From the NCBI GenBank assembly GCA_951804945.1, contig OX638153.1, positions 19,406,001 to 19,470,000 on the forward strand: a stretch of DNA of 64,000 nucleotides, written 5' to 3'. Under the pieces are notes generated by a model. That model was not told where the DNA came from and made no database searches. It saw nothing but the letters and a program-made list of their open reading frames with translations. Both the position numbers and the translations under genes were made by a program. Source of the stretch: Podarcis cretensis (lineage: Eukaryota). The first letter of the stretch is position 1. Each line of letters opens with the position of its first letter. This document shows positions 1 to 64,000 of the stretch, in pieces.

Positions 1-597
1 TTCCACTGTGTATTCATAAGGGATTTGACTTAGATTGTATCTTACCGGCCCAGTGGTTTTTCCTACTTTCTTCAGTTTAAGCTTGAATTTTGCTATAAGA
101 AGCTGATGATCTGAGCCACAGTCAGCTCCAGGTCTTGTTTTTGCTGACTGTATAGAGCTTCTCCATCTTTGGCTGCAGAGAATATAATCAATCTGATTTC
201 GATGCTGCCCATCTGGTGATGTCCATGTGTAGAGTCGTCTCTTGTGTTGTTGGAAAAGCGTGTTTGTGATGACCAGCTTGTTCTCTTGACAGAACTCTAT
301 TAGCCTTTGCCCTGCTTCGTTTTGATCTCCAAGGCCAAACTTGCCAGTTGTTCCTTTTATCTCTTGATTCCCTACTTTAGCATTCCAATCCCCTATAATG
401 AGAAGAACATCCTTCTTTGGTGTCACTTCTATAAGGTGTTGTAAGTCTTCATAGAATTGGTCAATTTCAGTTTCTTCAGCACCAGTAGTTGGTGCATAAA
501 CTTGGATTACTGTGATGTTAAAAGGTCTGCCTTGGATTCGTATCGAGATCATTCTATCATTTTTGAGATTGCATCCCAGTACAGCTTTTGCCACTCT
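1..597 (-). mobile_element. RTE-BovB LINE fragment (APE endonuclease domain), 5'-truncated, continues off the left window edge
   Basis: Minus-strand frame open for 199 codons: RVAKAVLGCNLKNDRMISIRIQGRPFNITVIQVYAPT...IIGDWNAKVG...FGLGDQNEAGQRLIEFC...YTWTSPDGQHRNQIDYIL...GADCGSDHQLL, with the RTE/BovB endonuclease motifs VYAPT, GDWNAK, IDYIL and SDH. Confidence 0.95.
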
Positions 598-1624
598 GTA
601 TAATATAGATGCGTGCAAACACGTAGTATTACGTTGGTGTCCATTTTTTAAAATGGTCACGAACAAGGTGATGGCGACAGCAAAGGAGCAATGAACCATG
701 TTCTCCAGCTTAGTGTTTATGTCCAAAATGGGGGTGGTGGTTTCTTTTTCCTCAAATAAGCATAATCAGGAAGCTTTGATGCAGGAGATTCAGAGCTAGA
801 GCATCCCCAAGAGATTGATGGCTGCCTAATCTCTGCCTGAAGGTCTGCAAGCAGTGCTGGCTGCCTGGAGGTACTCACTATGGTTTCGAATGTCTGCAGT
901 AGTGGTCCTGTTAGGGGGTCTGTTGACACATCCCTGATCATCACTCAACAGCTTCCATGTGTGAATGAGTCATCACAGCTCAAATACCACAGAATTTCCA
1001 TATTGTCTCATGGAGCTGCTTCACACAGTCATTGTGGATGTATACGCACATTTGAATCAAAGGGTGGAGTGTTTGACATGAACAGGATTACCCATGGTGG
1101 TGGTGGTTTTTCTGTGGTCGAATGAGGTTTAGTAGACAGTGCATTAGATCAGGTACCCCTGGATTCAAATTCTACCATTCCCTTCCAGCGAGTCATCTCA
1201 GGGGGGCAAATCACCATTTCCGAAGCCTCAGTTTTCCATTCATAGGCACAGGCATACTAATAACATCGCACTCAAAACGTAAGGCACATTAGTGTGTCAG
1301 ATACAGTACTGATGATAAAATACCTCGAGTTGAAGCTTTTCTCAATTAGCAAACATGTATTTTTGTTCAAACTGCTTGGTCATTGTTAGTTATTGTGATT
1401 TTTTAAAAGCGCTTTTGGATATTGAGTAATGTAATTGCTTGAATAGGTCTGTCTCCTAACCTGTAACGTAAATGGGTCAAAGCTACTGATTATTCAGGGG
1501 CTCTTATCCTTTATTTTTTCTGCAGCCTCAGTCCTCCCACACTCTTCACTGGACTATAAATCTGGGAGAGGTGGAAGGAAATTAAGGGGTGCTTAGGAGA
1601 AGGCAGCTGGTTATCACATAATGC

Positions 1625-1880
1625 ATATTTTAAATATTAAGTTTATTGCCACAAGAGATGTTGATGACCTCCTAGCTGAGATTGCTTTAAACAAGGATTA
1701 GGCAAATTTGTGGAGGATAGATTGAACCACAGCTATTAGTAATGACTGCTTACTGCAGACTCCATATTTGGAGGTGCTATACTTTTATCAGATGCTGAGC
1801 ACAAGCAAGAAGGAATGGCTTTCTCTTGTCTTATTCTCCTTGTGAGCTTTCCAGGGTCATCCGTTTAGCTGAAAACTGCT
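1625..1880 (+). mobile_element. Degraded CR1 LINE 3' end
   Basis: ttgccacaagagatgttgatg...tttaaacaaggattaggcaaatttgtggaggatag resembles the CR1 ORF2 C-terminus (LPxxVV...FKxxLDKFME) and 3'UTR. Confidence 0.55.
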
Positions 1881-2219
1881 GAACTATTTATGCATTTATT
1901 TATTACATTTATAGCCTGACCTTCCTCTGAGATTCTCAGGGTGACCTTATGGTGAAGAGTAAGTAATAAATTGAAATATTGTTCTTGTTATTATTGGTAG
2001 TAAATAATAATACATGGTTCTCGCCCACCCTGCCAAAATCTATCCTCACAACAACCCTTTGAGGGTGAAAGAGAATGACCTAAGATCATGGCTGAGTGGG
2101 ATTTGAATTTGGAACCTCTTCGATCCCAGCCAAATGCTCTTCAAAACTACACAACCCTAGACTAGATATACACTTGGTCTGATCCATAGTTCTAAGCATG
2201 CATGGATTTGGAGCTCCTG

Positions 2220-2223
<4 letters not shown>

Positions 2224-2261
<38 letters not shown>
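2224..2261. repeat. (GA)n microsatellite
   Basis: Direct reading. Confidence 0.98.
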
Positions 2262-2265
<4 letters not shown>

Positions 2266-2401
2266 TGTGCGTGTGTATATGCTTTCTCATTCATTTCTTA
2301 CCCTCCACATTTGTTTTCCAGTGTTGGGGGCATGTATGTGGAAAGAGAGCCTGTTGAACAGTGATAACTGGCCTCTTGCTCTTTTCTAGCAATAGTGGGT
2401 T

Positions 2402-2587
2402 CAGTGGCAGAGCTTCATGCTCCGGCACCGGGGGTGCAGAGAGCAGGTGGGGGTGGGGGTGGGGGTGGCGTGTGTCCCGGGGGCGTGGCACCCAGCGCGG
2501 GCAGGGGGACAGCCGCGATGGCACCCCACCGGGATCATGCTGCCGGGGGCGGTGCGATCCCCCCGCACTCCTCTTCCTCCGCCAGTG
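2402..2587. mobile_element. GC-rich non-autonomous hAT element (MITE)
   Basis: Imperfect TIRs cagtggcaga...tccgccagtg; perfect 8-bp TSD agtgggtt at 2394-2401 and 2588-2595. Confidence 0.85.
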
Positions 2588-3289
2588 AGTGGGTTCAATG
2601 TACCTTAACAGTGTAGCAACCCAAAACAGAAATGAGAGGGTAGGAGAGGTTCTTGGGATGGTAGAGATTGTGTAGGGAGCAAGAGGGAGAAAATCTGTTT
2701 GTTCTGCGCTGGGTAAAAGTGGAGGGATTAATCTGGAGAAATGGTCTTCTCGCCAAAGTGCAGCATCTTCGCTCTCGTCAGTTCCCCCAGAAGGACTAGG
2801 GCTCCAGAGGAAGGAGTTCAGAGCGATGCAGAGAGGTTGGTTGTGCACACAGTGCATGTGACAGAAATTCAATGCAGGCAAAGAAGAGCAGCTGGTTCTT
2901 AGCCAGTGTGCCTTTAAATGCTTTTTGCCGCACAGCTGGAAGCTGAATTGAGTTTGCTTCAATGGAAGAAAACTCACCCTTGGCACTTGTGTAAACACAG
3001 TTTGAGAGACAGCGACCTCAACAAAGGAGCTGCAAATGTATCTTGCAAGGCAGGAACATGGAGCGCAGGAGGCCTGATATACACAAGTTGGGTTGCCAGG
3101 TTTTCTTTTTACAGATGTTGGCCATCACCCTGGAGTAGAAGCAGGGTAAAAAAATGGGCACTTGACTCTTGTATCAGTTCTCGGCTTGGGTCTTTTAGAT
3201 GAAGATCATGCATCATGACAAAAGAACCTCAGTCACTTGCTAGACTTTTCAAAATGTGTGCTGCTTCACAGTTGCCAGGTTTGCATATA

Positions 3290-3680
3290 TTTAAACCATA
3301 GCTAAGCATAGCTATAGTTTGAAGGGAAGCATGCAGCTTGCTGGTTCATGGGGCTTAAATTGCAATTGCCTCACACCTCCTGCTGGGAAACATGCCATAT
3401 TCTAGCTTGGTGTTATGTCTGAACTTGCAGCATTCATGGTCTATGTCTCTCTAAACAAACCACGATCTGTAATCAAGGTTTGTTCTTGGCTTACTGTTCA
3501 TGGCTTCTTTAGGGGAAACAATCCATAAACCCAGATTTGGATGCCAAACCATGGCTAAGCTCCTGGTAGTGGATGAGTGGTAGAGGACCAAAACAGTCAC
3601 CATTTTAGCCCAAAGCACTTGCATGCTGCTCGTTCACTTTTAATCTATTTTTAAGCTTAGCTGTGGTTTAAAGTGATTTG
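3290..3680. mobile_element. Old palindromic MITE remnant
   Basis: Ends tttaaaccatagctaagc / gcttagctgtggtttaaa are inverted; internal aaaccatgg-type repeats. Confidence 0.5.
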
Positions 3681-5373
3681 TGCACCACTGTACCATGTTT
3701 GGCTACAGTGAAGTTGCCCTCTGCTTAATCATTAAATAAACATATACCTATGCCTGGGAGCCCCAACTGGGCTGCCTCACACATGCCCATTGCATGTTCC
3801 GAATATGTACAGACTTTTCACACTTTCCATGCTTTGCATGGTAGTCGCAGCAAATGTAACTGTCATGGAAAGGGGCCCTGAGCTTATGGGGCCTGGAGGA
3901 TAAAATATTGTCAATTCTGAGCCTTCTTTCTCGCACCTTAAAACACCTCATTTAAAAAATGTTTAGTTGCTAGCTTTGGGTACATAATAAAAGGAAGGGA
4001 AAGCAGGGTCCATTCTCTCCAGGGCACCTCCCTCCCCCCTGCCAAACAACAACAACAACAACTGTCCTGGAGAGTAGGCAGCTGGCATGCATATCTGGTT
4101 TGCAAAATGGTGGGCACTTCAAGAGTTCTGGGTGTTTTGTTGTCATCCCCACTGATTTAAGTGGGGGGAACTTAAATCTGCAATTAGCGCTTGAGTTGAT
4201 TGATTGCTGTATTAATTACAGCTTGCAGCCCAAGTAATAATTAGTGATCTTATTGGTGCTCTGCTTTTCTGCTCCATTTATACAATAGCCACTGTGTAAA
4301 TGGCTATTAGTCAAGGTAGCTGAAGAGCATTTGCATGTTTGGAGACAGCATACCAGAAGCCGGGGAGAAAAGATGTGGAAGGAAGGTTGCCGTCATGTCC
4401 TCCTTGAAATCATGGCAGAGGCACGTGACTGGTCTCTGCCAGGAAAAGGATGCAGGGACCAGCTGCTCTGATCCAGGAGGGCTGCTCTTGTATACAAGGT
4501 ATGCAGTGTTACCAGATCAGTAAACAAAAATCACTGCAGCAGGTTAATTGTAAGTACGCCGTAGTATGCATTTTTATCTAAATGGGCTGTGCAGAGATTG
4601 CTAAATTCCAGATTTTTGTTTTCTACAGGCATACGGCTGTGTGTTTTGCCCACAGAAATAGCTTTTATGGGCTGGCAGATTTCTCCTCTCTCCCTCTCCT
4701 TCTCCCCCCACCTCTGGCCCCACTTCCCTTGCCCCATGTTGATCCAGCTTGTGGGGAGTGCGGGTAGACATGGTTACATTGGTTCTGTAGCGCCCTTCCT
4801 ATTGGTGTATGTTTCCAGCCATAAAAAGGGTGAGCGGTAATTTTATTTATGTTGGTCTCATTTCAAGCTGTCACTGTAAATCTATTTTACTTGTCACTTT
4901 GTAAATCATTATACAGGATTAAGCCTTTTACCAGCTTTTAAGAATTCTGCAATCATTTTTAGCACCTCCCCATCCCACCCCCAAGCCTGGTTCAAGTACC
5001 TGGTTCTCCTATTACTGCTCCTTTACAACTCTGACAATATTGTACGTGCTTAAGAGGAAATAGTTTGTCTTCAGAATGCGGCTGACATTCAGGAGCAGAG
5101 ACTGCAACAAAGGAGGCTTTACAAGTTAAATAATATTTTGAATGTTAGAGTTGTAGTGTTTTTCCTATTGTTAAGGGAGATTTGGCTCACGTCCCAGGAC
5201 TGCAGTTAACTTTGCCAACAAACCTTATTTATCACCACTCAGAAGTTCAAGTTTTGAAAGTGCAGCTTGCTCACTCTCTCTTCTGCTCTCCGTACCAAAC
5301 AGCAGTGAAAGTGAATGCCTACATTCAGGTGTAGAAAACCAGCACAAAGTTGTTACAAAGTAGGTGTCTGAAC

Positions 5374-5511
5374 CAGGGCTTTTTTTTTTCAGCCGGAACT
5401 TGCTGGAACTCAGTTCTGGCGCCTCTCAGGTGGGCGCCATTGCCATTCTAAGACAACAAGGGAGGTGTTCATGGAGAGTTCCAACACCATTTTTCTGGAA
5501 AAATATCACTG
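5374..5511. mobile_element. hAT MITE (CAGKGCTTTTTT-type)
   Basis: Imperfect TIR cagggctttttt...aaaatatcactg; TSD gtctgaac/gtctgaat (7/8). Confidence 0.75.
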
Positions 5512-6009
5512 GTCTGAATCCATATGCATGCACAGCACTCATGTGTATTCATGTACACACTACCAAGAGGTTTGGGATCTTTTGCTAGAGTATGATGTGC
5601 ATCCATTATGTGTATGTTTGGCCTTAACAAGAAGTTCTGACACAAAGGTAATAGAGAAATAGGTTTATTATATGAAATGAAAGTGATGGAATATATAAAT
5701 GCTGCCTAAGACAGCCAAATTACAATTTAAATAGGCAGCAAATCCTATAACATGCAGCTTGATCTAAAGAGTGAAAGAATTCCTAACTATTCTCAAAATC
5801 CTATAGGATGTGAGCATGACAATTTTTCCACAGAACTCACACTAATAGCCAATCCAGAAATGGAGGTGAGGGAAGGGAATACCTGTCTTTAAGGTGGAGT
5901 GGATATTGGTTTTTTGAGGGCACTGGGTAAAATTCTTGTTGGAGCTTTGAGAATTAAAAAAACATTTAGAATCTATGGTTTTTAATCCTAAAGTCATCCA
6001 ATGCAGTAG

Positions 6010-6010
<1 letters not shown>

Positions 6011-6043
<33 letters not shown>

Positions 6044-6419
6044 TTATTATTTATACCCTGCCCATCTGGCTGAGTTTCCCCAGCCACTCTGGGTGGCTTC
6101 CAATCGAGTGTTAAAAACAATACAGCATTAAATATTAAAAACTTCCCTAAACAGGGCTGCCTTCAGATGTCTTTTAAAGAGAAGATAGCTGCTTATTTCC
6201 TTCACATCTGGTGGGAGGATGTTCCACAGGGTGGGCGCCACTACTGAGAAGGCCCTCTGTCTGGTTCCCTGTAACCTCACTTCTTGCAATGAGGGAACTG
6301 TCAGAAGGCCCTCGGCACTGGATCTCAGTGTCTGGGCTGAACGATGGGGGTGGAGACGCTCCTTCAGGTATACAGGACCGAGGCCGTTTAGGGCTTTAAA
6401 GGTCAGCACCAACACTTTG
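6011..6419 (-). mobile_element. L2-clade LINE 3' fragment with (AAT)n-type tail
   Basis: ORF 6128-6415 (LVLTFKALNGLGPVYLKERL...RAFSVVAPTLWN...) is close to the C-terminus of ORF 19509-20192; shared 3'UTR and trinucleotide tail. Confidence 0.9.
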
Positions 6420-6583
6420 AAGGATAGTTTTACTGTTCTGTTGAATTTATTTCAAAGTTTACTATCTATTTCCCACTTTGTCCATTTGCTCATTAACAAT
6501 TGAAGAACGTGATACTAGTGAAGGCGACTAAATTGGCCATCCTTTTCTGCCTTCTGTCTCAAAGTTATCCCACCATTATCTTG

Positions 6584-6799
6584 ATGGCGTCCATTCAGAT
6601 GTTGAGTAGATTTAAGTTAGCTTATCCTTATATAAGTTGCAAGGAACTCAAGATATCTCCTGAATTCCTTTTAGGACATGTGTTTGAGATCATGGCGTCC
6701 ATTCAGATGTTGAGTATATTTAAGTTAGCTTATCCTTATATAAGTTGCAAGGAACTCAAGATATCTCCTGAATTCCTTTTAGGACATGTGTTTGAGATC
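6584..6799. repeat. 108-bp tandem duplication (2 copies, 1 mismatch)
   Basis: atggcgtccattcagatgttgagta...gtgtttgagatc starts at 6584 and at 6692. Confidence 0.95.
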
Positions 6800-7568
6800 A
6801 GACTGGTACCAGGGTTAAGAAAGTTCATAATGGTCTCCTGCCATGTTACGTTATCAGTTAGTGAAAACTATTCAAGATACTGCTGAGAGGGTGATTAAAT
6901 TTGGAGAAAGGTAGCAGTGCTGGCTTTCCACTGACACCTTTCTGATATTGAAATTTACAGGGAATAATTGCCTGGTTCAGATGTGGTCGTCTCCCTTTCA
7001 TAACACACAATTTTCTGGCCCAGGAACCAGCTATGTGTCCACTTGCCCCATTCCTCTGGCACCTCCCCTCAAAGGCCCAGATTCAGCAAAGTTATCATGG
7101 TTTCTTAAACTGTGATGTCTGAACCAGAAAATTGTGGTTTATGGCCCCCTCCAAACCAGGGTCCAATCCTGGTTTCATAGTTTGGTTTGGAAGGGCTCTT
7201 TAAATTAATTTGTAAGTACAGACATCCCAGGAGACTTGACAATGATACCATGGTTTCTTAAGCAAAACTCAGGTGCCTAAGAGCACTAGGAAAGGGCAAG
7301 GAGCTGCAGAGGAGCTGCAGAGGTCGATGGCACACTACAGTTTCTCTGCTCAATATTATTGTGTGTCTGAATCAAGCCAGTTAGACATGTTTTGGCAAAC
7401 TATACCATCAATTTGTTAAGAGACACCAAACTTTCAAGGAGCAAGTTTTGTTTTATTAGTATTGCATCAGTTATGTACTGATAATTAATATAAGCAAAAA
7501 GATAAACCCCTGCCCCAAGGAGCTACAATCTGAATGTTTGACAATGGAGATCATGAAGGGTGGAAATA

Positions 7569-7808
7569 CAATGGTACCTTGGGTTAAGAACTTAATTCGT
7601 TCTGGAGATCCATTCTTAACCTGAAACTGTTCTTAACCTGAAGCACCACTTTAGCTTAACCTGAAGCACCACCACTTAACCTGAAGCCGCCGTGCCACCA
7701 CCGTGCGATTTCTGTTCTCATCCTGAAGCAAAGTTCTTAACCTGAGGTACTATTTCTGGGTTAGCGGAGTCTGTAACCTGAAGCGTCTGTAACCCCGGGG
7801 TACCACTG
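7569..7808 (+). mobile_element. Tc1/mariner (Tigger/pogo-like) MITE, family A
   Basis: TIR ca(a)tggtacc...gggtaccactg with flanking TA; internal taacctgaagc repeats shared with 4 other copies. Confidence 0.9.
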
Positions 7809-8999
7809 TACAGGCTTGCATGCCATGAAGGTGAGCAGATGCTGCTTTTAATTTAGGTGCATTTGACTGCTGCTGCTGCTGCTATTTATTAAGTTTATAT
7901 ATCACCCTATACCTGTAGATCTCAGGGTGGTTTACATAATAAAAACAGCCCAATCAAGCCCCCTAGGTTTTATTGGTATGAAGCCAAATGCTGGCAGCAT
8001 TTATGAGTTTTCAGATATCTGATGGGGGGGGGGGAAAGAGGTGGGAAATGTGAACTGTGTACCTAGGATGGAGTTTTAGGCAGCAAGGGAGAATGGATGG
8101 CACCAATTAAAAGAGTGTGAGACTTTTGGGTAGCTGAGGAGGGCTGAGTTGGAAGTGTGGAGGTCATACACAGGAGAATACTGGAAAATAAAGGAGAAAA
8201 GATAGCGAGATGAAAGGCCTCAGGGAAGAGGCCTCAGCTGGTATAAAGGCAGCTTCCTGTGGTCTGAGATTTAGGCCCGGATCCAAGCAACTTGGTGCAC
8301 TAGCGGAAGCCAGTACAAGGGCTGTCTGCTAGCTCAGTGGGGCTTCCTCCATCCTTCCCCTGTGTGCCCCACACTTTCCCCAATGCACCATGATGGCAAG
8401 TTCATGTTCAGCAATAACCTTCCAGCATGTGGCAACTTCTTTTCTTGCCCCCCTTTTTTAAAAATGTAGACCTGCTTTCCAAGTTTGCTATAATGTGTAT
8501 ATAGCATTGCATGACTTAAATGGAAAATAGGAGTGTCACATGGATTTAAATTAATCTACTGATGGGAAGTAGTGCTGAGCACATTTCTTACGTCCTTGTA
8601 GAATTCATGTCTTCAGATAATTAGCTGCTTTTCTTAAGAAGCCGTTTGTTTGACATAAGCTGTCATTAATAAGATGTCTTCTGTCTGACATGGTGTCTTC
8701 CACATGTGGTTGTCATGACAGCATTCTGCACTTGCAAACTTTGAGGATGTGGGTCTTGGGCTCTTACTGGCTTATGATACGTCCCCTAGGCCTTATTTCC
8801 TGTCCATTCCCTGGAGTCTAATTGTTATTGCCATTTTAAGTAATAACGGATTATCAGACCAGATTAAGGCTGTGCAAACTTTCTTGAATGTGTAGTAAAT
8901 TGTACAGTTGTTTTGAGGGTTGAAGCAGAAAGAAAGGGGTTGGGGGAATCTCTCATCCTGGTCACTCACTCTGGATCAGGGTTAACTTTTTCAAACTCT

Positions 9000-9225
9000 T
9001 AATCTTTATCAAAGAGCTGAATTGGATAAAAGGTTGAAGAATTATTGTCATCAAGGATTGACACGATAGGGATTTAGGGACAATATTCTCTCTTTCACTC
9101 ACAATACTTGAATTTGAGGTTGTTCAATGAAATCGATTGACAGGAAACTTCGAACAGTCAGCCAAAAGAAAATACTTCTTCACACAAAGCACAATTCACG
9201 TATAGAATTCACTGCCACCAGTGTT
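9000..9225 (+). mobile_element. Degraded CR1 LINE fragment
   Basis: caatgaaatcgattgacaggaaa...aaagaaaatacttcttcacacaaagcacaatt...aattcactgccac matches the CR1 RKYFFTQR...WNSLP region. Confidence 0.6.
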
Positions 9226-9339
9226 AGAAACTCAGATATGTAATCTAATTGCCAAATGGCACCTTAAACATAGGTTGTGGTCGCTACGGTGCAATGTCTA
9301 GGTGCTGTTTTTTTGTTTGTCTTTTTGCAGTGGAATCTA

Positions 9340-9507
9340 TTGTTGTTGTTATTTTCATTGTTATTATTTCTCTGCTGCTTTATATTTTAAAGAACAAATC
9401 TCAGAGCAGTTTACAACACATTAAAACATCAAATAAAACAATCCAAAATAAAATTCAAGCTTCAAGGAATTTTTTTCAGATCCTTCTCTAAGTGACATTT
9501 TGCTTTC
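9340..9507 (-). repeat. Short dispersed repeat with simple-sequence tail (copy 1; copy 2 at about 24470-24640)
   Basis: About 120 bp of high similarity (aaatctca...cattaaaacatc...aattcaagcttcaaggaatttttt...ctctaagtgacattttgctt) shared between the two loci. Confidence 0.75.
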
Positions 9508-10199
9508 CCCAGTTGCCAGCCTGGAATCCAGAGACCTCCGTGTGATCGCAATTGGATCCACACCAGTTGCAAAATGCTCCTAGCTCCTGGTTGCTTTCTA
9601 ACACTGGCTGCTGCAAGTTGTTGTGACAACCATTGGCTGAACTTTAAAATGGGGACTGGACAAATAAATAGTTATAATGATTAACCAATAGAGCAGAGGC
9701 ATTATTTCCCAGAATGCTAGTTGTGGGGTCACAAAAACATAGCTGTTGTTTTCATGGTGGACTTGCAGGTTTCCATCTAGCTGGTCATAATTGGAAATGG
9801 GATGCTGAATTAGAGACAAAACATTCTGATCCCACAAGACAGTTTTTATTTTTCTAAGGTTGTGGAGTAAGAGAGCTGAAAAAATGCCAACATATTTCAC
9901 ATCTGGCAACCAATAATTTGGTTTCAGCTAGTACATGGGTAGACGAATCCAAAAAGCCTGGGACGCAAATTTCCACGGCCCTCTAGTAGCTATGGTGGCT
10001 CATTTACCAGAAGTAATTATTTAGTGTTAACTTTGGAAGTGTATACTCAATTCTGACCAAACTAAGCCTTCTGATGTATATTTTGCTCTAGGCAGTAGAT
10101 TTCAGGCAGTAGATTTTAACATAGAAGAGGAATGACACCAAGTTATTTTAATTTGGGTATAATTGTAAACTGTTTATTATTGTTGTTGTTAATATTGGT

Positions 10200-10360
10200 T
10201 TCTATTGATTTATTGGTTTGTGTAGGATATTTTGTTTTTTAATGTTTGATGTTTTGTTGTGTTTATATACGTTGTAAGCCACCCATTGTGGCTGGGGAAA
10301 CCCAGCCAAATGGGTGGGATATAAATTAAATCATCATCATCCATCATTATTAACAACAAC
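10200..10360 (+). mobile_element. L2 LINE extreme 3' end
   Basis: gttgtaagccacccattgtggctggggaaacccagccaaatgggtgggatataa matches the 3' UTR hairpin of the L2 copies at 6050-6110 and 19440-19490. Confidence 0.7.
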
Positions 10361-13300
10361 ATTTTGGTGTGGTTAATATGATTAAACACACCTTTGTAAT
10401 AAACTAGAGATGTGGTCTGCAGCATTGTCCCTCCCTGCTGGGTTCATTTGCTTGATCTTTACAAGTGACCTGTCCTGTCGCTGGGGCACTCCCATGGCAC
10501 ACTGTCCTCTTCCCCATTTCTGTGGGCTCCAGGGGGCTCACTGTTTGGAGGGACCCAGAATTAAATACACAGATTGGATGAGATAACCTTCAGGTGCCTT
10601 TCACTGCTATGTTTCTAGATGGTTGTTTCAAATTCCTTTGTCTATAGTACTCGGTGTGCTAAACATATAACAGAAGGCACCATACAGCTGCTTCTTGAAC
10701 TAGGTAAAGATCCAATAAATCAAACATAGGGGGAAGAGAGAAACTCATCAGATGCTTAGCAGGATCTCATGAATATTAAGTACATTTGCAGTTAGGCTGC
10801 CTCATTCTATTTTTTTCCCCGTTTAAGAAAAATCCAAAACAATAATGTGACTGGCTAACACCACTCCAGCTGTACAGGAGAGATAAAATATTTGACTTAG
10901 GGTGATTTTTATCAATTTGCTCCAGCTAGTGTTTGATCGACAGGAGAAGACCTTCCATCAGAAGGATTTGTAGTGCCTAAGAATTGGTACCTCTAGATTG
11001 GACAGTGGGCAGCTGTTAGATGTTGCAAATGTCCAAGATGGACTGGGACAATTGACTGGTTTGTCACGTATTTATTGCAAATTTCATATTGAAATTGTCT
11101 CATCGTGATTTGGGATGTGAGATTACATTGTCCTGAACTGAATATTTATCCTAAATGACCCTGCCATACTCCTAATAATGTTTATTTGTTAAGAGTAGCG
11201 AATATTGTTCAAAAATATGCACAGCTGCTGGAGGAGGGTGGCGAGTGTAGATTCCAGAATGGAAATGCATGTTATGTTTTCAGTGCATACTTTCATTGGT
11301 CCTGTAATTCCAAGTGATTTTAAGTCATGGGTCCAAGAGGAATTTTTTTTTTTTTGTTCCGCCACTTTCACTGGGAAAATCCACTTTTTTTCTGCTGAAC
11401 TGTAACAAACATCATTCAAGTTTTCTATGGATTGTAGTTTGATCAAGTGGCAGGACCATAAAAAAACCCTCTTGGACCCATGACTTTGAAACCATGAGAC
11501 AAATGAAAGTGTGGATGTACCCTTAGTAATAATAATTCATCTGATCTTTTTACTTGCTGCTAACTGTAGTATGAATTGCCGGCATCACATTGCACATTTC
11601 CACGCTTCTTTTCCTTTGACCACACTCAAAGCAAGTGGTGGTTCAGTAAATAGAAGTGTTGGACTGCGGAGTCCAGTGTTCCCATCAATATGATGTGAGG
11701 ATGTTTCTCTCCATACTATTTTGAGGATAAAATTGAATAATTGCTTGTGCAGCCTTGATCTCAAGGCCAAATACGACAGAAATTTCTCTGAGTATCCCTA
11801 GAGTGAGCATTGGGTTCCTGCACAGTTTTTAAGGACTATGTAGGATTTTACAGAGGACGGTGTAGTATTTTATATGGATTGTGTATAGCACTCTAAAGTG
11901 TTCAAAGCATATCACATACATTATCTCAGTCTGTACAACAACCATGTAAGGGAGACTAGAACTATCATCCTTTACTGCAGATGTGGGAGTGCTCCGTTTG
12001 AGTGGCAAAAGTGAGATTAGAAACTACTGTATCCAACTTGCTGCTAACACTCGTAGTCTCTAGACTCGCATCAGTTCAAATCACACACAGGCCTAATTGT
12101 TGTCTAGGCAATACCACTTTTAAAAAAGATCTCAAGAGGTACCAAATGAAACTCAATTTAAAACGGGGACTTGATACTCCTGAGTTATACTCTGGTGATT
12201 TGTAGAAGAGAAAGCTTAATTGTGGAAGGGCAAATCTTTCAGGATCCCGCCATACCTCTGAAGCATTATTATTAAAGACAACTACTGCCTTATTGTCCCT
12301 CTTCCTTCCATTCCCATATACATGCTACAGAGCGAGTTCTTATTTCAAGCCACACAGAGCAACCTCTTACCATTTGTAATTTATACTGGCTTGCTTTTAC
12401 AAGAAACAAGATCTGTACTTCCTGCTTGACCGATAACGATGCAGTTTACAACCAAGAAGTTAAGAGCACATCCGTTAAATCGAACAAACAAGAGATGAAA
12501 TAGATCCCTTCATCCCACATTACCTTCTAGAGGCCGTGATTAGCACTTCTGTGACTGGGGGAGAAAAATCTGTAGGGAAATGTTGTATTTGCATATGATT
12601 CAGCTTCTAAAACCACTTGCCACATTTTTCTTTAAAAATAATACCCCTTGCACTAATTCTATTAACTTGGTTTTACTGAAACTGCTGTTCAGATCTACAG
12701 CAATAATAAAAACTAAATTGTCTGACCTAGTTGAATCATATAATTTGCATCAATCTGTACTCTAAAACAGTTTTTGAGAATTGCATAGTCAACTGACTCT
12801 GAATAGTGTACATCTGATGGCTTTAACCTTTGAACCACAGCTAAGAGGTGGACCACAAGTTCACACACTTCTCATAAAATTCTCCCTCTCACCTTTAATT
12901 GTGTTTAAAATATATGTTGGCAGTGACCTTGTGGTTAACACTAACCAAGTCCTTTCTTATCCAGGATTTGTTAGCCAACTGGCACTAAAATGGCTTCGGT
13001 TTGAATCCCTAGCTAGGCACCTATTGCTCCCTCCCTCCCTCCCTCCCTCTCTGTATGCCACTAATTCTATTACTCCTCTAGCAGGTTATATGAGCCAATA
13101 AAAAACTTGTAGGGCAGGCTATTAAAATTAGTTGTGGGCTACTAATATCAGTGGACTATGGTTTTGTTGTAGGAGATTGGATGACCTCTGTGGGGCCTCT
13201 GAATGTTTGAGGGGTCTTGACCCAAAATATTTGGCCACCTCTGTTTTCAAGTACTCTGTGAAACTCTGTTTCACAGCTACAGGTTCCATTTTGGACCTCC

Positions 13301-13549
13301 AGACTGGAAGAGTAACTATCAGCATGCTCTGTTTTATTGCACTGCAGTATGTAAGTAAATCAGTGGTGGGCCAATAACTCATCGCCAACCCAGGGGTGCC
13401 TGGATGGGCCTTCATGCTGAGAAGTGAGGGAGTGAAATAATACAGTGTAACCAAATTTGAGCCCTGATGTATTGCATGTTGGCTATTTAACTGTTTTGGT
13501 TATTGCTAAAAATTGTGGTAGGAAGCCGCCAGAAAATGAAATGTGAGGA

Positions 13550-13721
13550 NNNNNNNNNNNNNNNNNNNNNNNNNNNNNNNNNNNNNNNNNNNNNNNNNNN
13601 NNNNNNNNNNNNNNNNNNNNNNNNNNNNNNNNNNNNNNNNNNNNNNNNNNNNNNNNNNNNNNNNNNNNNNNNNNNNNNNNNNNNNNNNNNNNNNNNNNNN
13701 NNNNNNNNNNNNNNNNNNNNN
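13550..13721. other. Assembly gap (N run)
   Basis: Direct reading. Confidence 1.
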
Positions 13722-14196
13722 GATATATGGGGTGTCAGGCATGTGATGAAGGTTTTATAAATTTCTGTCGCTTCTGTGTCTTGTGCTCACTACACTTGTG
13801 GCCTTCCTTGCCGTTTTCTCTGGGTGGCTGCAGTGCTAACTGAGCTTTTTAAATGCTTAGCACTGGGAATATGATTTTAAAAAGAAGAGCTGCTGTTTGT
13901 GTTTCCAATGGGCTGCTCAAATGTTTCCCCACAGGAGAGTTTTTTCATTTCAAAATTAGCAGTGGTTGTTGTGTATCCGTGTTTAGGAAAGGCAGCTCTC
14001 ATAAACTGAGTTGGAGGTAGCGTTATCTATCACCTGCACTGTTCAAAGCCTTTAGCAGGGATGTGAATGTACCACAGGTGTGCCCAAAAATGAGGGAGAA
14101 AAGAACACCATATGGGCAGAGGAATCGGTTTCTTGAAACTGTTTTCCTTTTCTTTCAAAGCAAGCTTTTGGTCCTTATGACTTCAGGTAGGTGTTT

Positions 14197-14446
14197 AAGA
14201 AGAAGAAGAGGAGTTTGGATTTGATATCCCGCTTTATAACTACCTGAAGGCGTCTCAAAGCGGCCAACAATCTCCTTTCCCTTCCTCCCCCACAACAAAC
14301 ACTCTGTGAGGTGAGTGGGGCTGAGAGACTTCAGAGAAGTGTGACTGGCCCAAGGTCACCCAGCAGCTGCATGTGGAGGAGCGGAGACGCGAACCTGGTC
14401 ATCACCAGATTAGGAGACTACCGCTTTTAACTACTACACCACACTG
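14197..14446 (-). mobile_element. tRNA-derived MIR/CORE-type squamate SINE with (TTC)n tail
   Basis: Reverse complement starts cagtgtggtgtagtagttaaaagcggtag (A box), has the gggtgaccttgggccagtcac core and a TTC tail; near-identical copy at 38673-38929. Confidence 0.85.
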
Positions 14447-14936
14447 TGCAGGTGATCTCAGAAGCCAAACAGGTGGCTGAACAAAACTTCTAGCAATTGG
14501 GAGCAGAGCTTCAGGGAGTAGAGCACAGCTCCCTGCCTCTTCCAGTAACTAGGAAATTAAATAAAACAATAACATGGTAAGATAGCATGCATACAGTCTT
14601 GAACTGCAGAATTTGTCTGAATTACCTTGGCACAGAATTTGTTTAAGCTTTTGTGTACAGTGTAAACACTGCTGTGCTTTGAACTCCTTGTGATAAAAGT
14701 ATAGCAAAGGGTAGTTTTTCTCAGTAAGTTGCAGTGACGTCGGTGAACCACTTACTTTTCCGTGGATTCCCCCCCCCCCTTTTCCATAAGTAGTGACAAT
14801 GAATGGATGCCAATTGCAAATACAGTATTGGGCAAGCTTGGCAGTTCCAAAGTTTTTGGCTAGGTTTGCTATATACAAGCCCGCAGGAGAGCACAGTCGG
14901 TAGAGCATGAGACTGTTAATCTCAGGGTCTTGGGTT

Positions 14937-15755
14937 TGTTATAAGAAAATACTGCTCCTTTTCTCTTTATGGGGTACCCAAGAGCCCGTATAGAGTTACT
15001 ATGTAGGTTCCCTATTGGTAGGAGAAAATAACAGAGGCCAAGCAGAGAATATTGAGAAGCAAAGCAGCTAGTATTCCTGATCTTTATTAAATTGTTGCAA
15101 CAGGGTGCTCACCCCCCCCCACGCAGGAGGGAGGAGGAACCCAGAACAATGGTGTGCAAGCCCTTATACAGTGGTACCTCGGGTTTACACACGCTTCAGG
15201 TTACATACGCTTCAGGTTACAGACTCCGCTAACCCAGAAATAGTACCTTGGGTTAAGAACTTTGCTTCAGGATGAGAAAAGAAATCGTGCTCCGGCAGCG
15301 CGGCAGCAGCAGGAGGCCCCATTAGCTAAAGTGGTGCTTCAGGTTAAGAACAGTTTCAGGTTAAAAATGGACCTCCGGAACGAATTAAGTACTTAACCCG
15401 AGGTACCACTGTATAGACTTTTGAAATTGCCCCCCTGTAGGTCAAGACCACCCCTTAATACATCATACATATATCACAGAAGGGGCGGTCTACAGCAGAA
15501 TCATGTCTGGCAGGAAACCTGGTTTCCTGGCTGTTAATGGGTTTACCTGGACAGCCTGGCCATTCTTTTGTGATGATAAATACTTAATTCCTACAGGCTC
15601 ACCCTATTCATACACTAATGTACCCTTAAGGCAGGATGGTGATGACTGTTCTCCTGTACTATTTCAGACACATAGTTTATATACTTATGTATATGTTTGC
15701 CTGGTACATTTATGAACATTTATTTTATATCTTAGACCTTACAATTCTCATAACA
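14937..15755 (-). mobile_element. Solo LTR (about 574 bp after removing the nested MITE)
   Basis: TG...CA termini with an 11-bp inverted end (tgttataagaa/ttctcataaca); 4-bp TSD ggtt (14933-14936, 15756-15759); minus-strand TATATAA reconstructed across the MITE and AATAAA about 80 bp downstream (near 15083-15088). Confidence 0.8.
15169..15411 (-). mobile_element. Tc1/mariner MITE, family A, nested in the LTR
   Basis: TIR cagtggtacctcgggtt...aacccgaggtaccactg; TA TSD. Confidence 0.93.
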
Positions 15756-15807
15756 GGTTCAAGCCCCACATTGGGCCAAAAGAATCCTACGTTGCTGGGA
15801 GTTGGAA

Positions 15808-16278
15808 CAGGGGTAGCCCATTCCCAAGAGACTGCAATCTACTCTCAGAGTTCAAAACTGGCAGTGATCTACCCCCTTGTGGGGGTGCGGGGCAAAAATA
15901 CTGAGCTTTTTTTAGGGGAGCCAAAGCTCTTGAGCAGGGGTAGGCAACCTAAGGCCCGCGGGCCAGATGCGGCCCAATCGCCTTCTCAATTCGGCCCATG
16001 GACAGTCCGGGAATCAGCGTGTTTATACAAGAGTGGAATGTGTCCTTTTATTTAAAATGCATCTCTGGGCTATTTGTGGGGCATAGGAATTCATCCATTC
16101 CCCCCCCCCCAAAAAAATATAGTCTGGCCCCCCCACAAGGTCTGAGGGATGGTGGACCGGCCCACGGCTGAGAAATGTTGCTGACCCTTGTTCTTGAGCT
16201 TTGGGGGAAGCCTGTGATCTACCAGGGATCTACCACATATGATCTACCTGTTTGATCTACCACATTGGCTAGCCCCAC
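15808..16278. mobile_element. Older hAT MITE hosting a second hAT
   Basis: caggggtagccca...ttggctagcccc ends; internal gatctac repeats on both sides of the nested element. Confidence 0.6.
15935..16190. mobile_element. hAT (Charlie-like) MITE
   Basis: caggggtaggcaacc...gttgctgacccttg; TSD ctcttgag/ttcttgag; ggccc subterminal motifs. Confidence 0.85.
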
Positions 16279-16683
16279 ACTCCAGAAAAATTTCCAGTGC
16301 AATGTGGAGTTTTTCTGATGCAAATTACTGTAATCTGCATGATAAGTTTTGCAATTATTTCCCTCAGAAAACTGACATCACTGATTATTTGCAGTATAGT
16401 TTAATAGCAAGCATGTGTGTAGATACAAGATCTAACAGTGTACAGAGGAGAATATTCTGCTTTGTAGAGCTGCCTCAGTAAAAAAGACAAGTATGTCTCA
16501 TAATTGCTTACCTTTCACTAGATGGTGCAAACTTGTTTTCTAAAACCATTTAATTGGTTGCTTTTTTTACATTGTTTTGCTTAACTTCTTTTCAGCTTTA
16601 TCATCATCATCATCATCTACAAGTTTAGTTTTGTTGGTTTCTATTTTTAGTAAAATATTTTCTTCTTCCAAATTGACTATTCC

Positions 16684-16836
16684 CAGTGGCGTAGCGTGGG
16701 GGGTGCAGGGGGGGCCAGCCGCACCGGGCGCAACATCTGGGGGTTAGGGTTAGGGTTAGGGGGCGCAAATCCACGGGTTAGGGGGCGCAAATTACTTGCC
16801 TTGCCCTGGGTGCTGACAACCCACGCTACGCCACTG
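16684..16836 (+). mobile_element. hAT MITE containing TTAGGG repeats (copy 1)
   Basis: Perfect 17-bp TIR cagtggcgtagcgtggg/cccacgctacgccactg; 8-bp TSD actattcc; internal (TTAGGG)3 plus 1. Confidence 0.93.
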
Positions 16837-18456
16837 ACTATTCCTTTTCATAATTTGATTTCAGCATCTGTGGAAAGACAGAGAGGTATTTCATTTATAA
16901 AATTTACTATTTTCCACCAAGAAGTCAGCTTATGGTATGGCACCTTTCTGTGGAGTTGGCTGGGATGAAGGGTGAACTCAAAGAGGAGATCAAAACAAAT
17001 ACCAGAGTAAACTGGCAAATTTTGGGTGCCTGTCAGATTCTACAATTGCAGCAGAAGAGTGTGCATCAGGATGCAATTGCACAGCGCTGATAGCCATGTT
17101 AGTGATACAGTGGAGGGTCCCATCCAAGTGTGTACCACCTAACCCAATTTAGAGATGACTGTGTCACAGAAGAACACAAGTACCACCGGTTGAAATCAGC
17201 CAGGGAATATATGTTTCCTGTGGCCAAGTTTAGCACTTGCTTGTTAGTTATTGTAAAGATCAAATGACAGCCTTTTTTGCAAGGTTAGGTCAGGAGGGCA
17301 TAAATGGATGGAAAGTGGGACAACTATCTGGAGGTTTAAGGAAAAATAAATAGAGCCGGTTTGCTAAGAGCAAATACTGATAAGGCAGGTTGTGTTGGAA
17401 CACAGCTCATTTACCGGCTGGATGGAATACATAGCCAGGTAGCTATGGTCTGTGGGATTGCCCTGGTCTAGTCTTTTTGTTGAGCTGTTGTTCTGTCGCT
17501 CTATAATTTAATAACAAATAAGGCATTTGAAAAGTAACCTCTACTTTAAAAAATTGTAATTAAACCATTATAAAAGAGCACTAAAAGTAATAATATGTCA
17601 GAGTAGTAAAGAACAGAGACAAGTAAGCTGATTCCAAAAGTAACTGTTTTCTAGGGGTCTCCAATCCCTTTCCTGAAGCTTTACAGTATACAGTGCCGGA
17701 AAATATGGGTGCCCCTTCTTGCAGCAGAAAATGCAATGGACTTGGTGGTAGCATTGTCTTCTGCCAACTGCATGACTTCTTACACCTTTGTTTTCTGCTT
17801 CCACCTGAAGCCTCTACTCCTGTTTCTAGACAAGATTTGCTTGTATTGGGCACTTCCAGTCTGGATTGAAATGGGTTGAGAATTTTCTACTTTGCGAAGC
17901 AGTGCTTTGACGTTTTTAAAAACCTAATCAGCTTGTAAAAGTTTGAGATGAAGGTGCTTGACGGTTTGGAGGACAGCCTTCTGAAGGTTTCACAGAATAT
18001 TTGCCCAAGCTGCCAAGCAAACCCAGTTGAGTGATTGGTATGATCAGTTGCCACTAAAAAGTGATGGCTACAAAACTAGAAATAAGTTCCTAAGCTGAAC
18101 TCTTTTCTTTTCTTTTTTCTTTTTTTTAGGGAGGAAAGTTTTTCAGTGTCTGTGAGCAGTATAACTTATGACATCAGTAGAGAGCTGTGAATATATGTGT
18201 GCTCTCTTTCTTTGCACATGGTAGAGTGTCAAACTGGCTGAACTTTCCATACCCTTCAATATGGTTGGCATCCCGGCTGCTTAGTCACACGCTCATTTTG
18301 AAAAACTAGGTTGTTGCCTCCTCAATTTTTCAATAAGAAACAGAGTTACTGAGGTCCCATGGATGCAAAGGGCAACAGCCACAATAAGAGGGAGCAGAAG
18401 TTGCTTCAAATTTGTTGCTTCAGAGCTACTAGCTGAACTCTGTAGTCTTCTACTGG

Positions 18457-18460
<4 letters not shown>

Positions 18461-18502
<42 letters not shown>
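18461..18502. repeat. (CT)n microsatellite
   Basis: Direct reading. Confidence 0.98.
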
Positions 18503-18503
<1 letters not shown>

Positions 18504-18983
18504 GCTCTGCAATCATTATATATCAGAAGGTGATGCAACTTTGAGTATGTCTTAACTTCCCTCCCATTTACAGATCAACAGTGCTGTGTAAATACTGCCC
18601 TTCAAGGCAAATAAGTAAACAACACTACTCTTTCCCTTCCGGTTTACTTTCTCCAAGTGGGAACCAGTTCAAAACCGCTTGAACTGTGGTGTGCCTGAAG
18701 AATAGTGGTACTTCGTTACAGAGATGCGCTTGCATTTCTACCAATACTCATGCTTGTTCTTGAAATAGTGGTGAAAAGAATTTGGGCTAAGTATGTGTGG
18801 CTTCACAAGACCCTCTCCCCTACTGTGGTTTCCAGTGACTTGTATCCAGAAGCGTTGCTACCTCTTAACTGTGGAGGCAGAGCATGGCCATCATGGCTAG
18901 TAGCCATTGATAGCAGTCTGCTCTGTGAGTTGTCTAATTCTCTTTTGAATCTGTAGTTCAACTATGTGTTGTGTGAAGAAGTA

Positions 18984-19238
18984 CTGTATTTTTCGCTCCA
19001 TAAGATGCACTTTCCCTCCTAAAAAGTAAGGGGAAATGTGTGTGCGTCTTATGGAGCGAATGCGGGCTGCACAGCTATCCCAGAAGCCAGAACAGCAAGA
19101 GGGATCGCTGCTTTCGCTGCACAGGGATCCCTCTTGTTGTTCTGGCTTGTGAGATTCAGAATAGTTTTTTTCTTGTTTTCCTCCTCCAAAAACTAGGTGC
19201 GTCTTATGGTCTGGTGCATCTTATAGAGCGAAAAATAC
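18984..19238. mobile_element. Tc1/mariner Tc2-like MITE (CCGTATTTTTCGC-type termini)
   Basis: ta-ctgtatttttcgctccataagatgcac...gtgcatcttatagagcgaaaaatac inverted ends; single internal hairpin. Confidence 0.8.
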
Positions 19239-19368
19239 TTTCTTTTACCCATCCTGAATCTTCCTTCCAACTCTCAGATTCATTGGATGTCCATGAGTTC
19301 TAGTGTTATGAGAGACGGAGAAAAGCTTTTCTTTGTCCACTATTCCCATGCCATGCATAATTTTATAA

Positions 19369-19369
<1 letters not shown>

Positions 19370-19427
<58 letters not shown>

Positions 19428-20295
19428 TTATTATTACCCCGCCCATCTGGCTGGGATTCCCCAGCCACTCTGGGCGGCTTCCAACTGAATAATAAAAAAA
19501 ATACAGCATTAGACATTAAAAACTTCCCTAAAGAGGGCTGCCTTCAGTTGTCTTTTAAAAGTAAAATAGTTGTTTATTGCCTTGACATCTGCTGGGAGGG
19601 TGTTCCACAGGGCAGGCGCCACTACTGAGAACGCCCTCTGTCTGGTTCCCTGTAGCCTCACTTTTCGCAATGAGGGAACCACCAGAAGGCCCTTGGCGAT
19701 GGACCTCAGTGTCCGGGCTGAACGATGGGGGTGGAGACGCTCCTTCAGGTATACAGGACCGAGGTCGTTTAGGGCTTTAAAGGTCAGCACCAACACTTTG
19801 AATTGTGCTCGGAAATGTACTGGGAGCCAATGCAGATCTCTCAGAACCAGTGTTATGTGGTCCCGGCGGCCACTCCCAGTCACCAGTCTAGCTGCCGCAT
19901 TCTGGATTAATTGCAGTTTCTGGGTCACCTTCAAAGGTAGCCCCACGTAGAGCGCACTGCAGTAGTCCAAGCAGGAGATAACTAGAGCATGCACCACTCT
20001 GGTGAGACAGTCCGCGGGCAGGTAGGGTCTTAGCATGAGTACCAGGTGGAGCTGGTAGACAGCTGCCCTGGACACAGATTTGACCTGTGCCTCCATGGAC
20101 AGCTGTGAGTCCAAAATGACTCCCAGGCTGCGCACCTGCTCCTTCAGGGGCACAGTTACCCCATTCAGGACCAGGGAATCCCCCACACCCACCCGCCCCC
20201 TGTCCCCCTAAAACAGTACTTCTGTCTTGTCAGGATTCAACCTCAATCTGTTAGCTACCATCCATCCTCCAACCGCCTCCAGGCACTCACACAGG
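19370..20295 (-). mobile_element. L2-clade LINE, 5'-truncated, with the C-terminal 227 aa of ORF2 open
   Basis: ORF 19509-20192 has RSLGVILDSQLSM...HALVISCLDYC...LQLIQNAAARLV...LHWLPV...RAFSVVAPALWNTLP, diagnostic of L2; (AAT)n/(AAG)n tail. Confidence 0.93.
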
Positions 20296-21499
20296 ATATG
20301 TCACCTCTTACAATTTCTCTAGAAAGTCCCAAATGTTGCAACTTTTCTTCACAGTGGAGTCGCTCCATCTCCTTTATCATTTTGGTTGCCCTTTTTGATT
20401 TTTTCCCCTAACTCCTATAATATCTTCTTTGAAGTGAGGCAATCAGAGCTGTACATAGTATTCCACATGTGGTCACACCATAGATTTGTATAATGACATT
20501 ATGATACTGGCAGTTTTATTTTCAATTCCTTTCCTAATGGTCTCAAGCATGGAATTTGCCTTCTTCCCAGCTGCCACACACTGGGTCAACATCTACATTG
20601 AGCTATATAAGCTGAAGTCTGGATATTAGCTAAGAATTTAAATACATCTGTGCCATCAGTTATAACACACAGTTAACTATCTCTGGACGATTTCTTGCTT
20701 TGATTGTTGAAGGTTAAAATCATGCATATTTTTCATTCACGTTTCAAATGTTATGCTCAAGCGTATTCAAAAATGGAAATCCATAGTTGATCTGCATTGT
20801 AAAAAATAACTGGTAAATATGTAACAAGAAGGCAGAAGGGGAGAGTGCCACCATTATCCAATAAATTTAGCAGTGCAATAAATACCGTAAATAAGATTGC
20901 CCTGCTGAAAACTTTAGATTCGGTAGAAAAGAGAACAGGCTAATTCTGTTCCCTAATTAGTCTTAAGCAAATTAATTTTGGCTCCTTCTGCAGTCCTAAA
21001 ATAAATCATTCACCTCTCATCTGTTCTCGTTTTCCTTTGGAACTGTAGAATCAGCAACTGTGTGTACGTGGAAGAAAATTATAAAGCAAATAAAAAAATG
21101 CCACACAAAGTGCTTGGCTTATGGCTTTCGCTGGCTCTCTCTCCCCCCCCCCCCCAAGTGGCTCTGCTAGTATTGTCACAAGTCTTAGCTTTTATATAAC
21201 CATTTTTCTGGGTGTTTGGATGACCTACCCTGGAAAGTAGGTGGATATTTATTCTTATCCCCATATTACAGGTGGGCAGCTGAGAGATGTGTCAAGGGGG
21301 GCTGGATGCTAGAGAAGATCCCGATGACAACAACAAATGGTCATTGGTGAACTCCTGTTGTGTTACGATGCTACCATGCCCTTTACTCCCAAGAGATTGT
21401 AGCTTTGTAGGATTCCCACATTTGGTTAGCTTCAAAGGTAGAACTGCGTCAGATGCCTTCTAGCTATTTTGCAGCAGTTGCCGCATCCATCCTAGACTA

Positions 21500-21741
21500 C
21501 AGTGGTACATCTGGTTACGTACTTAATTCGTTCCAGAGGTCCGTTCTTAACCTGAAACTGTTCTTAACCCGAAGCACCACGTTAGCTAATGGGGCCTCCT
21601 GCTGCTGCCGCGCCGCCGGAGCACGATTTCTGTTCTCATCCTGAAGCAAAGTTCTTAACCTGAGGTACTATTTCTGGGTTAGCGGAGTCTGTAACCTGAA
21701 GCATATGTAACCTGAAGCGTATGTAACCCGAGGTACCACTG
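21500..21741 (+). mobile_element. Tc1/mariner MITE, family A
   Basis: TIR cagtggtac...gtaccactg; TA TSD. Confidence 0.93.
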
Positions 21742-22830
21742 TATTGGTATCCTTAATGGTGCAGGAAGGTCTATCAGGCTGTTCAGGTGACCCTGTAAAA
21801 TTGGTGTACTAATTATTTGGATCTACTGGATATGAGTTGGCTGTAGTTGAACTACCAAATATGCACTTAAATTCTCATCCTGTACAAAGTTGAAAAGGTC
21901 TCTGAATGTCCTTCTAATGTATTTACTGGGGAAATGTGTTTGAGCTGGAATTAAATGGATTCCCTATCTGTCACTGACTGTCTCTACTATAGACAGAAAG
22001 ATCTGATGAGGAATATCTGTCGGTGTCAGGAAGAATAGGTGATAACTTTTATTAAATTATGTAGTCTCGGCTAATCTGTTCATACAGCTATGTCTGTTAG
22101 AAGCGACAAACTAATATGTCATCAAACTTGACAGCCCCCTTAGTTGACTGTACAAACGTGAAGCAAACTGTCATTTAAATACTTTGGAAGTGATGAGTTT
22201 GAGATAAAAGAAATGTATTCCTCAAGCTGCAGTTCAGAAAGTGTGTGTGTTTGCAAGTGAGAGAAAGAGAATGCTAAAGTGGATTTGAGTTACAAAGTTG
22301 GGTGAGTGGGGCATAAATGCACAACTTTTCTATATTTTTTGTGTTTTCTGCTAAAGGACGGTTGTGGAGCTGAATTTTGCCCCTAACAAATGTTGGCATT
22401 CATGAGGATTCCTTAAAGCCAAGAGTATATATATATATTTAAAAATACCATTTTATGCTGCGTTTATGGTGTGTTTTAAAGCATATCAGAAACAAAACAT
22501 GACGAGGGAGTTCCCCCCTGCCTGACCCAAAAAATAAAAAGAGGACTGTGATGGTGGTCAGAGGGGGAAGAGAGGCATATAAAGGGGGTAGCAAGAGATG
22601 AAGATGAACACAAAGAAACATTTATTTGTAAATTTCAGGGATTTAATGGAAGATGGGGAGAGAGGTGACATTTGAAGCATGAAGTTTCAAGCACAAGTGG
22701 GGAGGGAGAGCAAGGGAGAATGGGAAGGAAGCTTCTAAGTGAACAGGAGATATCCAGGAGGCTCAGAGTAGTAGAGATGAGTGGAATGAGGTGAGCCATT
22801 GGTGCTTCCATTGTGTTGAAATAAAAGAAG

Positions 22831-23296
22831 CAGCTTTTTTGGGCAAGAACTCTGGGGGAACGGAGTTCCCTTACCTTTAAAAAAATTAATTTTTATTTTT
22901 TTGTCTGAGGGTGTTCAAACTGATATACGCCCAATGCCCGAGGCACAAATACACCTCTGTCTGTAAACAATGAAGTTGTGGCCATTTCTAATCCAAATCA
23001 ATGCTTGAGTTTATTAGTCACATCTTACATTTCGACACCGTCAAGGGTGGGTGGGTGGCACTGTGACTGGTCCTGCAATAAACAAACAAGCAAACTTTGT
23101 TGTGAGTTTCCCCAGTGGCGTAGCGTGGGTTGTCAGCACCCGGGGCAAGGCAAGTAATTTGCACCCCCCTAACCCGTGGATTTGCGCCCCCTAACCCTAA
23201 CCCCCATATGTTGCGCCCAGTGCGGTTGGCCCCCCCTGCACCCCCCACGCTACGCCACTGAGTTTCCCCCACCTTTTTTCCAGAAAAAAAGCACTG
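22831..23296. mobile_element. Older CAGTGCTTTTTT-type hAT MITE hosting the TTAGGG MITE
   Basis: cagctttttt...ggaacggagttccc at the left end and gagtttccccc accttttttccagaaaaaaagcactg at the right end, resembling 5374-5511. Confidence 0.55.
23113..23260 (-). mobile_element. hAT MITE containing TTAGGG repeats (copy 2)
   Basis: Perfect 17-bp TIR; 8-bp TSD agtttccc; (CCCTAA)2 plus 1 on the + strand. Confidence 0.93.
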
Positions 23297-24469
23297 AATA
23301 CAAGTATTTGACACATGCTTGGATAATGGGTGGTCATAGACATTTTTATTTTCAGGTGATCAGAATAGGAAAATTGTGGATTCTAACTTGAGTTTCTAGG
23401 TAACGAACTGTGTTCTAGGAGTAAGATAAAATATTTTCATATTTTTGCTCCCAGTCTGTAGTAGAATATAGCAGGGCTGATTTTTGCCAAGGGCACATTG
23501 CAGAGCAGATTTGCATTACAAGTCTGGTGGTTGAGTTTTTAAAATCTGATTTGTTTCTAAAAGAATGAGTCTCCTGCAGTAGGAAACCTCAAACCTCCCC
23601 ACTCCTATTTCCTCAAGCTTCATGGATATTCCATATATTTTGAGAGATGAGTCATAGGGTGAAGGAGCCTGGAAAGCAATGAGTACTGATTGCCTCTTTA
23701 GCCCCAGCCAATAATTGCTTGATCCAACTGCCACCCATTTAGAGTGACTTTAATTCTCACCAAAATGAGGAGCTAATAGCACTGCCTTAAGCCAAGGCAG
23801 ATGCTGGGCAAGTTTCCTCAAGTATTCGGCCAATGCTTCGCTCTCTTCTTCTTTTGGCCCGTAATAGCCATGTTGTTATGTTTCTGGCTCCTGTCTTCAT
23901 TGTGTCTGCCAGCTGTGCCAAACCATGCCGTAGGTTTGTATAACTGGTCGATTACATTGTGGCTGAAGAAATATATTTCCACTGTTCGGTTCCAGCTCCC
24001 AAACATAACACCTTTTGGCTTCCAGGGAGAAAGTTGACTATTGTACTTCTACTTGCTGAGTTGAATAACCATCGCTATCGGGGGAAACCCAATTATTTTA
24101 AACCTTTCTGTGATCAGATTTGTTGCCGTATACATTTCAATCTGAATTTGGGTCAAACCAGGCACTGCCATCAGCTAGCCTTCACTCGCCTACCTCCTTA
24201 GTTACAACCCATCCATCCAAAGGGCGACACAGCTTCCTCCTTCTTGGTGTTGCCTTTATAGAATTCAGCAGCGAGGAGGATGGGAGCAAAACCAGAATTA
24301 GTTGGCTCTGCATAACAGTGACTCTGGCTCTGCTACTTTTGGCATTCACGCCCTCTGCCCTACCACCAATGTTAGAAAATTGGATATATAAGCTAATTGC
24401 CAAATGGCTCCTTAAACCTAGGTTATGGCTGCCACAAAAGAATGTCCAGGTGCCTTTTTGCAGTTGAAT

Positions 24470-24640
24470 TTATCATTATCATCATTATCAATCATTTCAT
24501 TTCTATACTGTTTTATACAGGAAAAAAAATCTCAAAACGGTTTACAGTACATTAAAACATCCAATAAAACAATCCAGAATAAAACAAATTCAAGCTTCAA
24601 GGAATTTTTTTCCAGATCTTTCTCTAAGTGACATTTTGCT
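24470..24640 (-). repeat. Short dispersed repeat (copy 2 of 9340-9507)
   Basis: Shared sequence ending gtgacattttgctt; (ATC/ATT)n tail. Confidence 0.75.
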
Positions 24641-24697
24641 TCCGTCATATTTATTTGCCTACTTAATCTATGCCCCATAGCAGAAGTACTCTAGGAA

Positions 24698-25030
24698 GCC
24701 AGTGTGGTGTAGTGGTTGCAGCGGTTCTCAACCTGTGGGTCCCCAGATGTTGTTGGACTACAACTCCCATCATCCCTGAGCTCTGGCCTTGCTAGCTAGG
24801 GGTGATGGGAGTTGTAGTCCAACAACATCTGGGGACCCACAGGTTGAGAAAGGCTGGAGAGTGTCGGACTAGGATCTGGGAGATCAGGGTTGAAATCCCC
24901 ACTCAGTCACAAAGCTCACTGGGTGACCTTGGGCTGGTCACAGCCTCGTAGCCTACCTCACAGGTTAACTGAGGAGGGGGGTGAACCATGTACTCCTTGG
25001 AGAAAAAGGTGGGTTTATAAAAGCAATAAA
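24698..25030 (+). mobile_element. MIR/CORE-type SINE interrupted by a palindromic MITE
   Basis: gccagtgtggtgtagtggtt|gagtgtcggactagg...agggttgaaatcccc...gggtgaccttgggctggtcac...A-rich tail. Confidence 0.75.
24719..24856. mobile_element. Palindromic hAT-type MITE (ggactacaactcccatca family)
   Basis: Near-perfect foldback with arms of about 60 bp; no clear TSD. Confidence 0.85.
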
Positions 25031-25114
25031 TAAGTTTTTCTGCTTACCTGCTTAAGAAAGCTGGAGGGGCCAGCCAGATGGAGATGTCGCCAACCTGGTA
25101 TCCAGAGATTTCCA

Positions 25115-25261
25115 CAGTGGTGTAGTGTGGGGGGTGCAGGGGGGGCCGGCCGCACCGCGCGCAACATCTGGGGGTTAGGGTTAGGGGGCGCAAATCCATG
25201 GGTTAGGGGGCGCAAATTGCTCGCCTTGCCCCGGGTGCTGACAACCCACGCTACGCCACTG
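25115..25261 (+). mobile_element. hAT MITE containing TTAGGG repeats (copy 3)
   Basis: TIR with 2 CpG-to-TpG changes on the left; 8-bp TSD gatttcca; (TTAGGG)2 plus 1. Confidence 0.93.
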
Positions 25262-27205
25262 GATTTCCATGATCTAAATTTCTGACATTACGTATATAGG
25301 TTCCATAGGGAATGGTTCTCTATATACACTCTATCCCTGTGTTTGAAAGAGCTACATCTCTTCCTTTGGAAGTTAGCAGCGACAAGCTTTTCAAGTTAAA
25401 ACGAGTTGCAGTGAGGTCCGTGCTCCTTTGCCAAAATGGAAACAGCAGTTATTTAAAGGATAAAATGAGTTTACCTTGTCCAGAACTCCTTGGAGGAAGA
25501 GCACAGCAAAAATATAATAAATAATAAAACTACAACATTATGAAACCTCAAAATGCAGGACTTGAGATAAGAGTGGGATTGTGTGTGCCTTCCCTCTCTT
25601 AATTACCAGAAGTCCTGGAAATTTAAGGGAGCCTTACTTTTCCGATCAGTGGAAAATCTGCAGAGCAAAAGGTTTAAAATGTTCACAAATTCATCAGAAT
25701 CTTCCTTAGTTTGCATATATTTTGCAATTCCTTCGTCTGTTATTTTTCTGGGGAAAGAAAGTTTGAAAGTTTCTTTCAAAATTCAGAATGAAAAGGGTAT
25801 TTCCTGTGTTTGTTCTCTATGTGCTTATGTGTATGTTCACCTCTTCCCCCTACTCCAAAGTCTGATTTTGGAATTAGGGGGAGTGACACTTGGCTTAAAT
25901 ACTCACTGTTTGTTTTATTTAATTATCTTGTTCTTCCTTGTGTGTTAAATTGGAATACAGCCAAACAGCTAATGTTGTATTAAGTTATTGCTCTATTATT
26001 TTGTTCAAGGAACAGCAAGCCTGTCTTCCGTGGAGAAATGGGGCCACTTATTTTTCATCCATGGCCTGTCTGTAGAAGTTGTCATGAGTTAATGTGACAT
26101 TTTTCTTCTTCTGTCCCCCCCCCTCCCCCGATGCTTTTTCTCTTATTAAAAATTACAGCAAAGAGCTGATCCAGATTAGGAAGGAACGGCACATCCGTGA
26201 AGTATCTAACATAATAAAATTAATGTTAACATATAAGATCAGGACCATTAAGATCCTAAGGTAATTAGAGATTGAATTAGCCTTGAATTGCATCTGATTT
26301 CATCTGTTTGAGATGGAAGACAAAGGAATAGTATAATAACTGAGCAGACCAGGCTTTTTAAGGTCAAGTTTTTCCTGTAGGGGAAAAGGAGGTGGGGGGA
26401 GAAGGAAGATGAGAATAAGATTTTGCTTTGTTTCTTTCTTTTATGGAGCTTGCTGTTCAGTCTCATGAAAGATTAATCAGACTGGCTACAAGGATAGAGA
26501 ATCTCTGTTGCGGTGCCATCACAAAATGGTGGGTTGGGACCTGGGAATGTTTGGGTGTTTAAGAAATTCAGTTTCTGTTAATTCCAAAGCAAAGCAGCCT
26601 TTCACACACCTCCTGAAACTAGCATGCAGATTGGAACAAAATTATCCATCAGCTTTTGCATATCTCCAGATTTTGTGATACAATTCCCACCTAAAAATTA
26701 AAAATCCACATTTTTAAGAATAAAATACATTTTTGGAAATTTGTGTATTTAGATTATATAGTTATATAAATACTATTGTGTGTTGTAATATGTGTGTCAA
26801 TACATATTAAAATAGGGATTTTCATATAGCTTTTTTAAAATAAAAAAACTCGGATTACTGTTGAAACAGGATCGAAGTAATTTATGAGTGAAGACATACA
26901 AAAGTGATTCAGACTGGAAATAGATTTATCCATAATAGCAACTGGCCATAATCACACCAGAAAAGTGTTTTGTTTTTTAAGTGCCAGTGAAGCAGCAAAA
27001 GGGAAAAGTTGGTTTGGAAAGTTGGTGGAGAAGAATTGTCCCCCACGTATATAATAACTGCTTAGAAGATTACAGGAAGAACATTCAGTTGAATCAGATG
27101 AACTGGGATACATTTTCCATATACAACACGTGTACATACACAAAGTCCTGATCTTTGAAGTGCGGTGTGTATACCAGAATGCATTTGACATAATTTAGGG
27201 CATCA

Positions 27206-27537
27206 ATGGGTGGGACGCAGGCAGCGCTGTGGTCTAAACCACAGAGCCTAGTGCTTGCCAATCAGAAGGTTGGCAGTTCGAATCCCCGCTCCTGCCAAAC
27301 TAGCAGTTCGAAAGCACATCAAAGTGCAAGTTGATAAATAGGTACCGCTCCGGCGGGAAGGTAAACGGCATTTCCATGTGTTGCTCTGGTTCGCCAGAAG
27401 CGGCTTAGTCCTGCTGGCCACATGACCCGGAAGCTGTTTGCGGACAAATGCCAGCTCCCTTGGCCTATAGAGAGAGATGAGCGTCACAACCCCAGAGTTG
27501 TCTGCGACTGGACCTAATGGTCAGGGGTCCCTTTACC
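27206..27537 (+). mobile_element. Sauria SINE
   Basis: gggacgc...gcgctgtggtctaaacc head, cagttcgaatccc B box, (ACCTTT)n tail; TSD tttagggcatca. Confidence 0.9.
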
Positions 27538-27665
27538 TTTAGGGCATCAGTACACTTTACTGAAGAACTTGGTGGAGTAAGATGAAGCCCAGTGAGGCTG
27601 TCCACCTCATTTCTGTTCTTTCTGTTTTATAACATCTTTGCCACTAGAGAATTTAGTCCAGTACT

Positions 27666-27755
27666 AAAAAGGTAAAGGTACCCCTGCCCGTACGGGCCAG
27701 TCTTGACAGACTCTGGGGTTGTGCGCCCATCTCACTTAAGAGGCCAGGGGCCAGG
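27666..27755 (-). mobile_element. Sauria SINE 3' fragment
   Basis: aaaggtaaaggtacccctgcccgtacgggccagtc is the reverse complement of the 3' end seen at 51070-51114. Confidence 0.85.
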
Positions 27756-28714
27756 GGGTTTTAGGGCATAAGGTGTGGACATAAGGCAGATCCAAGTTCT
27801 CCTAGTAGATCTCTGGGTGACTAGCAGATTATTTAAGGTTTCTGACTTCTCACTGTTTGAGAAGAGCAACAACTAGAAGTCTGCCTGTTTCTCTGGCAGC
27901 TGAAATGAAGAAAAAACTCAGGTGTTTTTTGTGTGTGGAAAGGCTGAGAGCTCAATTTTGATAATGAGAACCAATTCCTGGTCTGAGCATGTGCTCAGAG
28001 ACACCTCTATTCTTTTATTCTAAAGTGTCTCTCTGCCCCACTGAACCCACTTTGCAAACACTTAATCTTGGTGGCTTATGGGGGTTGTTTTTGAAGCTGT
28101 AAACTGCTAATCACCCCTTGTTCCCTGGTAAGCTGGATAAATTTTAAAAACAAAAACATGCCTCAAGAAGGTTTTGAGTGATAGGTGGGCACATTGGCCT
28201 TGCTAGTTCAGAAACTGATCGTTCTAGTTCAGGTGGTTAATATCCAGCCTTGCACTTAGAAACCAGGTGCAAGATTTTACAGAAGTTGATTTTTTCAACA
28301 TTGCGTTATTAAAAAAAATATTTCAAAATAAGTTCTTCAGTTGTTCTGCTCCTTCCTGCAGGGCCAATTTGAGAGAGTAACATTGACCATCTGGCAGTGT
28401 TACTTGGGGTGGCACAGGGCAAGAATTTGTTCCAGTGCTATTTAACATCTCTATGGAGCCATTGGTAGCAGTCATTGGGAGATATGGAACTCAGCTCTAT
28501 CACATCTGAATGCAGAGTGGATGTGCCTGTATCTGGATGCAGTGGTGGGCTGGATGAGGACCAATAAACTGAGACTAAATCCTGACAAGAAACTGGCCAT
28601 TTGCCTGTTGTGTATGGGGTCACATTCCCTCTGAAGGAGCAGATTCCTAGCCTAGCAGTATTCATTGATTTACGGTATCTTTGTCACTAGAGGCTATAGT
28701 GCCATCAGTTGCTA

Positions 28715-28897
28715 AGAGTGCCTTCTACCTGCATCGTTTGGTACACTAGCTGCAGCCATTTTTGGACAGGGATAATGTGGCCACAGTGGTCCATTCATTG
28801 GAAAACTAAATATTTGATTGTGGCAATTTTTTTTTTTTTTGTGTGTGTGTGGGGCTCCCTTAGGATTGGTCTGGAAGCTGCGGTTAGTCCAACAATC
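28715..28897 (+). mobile_element. Degraded L2 fragment
   Basis: Translates with disruptions to ...LQPFLDRDNVATVVHS...VGLP, homologous to L2 RPYL...VVHALV...YVGLP. Confidence 0.55.
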
Positions 28898-28899
28898 TA

Positions 28900-29153
28900 C
28901 AGTCATACCTCGGGTTGAATGTGTTTCGGGTTGAGCGCGTTCAGGCTGCGCTCCACGGCAACCCGGAAGTAACAGAGCGCGTTACTTCCGGGCTTCGCCG
29001 CATGTGCAGATGCTCAAAATGACATCACGTGCATGCACAGAAGCGGCAAAACGTGACCCACTCATGTGCAGACGCGCCGTCGCGTCTTACGTTGCATTCA
29101 GGATGCGAACAGGGCTCCGGAACGGATCCCGTTCGCATCCCAAGGTACCACTG
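28900..29153. mobile_element. Tc1/mariner MITE, family B
   Basis: ta-cagtcatacctcggg...cccaaggtaccactg-ta; related in opposite orientation to 37680-37916. Confidence 0.85.
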
Positions 29154-30179
29154 TACTCTTTTAGATGTGTGTTCAGGGAAATTTGTGAACAATTTGGTGT
29201 GCTTCCCATTTGTTAGTTGAAATGTTGACAGTGCAATGTTGACAAACAATAGTGTCGGTATTGTAGGGTATTTGTTAACTCTCACATTCTTGCTTATTTG
29301 TTTTATAATAATTTGCTAGTTTTAAAATTTCAGCATAATGTTCTATGCCACAAATGCCTTAAATTTACCCAGGAACAGATCTCAGCAGAGTTCTTCCAAG
29401 TTTCACTACTTTTTTCTGGTCTGTAGCAGTTTAATTGTGGAGGGAAAGGCAGATAAACCTTGACTTTAGTGCTCTGATAGATCCATGCAGAAATTCCCTA
29501 TGTTCCGTTAAGGGCTGTCAAGGAAGCCCAGTTAGGGAAGTTCATAATACTTCATTGGTTATTAGAGACAATCTATCGAATTCTCTTTACAGGACTTCTG
29601 TTTCCTTAATTTATTCCCGACTCACTATATTGTTCTGCAAAGTCTTTCACAGAGCTTCATGAGCTGGATCTTTCCTGCCCTGGTGTTCCCCCAGGTCTCC
29701 CCCAGCAGGAATGGATGCAAACTGCCTGCTGAGCAATAGGTTTGCAGATAAAATAATGCCAAGGGTACTGTTTGTGAGAACTTGAAGGGGTTCCTGCCTG
29801 TCCCCACACGCTGACTGAATCCAGATGATCGACTTGCTCACCTTGCTGTGGCTTGTCACAATAACTGCACAGTGGTCTTCACATTTGGCAAGGCTGCTGA
29901 AAGGCCTGAACGTTTGATTGGCTCCAAGGCTGTCACGCTTTTTGACAAGCTGCATTTTTGAAGCTCACAAGAAATTTGATTGACCCTGGAGACTGTTCCT
30001 TTAACTCCCAAATTACATTCCACAAAAGGACTGCTAGCTTACTACAAGAAAGCAGGAAAATTCCATGAGTCTGAGGCTTTCGACTGTCTCTGCATGACCC
30101 CCTATTCTGGTTGTATTACCTCCTGGTTAGCCTCTACACTGCATGGCATTGGATTATTCAATCACTCCAAATACAGATA

Positions 30180-30388
30180 CAGTGGTACCTCGGGTTAAGT
30201 ACTTAATTCGTTCTGGAGGTCCGTTCTTAACCTGAAACTGTTCTTAAACTGAAGCACCACTTTAGCTAATGGGGCCTCCTGCTGCTGCTGCGCCGCCAGA
30301 GCACAATTTCTGTTCTCATCCTGGGTTAGCGGAGTCTGTAACCTGAAGCGTATGTAACCTGAAGCGTATGTAACCTGAGGTATCACTG
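30180..30388 (+). mobile_element. Tc1/mariner MITE, family A (internal deletion)
   Basis: TIRs and TA TSD; lacks the aagcaaagttcttaacctgaggtactatttctg segment present in other copies. Confidence 0.92.
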
Positions 30389-32004
30389 TAATGGCTTGTC
30401 CACAGAGGGAGCTGCCGGTTGTTGTTGTGCACTAATCACTGCCCTGATCTTTCCACTTTCTAGTTAGATTGATGCAGCTGGTTTAGAAAACTGTGTAGAA
30501 ATTTGCAATGGGCAGACACTTCTGTGAGCAGATTACTTTTGCCCTAAAGGTTTGCAAGTGTATGTGTGAAGGATATCTCCAGTTTGGGTGGTGGCAATTC
30601 ACTTGTGGAACTCTACTATAGAGGCATACTGGGTGCCTAGTCTTTTATCCTTTTTGCATGTGTAGTCTAATATATTTTTAGAGTTAATTACAACTGATTT
30701 ATTTTAGTTTGAGTTTTCTTTAGTTATTGGGTTGCAGGTCATTTTATGGTTTTATCTTAATTGTAAGCCATCTGGGAATTCTGTTTGTACTGCATATTGG
30801 GAAATAAATTTAAAAAGTGTGCCATAAGTATCAGACTTTTGGAAACACTACTTTAGTTGATCTGCTTTCCCATGAAACATGCAGGGGTTTTTTAAGTGGG
30901 AAAGGAACTAGGTAAAAAGAAATGAAGCCCAGTGAATGAAATAAATGTTTTGTGTATTTTGCCGGAACCCCCACCCTTTTCCTATTCATTAGGTATATTT
31001 GCTTTGCTGATTTGATTACTCTTTATAATATTTTTAAAATTATTTTTTAAATACATGATCGTATGTGCACACTCATAGAGAACCGTATAGAATTCTACAA
31101 CTTAGTTTGTGTTGTTATTGTATATCTACAATTTTATATTACTGGTTTCTATTTTATTTTTTTCAAAATAAAAAAAATACTGGTTGCTGTCTTACATTCC
31201 TTATCTATCTGTCAGTGCCTTGTTTTTTACCTTCCTCTTCCCTATTCACAATATTTCCATCTTGCCTCTTTTAATTTTTCACTCTGTCTTTCTCTGATGG
31301 CTTTACTTTATTCCTTCTGCCCTATGTGCTCTCATCTAGGCTATCTTACATCACCGTTAGTTTCCCCCAATTCTGTCTCCTTCAGTCCTATGGCTATTCT
31401 TTCTTTCACAAAGTCTGCAGCAGTTGTGAATGGGTTGGTGCATGTTTCGAGATTTATTGAGCTGTCAAAACAACTGTTGGCCTCCCTGTGGTCTAATTTT
31501 TCTCAAGTAATGCATCTCCCCCCATAGATCCTCCATGTTCCCCATCTATTCTGAAACACTGCCAACTTCATTTGTTCCTCTGCACATGTTCAGAAATATG
31601 GAACTGCACAACCCACACTTTCAGACAACAACGCTATCTCTTTCTCCCCTTTAAAAAAAAAAATGCACTATCTTGAACTGGTAGTCATTAAATAACAGTT
31701 TTGTCTCTTGTGGCATTGACTTAGTGGAATGCGAGCGAGGCAGACATTCCACTCAGGCATTCTTTGTCTCCCCACAATGCATCTTGAGGCCCTGCTTGGT
31801 GTCACACCCTTTCCTCTCAGGCTAGGTGTCCTCTGCTCGCGCCTGCATGCTGCCTTTAATTGCCATCATTTGTCCCCAGCATCTTACAGCTGGGCATGCA
31901 CACAGCTAAACTATTCCTCTCTCATTTAGGTTCTTTTAAATATGAACCTTCTCTCCCCCTGCCCAGCACCTGCCTCCTCCCGAAACACGCTTTATTGTCA
32001 TTAT

Positions 32005-32228
32005 TTATTATTTCTTTATCTATTGCTCTTCTATCCCGCCTTTCCTCCAAGCTCAAGTTGGCATACATAGTTCTCTTCCCCGTTTTCTCCTCACACCAGC
32101 CCTGTGAGGTAGGCTCAGCTGAGAGTGAGTGGCCCAAGGTCACCCAAGGTGGGCTTCATGGTTGAGTGGGGATTGAATCCTGGTCTCCCAAGACTTAGTG
32201 CCACACTCTAACTACAACGCCACACTGG
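32005..32228 (-). mobile_element. MIR/CORE-type SINE
   Basis: ccctgtgaggtagg...tggcccaaggtcacccaag...gggattgaatcctgg...ctacaacgccacactgg. Confidence 0.75.
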
Positions 32229-32329
32229 TTATTTTGGCACTAGGTGCGTCTATGCAGGGCACCCTGCTTAACTAATAAGGGAGTGATGGAGTCCAGCTAC
32301 AAGAACTGCCACTGCATCTTTTTCCTCCA

Positions 32330-32397
32330 CTGCAGGGAGTTGGACTGGATGACCCTCAGGGTTCCCTCCCAACATTACAATTCTGTGATTCTATGAT
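32330..32397 (+). mobile_element. CR1-type 3' tail fragment
   Basis: gttggactggatgaccctcagggttccc...caac...attctgtgattctatgat, the CR1 (ATTCTRTG)n terminus. Confidence 0.7.
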
Positions 32398-35026
32398 CCT
32401 CTATTCAGAAAAGAAATCAAGAACAGAGCTTCCTTTTAGTAGGTGTTATCTATTTGTAGTGGTGGGGGGAAAGCTTGTGTCCTTGTTATGACTTGCTACG
32501 ACTGCAAGCTTCATTAAATTTGTCCCATGATAATGTGGAATACCGCTTTGTAAGGGGAAAATTGAAAATTGCAGTTAAGATAGCCGGATTCCCCAGAGGA
32601 CAAGGCTCCTGTGCTTTCAGCGGCTGGGCTGGAAGGAGATTCTCCACAGCTGGATCCTTTCGTTCTTGTCTCTTCTTGAATCTGGCAGTCTGAGCTGCAG
32701 TCATTCTAGGACAGAGTCATGTAGTGGCTAGAGAGCAGGATCTGGATGAGAACTGGAACAGCATAGTGCCATGTGTAGGTTGTAAAGCAGGAAGCGGCTC
32801 AATCAAATCTTACCCCAAGCACAAACTCAATAGGTGGCCTTAGACAAGCCACTGACTCTGAGCCTCTACCTGTCCTCCCTTCAGCCTGCAACATAGGGAT
32901 AAATTGGCATGTTTTGAAGGGCTATTGTTAAGATGACAGTGATAATGTAAGTGAAACTCATATTACTATTATATGTTGAGCTGAGATTTCAGATCTTTGT
33001 GCAATGATGAATCGCAGTTGGTGGCCTCAGACAAGTCACACTCTCATCTCATCTTTGTTTTCCTGCCAGGGATGTTGGGAAGATACAAATGGAGTAACAC
33101 CACTTGTGCTATGTTTGACCTCCTTGAAGGAAGAAGGGCAGGGTACAAATTCAGCAAAATGCAAAAAAGGAAACATATTCAGAATAGTATAAGAAATGGA
33201 ACAGGATTTAGACATTTGAGAGTGACAGAGACCAGAAGTAGACTCATCCTATATACTAGTTGAGTGCAAATTTTGACTTGCTGATTGTCATTTGTCTATT
33301 GTGAATTACCTCTTTAAAACTATTTGGCACTGGAGACCTCTTCACACATTACATTGCTTAGCAATTTACATTAAAGCAATGTACATGAGAAAAGCATATT
33401 TTTGTAACCTCATAATGTACAGGTATACTTGTTAGGGAGCTACGATTGGAGCTGTAATCTGTGTTGAATTTATATTCAGTGGCAAGCTCAGATCTGTCTC
33501 TGTGTCTCCATACAGTGTGAATTAAATGTTTATTAACCATGATAGCACAGTGGAACTTCCAGTTGCAGGGGCAGTTTACCTCTTAATTCAATGCACTGGG
33601 GAATAAAGAGGGGTGATCTATGGGTGCCATGCCCAGCTTCTGCTCTTCTAAAGACATCTGCTTGGCTCCTCTTGGAGGCAGAATGTTGGGCTTGATGGAT
33701 GGACCTTGGCTTGATATCGCAAGGTAATTTTTCTGATCTTGGAATCAGGTTTGTATTGCAAGTACCTAAATGACATAATGTTGAAAAATGGGCCCGGCAG
33801 CCAAATGTTATGGTAACGTGTTCATGTTGCGTTTGTTTCTTTATATTTTCACACTTCCTGACTAGTAGTCTGTAGCAGAAATACTCTTTATGAAATAGCA
33901 TGGTGAGGTGCATTGAAAGGTTCAAAGTGCAGTTGGCTGAGAAACAATAGCCAACAGTGTCTGTCAAGGCCCAGTCTTCCTGGCACCACTGTTGTGGCAA
34001 TCTGGATACAAGGCAGGTGTGTGTTCAGAAGGATGATTGGTGAGGTTTTAGAACACGATTCATCATACATCCCGAGAAAGAGGAAACATTATATTTTACA
34101 ACATACAGCAGATTACATAATAAAGTATCCCACAACCACAAAACCCCGATGAAAATGCAGAAGCCATGAGAGATGTGGATTTACAGATGCACAATGTTGT
34201 AGTGACCCTCAGATCTAGCTTTTATTTTGAGAGGGCTGGGTTTCAATGCCTACCGGGCTGTGAAGTTTATATGGAGGCCTTGGGCAAGTGGTTGTTATCT
34301 GTTAGCCTACCTCACAGGGTTGTTGAGAGGCTAACCTCTGCTCTGAACCCCTCAGCAGGAGGGTGGAATGCAGGTAGAAGTAAGAAATATAGATTTGAGG
34401 GGAGCAATTGAAATTGTTTCTACAGAATGTTTCTAGTTAGGGGGATACAGCTATATGCTAAGAGAGTGCATGGGCTCCAAGATTTGCATTTTATCCATAC
34501 TTGTGGTTTCTGTTTCGTTTTGTTTAATCCAATCTGTTTCTGATGCATTCTGTGTTTCCCCTTGCTTCCGTCTGCGCTTCTGATTCTGAGCCACTGTATA
34601 AAATGTAGCGTTGTGCTCCCCATTCTCTATATTGGGGAACCTAAAAGTGGCTGTAATTTCTCCCATTTTGCTAAAGTGGATGACATCCACAGATTCAGGA
34701 GTCCCTCTGGAGTGGGTTAAGTCTGCCAAACAAATAGGTCCAGTTTTTTGTTGTGGAGGGAGTAGAAAATGATCTCATTTTCCTCCATCACCCTTGTTAG
34801 GACAATATCTTTATAAGGCCAACTAAAAAAACCAAACACAACCCCTACAAAATCTGTTTTAGTGGGAGTTTGTATTTTATTCTTCCTTACTTTAAAATAA
34901 TTACAAGGTGTCCGAGTGGTGTGTATTGTGAGTTGTGCATTAAAAAACAACTTTGCAGCCTTACACTGCCCTTTTGATGCTTGTTTGTGTCCTCTAATAG
35001 TGACATTTTTCCAATAAAAATAGAAA

Positions 35027-35051
35027 CTTCTTCCTCCTCCTCCCCCTCCTC

Positions 35052-35088
<37 letters not shown>

Positions 35089-35262
35089 CCGTCCATCTGA
35101 CTGGGTTGCTCCAACCAACATATATAAAAGCATTGGAAGTATTTATATATGCTTCCAACATATATAAAAACACAAGAAAACATTAAACATTTTAAAAAGT
35201 CCCTATACAAGGTTGTCTTCAGATGTCTTCTAAAGGTTGCATAGATACTTATCTCCTTGGCT
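35027..35262 (-). mobile_element. L2 3' end with compound trinucleotide tail
   Basis: (TTA)n-ccccgtccatctgactgggtt...aaaagtccctatacaaggttgtcttcagatgtctt, similar to 6011-6200. Confidence 0.75.
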
Positions 35263-35263
35263 C

Positions 35264-35385
35264 CATACCCTCCAACATTTTTCTGACGAAAATAGGGATG
35301 TCCTAAGAAAAAGCGGGACAGAAACTGGAATGGCTTCTGTAAATCTGGGACTGCACCTGGAAAACAGGGACACTTGGAGGGTCTG
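35264..35385. mobile_element. Short inverted-repeat element (MITE-like)
   Basis: cataccctccaa...ttggagggtctg termini with internal gggaca repeats; no TSD seen. Confidence 0.6.
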
Positions 35386-35736
35386 CAAAAGACCTTATAG
35401 GCCTCTTTATAGGCCTTCCAATGTGAGGTTGTCTAGAATGCTGCCTGTAGAGTTCTGAAGAGCCCTGGGTTTGGTTTTGTCCTACTAGTGGGCCTCCTGA
35501 GAATATCTGGTTGGCCTGCTTAGCTTTCCAAATGTGCTCGCAGTGTTATTGCTGCACCACAAACTACTACTCCCCCCCCCTTTCTCTTGCAGCTTCTTCG
35601 TACTGCTCACATTTTCTCATTACCTGTAAACATAAACAAGAAAGCTCTACTGAGATTGGCATTGCTACCTCGGCAAGTGTGGAAGCGAAAGTCTATTACC
35701 AGTTAATGTTTGGAGTAATTATTACTGCAAAAGTTA

Positions 35737-36336
35737 CTGTATTTTTCGCCCTATAGGACGCACTTTTCCCCCTCCAAAAATGAAGGGGAAATCTGGGTGC
35801 GTCCTATGGGGCAAATACAGGCTTTCGCTGAAGCTTGGAGAGTGAGAGGGGTCGGTGCGCACCAACCCCTCTCACTCTCCAGGCTTCAGGAAGACATCCG
35901 CAGCTTAGGCAGCCCTGCGGGAGTTCCCGCAGGGCTGTCTAGGCTGCGGATAGCAGCTTGCTTCCCGGAGTGAGGGGTGCCCTGAAGCAGAGCGCCCCCC
36001 GCGCCGGGCAGACATCCGCAGCGTGGGGAGCCCTGCAGGAGTTCCCCGCAGGGCTCCCCTCGCTGCGGATAGCAGCCTGCTGCCCGGCGGGCAGGGCGCG
36101 CTGAAGCAGAGCGCCCCGCGCGCCAGGCAGACATTGGCCAGCCCCACAAGCTTGGGGGACAGCAGGGAGGCGCAGCGCCGCCATCCCGCTGTTCCTCGAC
36201 CTGGTTCGCTTTCCCCGACCTGGTTTTGGAGGGGAAATAAAGGAAAAAATTATTCCTTTATTCCCCCCCCCCAAAAAAAAAAAAAAAACTAGGTGCGTTC
36301 TATGGGACGGAGCATCCTATGGGACAAAAAATACGG
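35737..36336. mobile_element. Tc2-like MITE with GC-rich internal hairpin repeats
   Basis: ta-ctgtatttttcgccctatagg...cctatgggacaaaaaatacgg-ta. Confidence 0.88.
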
Positions 36337-37586
36337 TAAGTTTTAACTAGTGTAACTCAGAAAGTGTATGGAGTCTTGGATGCATTGTCTTAGTGAATTG
36401 TCCTAAGGAGATGGGGAGAGAAAGGTGGAAGGAAAGAGCTTGACAATTTACTGTGATCAAAATTAAGTCTCATTCAGTTAAGCGTGTGAATTTGTTATTT
36501 GTTCTGCCACTTTTGGTAGCCAAAAGTCTGTTTCCAAATATGGAAAACTTGTGTTTGCAAATACATGTGTCATACAGGTAAACTCATCAGACAGCCCAGG
36601 TTGGCCGCAGCTCCACACAGAGTGTGCACGTCTTGACAGACCCAAGTCTGCTGTCACATAATGTATAAAATGACTTTCAGTGTGGTTGAGTATTCAACTC
36701 TTGTTAGCCCTGCATTGAAAGGTTCATGTGTATGTGCTCTTGGCTGGGTTAATTGCGTCAAACAAAAATTTCCATTCCACCTCTTGTATCTTGAGCCCAC
36801 AAGTGTCCCCCCCCCCTTTCCCTTCCTGCCAAAAATAAATTCATGCCTCCTGGGTTTGTGCTCTGTGTACTGCGCTATGCAATATCTACCCAGTGAGATG
36901 CTCCAGTGGAAACTGCATTAATGATTGATAAAACCTGAGAGCTGGTTTAATTCTCTCCCCCTCCCCTGTTTAATGGCTATCAATAATTTAATGCACTTAC
37001 TGTGAGTTTTTTAAGAAATGGTACCCACACTTAAAAAAACACACACAAAAACCTGACCTGGATTTAAACAGGCTCAGAGATTTAATGATTAAAATGCTCT
37101 TTGGGAGGGACTTGATGGACCAACCACTGTCCCTCTTTGTGAACACTAAATCTAAAACATTTAATAGAAATATTTTAACCAAAAATAATACACCCCCCTA
37201 GTTCCACGATCTTGCAAAATAATGTTCTGAATTGCAAAACAAAAACAAAAACAGTTATAGAGGTAAACAAAGGTCTGTGCTAGCCATAACTTCTAGCTTT
37301 ATAATGGAAAGTGTTGTCATAAGCCCTAACAACAGGAATACCCAACAAAATACCATTCCATGGGTGACATTTGTTTTTTGGTCTATCCTGCTCTGCCATG
37401 TATTCTCTTAGAGGCCTAATGTTTTGAAATCACTTTGTTTCGTTTCGTTCTTTGGTAGTTTGAACCATAATGCCTGCTGTGTTTTTTCCTTTCCCCCTTT
37501 CCTTCAAAGGAAATGCTCTTGGACCCCATTCATATGTAGCATTCCTTTACTGTTATAGATACCACTCCCCCAATAATTATTATAAT

Positions 37587-37970
37587 CAGTGCTTTTTTCT
37601 GGGGGTACGCAGGGGTATGCATACCCCTAAACATTTTGTGAATCTAAGTTTGGCCCCATTGAGGGGCAGTATTTCAATACAGTGGATGCTCGGGTTGCTA
37701 ACATGATCCATACGGGAGGCACATTCGCAACCTGCAGTGTTCGCAACCCACAGTGCTGCCTCTGCGCACATTTGGGTTGCGCTTTTGCGCATGCACGTGA
37801 TGTCATTTTGCGCTTCTGCGCATGCACGAGCTCTGAAACTCAGAAGAAACCCGTTTCGGTACTTCCGGGCTCAGTGCCGTGCGCAACCCGAAAATGCACA
37901 ACCCGAGGTATGACTGTATGAGTAAGAAAATGAGAGTACCCCTCAATGTTTTTAAAGAGAAAAAGCACTG
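37587..37970. mobile_element. hAT MITE (CAGTGCTTTTT-type) hosting a Tc1/mariner MITE
   Basis: cagtgctttttt...aaaaagcactg; TSD attataat/attataaa. Confidence 0.8.
37680..37916. mobile_element. Tc1/mariner MITE, family B-related, nested
   Basis: ta-cagtggatgctcgggttg...caacccgaggtatgactg-ta. Confidence 0.85.
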
Positions 37971-38672
37971 ATTATAAATATATTATTTATTAAATGCATA
38001 TACCGCCCTTCACCTGAGGATTGCAGGGCTGCTTACAGTATAAATGACTGCCTCCATGCTGGGCCAGGTACATGTAAAGACTGCTCTAAGTGCTTTGACT
38101 TCCTGACATCTTTACAAACCATGCAAGCAATGCCTGGCCTTTTTGAGAGGCCCATAGCTGGCATGGTTTGCTAACATGCCAGGAAGCCAAATCACATGGC
38201 CTTTCCCATATCTGGTTTGGCCTGGGAGCAACTGCAGACATTATAGCAACCACACTGGACAGGATACGTATACTGTAAAGGGGTGTTGGAAAATAGGCAG
38301 GTGTCCAGTTCCAAACCCCCACTGAAAACACTCAAAAGTAATAGTTGAAAATGATCGTAAGTATTTGCAAGTAACATAGGAGTAAATTCTCCCAAGTCCA
38401 GAGTGGGGGTGCAGGTAGAGAAGCAGAGGAGGGAAATTAGAACTAATCATTCTAATGAAGAAATTTGGGCTACCATTTACCAAATAGTACATAAGAATTG
38501 TGCAGCTCAGTGTTCCCTACATTGACTGACACCAGCTCTCCAGCTTTTCAGGCAAAGGTCATTGCAGTCCAACCTGGAGTTTCTGTGAGAAACCTGTGAC
38601 CTTTTGCTTGCAAGGAAAACGCTCTGCTATTGAGCCACAACCTCCTTCACTGTGTGAATATTACCACACAGT

Positions 38673-38929
38673 AAGAAGAAGAAGAAGAAGAAGAGTTTGG
38701 ATTTGATATCCCATCTTTCACTCCCTTTGAGGAGTCTCAAAGTGGCTAACATTCTCCTTTCCCTTCCTCCCCCACAACAAACACTCTGTGAGGTGAGTGG
38801 GGCTGGGAGACTTCAAAGAAGTGTGACTGGCCCAAGGTCACCCAGCAGCTGCATGTGGAGGAGCGGAGACGCGAACCCGGTTCCCCAGATTACGAGACTA
38901 CCGCTCTTAACCACTACACCACACTGGCT
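38673..38929 (-). mobile_element. tRNA-derived MIR/CORE-type SINE with (TTC)n tail
   Basis: Near-identical to 14197-14446; B box ggttcgcgtc on the minus strand; possible cagtaag duplication. Confidence 0.85.
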
Positions 38930-39650
38930 CTCAGTAAGGTGGTTGTCTGTATGAACCTGCCAAGTAATGGGGGAAATATTATCACACTTATCACTTGATC
39001 AGAAATCTGGACAAAGGGGCCAGGGGCAACATTTCCCACAGCAGTTGTGGGAAACACTTGACTGGCTAAAGAAGTGGGTATGTAAATGCCATGGTAAGTT
39101 AGCATCTGATTTCCTCAGTACTATGTTCATGCAGAAGTCCAACTCGTCTCCTAAAACCTTACTAAGTGAAGGCTTTGGGCTAGTGAAACCTTCTTCAGTC
39201 ATCTATCCCTACATGAGATATATTCCATCTGCATTAATTCAGAGTCATTTCCCTCAAAAATGTTGCTACCTCCGCGTTTGACTCTGAATTTAACCATAGG
39301 CGGAAATTAGCGGCAGCTCCAATCTTATCAGCTTGGCCTGCCCTGGACTCCCAAGTGGACGTCCAGTTTTAGCGAGAGGCAGATGGTATTTATTTACAAG
39401 CATGCCCGCAACACAGCTTGACCGAAAACCTCCATTAATGTGCTCCTTAATTGGCATTTGATAATTTCCGAACCTCATCTTGCTCTTCTCAAAATTCTTC
39501 GGACGTTTTTGCCCAGGCAGGAAATTGCCATTCTTCCCTCCCCACTCCCAAAATGCTGTTGTAGATGAAATTCAGTGGCAGCTCTTGCCTTGAGGATGGT
39601 GAGCAGGGAGATGAAAGCAGGTGGAAGAATTACTGCATGGTGCAGCAGGA

Positions 39651-39694
<44 letters not shown>
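39651..39694. repeat. (TC)n microsatellite, interrupted
   Basis: Direct reading. Confidence 0.95.
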
Positions 39695-39695
<1 letters not shown>

Positions 39696-42600
39696 TTAGG
39701 TTAGTTGAGAAGGCAGCATCGCACTGTGAAGTTTCCCCCCACCAAGAATATACCTGCAATCATGTCAAGCAGCTCATGATAGTAAGAGGAAATTAATTTC
39801 ACTGGCAGCCAATGACTACCTGATTGCAAAGCTGGTTTATGCTTGGAGTGCTCCGTGGTCAGACTTTTGTCCACTGGCTCTGTGAGAAACAGCTGGCAGT
39901 CATTATGGGCTGATGGTGGCAGGAAATACAGCTGTGTGGGAAACATAACTGCTGCTTCTGAAAAGGATGCATATGGGAAGGAACTGTGGTTTTCACCAGA
40001 TCGCGATAATAAAGCAAACTTTCTCCGTTGTCTGCTTTATTAAAAAATATGGACTTTGGTCAAAGTTGCCTCAGCTAGAAAACATGGTTTGCTTTAAACC
40101 TCTTAAGTATGTGTGTCTGACTTTTGAAGTAATTGTAAATCCCCTCACCTTTTCGTGATGGGCAGAGTTTAAAGAAGACCTGCCGTAATTGCAACATAAG
40201 GAATTGAGATCCACAGAAATGTCAGATATTCTGACACTCGTGAAAGGAGTCGACAGCAGAGCAGTGAAAAAGACACCACCGCAAAATACGTTTCTCTGTT
40301 ATAGATGGAAGCTCCTTTTTTTTCTGCCAGGGTTATTGTTCTGTAAGTTGCAGACATTGTTTGTAATACCATCAAAATAAAAGATGTTATAGATGGAGGT
40401 GGAGCCTGGCGAGGAATGTTCCGCCCAAGTTCTTCTGACAGTAAAAGCTCAGCATTGAATCAGAGGCAAGAGTTTTACCTGAAAAGTGGCAGCTTTAGTG
40501 GGGCAACTTTATGATGCGGTGATAAAAGACATCTCCCCAGGGTGCTACCTGAGGCACAAAACAGGCAAATATAATACATATTGACAGTTATTTAAAATAG
40601 TGTTAAATAATGCAATGCTTGTTTTTTCTTATGGAGCTAGTAGAGACTCAGGGAAAAGTGTCACTGCCTTGTATGTATTGCTCTGGTGTCTTTGTTACAA
40701 CCTTTTTTTAAACTTTTACTAATAGTAGGCTTCATTTAGGTTCACAATAAAACTTCGTGAAATATCTGGATTTTCTCCCCCCACCCTTGTGCATTTACAA
40801 GCTGTAGCTGCAGTATTTTCCTCTCCCCGTGCCTGTAATGTTTCGGCGTATATGATTATTACTGGATTAGTAAGGCTACGCTGTATAGCAAATATTTTCT
40901 TTTGACTTTATTTGTGCTTGCTTCTGATGTATGTAGCATTTATAACTGCATTCTGGCTGACAAAGACACATCTTCAGGATACACGTTTGTTACAAACTAA
41001 GACACTGTTACCTGTGTGTCAACCCCCCCCCCCGCCCCGCCCTGCCCAAAAAGATCATTTCTAGGTGGAATATTAAAATTGGCTCCTGAATACAGAATAA
41101 ATGAGTTCTTTCTGCTGGTAAATATTATATAGTACATGCTATGAAAGAAGTATTTTACCAGTTTGATTGATTGTACATTCATTTTGGTTTGTTTCCCAGG
41201 TTATCCCACAATTCGCAGTGCATTTTCCTGCCACTTTATTGCAAAAGGTCTGATCTTTGGGGGAAGTGGGTTTTTTGCACAAGACCTCCTAATCAGCTAT
41301 AATGGTGCAGTTGTGAATTTGTCAGGATGTGAGTGAAAATGGCCATTTTCGGAAGCTCCTTTTGTGACCCCCCCCCCAAACTTGAGTACTGTACTAAAGG
41401 TACTGCGACCTTTCAGTTCAAACAGCGCTCGGGCTGATGTAATTGTCATCACTTTTCCTCAGAATTGCAATGTTTTGGCTGAGTAAGATTGACATATGTA
41501 TCATACTGCCTATAGCAGAATTGATATGTGTGCCACTCTGAAGGGTCGTGTTTTTGTTTTTGACACATAACAGCACTCAGTGTGTCCTGCTATTCTCAAT
41601 AAATTTTGTCACACAGCTGTTTTCTACATCTCCTTGCTCTTGCTGAACGTTCATTTTGTTCAGCTTTTTTCTTTTCTTCTCCTTAATAACTGATTTCTTT
41701 TAGAATTCTTCCTCAGATCTACTGTTTGCTAATCTGTACACTCACATACACGCCTTGGACGGCCTCTCCTCTTTCTGCTTTTGGCATTTTCCCGCCTTTT
41801 TGTAATTCTGTTTTCTGGATACAAGCCGCTTTAATTCCTGCAGTTATCTTCAATGTTTATACAATTGCACAATGTTACTGTAAGCTTATTTATCATTATT
41901 GCCTGTATGGCAACATAGGATCAATTTTGTCTTCTGTTTTATATGCAGCCTGGCATTCCTAGATTAATTTTATTTTTTATATACACCTTTTATGTCACTG
42001 CTGTGGACTGTTATTAATGTCTGATGTCTTAAAGCAGAATTGAATGGGCCATTTTTTAATTTATTTTTCCTTATTGCTGTCTCTACATTCCCAGCTTGTT
42101 TTTGATTTGAGAACAAATTTGCATATGCTTCGTTGTACTATATAAATTTCTCCCACATCTCCTTAATAGTATATTTATACAATGCTCTCTTCTGCTTCCC
42201 TTCACTCTATTGTATGAATCTCCTACATTGTTTTTCCCTCCCCCCCTCACTCTTTTGATATATTTCCAAAACACAGTCTATCTTTTTTTAAAAGCGCCCC
42301 CCCCATCTTCTGTCAGTCTTTCTTGGATTATTATTAGTGCCGGGTAACTAAACCGAAATCTAAAACATTTCTTCTAGCCATGTTTCTGCAGTATTTCTAT
42401 GTGAACACCATTTTGTACTCTTAAGAATACACAGTCTCTTTACTCCATTTATCAGATACACACACCATTTCTCTCTTTTCCCCCTCCCCATGGGAAGTCT
42501 GTCCATTTGAGGGGCACCTGTTTTACTCAGTTGAACATACTAAAATAATATTATCAAAAATGTAGATGAAAAGGTAGAAATCAGATTCTCAGAGGCTTAG

Positions 42601-44017
42601 TGAGGGCAGCTGGCCAGGCAGAGTGACACTGTTGCTGTTTTTAACTGACCCAGAACCCATAGCCTAATATACTGTATAGGATGTTGCATTGGATATTGCT
42701 GGTGAGGAAGAATTTTTTTTTTATAAAAGTGACCACTCTTCAGTGCAATTGGATTTAGCAGCAGTCCCCTCGAAGGGCCATGACTGACCTGAATTCATCA
42801 TAGTGCTTGTCTCTTGCAGTGAGCGAGGGGTGGCAGGGACGTGTAACATTGGTTGCCTGCCTTGGCGTAATTCATAACAGCACCGAGCCTGTCAGTGCAT
42901 CTGGTGTGAAGGTGAGGATACTTTGAATGGTGTCCTCAGTGGTTGTGGAGTTTGTTATTGCAAGAGGTTATGCTTCAGCTTTTCTTCTGAGCTGTGTGTT
43001 TATTTGGGGAGGGTTTTTAGTGCTACAGTGTAGGTGTAAGGGTTGATTTTAGTGGAATACACATATTTGGTATATATTTAGTGACACATAAAAGCTGAAA
43101 TGTTTTGTGAGCTGTTGTGAGCCTACAGGGGTGATGGTGGGCTATAAATCTGAATAAGGGAATCTTAAGTGCTGCCAAACCCACATTCAAAAAGCACCTG
43201 ATTTAATTTTGGTTCTCTGGGTCCAAGCTCTGACCAGAAATTACCCTGCTCAGCATGAGCTCTAATGAAATCCTGGCTCATGCTGGTTTGGCTGCAGGCT
43301 CATTTTTGCTAATGGTATGGCTTAGGAAAATGATTGGACTAAACCCATTAGAAAAATTTACAGTTGCGGATCTTTGGAGGAGGATTGTGAACACAGCTGT
43401 CTTCTCTTCAATTATCGCTTAAATTTGATTAGATTGAACCTTTGGGTTCTCTTGTCATGCTTAACACGCTGTTCTCTAATTTTTGTTTGCTTGCTTGTGG
43501 TACGCTGGGTGTCCGTGCATATAGGTGTGTGGCTTAACAAACTGAACTTCCATAGTCTTGCAAGTTGGTGGAAAATGGGTTGGTTTGTAGGGTACATCAA
43601 GCAGAACCTTCAACAAAATTATGCAGTGCTGTTCAGGACTCCTGCCAGTCCGTTCCATTATTCTCTGCTTCTCCCCGGCCCTCTATTTTCCATCTCCTCC
43701 AACAGTCAGTCAGCATTTCATGCTCACTAAGCATGCTCAGTTCTCATTGGACTGTTTCCAATTGAGGGAGGGGTTTCTCCCCTAAAGGTTTTGGGTGTGG
43801 GTGGTGCTGTTTTGGCTTCATAAAGACTGCATCAGAGAACAGAGTTCGCACTATGGCACAATGTAAAATGTCTCAGCATAGTGTAATTCAGTGTGCATAG
43901 CCCCAAACACTGAATTCCATCACCCTCTCCCAGTTTGTCATTCCCACCCAACCAAGCCAATAAGCATTATATTGCTATTGCACATGCCTGGACTTCACTT
44001 CGCAAGAGACACCACAG

Positions 44018-44107
44018 CACAGCTCTCAACGTTTCCCTTTTTTAAAGGGAAATTCCCTTATTCCGAATAGGATTCCTTGCAAGAAAAGGGAAAAGTTGAC
44101 AGCTATG
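44018..44107. mobile_element. 90-bp hAT MITE
   Basis: TIR cacagctctcaacgtttccctttt/aaaagggaaaagttgacagctatg; perfect 8-bp TSD caccacag. Confidence 0.88.
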
Positions 44108-44502
44108 CACCACAGTCTCATGTATAGGTGGGTGATGGCATTTTGGCTGTAAAGTAACTGACACTTGGAGAATTGAGGTCACTTTATGTATATATGATGG
44201 TGTGTGGCCAGCCCTTTAATTCACATCACATTTGATTTTACCATTTATAGTTTATGTTGCTTGGATCTAAATTGTGGGTGTTGTTTAACAGAATCATCTT
44301 TATTCTGACCCAGGTTTTCAACACTAAATAGAAAAGGGTGACTACTTTGTCAAGGCATATCTGCATGACAAACTTAACCTAGTTTAATACTCCCTTGTCA
44401 TGGCTGGATCACTTCCTATTGAGATTTAGGCTTTCAGAGGCTTTTTTTTCTCCATAGAGGTGGGGGACCTAGAGGCTGATAGTTCTGATTGGTTTGCAGA
44501 TA

Positions 44503-44743
44503 TAGTGGTACCTCAGTTTACGAACTTAATCCGTTCCTGAAGTCCATTCTTAAACCAGATCCATTCTTAAACCGAGCCGCGCTTTCCCTAATGAGGCCTC
44601 ACGCCGCCAGTGCCCTTCCACCATTCAGTTTCCGTTTGTAGACTGAGGTAAAGTTTGCAAACCAGAACACTATTTCCAGTTTTGTGGAGTTCGTAAACTG
44701 AATAGTTCATAAACAGGACTGTTTGTAAACTGAGGTACCACTG
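44503..44743. mobile_element. Tc1/mariner MITE, family C
   Basis: ta-tagtggtacctcagtttacgaac...gtttgtaaactgaggtaccactg-ta. Confidence 0.88.
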
Positions 44744-44779
44744 TATCTCTCTGGGATTTTCTAGCCCAGTGCTTCTCAA

Positions 44780-45095
44780 AGAGCCTAGGACTTGCCGATC
44801 AGAAGGTCAGCGGTTCAAATCACCGCAACGGGGTGAGCTCCTGTTGCTTGGTCCCTGCTCCTGCTAGCAGTTTGAAAGCACGTCAAAGTGCAAGTAGATA
44901 AATAGTTACCGCTCCAGTGGGAAACAGTGTTTCCATGCGCTGCTCTGGTTCGCCAGAAGGGCTTAGTCATGCTGGCCACATGATCTGGAAGCTGTAAGCC
45001 GGCTCCCTCGGCCAATAAAGCAAGATGAGCGCCGCAACGCCAGAGTCGGCCACGACTGGACCTAATGGTCAGGGGTCCCTTTACCTTTACCTTTA
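44780..45095 (+). mobile_element. Sauria SINE, 5'-truncated
   Basis: gagcctaggacttgccgatcagaaggtc...gtgcaagtagataaatag...ggggtccctttacctttacctt. Confidence 0.88.
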
Positions 45096-45350
45096 CCACC
45101 CTATACCCTGAGGTCTCAGGGCGGTTCACAGAAAAAATCGACATAAAATCCCCAATATATAGAATCAAAATAACAACAACAACCCCCCCCCCCAAAAGAG
45201 CCACATTTTAAAATGGCATAGAATGTCAGTCAGATCAACCAAAGGCCTGGTTAAAAAGGAATGTTTTTGCCTGGTGCCTAAAGGTGTATAATGAAGGCAC
45301 CAGGCGAACTTCCCTGGGGAGAGCATTCCACAGACTGGGAGCCACTGCTC
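45096..45350 (-). mobile_element. L2-type LINE 3' end (second family)
   Basis: ccctataccctgaggtctcagggcggttcaca terminal hairpin; gggagagcattccacag is the reverse of the LWNALP motif. Confidence 0.7.
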
Positions 45351-46359
45351 AAAGACAGCCCTACATATAACACATTGCAATAATCTAACCTTCTTCTATG
45401 TTATCTGTTGTGATGGACTACCAGCTATTTTCCCCAATGTACCAGGGGTCTGTCTGACTCCAAGTGCAAAAGCTGAGGCCACTGAAGAGAATCTTGGGCT
45501 GGGGTTGGGGTGTTGCTGTGGGTGAGGGTTGTTTCTGTTATTGATATTAAGTTTGTGTTTCTTTGTTTTAGATCTTATTATGATTGATGTGGAAATTGTT
45601 TTATTTGGTTGGGTACTTTGAGGCATTTTATTTCTTGTTTATGACTACTTTTGTTAGGTTTGAATTATGCAGTTTTTTCGTGTCATAAGCCACCTCTAGC
45701 ATGGTTTTAACTCTGGAAGAACAATTGCTTTGTGCTGACTCCATTGCATCCTCCTTGTGCCATACAGCAGAGTTATCTCTGATGGTGCCAAGCCTTTTAC
45801 ATGCTGGCCCAAAGGCACCTGTGGAACTGACAGCGGCCCACTGTGTTTTTTGTGTGTGAAGCATTTCAGGTTGCTTAAATATGCCCCAACGGTGATTCTG
45901 TTGATGAACCTTGAAAGGTATCCAGAACACCGTTTGATCCAGTTTTGTTGGATGAGTTACATTCGGTGCAGCTGGAGGTTGTGGACGAGGTGCTTGGATG
46001 AGTATGGGTGACCACTTGTATTCTTGATCCTCATAAAATTGAGTAGGGGATGGAGGCAGCTGTTTAAACCAAGGAGATGATGATTGCCTGTATATGGGAG
46101 GGGTCATTGCCCTGAATGGTTGTGCAGATTAGTTCCAGGGACAAAGACCAAATGTATGGGCAGCAGTGACTGTGGCAGAAGGAGGCCCCATTATGAGGGA
46201 GGCCCACTGAGGGATTCCCAAATGCCTGTAGTGGACACTGGTTCTAAGGATTACTGGAACCATATTTGTGAAGTGATGAGAATATTTGTGATGTGCTGTA
46301 AGGATGCTTAGTAGATTGTATCTTTCCTCTCTTTTTGTTCTCTGATAGATGGGAGACTA

Positions 46360-46450
46360 ACACTGCAATCCTAGCCCTATTTACCTGGGAGTAAGCCCCA
46401 CCAAATTCCATGGGACACATTTCTAAGTAGACAAGGTTAGGATTGTGCTG
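46360..46450. mobile_element. Short palindromic MITE remnant
   Basis: gcaatccta...taggattgtg inverted ends. Confidence 0.55.
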
Positions 46451-47062
46451 TAAAACCTACAAATGTTGAGGCACTTTAGATTTAACTAGCACAGCAATTA
46501 TAAACTGGCTCTGCCACCTAGGTATCTCTGTAGTTTTTCTGTCTAAGGTCATGGGAGACTTCATCATAATATCGCCTAAAGCATCTTAGTGTTATAACAG
46601 TTTAATTGAGAGGGATGTATCACTGATTACACTGTCTGTCTCGGCTCTTTTACTTGCGTTTTTATTATGTCAACACTGGTCAGGTTGGGAAAGTTGAGTT
46701 GCCATTTGGTTCATTGTTTGGGGTGCTGCGTTTGGACTGGTCAGATATTGGTGAGACTCTCCCTGGGTGGCCTTAGGGAAGAAGCCACCATTACTCAGCG
46801 TCAGTTCCCCATCTGTAAAATCAGAATATTAATCACTTACCTCTTAAGGTTTTGGCAGGGATGACTAAGAGAATGGTCATAAAGCACTTTGCATATATGT
46901 GTAATCCCTCAACTCGGGAAGTAAGTCCTCAGCTCACATAGGGATTACATTCTGGGGGTTGTGCCTAAAGCCAGAATTGCATATAGTCAAAACACAATGG
47001 GTGCAATGGCAGGTGTGATTGCCAAAGTCTTTTTCCTCCTGGACCCCTACCCCCTTTCCACC

Positions 47063-47102
<40 letters not shown>

Positions 47103-47145
47103 TGCGTAAAGTTAAATGTTAACAAGTTAAATGCACGTGTTGAGG

Positions 47146-47203
<58 letters not shown>

Positions 47204-47212
47204 TGTGTGTTT
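47063..47212. repeat. (CTAT)n and (CT)n(GT)n microsatellites
   Basis: Direct reading: 47063-47102 and 47148-47210. Confidence 0.97.
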
Positions 47213-49858
47213 GTGAAATATATATAAACACCTTGGTCTGCCTAACTGAGGTAAGACATTTGTTAAGGTACTTCTACAACAATTAGCTAACTGAAATTAG
47301 GTCTTGAAGATACATACAACTTTAAATAGTTCAATCTAAAATGCGTTCAAATGTGTGTTATTGATACAGTAATAAGATAGGATCTTTGCAGTATTGAGTC
47401 CCAGCCTATGTTGTGTTAGCATTGTTTCCATTTTTAGTGGTTATCATATGCTCCATCAAAAGACCTGAAAAGGGATAACTAACTACTTTGTTTTTTCCCT
47501 TATGTTTCTATTAGGAAAAACCTTGTGCATTGTGGATTCAGGCATCGCTTCCAGCTCCCTTCCACCTTTTCTCCCTGTTTGTTAAGAGCTCCTGTAAGCT
47601 AATTGATGGTGACCTCTTCAGAGAGTTAAAAGGTAATTATTTTCCCGTTTAGGTGTTCTGCCTGTTAAGTTTCTTCCTGTTAAGTTTTCTCATGGGGCAG
47701 GGAAGAGGTCTAGATTAGTTTGTCTGTGCAGAAATTTTTATTCATACGTCACTTCTGAGCTTACATTAATTGCTGCCCCTCCCTTTACAATATTTAATGT
47801 TTTTTATGTATTAGGAGGCAGTGCTCTTGATACATTTTGTACACACATTCCAGTTTGTATTCCTTGCATGGACAGCATTCCTTTCAAGGGCTAGGATAGA
47901 CATAATGCTGGGAGATCATTCAGAATCATGTGGTTCCTGCTCTCCTCTTCTCCTCTCCAGCAAAATATTTTCTCTGCTGGTTCTAACTAGATGTCCTTAA
48001 CTAGCTTCCAATCCTAGCTAAGGGGAACCCTGGTGAACATTTTTCATGGTTAGCTGAGATGCTGATGTAAATCTTAAGTGGACAAGAGGCACTTACCTCT
48101 TCCCAAAGCCTGCTCCCAATATCTTAAGCAGGGTGGTGAGTAGTGGTAGTTATTACTTCAGTTTGCATGCTACTTTTCCACACAAATCTTCCAAAAGTGA
48201 CTCACAACACATCAGCAGCCATACAACAACAAAACGAATACAATATTATAGTGAATAGTCTTATACCAACTCACTTCAAAACATATAACATCCAAATATA
48301 CAGTTCATTCTTATTGATTAGAAACAGAATCATATAACAAAATAACACTGCCTTCCAAAATATTTGGTCCAGAATAAACTCATCAAACTTTTTCTCATAA
48401 AACTATATCCCCCTTCACATATATTTGAAGGTCAAGGAAGGCCCACTAAATATCTTTACATTTATTCAGAATTTCTCTTTTTATACAAGTCATTTTCTCA
48501 TTGGTGGCAAATTCCTTAAAAAAATATTTGCTTCAGGATTTGTAAAGAAAAAGTTGTGTTTTTCTTTAGACATGTGACAGGGCAACTTACTTTCCTTTTA
48601 ATACCTTGCAAGGTCAGCAAATCAAACTTCGAATTATGAGCAATTTGCTTAGTAGTGGGATCTTCTGCTGATACTTACATCTTCATAGATGTAACCACAA
48701 TTTATAGAACCACAATTTATAGAAGTTAAAATGCAAAAAAGCAATCAGCAAAATAAAACATTACAAACAAAATTCAATTACAAAAAGACAAGCAGAATAA
48801 TTAGCAGCAAAGCAAATATTATCTGAAACGAAAGAACAACTTTACAAGTATAAGTTAAACACAAAAATACGAAAAAGAAATCCAGGTATAAAGTATCATT
48901 AGCAACTAGACAAAATAACTGAGCAGAAACTACAACCTACTCCTGTCCCAGAGTAACATATCTCAAACACATCCTTAGCATTCTCTTACATACAATGCAC
49001 ACTCTCAACAGTCACAGACTGTTTCCTCTACTAGCCACTGACATGAATTGCGAATGCATGTAAAGTGAGCTAATAATTATTTTTGTTGGCTATTTAACTT
49101 TGGTGCACTTAATTTCCGTAGCTAACCCACCCATTTATCATTGCCGTCCTTCTCCACTTTGCCCCTCTGAAGCCTTTGCAGGCTCTTAACTGCAGATGTG
49201 CTTCTGTCTTCAAGTGTATGGCATTCCCATTTTGTAGGCAAGATGTGTATTTTATGCCTGATTATACTGGGCAGGTGTTTTTTGTGAGGGATGTTCTCAA
49301 GGGTACCAGAGGGGAATCCTGGATTTGACACTTGGTTTTCCACAAGGGTCCTTCTGAAAATCCTGTCCATAATCCTTTCCAAGCATTAAGAAGCATTCCT
49401 TTTAACCGTTTGCAATATTGGGAAGGAAAGAGCAACACTTCTGGTAATAAGGGAAGTAATTTGTAATTGTGCACTTTTGGTAGGATATATATATATATAG
49501 TACCATATAGAATAAATATTATTACCACCCCAACACACTTTGGGTGTCAAGTTGCATAGAAGCAGGTGAATATGGAAAAGTCTTTCCTGCTTGGTTCACA
49601 GTGAAGAAGATGGGAAGTGAGGAAAAATATTATTCAGCCTCTTATAGCTGGTCATTTGTGTACTAGAACAGAGCACCAGACTTTATAGGACTAGCCCTTC
49701 TTTGAGAAGCATTTGGGAACCAGCTGGCCAATTGAAGGCTTCTTCCAGAGCCAACTGGATTTCCCTGAAGCTCATGCCATGTAATTACCTGTCTGTTGCT
49801 TTGTCTCTTACTTCCTTATGCAAGAATGTGTGCCAAATTTGCAGGGGACTTAATCTGC

Positions 49859-49900
<42 letters not shown>
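49859..49900. repeat. (AG)n microsatellite
   Basis: Direct reading. Confidence 0.97.
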
Positions 49901-50753
49901 GGAGGGAGAAGGGAAATATGTCCCTCCCTTTCTCACACTCTTAAAACAAAAACAAAAAAAGCACCCACCACCCAATTGATCCCCAAAGTCTTGACTAAAA
50001 ATACAAGGTTCTTTCTGCTTTAGTCAGGTAGTCCATGAACCACAGAGACTGGAAGGAGCTGAAAAGGTTTGGGAGGAAAGGGAGGAAAAATGCTGATCTG
50101 AAGGAGCAAATTTGTAAGACAAATTCATTCAGACTGGAGCTGTGTCTGGAATTGGTAACTAGATGAGTGAGTGTGCATGTCTGGGCTGATCTGCGTACCT
50201 GGGTGGCAGCTCTTGCAAAAATCTAGCATCACCAGGAAAGTTCATTTCTAGTTCTTGGGTCCTTTGAAGCTGCCGCAAAAATCATGCAGGTGAGACTATC
50301 CACACTTTTGAGCTTCTGGTGCCTGGTTTACTAGTTTTTCTAACCAGGGTCCCTCCAGTTCTCTGGCATTCTGACAATACTGCTTATTTGAAATCCTATA
50401 TACAACTAGCAAGTTCATTGTTCAAGTGAGGATTCTTATGTAGCCAAAGTGGCTAGGGATGCAGAGAGGAATTAGCAGTTCACAAAACAATATACAACCT
50501 GAGATCTTTCAAAATTTGCGCTTTTCCAAATTTTGCAGTGCAGTTCTCCAATCAAAAAGTGTGTGCTAGAAATCATGTATTAGGGGAAAGTGCACATAAG
50601 AATTCATGTATTGTACATACAGAGTTCAATAGATTATGGGAAAGTGTGTATAGAGGGAGAAATATAGCCTAAAAGGCTGGTGCATTTTCAGGTCAGCTTT
50701 TTAAACAAAACAATTGCAGACTGATTGATTGAGCAGGGATATAAGTAAGGTGG

Positions 50754-51114
50754 GGGACGCGGGTGGCGCTGTGGGTAAAACCTCAGTGCCTAGGACTTGC
50801 CGATCGCATGGTCGGCGGTTCAAATCCCCGTGGCGGGGTGAGCTCCCGTCGTTCGGTCCCAGCTCCTGCCCACCTAGCAGTTCGAAAGCACCCCCAAGTG
50901 CAAGTAGATAAATAGGTACTGCTTTATAGCAGGAAGGTAACGGTGTTTCCGTGCGCTGCGCTGGTGCTGGCTCGCCAGAGCAGCTTCATCACACTGGCCA
51001 CGTGACCCGGAAGTGTCTTTGGACAGCGCTGGCTCCCAGCCTCTTAAGCAAGATGAGCACGCAACCCCAGAGTCGGACACGACTGGCCCATATGGGCAGG
51101 GGTACCTTTACCTT
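50754..51114 (+). mobile_element. Full-length young Sauria SINE
   Basis: gggacgcgggtggcgctgtgg head, ggttcaaatccc B box, (ACCTTT)n tail, many intact CpGs; perfect 14-bp TSD tataagtaaggtgg. Confidence 0.93.
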
Positions 51115-51259
51115 TATAAGTAAGGTGGTCCGTGAGATACCCTGGATCCAAGTTGTTAAGGGCCTTCTAAATAAATGCAAGAACCATGAGCCTGGCCTGG
51201 TAGCATAGGGGCAGCCTGTGCAAGCTTTTGGGCACTAGTGTTGTGTGCTGGCAATAGAC

Positions 51260-51396
51260 CAGGCATAGGCAAACTCCAGCCCTCCAGATGTTTGGGACTA
51301 CAACTCCCATCATCCCTGACCACTAGTCCTGTTAGCTAGGGATGGTGGGAATTGTAGTCCCAAAACATCTGGAGGGCCGGAGTTTGCCTGTGCCTG
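51260..51396. mobile_element. Palindromic hAT MITE
   Basis: caggcataggcaaactcc...ggagtttgcctgtgcctg; perfect 8-bp TSD caatagac. Confidence 0.92.
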
Positions 51397-51409
51397 CAAT
51401 AGACTCTTC

Positions 51410-51830
51410 ATATCTAGCCACAACGTTTTGCATCAGCTCCCCCCCCCCCCCAGCACATTGCAAAAAACCTTGAGGCTACCAATGCAGGAATCACCATGGC
51501 CAGGCTATCCCTGTTCAAGAGTGGCCATAATTGGCATGCCAAAACAGCACTTCTAGTCACCAAGTCTACCTGAGCCTCCAGCGACAAAGATGGCTCAAGG
51601 GGGATGCCTAAACTGCCCATCTAGAATATGGACTGTCCAGTCTCCCAGACACAGGATCCACCAATCCACAGTGCCTCCATTTCCCCAGGGTTCAAGCTCA
51701 GTTTTCCGGCCCTCATCCAGTTCACCACTGTTTGCGGACTATGGTCCACATCATGGACAGCCTCTCCTGACCCAGATGTTATGGAGAAGCAGAGCTGTAT
51801 GTCAGCATTGTATTGTATTGTGGCGGTGGC
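51410..51830 (-). mobile_element. Degraded L2 RT fragment
   Basis: Frames give YNADIQLCFS...WMRAGKLSLNPGEMEAL (YADDTQLY...WM..NKLxLNPxKTE) and LSLEAQV...LVASR. Confidence 0.75.
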
Positions 51831-53178
51831 GTGTGTGTTTGGGTGTGGAGAATCTGAAGGAGCAGGCAGCAGAAACCTCTTGAGACATTTGGCTGAGCTG
51901 CTGCGCTTCCATAGCGCACATGTGAGCAAGCAGCAGCCCTATGGCCACATCTTCCCTCAGCGTAATCTGAAAAATGGTGGCTGTGGGTGAGAGAGGTGGC
52001 AGAGATGAAGAGAGAAGTGGCAGAGCGTGAAAAGGGCTGATCCTGCCCAGTGCTTGTATGTAGCACTCTACCAACTGACAGATTACCCCCTGAAAAAATA
52101 TGGCCCTTGATGAAGACAAGGGTGCCAGTCCCTGTCACAGGATGATCTGGGAAACAGATGGCATATGCAGGGGACTTAAATGTATCCGTACACTATTAGG
52201 AGGGACATTTACCATTTTTACCATCATAAGTACTTTGTTCAGAATTTTAAAAAAATCACTATCTTTCACTTTTTAAAAACACAAATGAAGTATTTTCTTC
52301 TTCTTAACCTTCGTTTATATCTCTGCAATCTCCAAACTGAAAGGTGATACTGCTTCTAGCTAACATATTTTAGGTGTGTGACACTCTGGTATGTTAAGCA
52401 GTGTCTCTAATAACTTATCTTTTGGTGTGGTAAGCCTGCTTTGTTTGTGTTTTTCTGTGCTGTTACATAAATCAAGTGCAGCGTTCCAAAAGCTTAGAGC
52501 AGTCTTTCAGCAGGATATTTACTTAGTGTTTGGATTTTATTTTAAACCAAACCTTTGAGATAAGTTTGAAGTTGAAATTCCTAATTGGGCAAGCACAAAC
52601 CATTTCTGAGGGCACTTGCAGCAGTGTAGGGCTGTCTTCTCAGTGATCATTTGCCGATAAGAACAAATATTTATGCTTGAGTTGGGTGTGCGGTTTAAGG
52701 TCACCATTATGTATAGACAGCTAGCATTTGCATAGTGTTTTCTCTACGAAGTGAAACTTGTAAAAACTTGTAAAATTCAGAATTCAAGCCTGATAGAAAT
52801 TCCACAAGCATCACCATAAGATTAGCTTTGCTGCATATGGGAAGTACCATATAAGCTTTGCTAAGATCCTTGGCAAATTTCAGTCCCTTGCCGTGACCTA
52901 GTTATTTCGTTGCTTTCCATTGCTAAGAATGTGCTATGTATTTTTCCTTTGCTGCTCATCTTTAAAATAAGGGATGTATGGCACCACTCCCACAAGCTAA
53001 ATACTTCACTAGTCTTCTTGATTTTCTTTTTTTGCTTCCCTTTTAAATTCCTAAAAGGTTTCATCTAAGCAGGAGTCTCCAAATTTGACTCAAAAACACT
53101 TTAGCTAAAGCTGGTGGCATTTTCTATTGAGAGTGATCCACAGATCACTAGACTGCCATTGTCTTGTACCTACTAACA

Positions 53179-53561
53179 CAGGGGTCCCCAAACTAAGGTC
53201 CGCGGGTCAGATAAGGCCCGAGGGACTCATTTATTCGGCCCACGGCAACTGCCGCTGCCCCCTCTTACTGGTGCTGCGCCTCGCGGCTGTCCACTTCCAG
53301 GTCGGAGGAGCACCGGAAATAGCTTGTGCACATGCACAAGCGTTATTTGCACATGCACAAGTGTTATTTCAGGTGCACATCTGGGTCGGAGGAGGCCCTT
53401 GCACATGCGCACAAGCTATTTCTGGTGCTCCTCCGACCTGGAAGTGCACCGGAAATAGCTTGTGCACACGCGTATGGATACACGCTCCACTGCTCTCCAG
53501 CCCACTGTGCAATCGGCGCTGGAGACACCAGTCCAAGGCGCAGTAGGTTTGCTGACCCCTG
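53179..53561. mobile_element. hAT (Charlie-like) MITE with internal palindrome
   Basis: caggggtccccaaac...gtttgctgacccctg; perfect 8-bp TSD tactaaca. Confidence 0.92.
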
Positions 53562-55374
53562 TACTAACAGGTATAAGCGTAACTGTGGTTAACAAGAAGA
53601 TGAGCTCTGAGCTGGGAAGTCCCTGGCCAGAACCTTATTTGGATGCAAATGTACCAGGTGGCCTTGGATAAAAGCAGCTGTTGACCCAGTTCACACACAA
53701 TGCTAAGGTAAATCATGCCTTAGCAAGAACTAGCAAATGTGTAGGCTCCCAAAATGAAGGTTGTGACTACTGCACCCTTTCCCCCTCCTGCTGCAGCTAT
53801 GTTATCCAAGGCTAAGCTATGGTTAGTCTTAGAATTATGCTCTAACCCAATCTTGTGTTTTGTCTCATTCCAGACATACATATCACAAGCAGGAAACCAA
53901 AGTTTATTCTTTGTTCACAGCTCTTGGTTCGTTCTGGAGAGACAAACTATTAGTTGCTAATCTATCCCATGGCTTCCCTCCAGGCACAGAAGGGTCTGTT
54001 TTCCTGAGGTTGCACTGAGCCTCAGCCAGGCATTTCACTGCTTTCTGAATATCTCTGGGGCTCAGTACAACAGGGGGTGAGCCCATTCCCCTTTCAGCTG
54101 GAGAGTAAAGTAGGGAGAGACTTGCCCTTGTGATTGTACTGGGTCCTGGCCATGTTGAAATGCCTCCAAAGCTCAGTGTGATGTGATCTGCCCACCTTGA
54201 ATACTGGAGGCAGCGTGAGTGGTGAACACAGGCCTTGGTCAGCTCCCAAAGCCAGCCATAATTTGCAGCACTTTGCCTACAAGTCTATTGATTACTAAGA
54301 TAATATTTGTAGCTTTTGCAATTGCAATGTATCATATGATTTTTTGTTAATGAATTAGAAGTGTAGATCTGTATACGTGTCCTGTGGTGTGTGTGATATA
54401 TAGATCACAGCACTACAGGCAGTGTCTACCCTGAATCCATGACTAGGGAAAACAAAACTGTGGAGATTAAATAGGCAAGTTTCTTTTCCTTTATCACCCA
54501 TAGAGGTCTGTCTTGATTATTCTTTCTTTCCAGTACAAGATAAATATGCAGTTCTGATGGAATCTGCATGGTGAAAAACATCACTCCAACTGTGGTCTAT
54601 ATATGAGCTGGAGAAGTTTGTGTACTTAAGTTGCCTGCTTTGTTCTTTATAGGAGAGGGATCACAGGAAGGAAATAATGTGTATGTCCATCATCTGTCCC
54701 CAGTTACTCTCATCAATTTGTGACACAACAACTCCTATAGCATGGGAATGGAGAAAGAGAGAAATAATTTCTTAATCCTGCTGCTGACACGATATGTCAT
54801 TTTGTAACGAGATGCCAGCAGTGCTGAATTCAAAGGCAGCAACTGAGTTTTGTTCACCATTTAAGTCGCCTGGCTTGAGCCCCATAGTTTCCTAAATTCT
54901 ACTGTGTGGTTTTTCATTTGTGATACAGAGTTTATAGCCATTTCCTTGTATAAAAGCACTGCCATGAAAGAAGAGGTCATAGTTTCTTGGTGAGTAACCT
55001 CCAATTTTCCGCACATCAAAAAAATAAAAGAATGTAGGAGGCCTGTTTTAGGATTCCAACCCCCCCCCCCACTTTATTATTTACTTTCAGAGAGCATGAG
55101 GGCAGTTCATATGGGATTTTCAGTGGTCTCCTATCCAGGCACCAGGTCAGCCATGCTACAGCAGTGGGTACTCCTGCAATATGCAGAGTAAAAAAATAAA
55201 AAAGTTTTTTTTAAAACACATCTGCTTTAGGCATGACATTGTCATAAAGCCAGCACTGGTTAAAGTGTTCGATCAATCAGAAGTTCAGTGAGTTGCTTTG
55301 GGTAAGCTCCTGTCTCTTGACCTGTTGTATTTCACAGGGTTGCTAGCATAACATGGGATAAGACCTGTTTCAGG

Positions 55375-55645
55375 CAGGGGTATCGCTAACCTGTTGCCCT
55401 CCAGATGTTGGACTAAAACTCCCATCATCTTTGAACTCTGGTCATGCTGGCTGGGACTGATGGAGTCCAACATCTAGATCAGGCTTCCTCAAACTCGGTC
55501 CTCCAGATGGTTTGAGACTACAATTCCCATCACCCCTGACCACTGGTCCTGCTAGCTAGGGATCATGGGAGTTGTAGCCCAAAAACATCTGGAGGGCCGA
55601 GTTTGAGGAAGCCTGATCTAGATGACCATAGATTGGCTACCTCTG
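55375..55645. mobile_element. Older palindromic hAT MITE hosting a younger relative
   Basis: caggggtatcgctaacctg...ccagatgttggact...aacatctaga|tgaccatagattggctacctctg. Confidence 0.7.
55480..55615. mobile_element. Palindromic hAT MITE, nested
   Basis: caggcttcctcaaactcgg...ccgagtttgaggaagcctg; perfect 8-bp TSD atctagat. Confidence 0.93.
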
Positions 55646-57520
55646 GTCTAAGAAACAAAACTGAATCGGGAAGTTCACATATTCCTCTGCCATGGAAGAC
55701 AGCCGCCTCCCGTCTCCACTTCCTGTCTGAAATATGACAGTAACAAACTTTACCTACCTTACAGCGTTATTGGAAGGATTACAACGCAATACTGTATGTG
55801 AAGTTTCTTGAACATTCAAAAGCATTTACCCGTATACCTTAAACATTATCTCTTCACTAGAAATATACCACCTTTCATGTAAGTATCTTTGTGTGTACAT
55901 CACATTAAAAACTTCAAAGATGTACAGTGAAACAACAAATGGGGAAACAATGATCAGAAAAAATGTCTGCGTGAAACATTTTTATAACCTGCGGTATGTT
56001 GGGATAAACTGCTAGGAAAGATGGGTGGGATACAAATGCAACAGATAGAGAGAGCTTCTGATGTTTTTTTTCTGGATTCATAGATGTGCTGGTGCAGAGC
56101 CAATGCGAGTTTCCTTTTAACTGCAGCTATGAGGTTGGGAATGAGCGGCAGGAGTATGAGCTCCTTCTCTTTCTTCCCCTTCCCTCACAAACGCAGGTAA
56201 AGGACACATCAGTATTTATATTTGCCAAGGCTAAGACCAGATTGGGCTTCCATTTAAGTAGGATTCAAAGGCATGGTTTAATACTAGTTTTGAATCCTAG
56301 TTCAATGGGACTCCTGGTTATCCCAGGAGCTAATGTTGATACCAATGTATCCTGTAACCACAGTTAAGAAGGGGCCACTGCTAACACTTGTTGTGGCCTT
56401 AAAATTGTCTAACTTGCTGTTTGGCAGAAGCTGGCCTAGGCTGTCTCTAGAGGAACAGGATAAGGTTGCATCTGCTTGGGAATATTCCCATGGTACTGCA
56501 CTATATAAAGTCTTCTGAGACAAGCATGATACTGCACTATAAAGACTTTAAAGTGCAGTACCATGCGTGTCTCATCAGAATGTCCCATTGTAGAGCATAT
56601 TACCTTAGAAAGTGTTTGTTAAGTCTGCAGCCATGCCAAAGCAACACTGTTGTCCTTACACTGATGCAACACTGGCGTAACTTAGTCATCATCCTACACA
56701 TGCTCACCGCAAAAGCCGAGAGAAAACTGCTGCTACAAAAAGCACAGACTCAAACAACAAAGGCCACACCCTGTGGCAACGCTGCTGGAACAGCAGCAGG
56801 CTGAAACAACTGCTGCCTCCATGGCAACATTCCTGGTGCCCCCCAGTCATGGGCTGGCATGACAATGTTGGCCCTGTATGAGGCAGCTAATGTAGGAGCC
56901 AATATACTCACAGGGATAGGATTTATCCCAGTCCCATTTCACACGTAACACATAGCCCACTAGGCACAGCAAAATCGCAGTGCTCTGCATAACAGAAACT
57001 GCCATGGCACAGGCAGCATGAACTCAGCGACTGAAAGCAAAGCGCAACACCTGCATGACCTCTTTTGACACACAGATCTGAGGCCAAGCTGTTTTTCTCC
57101 AAGCGAAGGTACATGTAAGGGTATGGCAAGTCGAAGCAGTGGTTGGGACAGGGTGCCTGGCATTCAGCCACAGTTTGCTTACATACCAGTGAGAGTGCAT
57201 CCCCACCCTTGGTCTCCGTTGTGGGAAACACATATCCCAGCTGTTTGATTGTTTCACTCATGCCAGCGATAGCTCACCTGTGTGCAATACCCATTCAGCA
57301 TGTTTGCCACACTTTTTGCACATTGTAGTGTCGGGGAAAAGAGATATAGGAGACTTTTGAAGCCACAATACCTTGAAGCATAGAATTCCTCCTTCCTTTC
57401 TTTGTCTATGAGGGGTCCCAGCAACCAAGTTCTCCCTTGTGTCATGTTGGGAAGGTGCAATGCTGACCACTGCTGGGGTAGCCTAGAAAAAAACAGTCAT
57501 CTGCTGTCTATATAGATATA

Positions 57521-58139
57521 CCATATTTTTTGCCCCATAGGACGCACTTTTTCCTCTCCACAAATGAATGGGAAATGTGTGTGCGTCCTATGGGGCGAAT
57601 GCAGGCTTTCTCTGAAGCCTAGAGAGCAAGAGGGGTCAGTGCGCACCGACCCCTCTCACTCTCCAGGCTTCAGGAAGCTATCCGCAAGCCTTGGGAGCCC
57701 GCGGGAGTTCCCGCCGGGCTCCCAAGGTTTGCAGACAGCAGCCTGCAGCCCGAAACCCGGGGAGCGCAGGGGAGCGCACCCCGGGCTTCAGGCAGCTCTC
57801 CGCAAGCCTTAGGAGCCCGGCGAGAGTTCCTGCTGGGCTTCCCAGGCTTGCAGATAGCAGCCTGCATCCCGAAGCCTGGGGCACGCTGAGCAGTGCACCC
57901 TGGGCTTCGGGCAGATACCTGCAAGCCTGGGGAGCCCCGTGGGAACTTCCTGCGGGGCTCCCAAGGCTTGCGGATAGCAGCCTGTTCTGGGGGCTGGGGT
58001 CGGGGAAAGCTCGGGCTTTCCCCGCCCCAGCCCTGCGCCTGGGGGGGAAATAATTTTTTTTCTTTATCCCCCCCCCCAAAAAAAAACCACACTAGGGGCA
58101 CCCTATGGGCTGGTGCGCCCTATAGGACGAAAAATACGG
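57521..58139. mobile_element. Tc2-like MITE with about 118-bp GC-rich hairpin repeats
   Basis: ta-ccatattttttgccccataggacgcac...cctataggacgaaaaatacgg-ta; units start near 57667, 57785 and 57904. Confidence 0.9.
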
Positions 58140-61100
58140 TATATATCACACACCCATACGTACACTGTTTAGATAGGAGTTCAAGTCAAATCACCTCTTG
58201 GCTTTAATAGAGTGTATATTACAAGTACCCTTAACCTGTAACTGGCAAAATACTTAAGGAAAACATAAGCATTGTCAGTATGCTAAACAGAAATCAATTA
58301 CTTTGAGTTTTGTTTTTCAAATATACAGCACATATCTATTTATTATGGGCACTTTAGAATTGATGGTGATAATTGGTGCAACTGTACCCAGGATTTGTGG
58401 AGGAGACTGGATGTTTGCTAGAAGGTTAGGAAATTACATTCTTGGAGAGAATTTGAAAGATAGATTTTCATTCATGCTTAGGATCAGATTCTGATGAGTC
58501 ACTATATTCAGCAATGAACAGATATTCCATAGCTTAAAATGATATGAACATTAATTCCTCCATGAATTTGACTGCCATGGAAATATTTGAATTCCTTACT
58601 TTTCGGCTAGTAGGCTGGACCATATGCCTCTCATATAAAGTAGGAAGAAGCAAGCAGTCATTAAGCTTTGCTGCTATGGATTTGTCACACAACTGTCTGT
58701 GGTAGTAAAATATGCAGACTCTCTTCAATTGAAGTTATCTGTTGTATCTCTCTCAATTTTTTACACTGTTTTCTTTGTAAAATATTGGAGGGTGTGCTTA
58801 AATTGATGTAACATTGAAGTGTGGAGACTCTGCCTAAATGAACTTGCCACCCTTATGTTCTTCTTGACACCTGCATTATCACTCCATAGATCATTGCCTG
58901 AGTACCCCTTGCCCTGCACACCATCACCATTATATTTTGTTTTAAGTTTCCCCAGCCTGCTACACTGATCAAAAAGCTGAGGATGTTTCTTTAGCGCTCA
59001 CAAAAAACATAATTGCCCTATATTATATGTATCAACAGTTTAAAGTTCTAGATTTTTTAATTTTCCCCTTTTCAGAGAAGGAATTAAGGTGCTTACAGAT
59101 GTTCTAGAAAGGCACCCAGACTTAACACCCATGACATGTAAACAGTAAACATGTTCTACCATGTGAGGTAGCACATGCTCACTTACACCTTGGGAGTCAT
59201 CATTTACTGACACTTTATGCTAGTTTTTGCCAACCCAATCTTCCCCTGCAGGTTGGAGGAAGAATAGCATAGCCAGAAAAGTAGTCTGTAGACTCCCCCT
59301 TAACAACTAGTTCCCTTCCCTCCACCAGCAAGGTCACTTTGAAGAAGTCAAGCATAGCACTCCCCCTCCCAACATTTCCCAAAATAGACTGCCTGCAAGT
59401 CCCATTGTCACAGCCATCACTCCCATACCACTCCTTTGTAACTGGTCTGGCAAATGGGGCTTAAGAGTGCTGGGACTCAAGGGGCTTGATTGGGCCCTGG
59501 CGCCCCCAGTTGCTGATCCCTAATGTAAGCAAAATGGGGGCCTCTGTTTTTATGGACAGCACATATAATGGATATTCTCTTTTTATAGAAATATGTCTCC
59601 TTTTCACTTCTGTTGCTTTTCCTATTTTGAAAACAAATCCCAGGCTTCGGAGTTCAGACATGCAAATCATTCAGCTCTGCACACATTGGGTCCTTTTCTT
59701 CTCTCTGCCTCCCCCCGCCTCTCCCACATTGTGCTTGTGATCTGTGTTAATGCATTGATGGCACAGACTCTTGACTGCAAAGGGCTTGTACATTTTTAGG
59801 TCAGCTGTGGATTATGGCATCTTCCCCCTCATCACCCTAATAGCATTTGCATGCCGTCGTCGCTTGGTTTGAGAAGAAAGAGGGGGAAGCTGGATGGAGG
59901 AAGCTTGAACACCACATTGGTAATAAAAAGGGATGATTGGAAGCGTGCTCCATGGCTCACCAGTGTGTGCTCCATGGCTCACCAGCGTCACATTAGTAGC
60001 ATCCCTAAATCAAGAGCTCATTCATTTTAACCAGAGGTTAATTAATCAAACAAGAGTGCATAAAATTATAAGCAGCTTTTAATGAAGTGAAGCAGCATTA
60101 TTAGCAGTAAGCAAAATGCAGGCTACATTCGTCTGAGGCACTTGCGGCTTGGAGTGGACCAGCAGTTTGCCATCGGCACTGCAAAGAAGTGATGGTGTCT
60201 TTTGGAAGCAACATGTGTCTTGCTCAGGGAGGTGTGCCATTTGTGTGGAAAGGAGAGAGGAAGCTTTTGGCAGGCTTTGTTTTCAGAATGCACACCTTTC
60301 CAGATAGCCCTGCGTATATGCAGATATTCTTTCTCTTGTGTGTGAATGGTTCTTAAAGACAACGTATCCATGTTTTATGTGCCTCTGTGTGTAGGGCATG
60401 ATCCCCCTTGTCCATCTGGAGGAGAATGGAGGATGGCTCTTTATCAATCACTCCCTAAGCTTCTCAAATAATTAGCCAGCTGTGGGGGCCAAGCTGGGAG
60501 GTAATATATCTCTTTAGCTTCAACCGCATGCTAGGTGGTGGACTGGGTTCAACATGCGTAGGCCCAAATGGTGTAGCCATGCAAACTTACCCTCTGCCTT
60601 GGGCAGTGCTGAGCATTGTGATTTGCTTCTCCCACCTCCAGGTAGGCTGGAGTGAAGCGGGAGTGATTTTAAGTGGTGTGCATCATCATTCTGCTCATTC
60701 CCAGTAAGCCATGTTTTATTTTTTATTTACTGTGACATGCAAACCAGCCCATAGTAATCAAAATAGACCAGCTCTCGAGCTCTAGAAATATAATGACTTT
60801 TGTTTTGCATTATCCACACTCTGCCTTACAAGGACCGATGGCTGCGTACTGGAAAGGCGCCATGGATTCTTTGTTTTTCCTTGTCTGGCTGCAATTTCTT
60901 TTCTACACTGCTAGGTAATGCTGTGGAAGTTGGCCTACATTACCCAGAATGCATTCCAGATTTATCTCTGCATCTGGAGATGTACGGTAAATGACAGTTT
61001 TGTTATTTTTGTGTGTGTCACTCACACCCTGGCATAAGGCAAAATTCTCTTGAAACTACTGTATAGTAGTGGAGAGGAAAATATGCCCTGCATTTTAGCT

Positions 61101-63517
61101 GCATTGTGTTTCCCTGAAATGTTTCCTACCATTTATTAAAACCTTTTGGGCCCTTGGTGCAGCGTTAACCTAATCCTGCTGGCAAGGGCAGTTTGTAATG
61201 CTATTAGGCTACCCCAACTCCACAAGCAAACCTACTGCTCTTTGTATGATGAAACACTCAAAAGCGGCCAGGCTGCTTCACACGTTACAATTTTTAAAAA
61301 ATGGGTTTAGTGGCTACACATTACAAAACTAAATTGTATTTTTCTAAAACTTAAGCATTTGAAACAGACCCTTTCTTTGTGGCCTCCCTCTGGTTCTGAC
61401 ATCTCTGTCAGAGTGCCCAACTTCACCACCTGGGCTCATCAAGCTCTCACACACTCTTCCAGTGCTTCCTGTGGATTGGGCCATTTCTTCCATGACATCT
61501 CCATGACAGTGTTCAAAATTAGCCAGGCACTGGCTTTCGGCCATTTGTGACCAAGTGAAGATCCCTGGGTGCCAGGATGGCACCTGACTTCTCCACCCTC
61601 TGGGGATCATTGAAACTGAGCTGTTTTCACACACTGATGCCCCATCCTGTAGAATTCTATCAGTTATCTCTGGAACCAAATTGTCTTTTCAGTGCAGCCT
61701 AAGCAGGAGCAGTCACCATTAAGAAAAAGAGGTCTGAATAGGCCAGTATATATGTGGACTTTCCCTGGATCAAGGAACATTTCTTCTTTAAGTTCTCAAT
61801 GTTCTTAACCTAGCTCATGGTTGTCATCTGAACTAGCCAGATGTTTAACTAAGAATCAGTCAGTCCATCATTTGAAAAATAAGACTTTAGAGCCGTCTTG
61901 CCCCCAAATTAGACATTCCGTTTTGGCAACTGTCACCTTTGTTTAAGGAACAATTTGGTGCCTAGCATATATATCTGAGTTTCTAAAGCTACTCCACAGG
62001 ACTCATAACAGGAAGCCAGCACAACTTATAACCCAGCAAGCTGAAATCACAAGGATGGTGCCTGGTGAGCAGTCCTTTGCAGCCATCAAAAGCAGGAGAT
62101 TTTGAGAGCTGCTGGTGGGCCACATTCTATGGTGATGGGCTGCATTTGGCTTCAGGGGGAGCAAGTCTTGGTGGCCTGATTATTGTATGTGAACACAGTA
62201 ATGTCTAAAGCTTCTCCTTTTTTTATTTCTTGGACTGTGGGCAGTGTGGTATTGCGTTGTATACTCAGGCAGCATTTGACAGTGGAGAAGTCCACTGTGA
62301 AGCATTGAGTGAGTCCTTATTCCAGAAGGTCATTAACTCCCCCAAGCCTTTAAAATGAACCAGTCCCCTTCATGTGATCCCTCCAAACATCAGTTGCAGC
62401 ATTAAACTGGGCAGAATGCAGAGTCTCTGAGGGCTGTGGTAATTCTCTCAGCATTCTCTGATATTAATGGTTTGCTATGGAAATAATTGGGCGGCCTTGG
62501 GGTGGGGAGTACACCATACAGTCCAGCCAATTGGAGCTTGTACCCTCTTATGAGAGGCAAATTATATTCTTTGTGGAACTCTGAAATAATTACCGAGTTA
62601 TTACTGAATTGTCATGCTTTAATGCCAGTCTGGAATAGAGACATTTAAAATTTACTTATGACTTGATTTAAAACAAGGCTTTTAAATGCATGACTCTTAA
62701 CTATTAATTTGCTCATAACAATCCCTTGGTATGCAAGGTCCTTTAAAGCCCTGTAGGGATAAAGTTAATGCACGTCTGTGAACTGTAGAAATATATCCAA
62801 TCATGATTTGGCAGTAAGGTGCAAGTTGTGGCAATGAGTGGGGTCCCCTTTTTCTTACCCCCACCTCCAAATGCCAAGTTGCCTGTAGCTATTTAAAGTA
62901 TTAAATTCCCAGGAGCAAAGAAAGCCCAAGTCCTCAAGCAGCTCAGGGTTTTAGGAGCTACTGCTGTCATAAAGATACTGATGCCTATCTTTCATTCTAC
63001 CGGTGCTCCCCTGTTTACAAAAGCTACGTTCGCATTCACACATGCATCCCTTGGTTTTTCGCCACTTGATTACTGTACATTTGATGTCCAGTAGTAGAAT
63101 GTGTGAACTGATCCCATAGAAAAAGATTCCTGACCTCTTCATACATGCAGGTGTTCACTTAATGATGAAAATCCATGTGTGAATGAACTGTGTCTGAAAG
63201 CCTTCAATGAATGGAAGGGCATGCTGCTAACCCTCAGTACAGTTCCTAATACACTTCATTTACACTTTCAAAAGTCAGCTTCCTCACGCCTATTTCCCTC
63301 ATGTCTTTAAGATCTTACACTTAAGAGACAAGGACTGTCTGTATATTACCTGAAAGCAGTGTACATGTTTCTGAATGACAGCAGCCACAGGACACAAGAA
63401 AACATTTGGAAAAACAAGGGCTTCTGCCAGTTCTTCACAGGCCTAAACCACTGTGGCAGACAGTGGGGCATTTTATAGTTGGCATGGTATCTGCATGACA
63501 TGTGAAACTGCCTAATA

Positions 63518-63726
63518 CAGTGGTACCTCGGGTTACAGACACTTCAGGTTACAGACTCCGCTAAACCAGAAATAGTACCTCAGGTTAAGAACTTTGTTTC
63601 AGGATGAGAACAGAAATCATGCAGCGGCAGGCCCCATTAGCTAAAGTGGTGCTTCAGGTTAAGAACAGTTTCAGGTTAAGAATGGACCTCCAGAATGAAT
63701 TAAGTTCTTAACCCGAGGTACCACTG
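63518..63726 (-). mobile_element. Tc1/mariner MITE, family A
   Basis: Perfect TIR cagtggtacctcgggtta/taacccgaggtaccactg; TA TSD. Confidence 0.93.
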
Positions 63727-64000
63727 TAATAAGTTTCACTCTTAGCAGCTCAGTATGACTGACAGCTGCTCTCCAGGATCCCAATAGCTCAGGTTCTGTT
63801 GAACTGGAATTGCTGAAGACTGAAGCAGTTGTAGGACCTTCTGAATGTAGAGCATGTGTTCAATCCCTAAGCTGTGAGCATTGCATGTTGGCTGCAATGA
63901 ATACTCATTAGTGTCTTCCATAATGAAGTTGGCACCAGCTAGCCACAAAGACCCTCACAGTGATGGAGTGCTTACAGATTCCAAGAAATGGGTACCTCAG

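Follow-up and report, generated by a model that had tools for sequence, protein, structure and literature searches.

A young lacertid hAT MITE carrying a short TTAGGG array, probably as a hitchhiking microsatellite

Three copies of a short TTAGGG-bearing repeat were found in the window, that is, in the whole 64-kb stretch of DNA analysed here. This repeat is a non-autonomous hAT element (MITE) dispersed in lacertids, as a fourth full-length copy inside a Podarcis muralis gene model indicates. It is probably a ~147-bp element in which a TTAGGG microsatellite has hitchhiked, and the telomere likeness of the TTAGGG stretch is most likely incidental and not the sign of a telomere-spreading system. 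As originally predicted, the element physically carries TTAGGG units to each insertion site. The copies, their ends and their target sites are listed below (n, number of tandem TTAGGG units).

16684..16836, + strand: MITE copy 1, 153 bp, n=3 (pairwise comparison, TSD)
16676..16683, no strand: left 8-bp TSD of copy 1, ACTATTCC (perfect direct repeat)
16837..16844, no strand: right 8-bp TSD of copy 1 (perfect direct repeat)
16684..16700, + strand: left 17-bp TIR of copy 1 (TIR pattern search)
16820..16836, - strand: right 17-bp TIR of copy 1 (TIR pattern search)
23113..23260, - strand: MITE copy 2, 148 bp, n=2, one extra G (TSD AGTTTCCC at 23105-23112 and 23261-23268)
25115..25261, + strand: MITE copy 3, 147 bp, n=2 (TSD GATTTCCA at 25107-25114 and 25262-25269)

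The coordinates, orientations and different perfect 8-bp TSDs of the three insertions were all as the original prediction had them. An 8-bp TSD flanks each of the three window copies, all three sequences differ, and the probability of such a match by chance is ~1.8e-5 per site; the TSDs also identify the whole MITE as the insertion unit at the three loci. Searching with the TIR pattern at up to 3 mismatches yielded 6 matches in the 64-kb window versus 0.05 expected, a number reached in 0 of 100 shuffles. The 17-bp TIR had been claimed for every copy; five of the six TIRs are exact, and the sixth, at the left end of copy 3, carries two C>T changes, both at CpG sites. The TIR starts with CAGTG and its 17 bp fall within the 10- to 25-bp range that, together with a YARNG end and an 8-bp TSD, is given as a hallmark of hAT elements in the available parts of two papers (PMC3014272, PMC3942097). 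The copies agree with the definition of a MITE in being short (147-153 bp), bounded by TIRs and non-coding (no Pfam match in overlapping ORFs of at least 78 aa). Their GC content is 65 to 67%, and they do not have the AT-rich interior that is listed as a MITE feature in PMC3942097, a feature that is typical but not universal.

Pairwise divergence among the three window copies is about 3-7.5%. Eight of the 13 substitutions over the three copies are CpG transitions, and non-CpG divergence is only ~1.4%, which, with the 8-bp TSD and the 17-bp TIR starting with CAGTG, bears out the earlier description of a young non-autonomous hAT element. Segmental duplication or an assembly artefact was considered as a source of the three copies and rejected: they have different flanks and different TSDs and diverge by 3.4-7.5%. 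Nor are the copies near-identical, which leaves a very recent local hop without support. The three copies cluster within 8.6 kb, with borderline significance (P ~0.049, computed post hoc).

The P. muralis copy, which bears out a squamate host, was the one match among 1494 candidates of a reverse-frame profile run against longer proteins. It has n of about 2 with one hexamer mutated (Pro>His in translation), and its back-translation is compatible with an 8-bp TSD, which is weak evidence as 17 of 165 control tripeptides also fit. Further copies were not recovered by a forward-frame translated profile (0/6276) or a third-frame translated search (0/25), and a search of the ESM Atlas gave no usable match. 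A representative protein library returned five weak matches (E ~1e-4 to 1e-3), four with several short stretches and one full-span. Prokaryotic genomes, searched as a source of stray lizard DNA, gave 0 matches to the 3' end pattern, and a plasmid search for the element gave no match; a single prokaryotic match to the paired-TIR pattern proved to be an unrelated bacterial repeat. The copies observed are therefore three in 64 kb and the P. muralis one, so that four are available for the distribution of n, and a long tail of n is compatible with so small a sample. A transposase domain was absent from all 137 window ORFs of at least 78 aa, and the only Pfam match above cut-off in the window was a LINE endonuclease at 1-765. 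No host gene was found in the window, where a crude exon scan was unconvincing and exons in ORFs shorter than 78 aa could escape.

A ~22-bp internal repeat contains the TTAGGG units, which are flanked by GGCGCAA-type motifs; these motifs recur, inverted, near the right end of the element. The interior features are as follows, the first four being those of copy 1.

16726..16737, + strand: first, diverged GGGCGCAA motif, start of internal unit A (repeat analysis)
16741..16761, + strand: (GGGTTA)3GGG 21-mer with three TTAGGG units, two YTAGGGTTR half-sites and a canonical G4 motif
16753..16792, + strand: 18-bp exact direct repeat at lag 22 (16753-16770 and 16775-16792), each made up of GGGTTA and the GGCGCAAAT motif
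16796..16806, - strand: two GGCAA motifs, inward-pointing from the right end, candidate subterminal transposase sites
23189..23200, - strand: (TTAGGG)2 of copy 2
25175..25186, + strand: (TTAGGG)2 of copy 3

Units B and C of the ~22-bp repeat are present in the element, the exact repeat at lag 22 extending over 18 bp in two of the three copies and over 11 bp in the third. Unit A is likely homologous to them: it matches unit B in 17 of 21 columns, and its GGGCGCAA.ATC pattern, which was chosen after inspection, was found in 6 of 20000 shuffles. As an unanchored local alignment of the left and right interior was not significant (798/2000 shuffles), this homology rests on the post hoc pattern test. 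Counted on both strands, SGCAA motifs amount to 5, 4 and 4 per copy versus ~1.3-1.5 expected (8, 103 and 195 of 5000 shuffles). A (TTAGGG)2 array was obtained from composition alone in just 0-1 of 20000 shuffles per copy and is thus very unlikely to arise in this way, which calls for a single, specific event of duplication or insertion. The predicted unit numbers of 3, 2 and 2 in copies 1, 2 and 3 were borne out by the tandem TTAGGG counts. The array does change by whole units, as had been stated, but this is no sign of telomerase, because slippage gives whole-unit change for any hexamer. The 7 TTAGGG units of the three tandem arrays contain 0 substitutions; the units lack CpG, and few changes are expected. 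A search for a structured-RNA or tRNA origin of the element found nothing, and its predicted fold consists of the TIR stem only.

In the reading that we favour, a hAT transposase encoded elsewhere would bind the 17-bp TIRs and, as hAT biology suggests for both steps, probably also the repeated GGCGCAA/GGCAA motifs. It would excise the element and reinsert it with an 8-bp duplication, which is consistent with the TIRs and TSDs described above. The interior would comprise ~2.5 copies of a ~22-bp unit, with a spacer ending in GGGTTA followed by a G-run. Slippage in the founder may have doubled the GGGTTA of unit A to (TTAGGG)2, and a further slip, either in copy 1 or in some subfamily, may have led to n=3, n being 2 in three of the four copies. 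Amplification would then have spread motifs of 12-18 bp over the genome, and the copies would decay neutrally and mostly at CpG, in keeping with the observed substitutions. As a side effect, many single TRF half-sites would be produced and, at n=3, sequence that can form a telomeric G4 in the single-stranded state. Hitchhiking is also favoured by the substitution in the hexamer region of the P. muralis copy and by the lack of a telomerase-RNA match at or near copy 1. The improbability of (TTAGGG)2 from composition alone, the non-significant alignment of left and right interior, the intact TTAGGG units in the window arrays, the observation of only four copies and the failure to find an autonomous partner count against hitchhiking.

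MITEs that carry microsatellites are already a known kind. MITEs with microsatellites or tandem repeats are named in the available portions of two reviews (PMC6947457, PMC5615363), and the insect (GTCY)n MITEs, Xenopus Xstir and Donax MITEs listed there resemble this element in having an interior repeat of variable copy number that is dispersed by transposition. In contrast to those, as far as the same portions describe them, the unit here is the vertebrate telomere hexamer and the array has just 2-3 units. A literature search of titles and abstract beginnings (most subscription journals, Repbase and Dfam lay outside its scope) yielded no account of this family or of a TTAGGG-carrying vertebrate MITE.

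Among lizard elements, the Anolis families hAT-N1_AC to hAT-N8_AC described by Novick et al. share the 8-bp TSD, YARNG terminus, short TIR and non-coding nature, going by the available text (PMC3014272). hAT-N1_AC is 135 bp long, close to the 147-153 bp found here, and divergence is a few percent in both. However, no TIR given in that text matches the one reported here, the only two TIRs there that start with CAGTGG are those of other families, and "telomer" appears nowhere in it. The central-TA TSD pattern of Buster/Charlie hAT elements, taken from the Anolis table (PMC3014272), was found in none of the three TSDs (0/3). The T2/A7 pattern of Ac/hobo was likewise seen in 0/3, which is weak evidence from three sites only. 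The GC-rich termini resemble those of mammalian hAT-Tip100 elements such as Arthur1. A possible affinity to Tip100 is suggested by this likeness together with the exclusion of the Buster/Charlie and Ac/hobo TSD patterns. The Tip (Tip100) group also has an 8-bp TSD and a short TIR, and is defined by transposase phylogeny (PMC3942097).

An unlikely alternative to the hitchhiking microsatellite is that the founder gained a short telomeric insertion by telomerase during double-strand-break repair, for example at an excision or gap-repair break, with the second GGGTTA as a junction duplication. The element would then be a transposon-amplified short ITS, still functionless. The near absence of (TTAGGG)2 from shuffles agrees with this, duplication of the junction would explain the 18-bp repeat equally well, and short ITS are held to form in one step at breaks, some within transposons (PMC8537989). 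However, unit A resembles unit B on either side of the single GGGTTA, and two units can be reached by one slippage event. There is also no flank derived from telomerase RNA, in which the element differs from TERC-ITS: no Rfam match to telomerase RNA was obtained in the whole window at gathering score or in the copy 1 region at E up to 10. Like this element, short ITS (s-ITS, TERC-ITS) consist of a few exact TTAGGG units at internal sites, and n = 2-3 fits "a few" but is below the four-unit threshold of that group's earlier searches; s-ITS were inserted singly at breaks, whereas here one array was copied by transposition (PMC8537989). Transposons did not disseminate TERC-ITS, according to the same study.

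It is also improbable that the copies actively seed telomeric sequence, lengthening by slippage or telomerase addition into true interstitial arrays and/or attracting TRF1/TRF2, ZBTB48 or G4-binding proteins to numerous loci, with consequences for chromatin or breakage. As a single hexamer, TTAGGG shows no enrichment in the window (43 observed versus 39.8 expected; 34 of 100 shuffles reach 43), but all three loci with at least two tandem units in the 64 kb lie inside the element, versus 0.007 expected. Their local density of 3 in 64 kb (95% interval ~10-137 per Mb, with an upward bias from the choice of window) compares with a chance (TTAGGG)2 frequency of about 105 per Gb. Seeding is further favoured by the exact (GGGTTA)3GGG 21-mer in copy 1, by a ChIP study that linked thousands of extra-telomeric TRF2 sites to G4 motifs (PMC6879327) and by a survey of ITS across squamates in which transposons were named as a possible factor (PMC4529230). 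On the other hand, the GGGTTA belongs to the ~22-bp internal repeat, and the n=3 copy has two TRF half-sites while each of the other two window copies has a single one. TRF dimers need two half-sites. The G-runs noted earlier do make one strand G-rich, but a canonical four-tract G4 motif (loops <=7) is present in only one of the three copies, that with n=3 (window total, 7). G4-prone sequence is common outside the element as well, with 24 of 30 G4Hunter >=1.75 regions outside and 6 inside it. In lacertids, FISH shows centromeric or W-linked blocks, and signals on chromosome arms were present in 2 of 15 species studied (PMC7290949); this bears on long arrays only, and short ITS are poorly visible by FISH (PMC8537989). 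An n that never exceeds 2-3 had been named among the findings that would together refute seeding, and n <=3 in all four copies (3, 2, 2 and, with a mutated hexamer, about 2 in P. muralis) leans towards refutation.

As all three tandem TTAGGG loci lie in the element, it may be the main genome-wide source of very short telomeric motifs. Such motifs in lacertid assemblies or reads should be masked for this family before ITS are called. On the likely reading, the element is simply another lizard MITE. Thousands of its copies, once dated, would offer a natural experiment on the growth or decay of TTAGGG arrays away from telomeres. It is unlikely that the family provides most short TTAGGG arrays of lacertid genomes, with some copies reaching at least four units and copies with n>=3 forming telomeric G4 and binding TRF1/TRF2 in vivo, which would amount to thousands of lineage-specific shelterin-responsive sites. 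If it did, interstitial telomeric DNA would have transposition as a further source besides break repair and chromosome fusion; the origin of ITS in squamates is an open question (PMC4529230).

Finally, it is very improbable that TTAGGG is bound by the transposase or by a host protein with affinity for telomere repeats or G4, which would raise transposition efficiency and explain the success of the family: the hexamers alternate with the candidate subterminal motifs and remain intact in all three copies of the window, but n varies and the P. muralis copy is mutated in the hexamer region.

The element is a real, young lacertid hAT MITE; its structure, target site duplications (TSDs), decay pattern, internal periodicity and presence in Podarcis are shown. 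It is probably abundant, and a two-to-three-unit telomeric microsatellite is most likely its passenger. The three insertions that had been predicted were all found.

Copies of the MITE in the window
16684-16836, + strand: MITE copy 1, 153 bp, three tandem TTAGGG units
23113-23260, - strand: MITE copy 2, 148 bp, two tandem TTAGGG units
25115-25261, + strand: MITE copy 3, 147 bp, two tandem TTAGGG units

The numbers of tandem units (n = 3 in copy 1, n = 2 in copies 2 and 3) agree with the original prediction, as do the perfect 8-bp TSDs, which differ among all three copies. The 17-bp terminal inverted repeat (TIR), predicted for every copy, was exact at five of the six ends, the left TIR of copy 3 having two mismatches; the window held six TIR matches, versus 0.05 expected. 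Each copy has a GC content of 65-67% and one further single TTAGGG hexamer downstream of the array. Beyond these copies, self-BLAST of the window revealed no other full or substantial partial copy. Pairwise differences were 5, 8 and 11 per 147 columns. After restoration of one CpG position, 2, 5 and 6 substitutions were counted in the copies; CpG transitions made up 8 of these 13, and divergence outside CpG was about 1.4%. This CpG-heavy pattern fits a young, methylated family under neutral decay. On the + strand, the TSDs (16676-16683, 23105-23112 and 25107-25114) share T3, T5 and C7, possibly a target preference, for which three sites are too few for a test.

The hallmarks of hAT elements in excerpts of PMC3014272 and PMC3942097 are an 8-bp TSD, a YARNG terminus and a TIR of 10 to 25 bp, and all three were found here, in line with the predicted superfamily. 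The Anolis TIRs in the excerpt of PMC3014272 do not include that of the MITE, the two entries starting with CAGTGG being other families. Neither the central TA of Buster/Charlie-like families nor the T2/A7 pattern of hobo-like families occurred in any of the three TSDs. Together with these missing patterns, the termini, which we take to resemble those of mammalian hAT-Tip100 elements, are only a lead toward the Tip group. Neither a transposase nor a host gene was found among the 137 window ORFs of at least 78 aa; the MITE was presumably moved by a Tip-like hAT transposase.

Evidence for wider spread came from a profile of one MITE reading frame, which matched one of 1494 candidate proteins (E 6.7e-25). 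This protein is a gene model of Podarcis muralis that carries the name elongation factor 1-delta in UniRef. Residues 23-71 of the model correspond to a full-length copy with the length of the n = 2 form, in which one substitution falls within the hexamer stretch; the sequence on either side of this copy is compatible with an 8-bp TSD, which is also true of 17 of 165 control tripeptides. The family is thus not confined to the window and occurs in Podarcis. We read this match as a putative gene-prediction read-through. The MITE is open in some reading frames and is therefore able to contaminate gene annotations.

MITEs that carry and disperse simple or tandem repeats are an established kind, including insect (GTCY)n MITEs, Xenopus Xstir and clam MITEs (excerpts of PMC6947457 and PMC5615363). 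Literature searches, with repeat databases outside their scope, returned no vertebrate MITE with TTAGGG in the text they covered, and the lacertid elements in the part of PMC10058329 consulted are others. As Repbase covers 6% and an automatic library 33% in the figures excerpted for P. lilfordi repeats (PMC10214862), an abundant MITE family is probably in automatic libraries, described or not.

The TTAGGG hexamer was not enriched in the window (43 versus 39.8 expected), while four of the five YTAGGGTTR half-sites lie inside the MITE. A second-order Markov model, which takes no account of slippage, gives about 105 chance (TTAGGG)2 per Gb; locally, the MITE occurs at 10-137 per Mb, a range inflated by the choice of this window for its copies. 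At even a small fraction of this density, the family would account for the majority of perfect motifs with two or three units. This part of the predicted TTAGGG dispersal is probably true, all three tandem loci of the window being inside the MITE. That the MITE is a transposon route to interstitial telomeric sequences (ITS) and shelterin sites is, in contrast, improbable. Short ITS have been put down to one-step insertion at breaks, TERC-ITS have been concluded not to owe their dissemination to transposons, and arrays of 12-18 bp are not expected to be visible by FISH (all PMC8537989, in part); the MITE alone thus does not explain the squamate ITS in the part of PMC4529230 consulted. In FISH of lacertids, the signals formed blocks that were centromeric or W-linked, and 2 of the 15 species studied had signals on chromosome arms (PMC7290949, excerpt).

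TRF1 and TRF2 bind as dimers to two half-sites; copies 2 and 3 have one each and copy 1 has two. Published TRF2 maps conflict, two early studies giving <200 sites and a later study >20,000 (PMC6879327, excerpt). ZBTB48 is a further protein that binds TTAGGG as well as variant repeats (PMC5452029, excerpt); the available text of PMC6356271 has nothing on half-sites. Copy 1 contains the exact (GGGTTA)3GGG 21-mer, a sequence that folds as a G-quadruplex (G4) in vitro, and the n = 2 copies fit the G4 pattern only at loops up to 12 nt. Most G4-prone regions of the window (24 of 30) lie outside the MITE.

The MITE interior contains internal units of about 22 bp. In copies 1 and 3, an 18-bp stretch composed of GGGTTA, a G-run and GCGCAAAT recurs without mismatch at a lag of 22 bp; in copy 2 the exact repeat is 11 bp long. 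A third, diverged unit upstream of the array has 17 of 21 columns in common with the second, terminal GGGTTA included. Its anchored pattern, picked post hoc, was reached in 6 of 20000 shuffles; an unanchored alignment test of the interior was not significant (798 of 2000). The GCAA core of the units recurs twice, inverted, near the right end; counts of this motif on both strands (5, 4 and 4 in the three copies versus 1.3-1.5 expected) were reached in 8, 103 and 195 of 5000 shuffles. Subterminal transposase sites of hAT elements are usually short motifs that recur from either end toward the interior, and the GCAA motifs are candidates for such sites. We infer that the TTAGGG array arose by slippage: in the simplest history, a single GGGTTA adjoining a G-run would have been the starting unit, one slippage in the founder giving two hexamers and another three. 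Counting against this history, (TTAGGG)2 appeared in just 0-1 of 20000 shuffled interiors, which makes it possible that the founder instead received a telomerase insertion followed by junction duplication; no match to telomerase RNA was found.

Other repeats were also observed in the window. A palindromic hAT MITE of about 136 bp lies at 55480-55615, with a perfect 8-bp TSD of the Buster/Charlie type (ATCTAGAT), and at 51260-51396. A related palindromic 138-bp MITE (24719-24856), 260 bp from copy 3, has a left end resembling the TIR of Anolis hAT-N1_AC; no clean TSD was seen, and its host sequence looks to us like a tRNA-derived SINE. Another TIR family with a variable interior (~35735-36340, 57520-58145 and 18982-19240), which we take to be probably Tc1/mariner-type, has GC-rich, partly palindromic 119-bp tandem units in two copies, the third being short, and is a second case here of tandem repeats inside a DNA transposon. 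A TA-flanked TIR element of ~250 bp, whose internal 16-bp tandem repeat varies, has about six copies.

Copies of the ~250-bp TIR element
15166-15414, 21498-21747, 30177-30398, 7566-7810, 63514-63728, 44500-44746

In a bacterial sequence, not in the window, a stretch with short direct and inverted repeats (960-1200 of that sequence) fitted the paired-TIR pattern; it is unrelated to the MITE. A near-perfect (99%) 108-bp tandem duplication at 6584-6800 is either recent or an assembly artefact, and an N gap of 172 bases occupies 13550-13721. The SINE at 44780-45089 looks to us like a lacertid Sauria SINE, which makes a lacertid the probable host. A LINE fragment at 1-765 contains an endonuclease domain, and LINE 3' ends at 6044-6451 and 19425-20207 share 89% identity.
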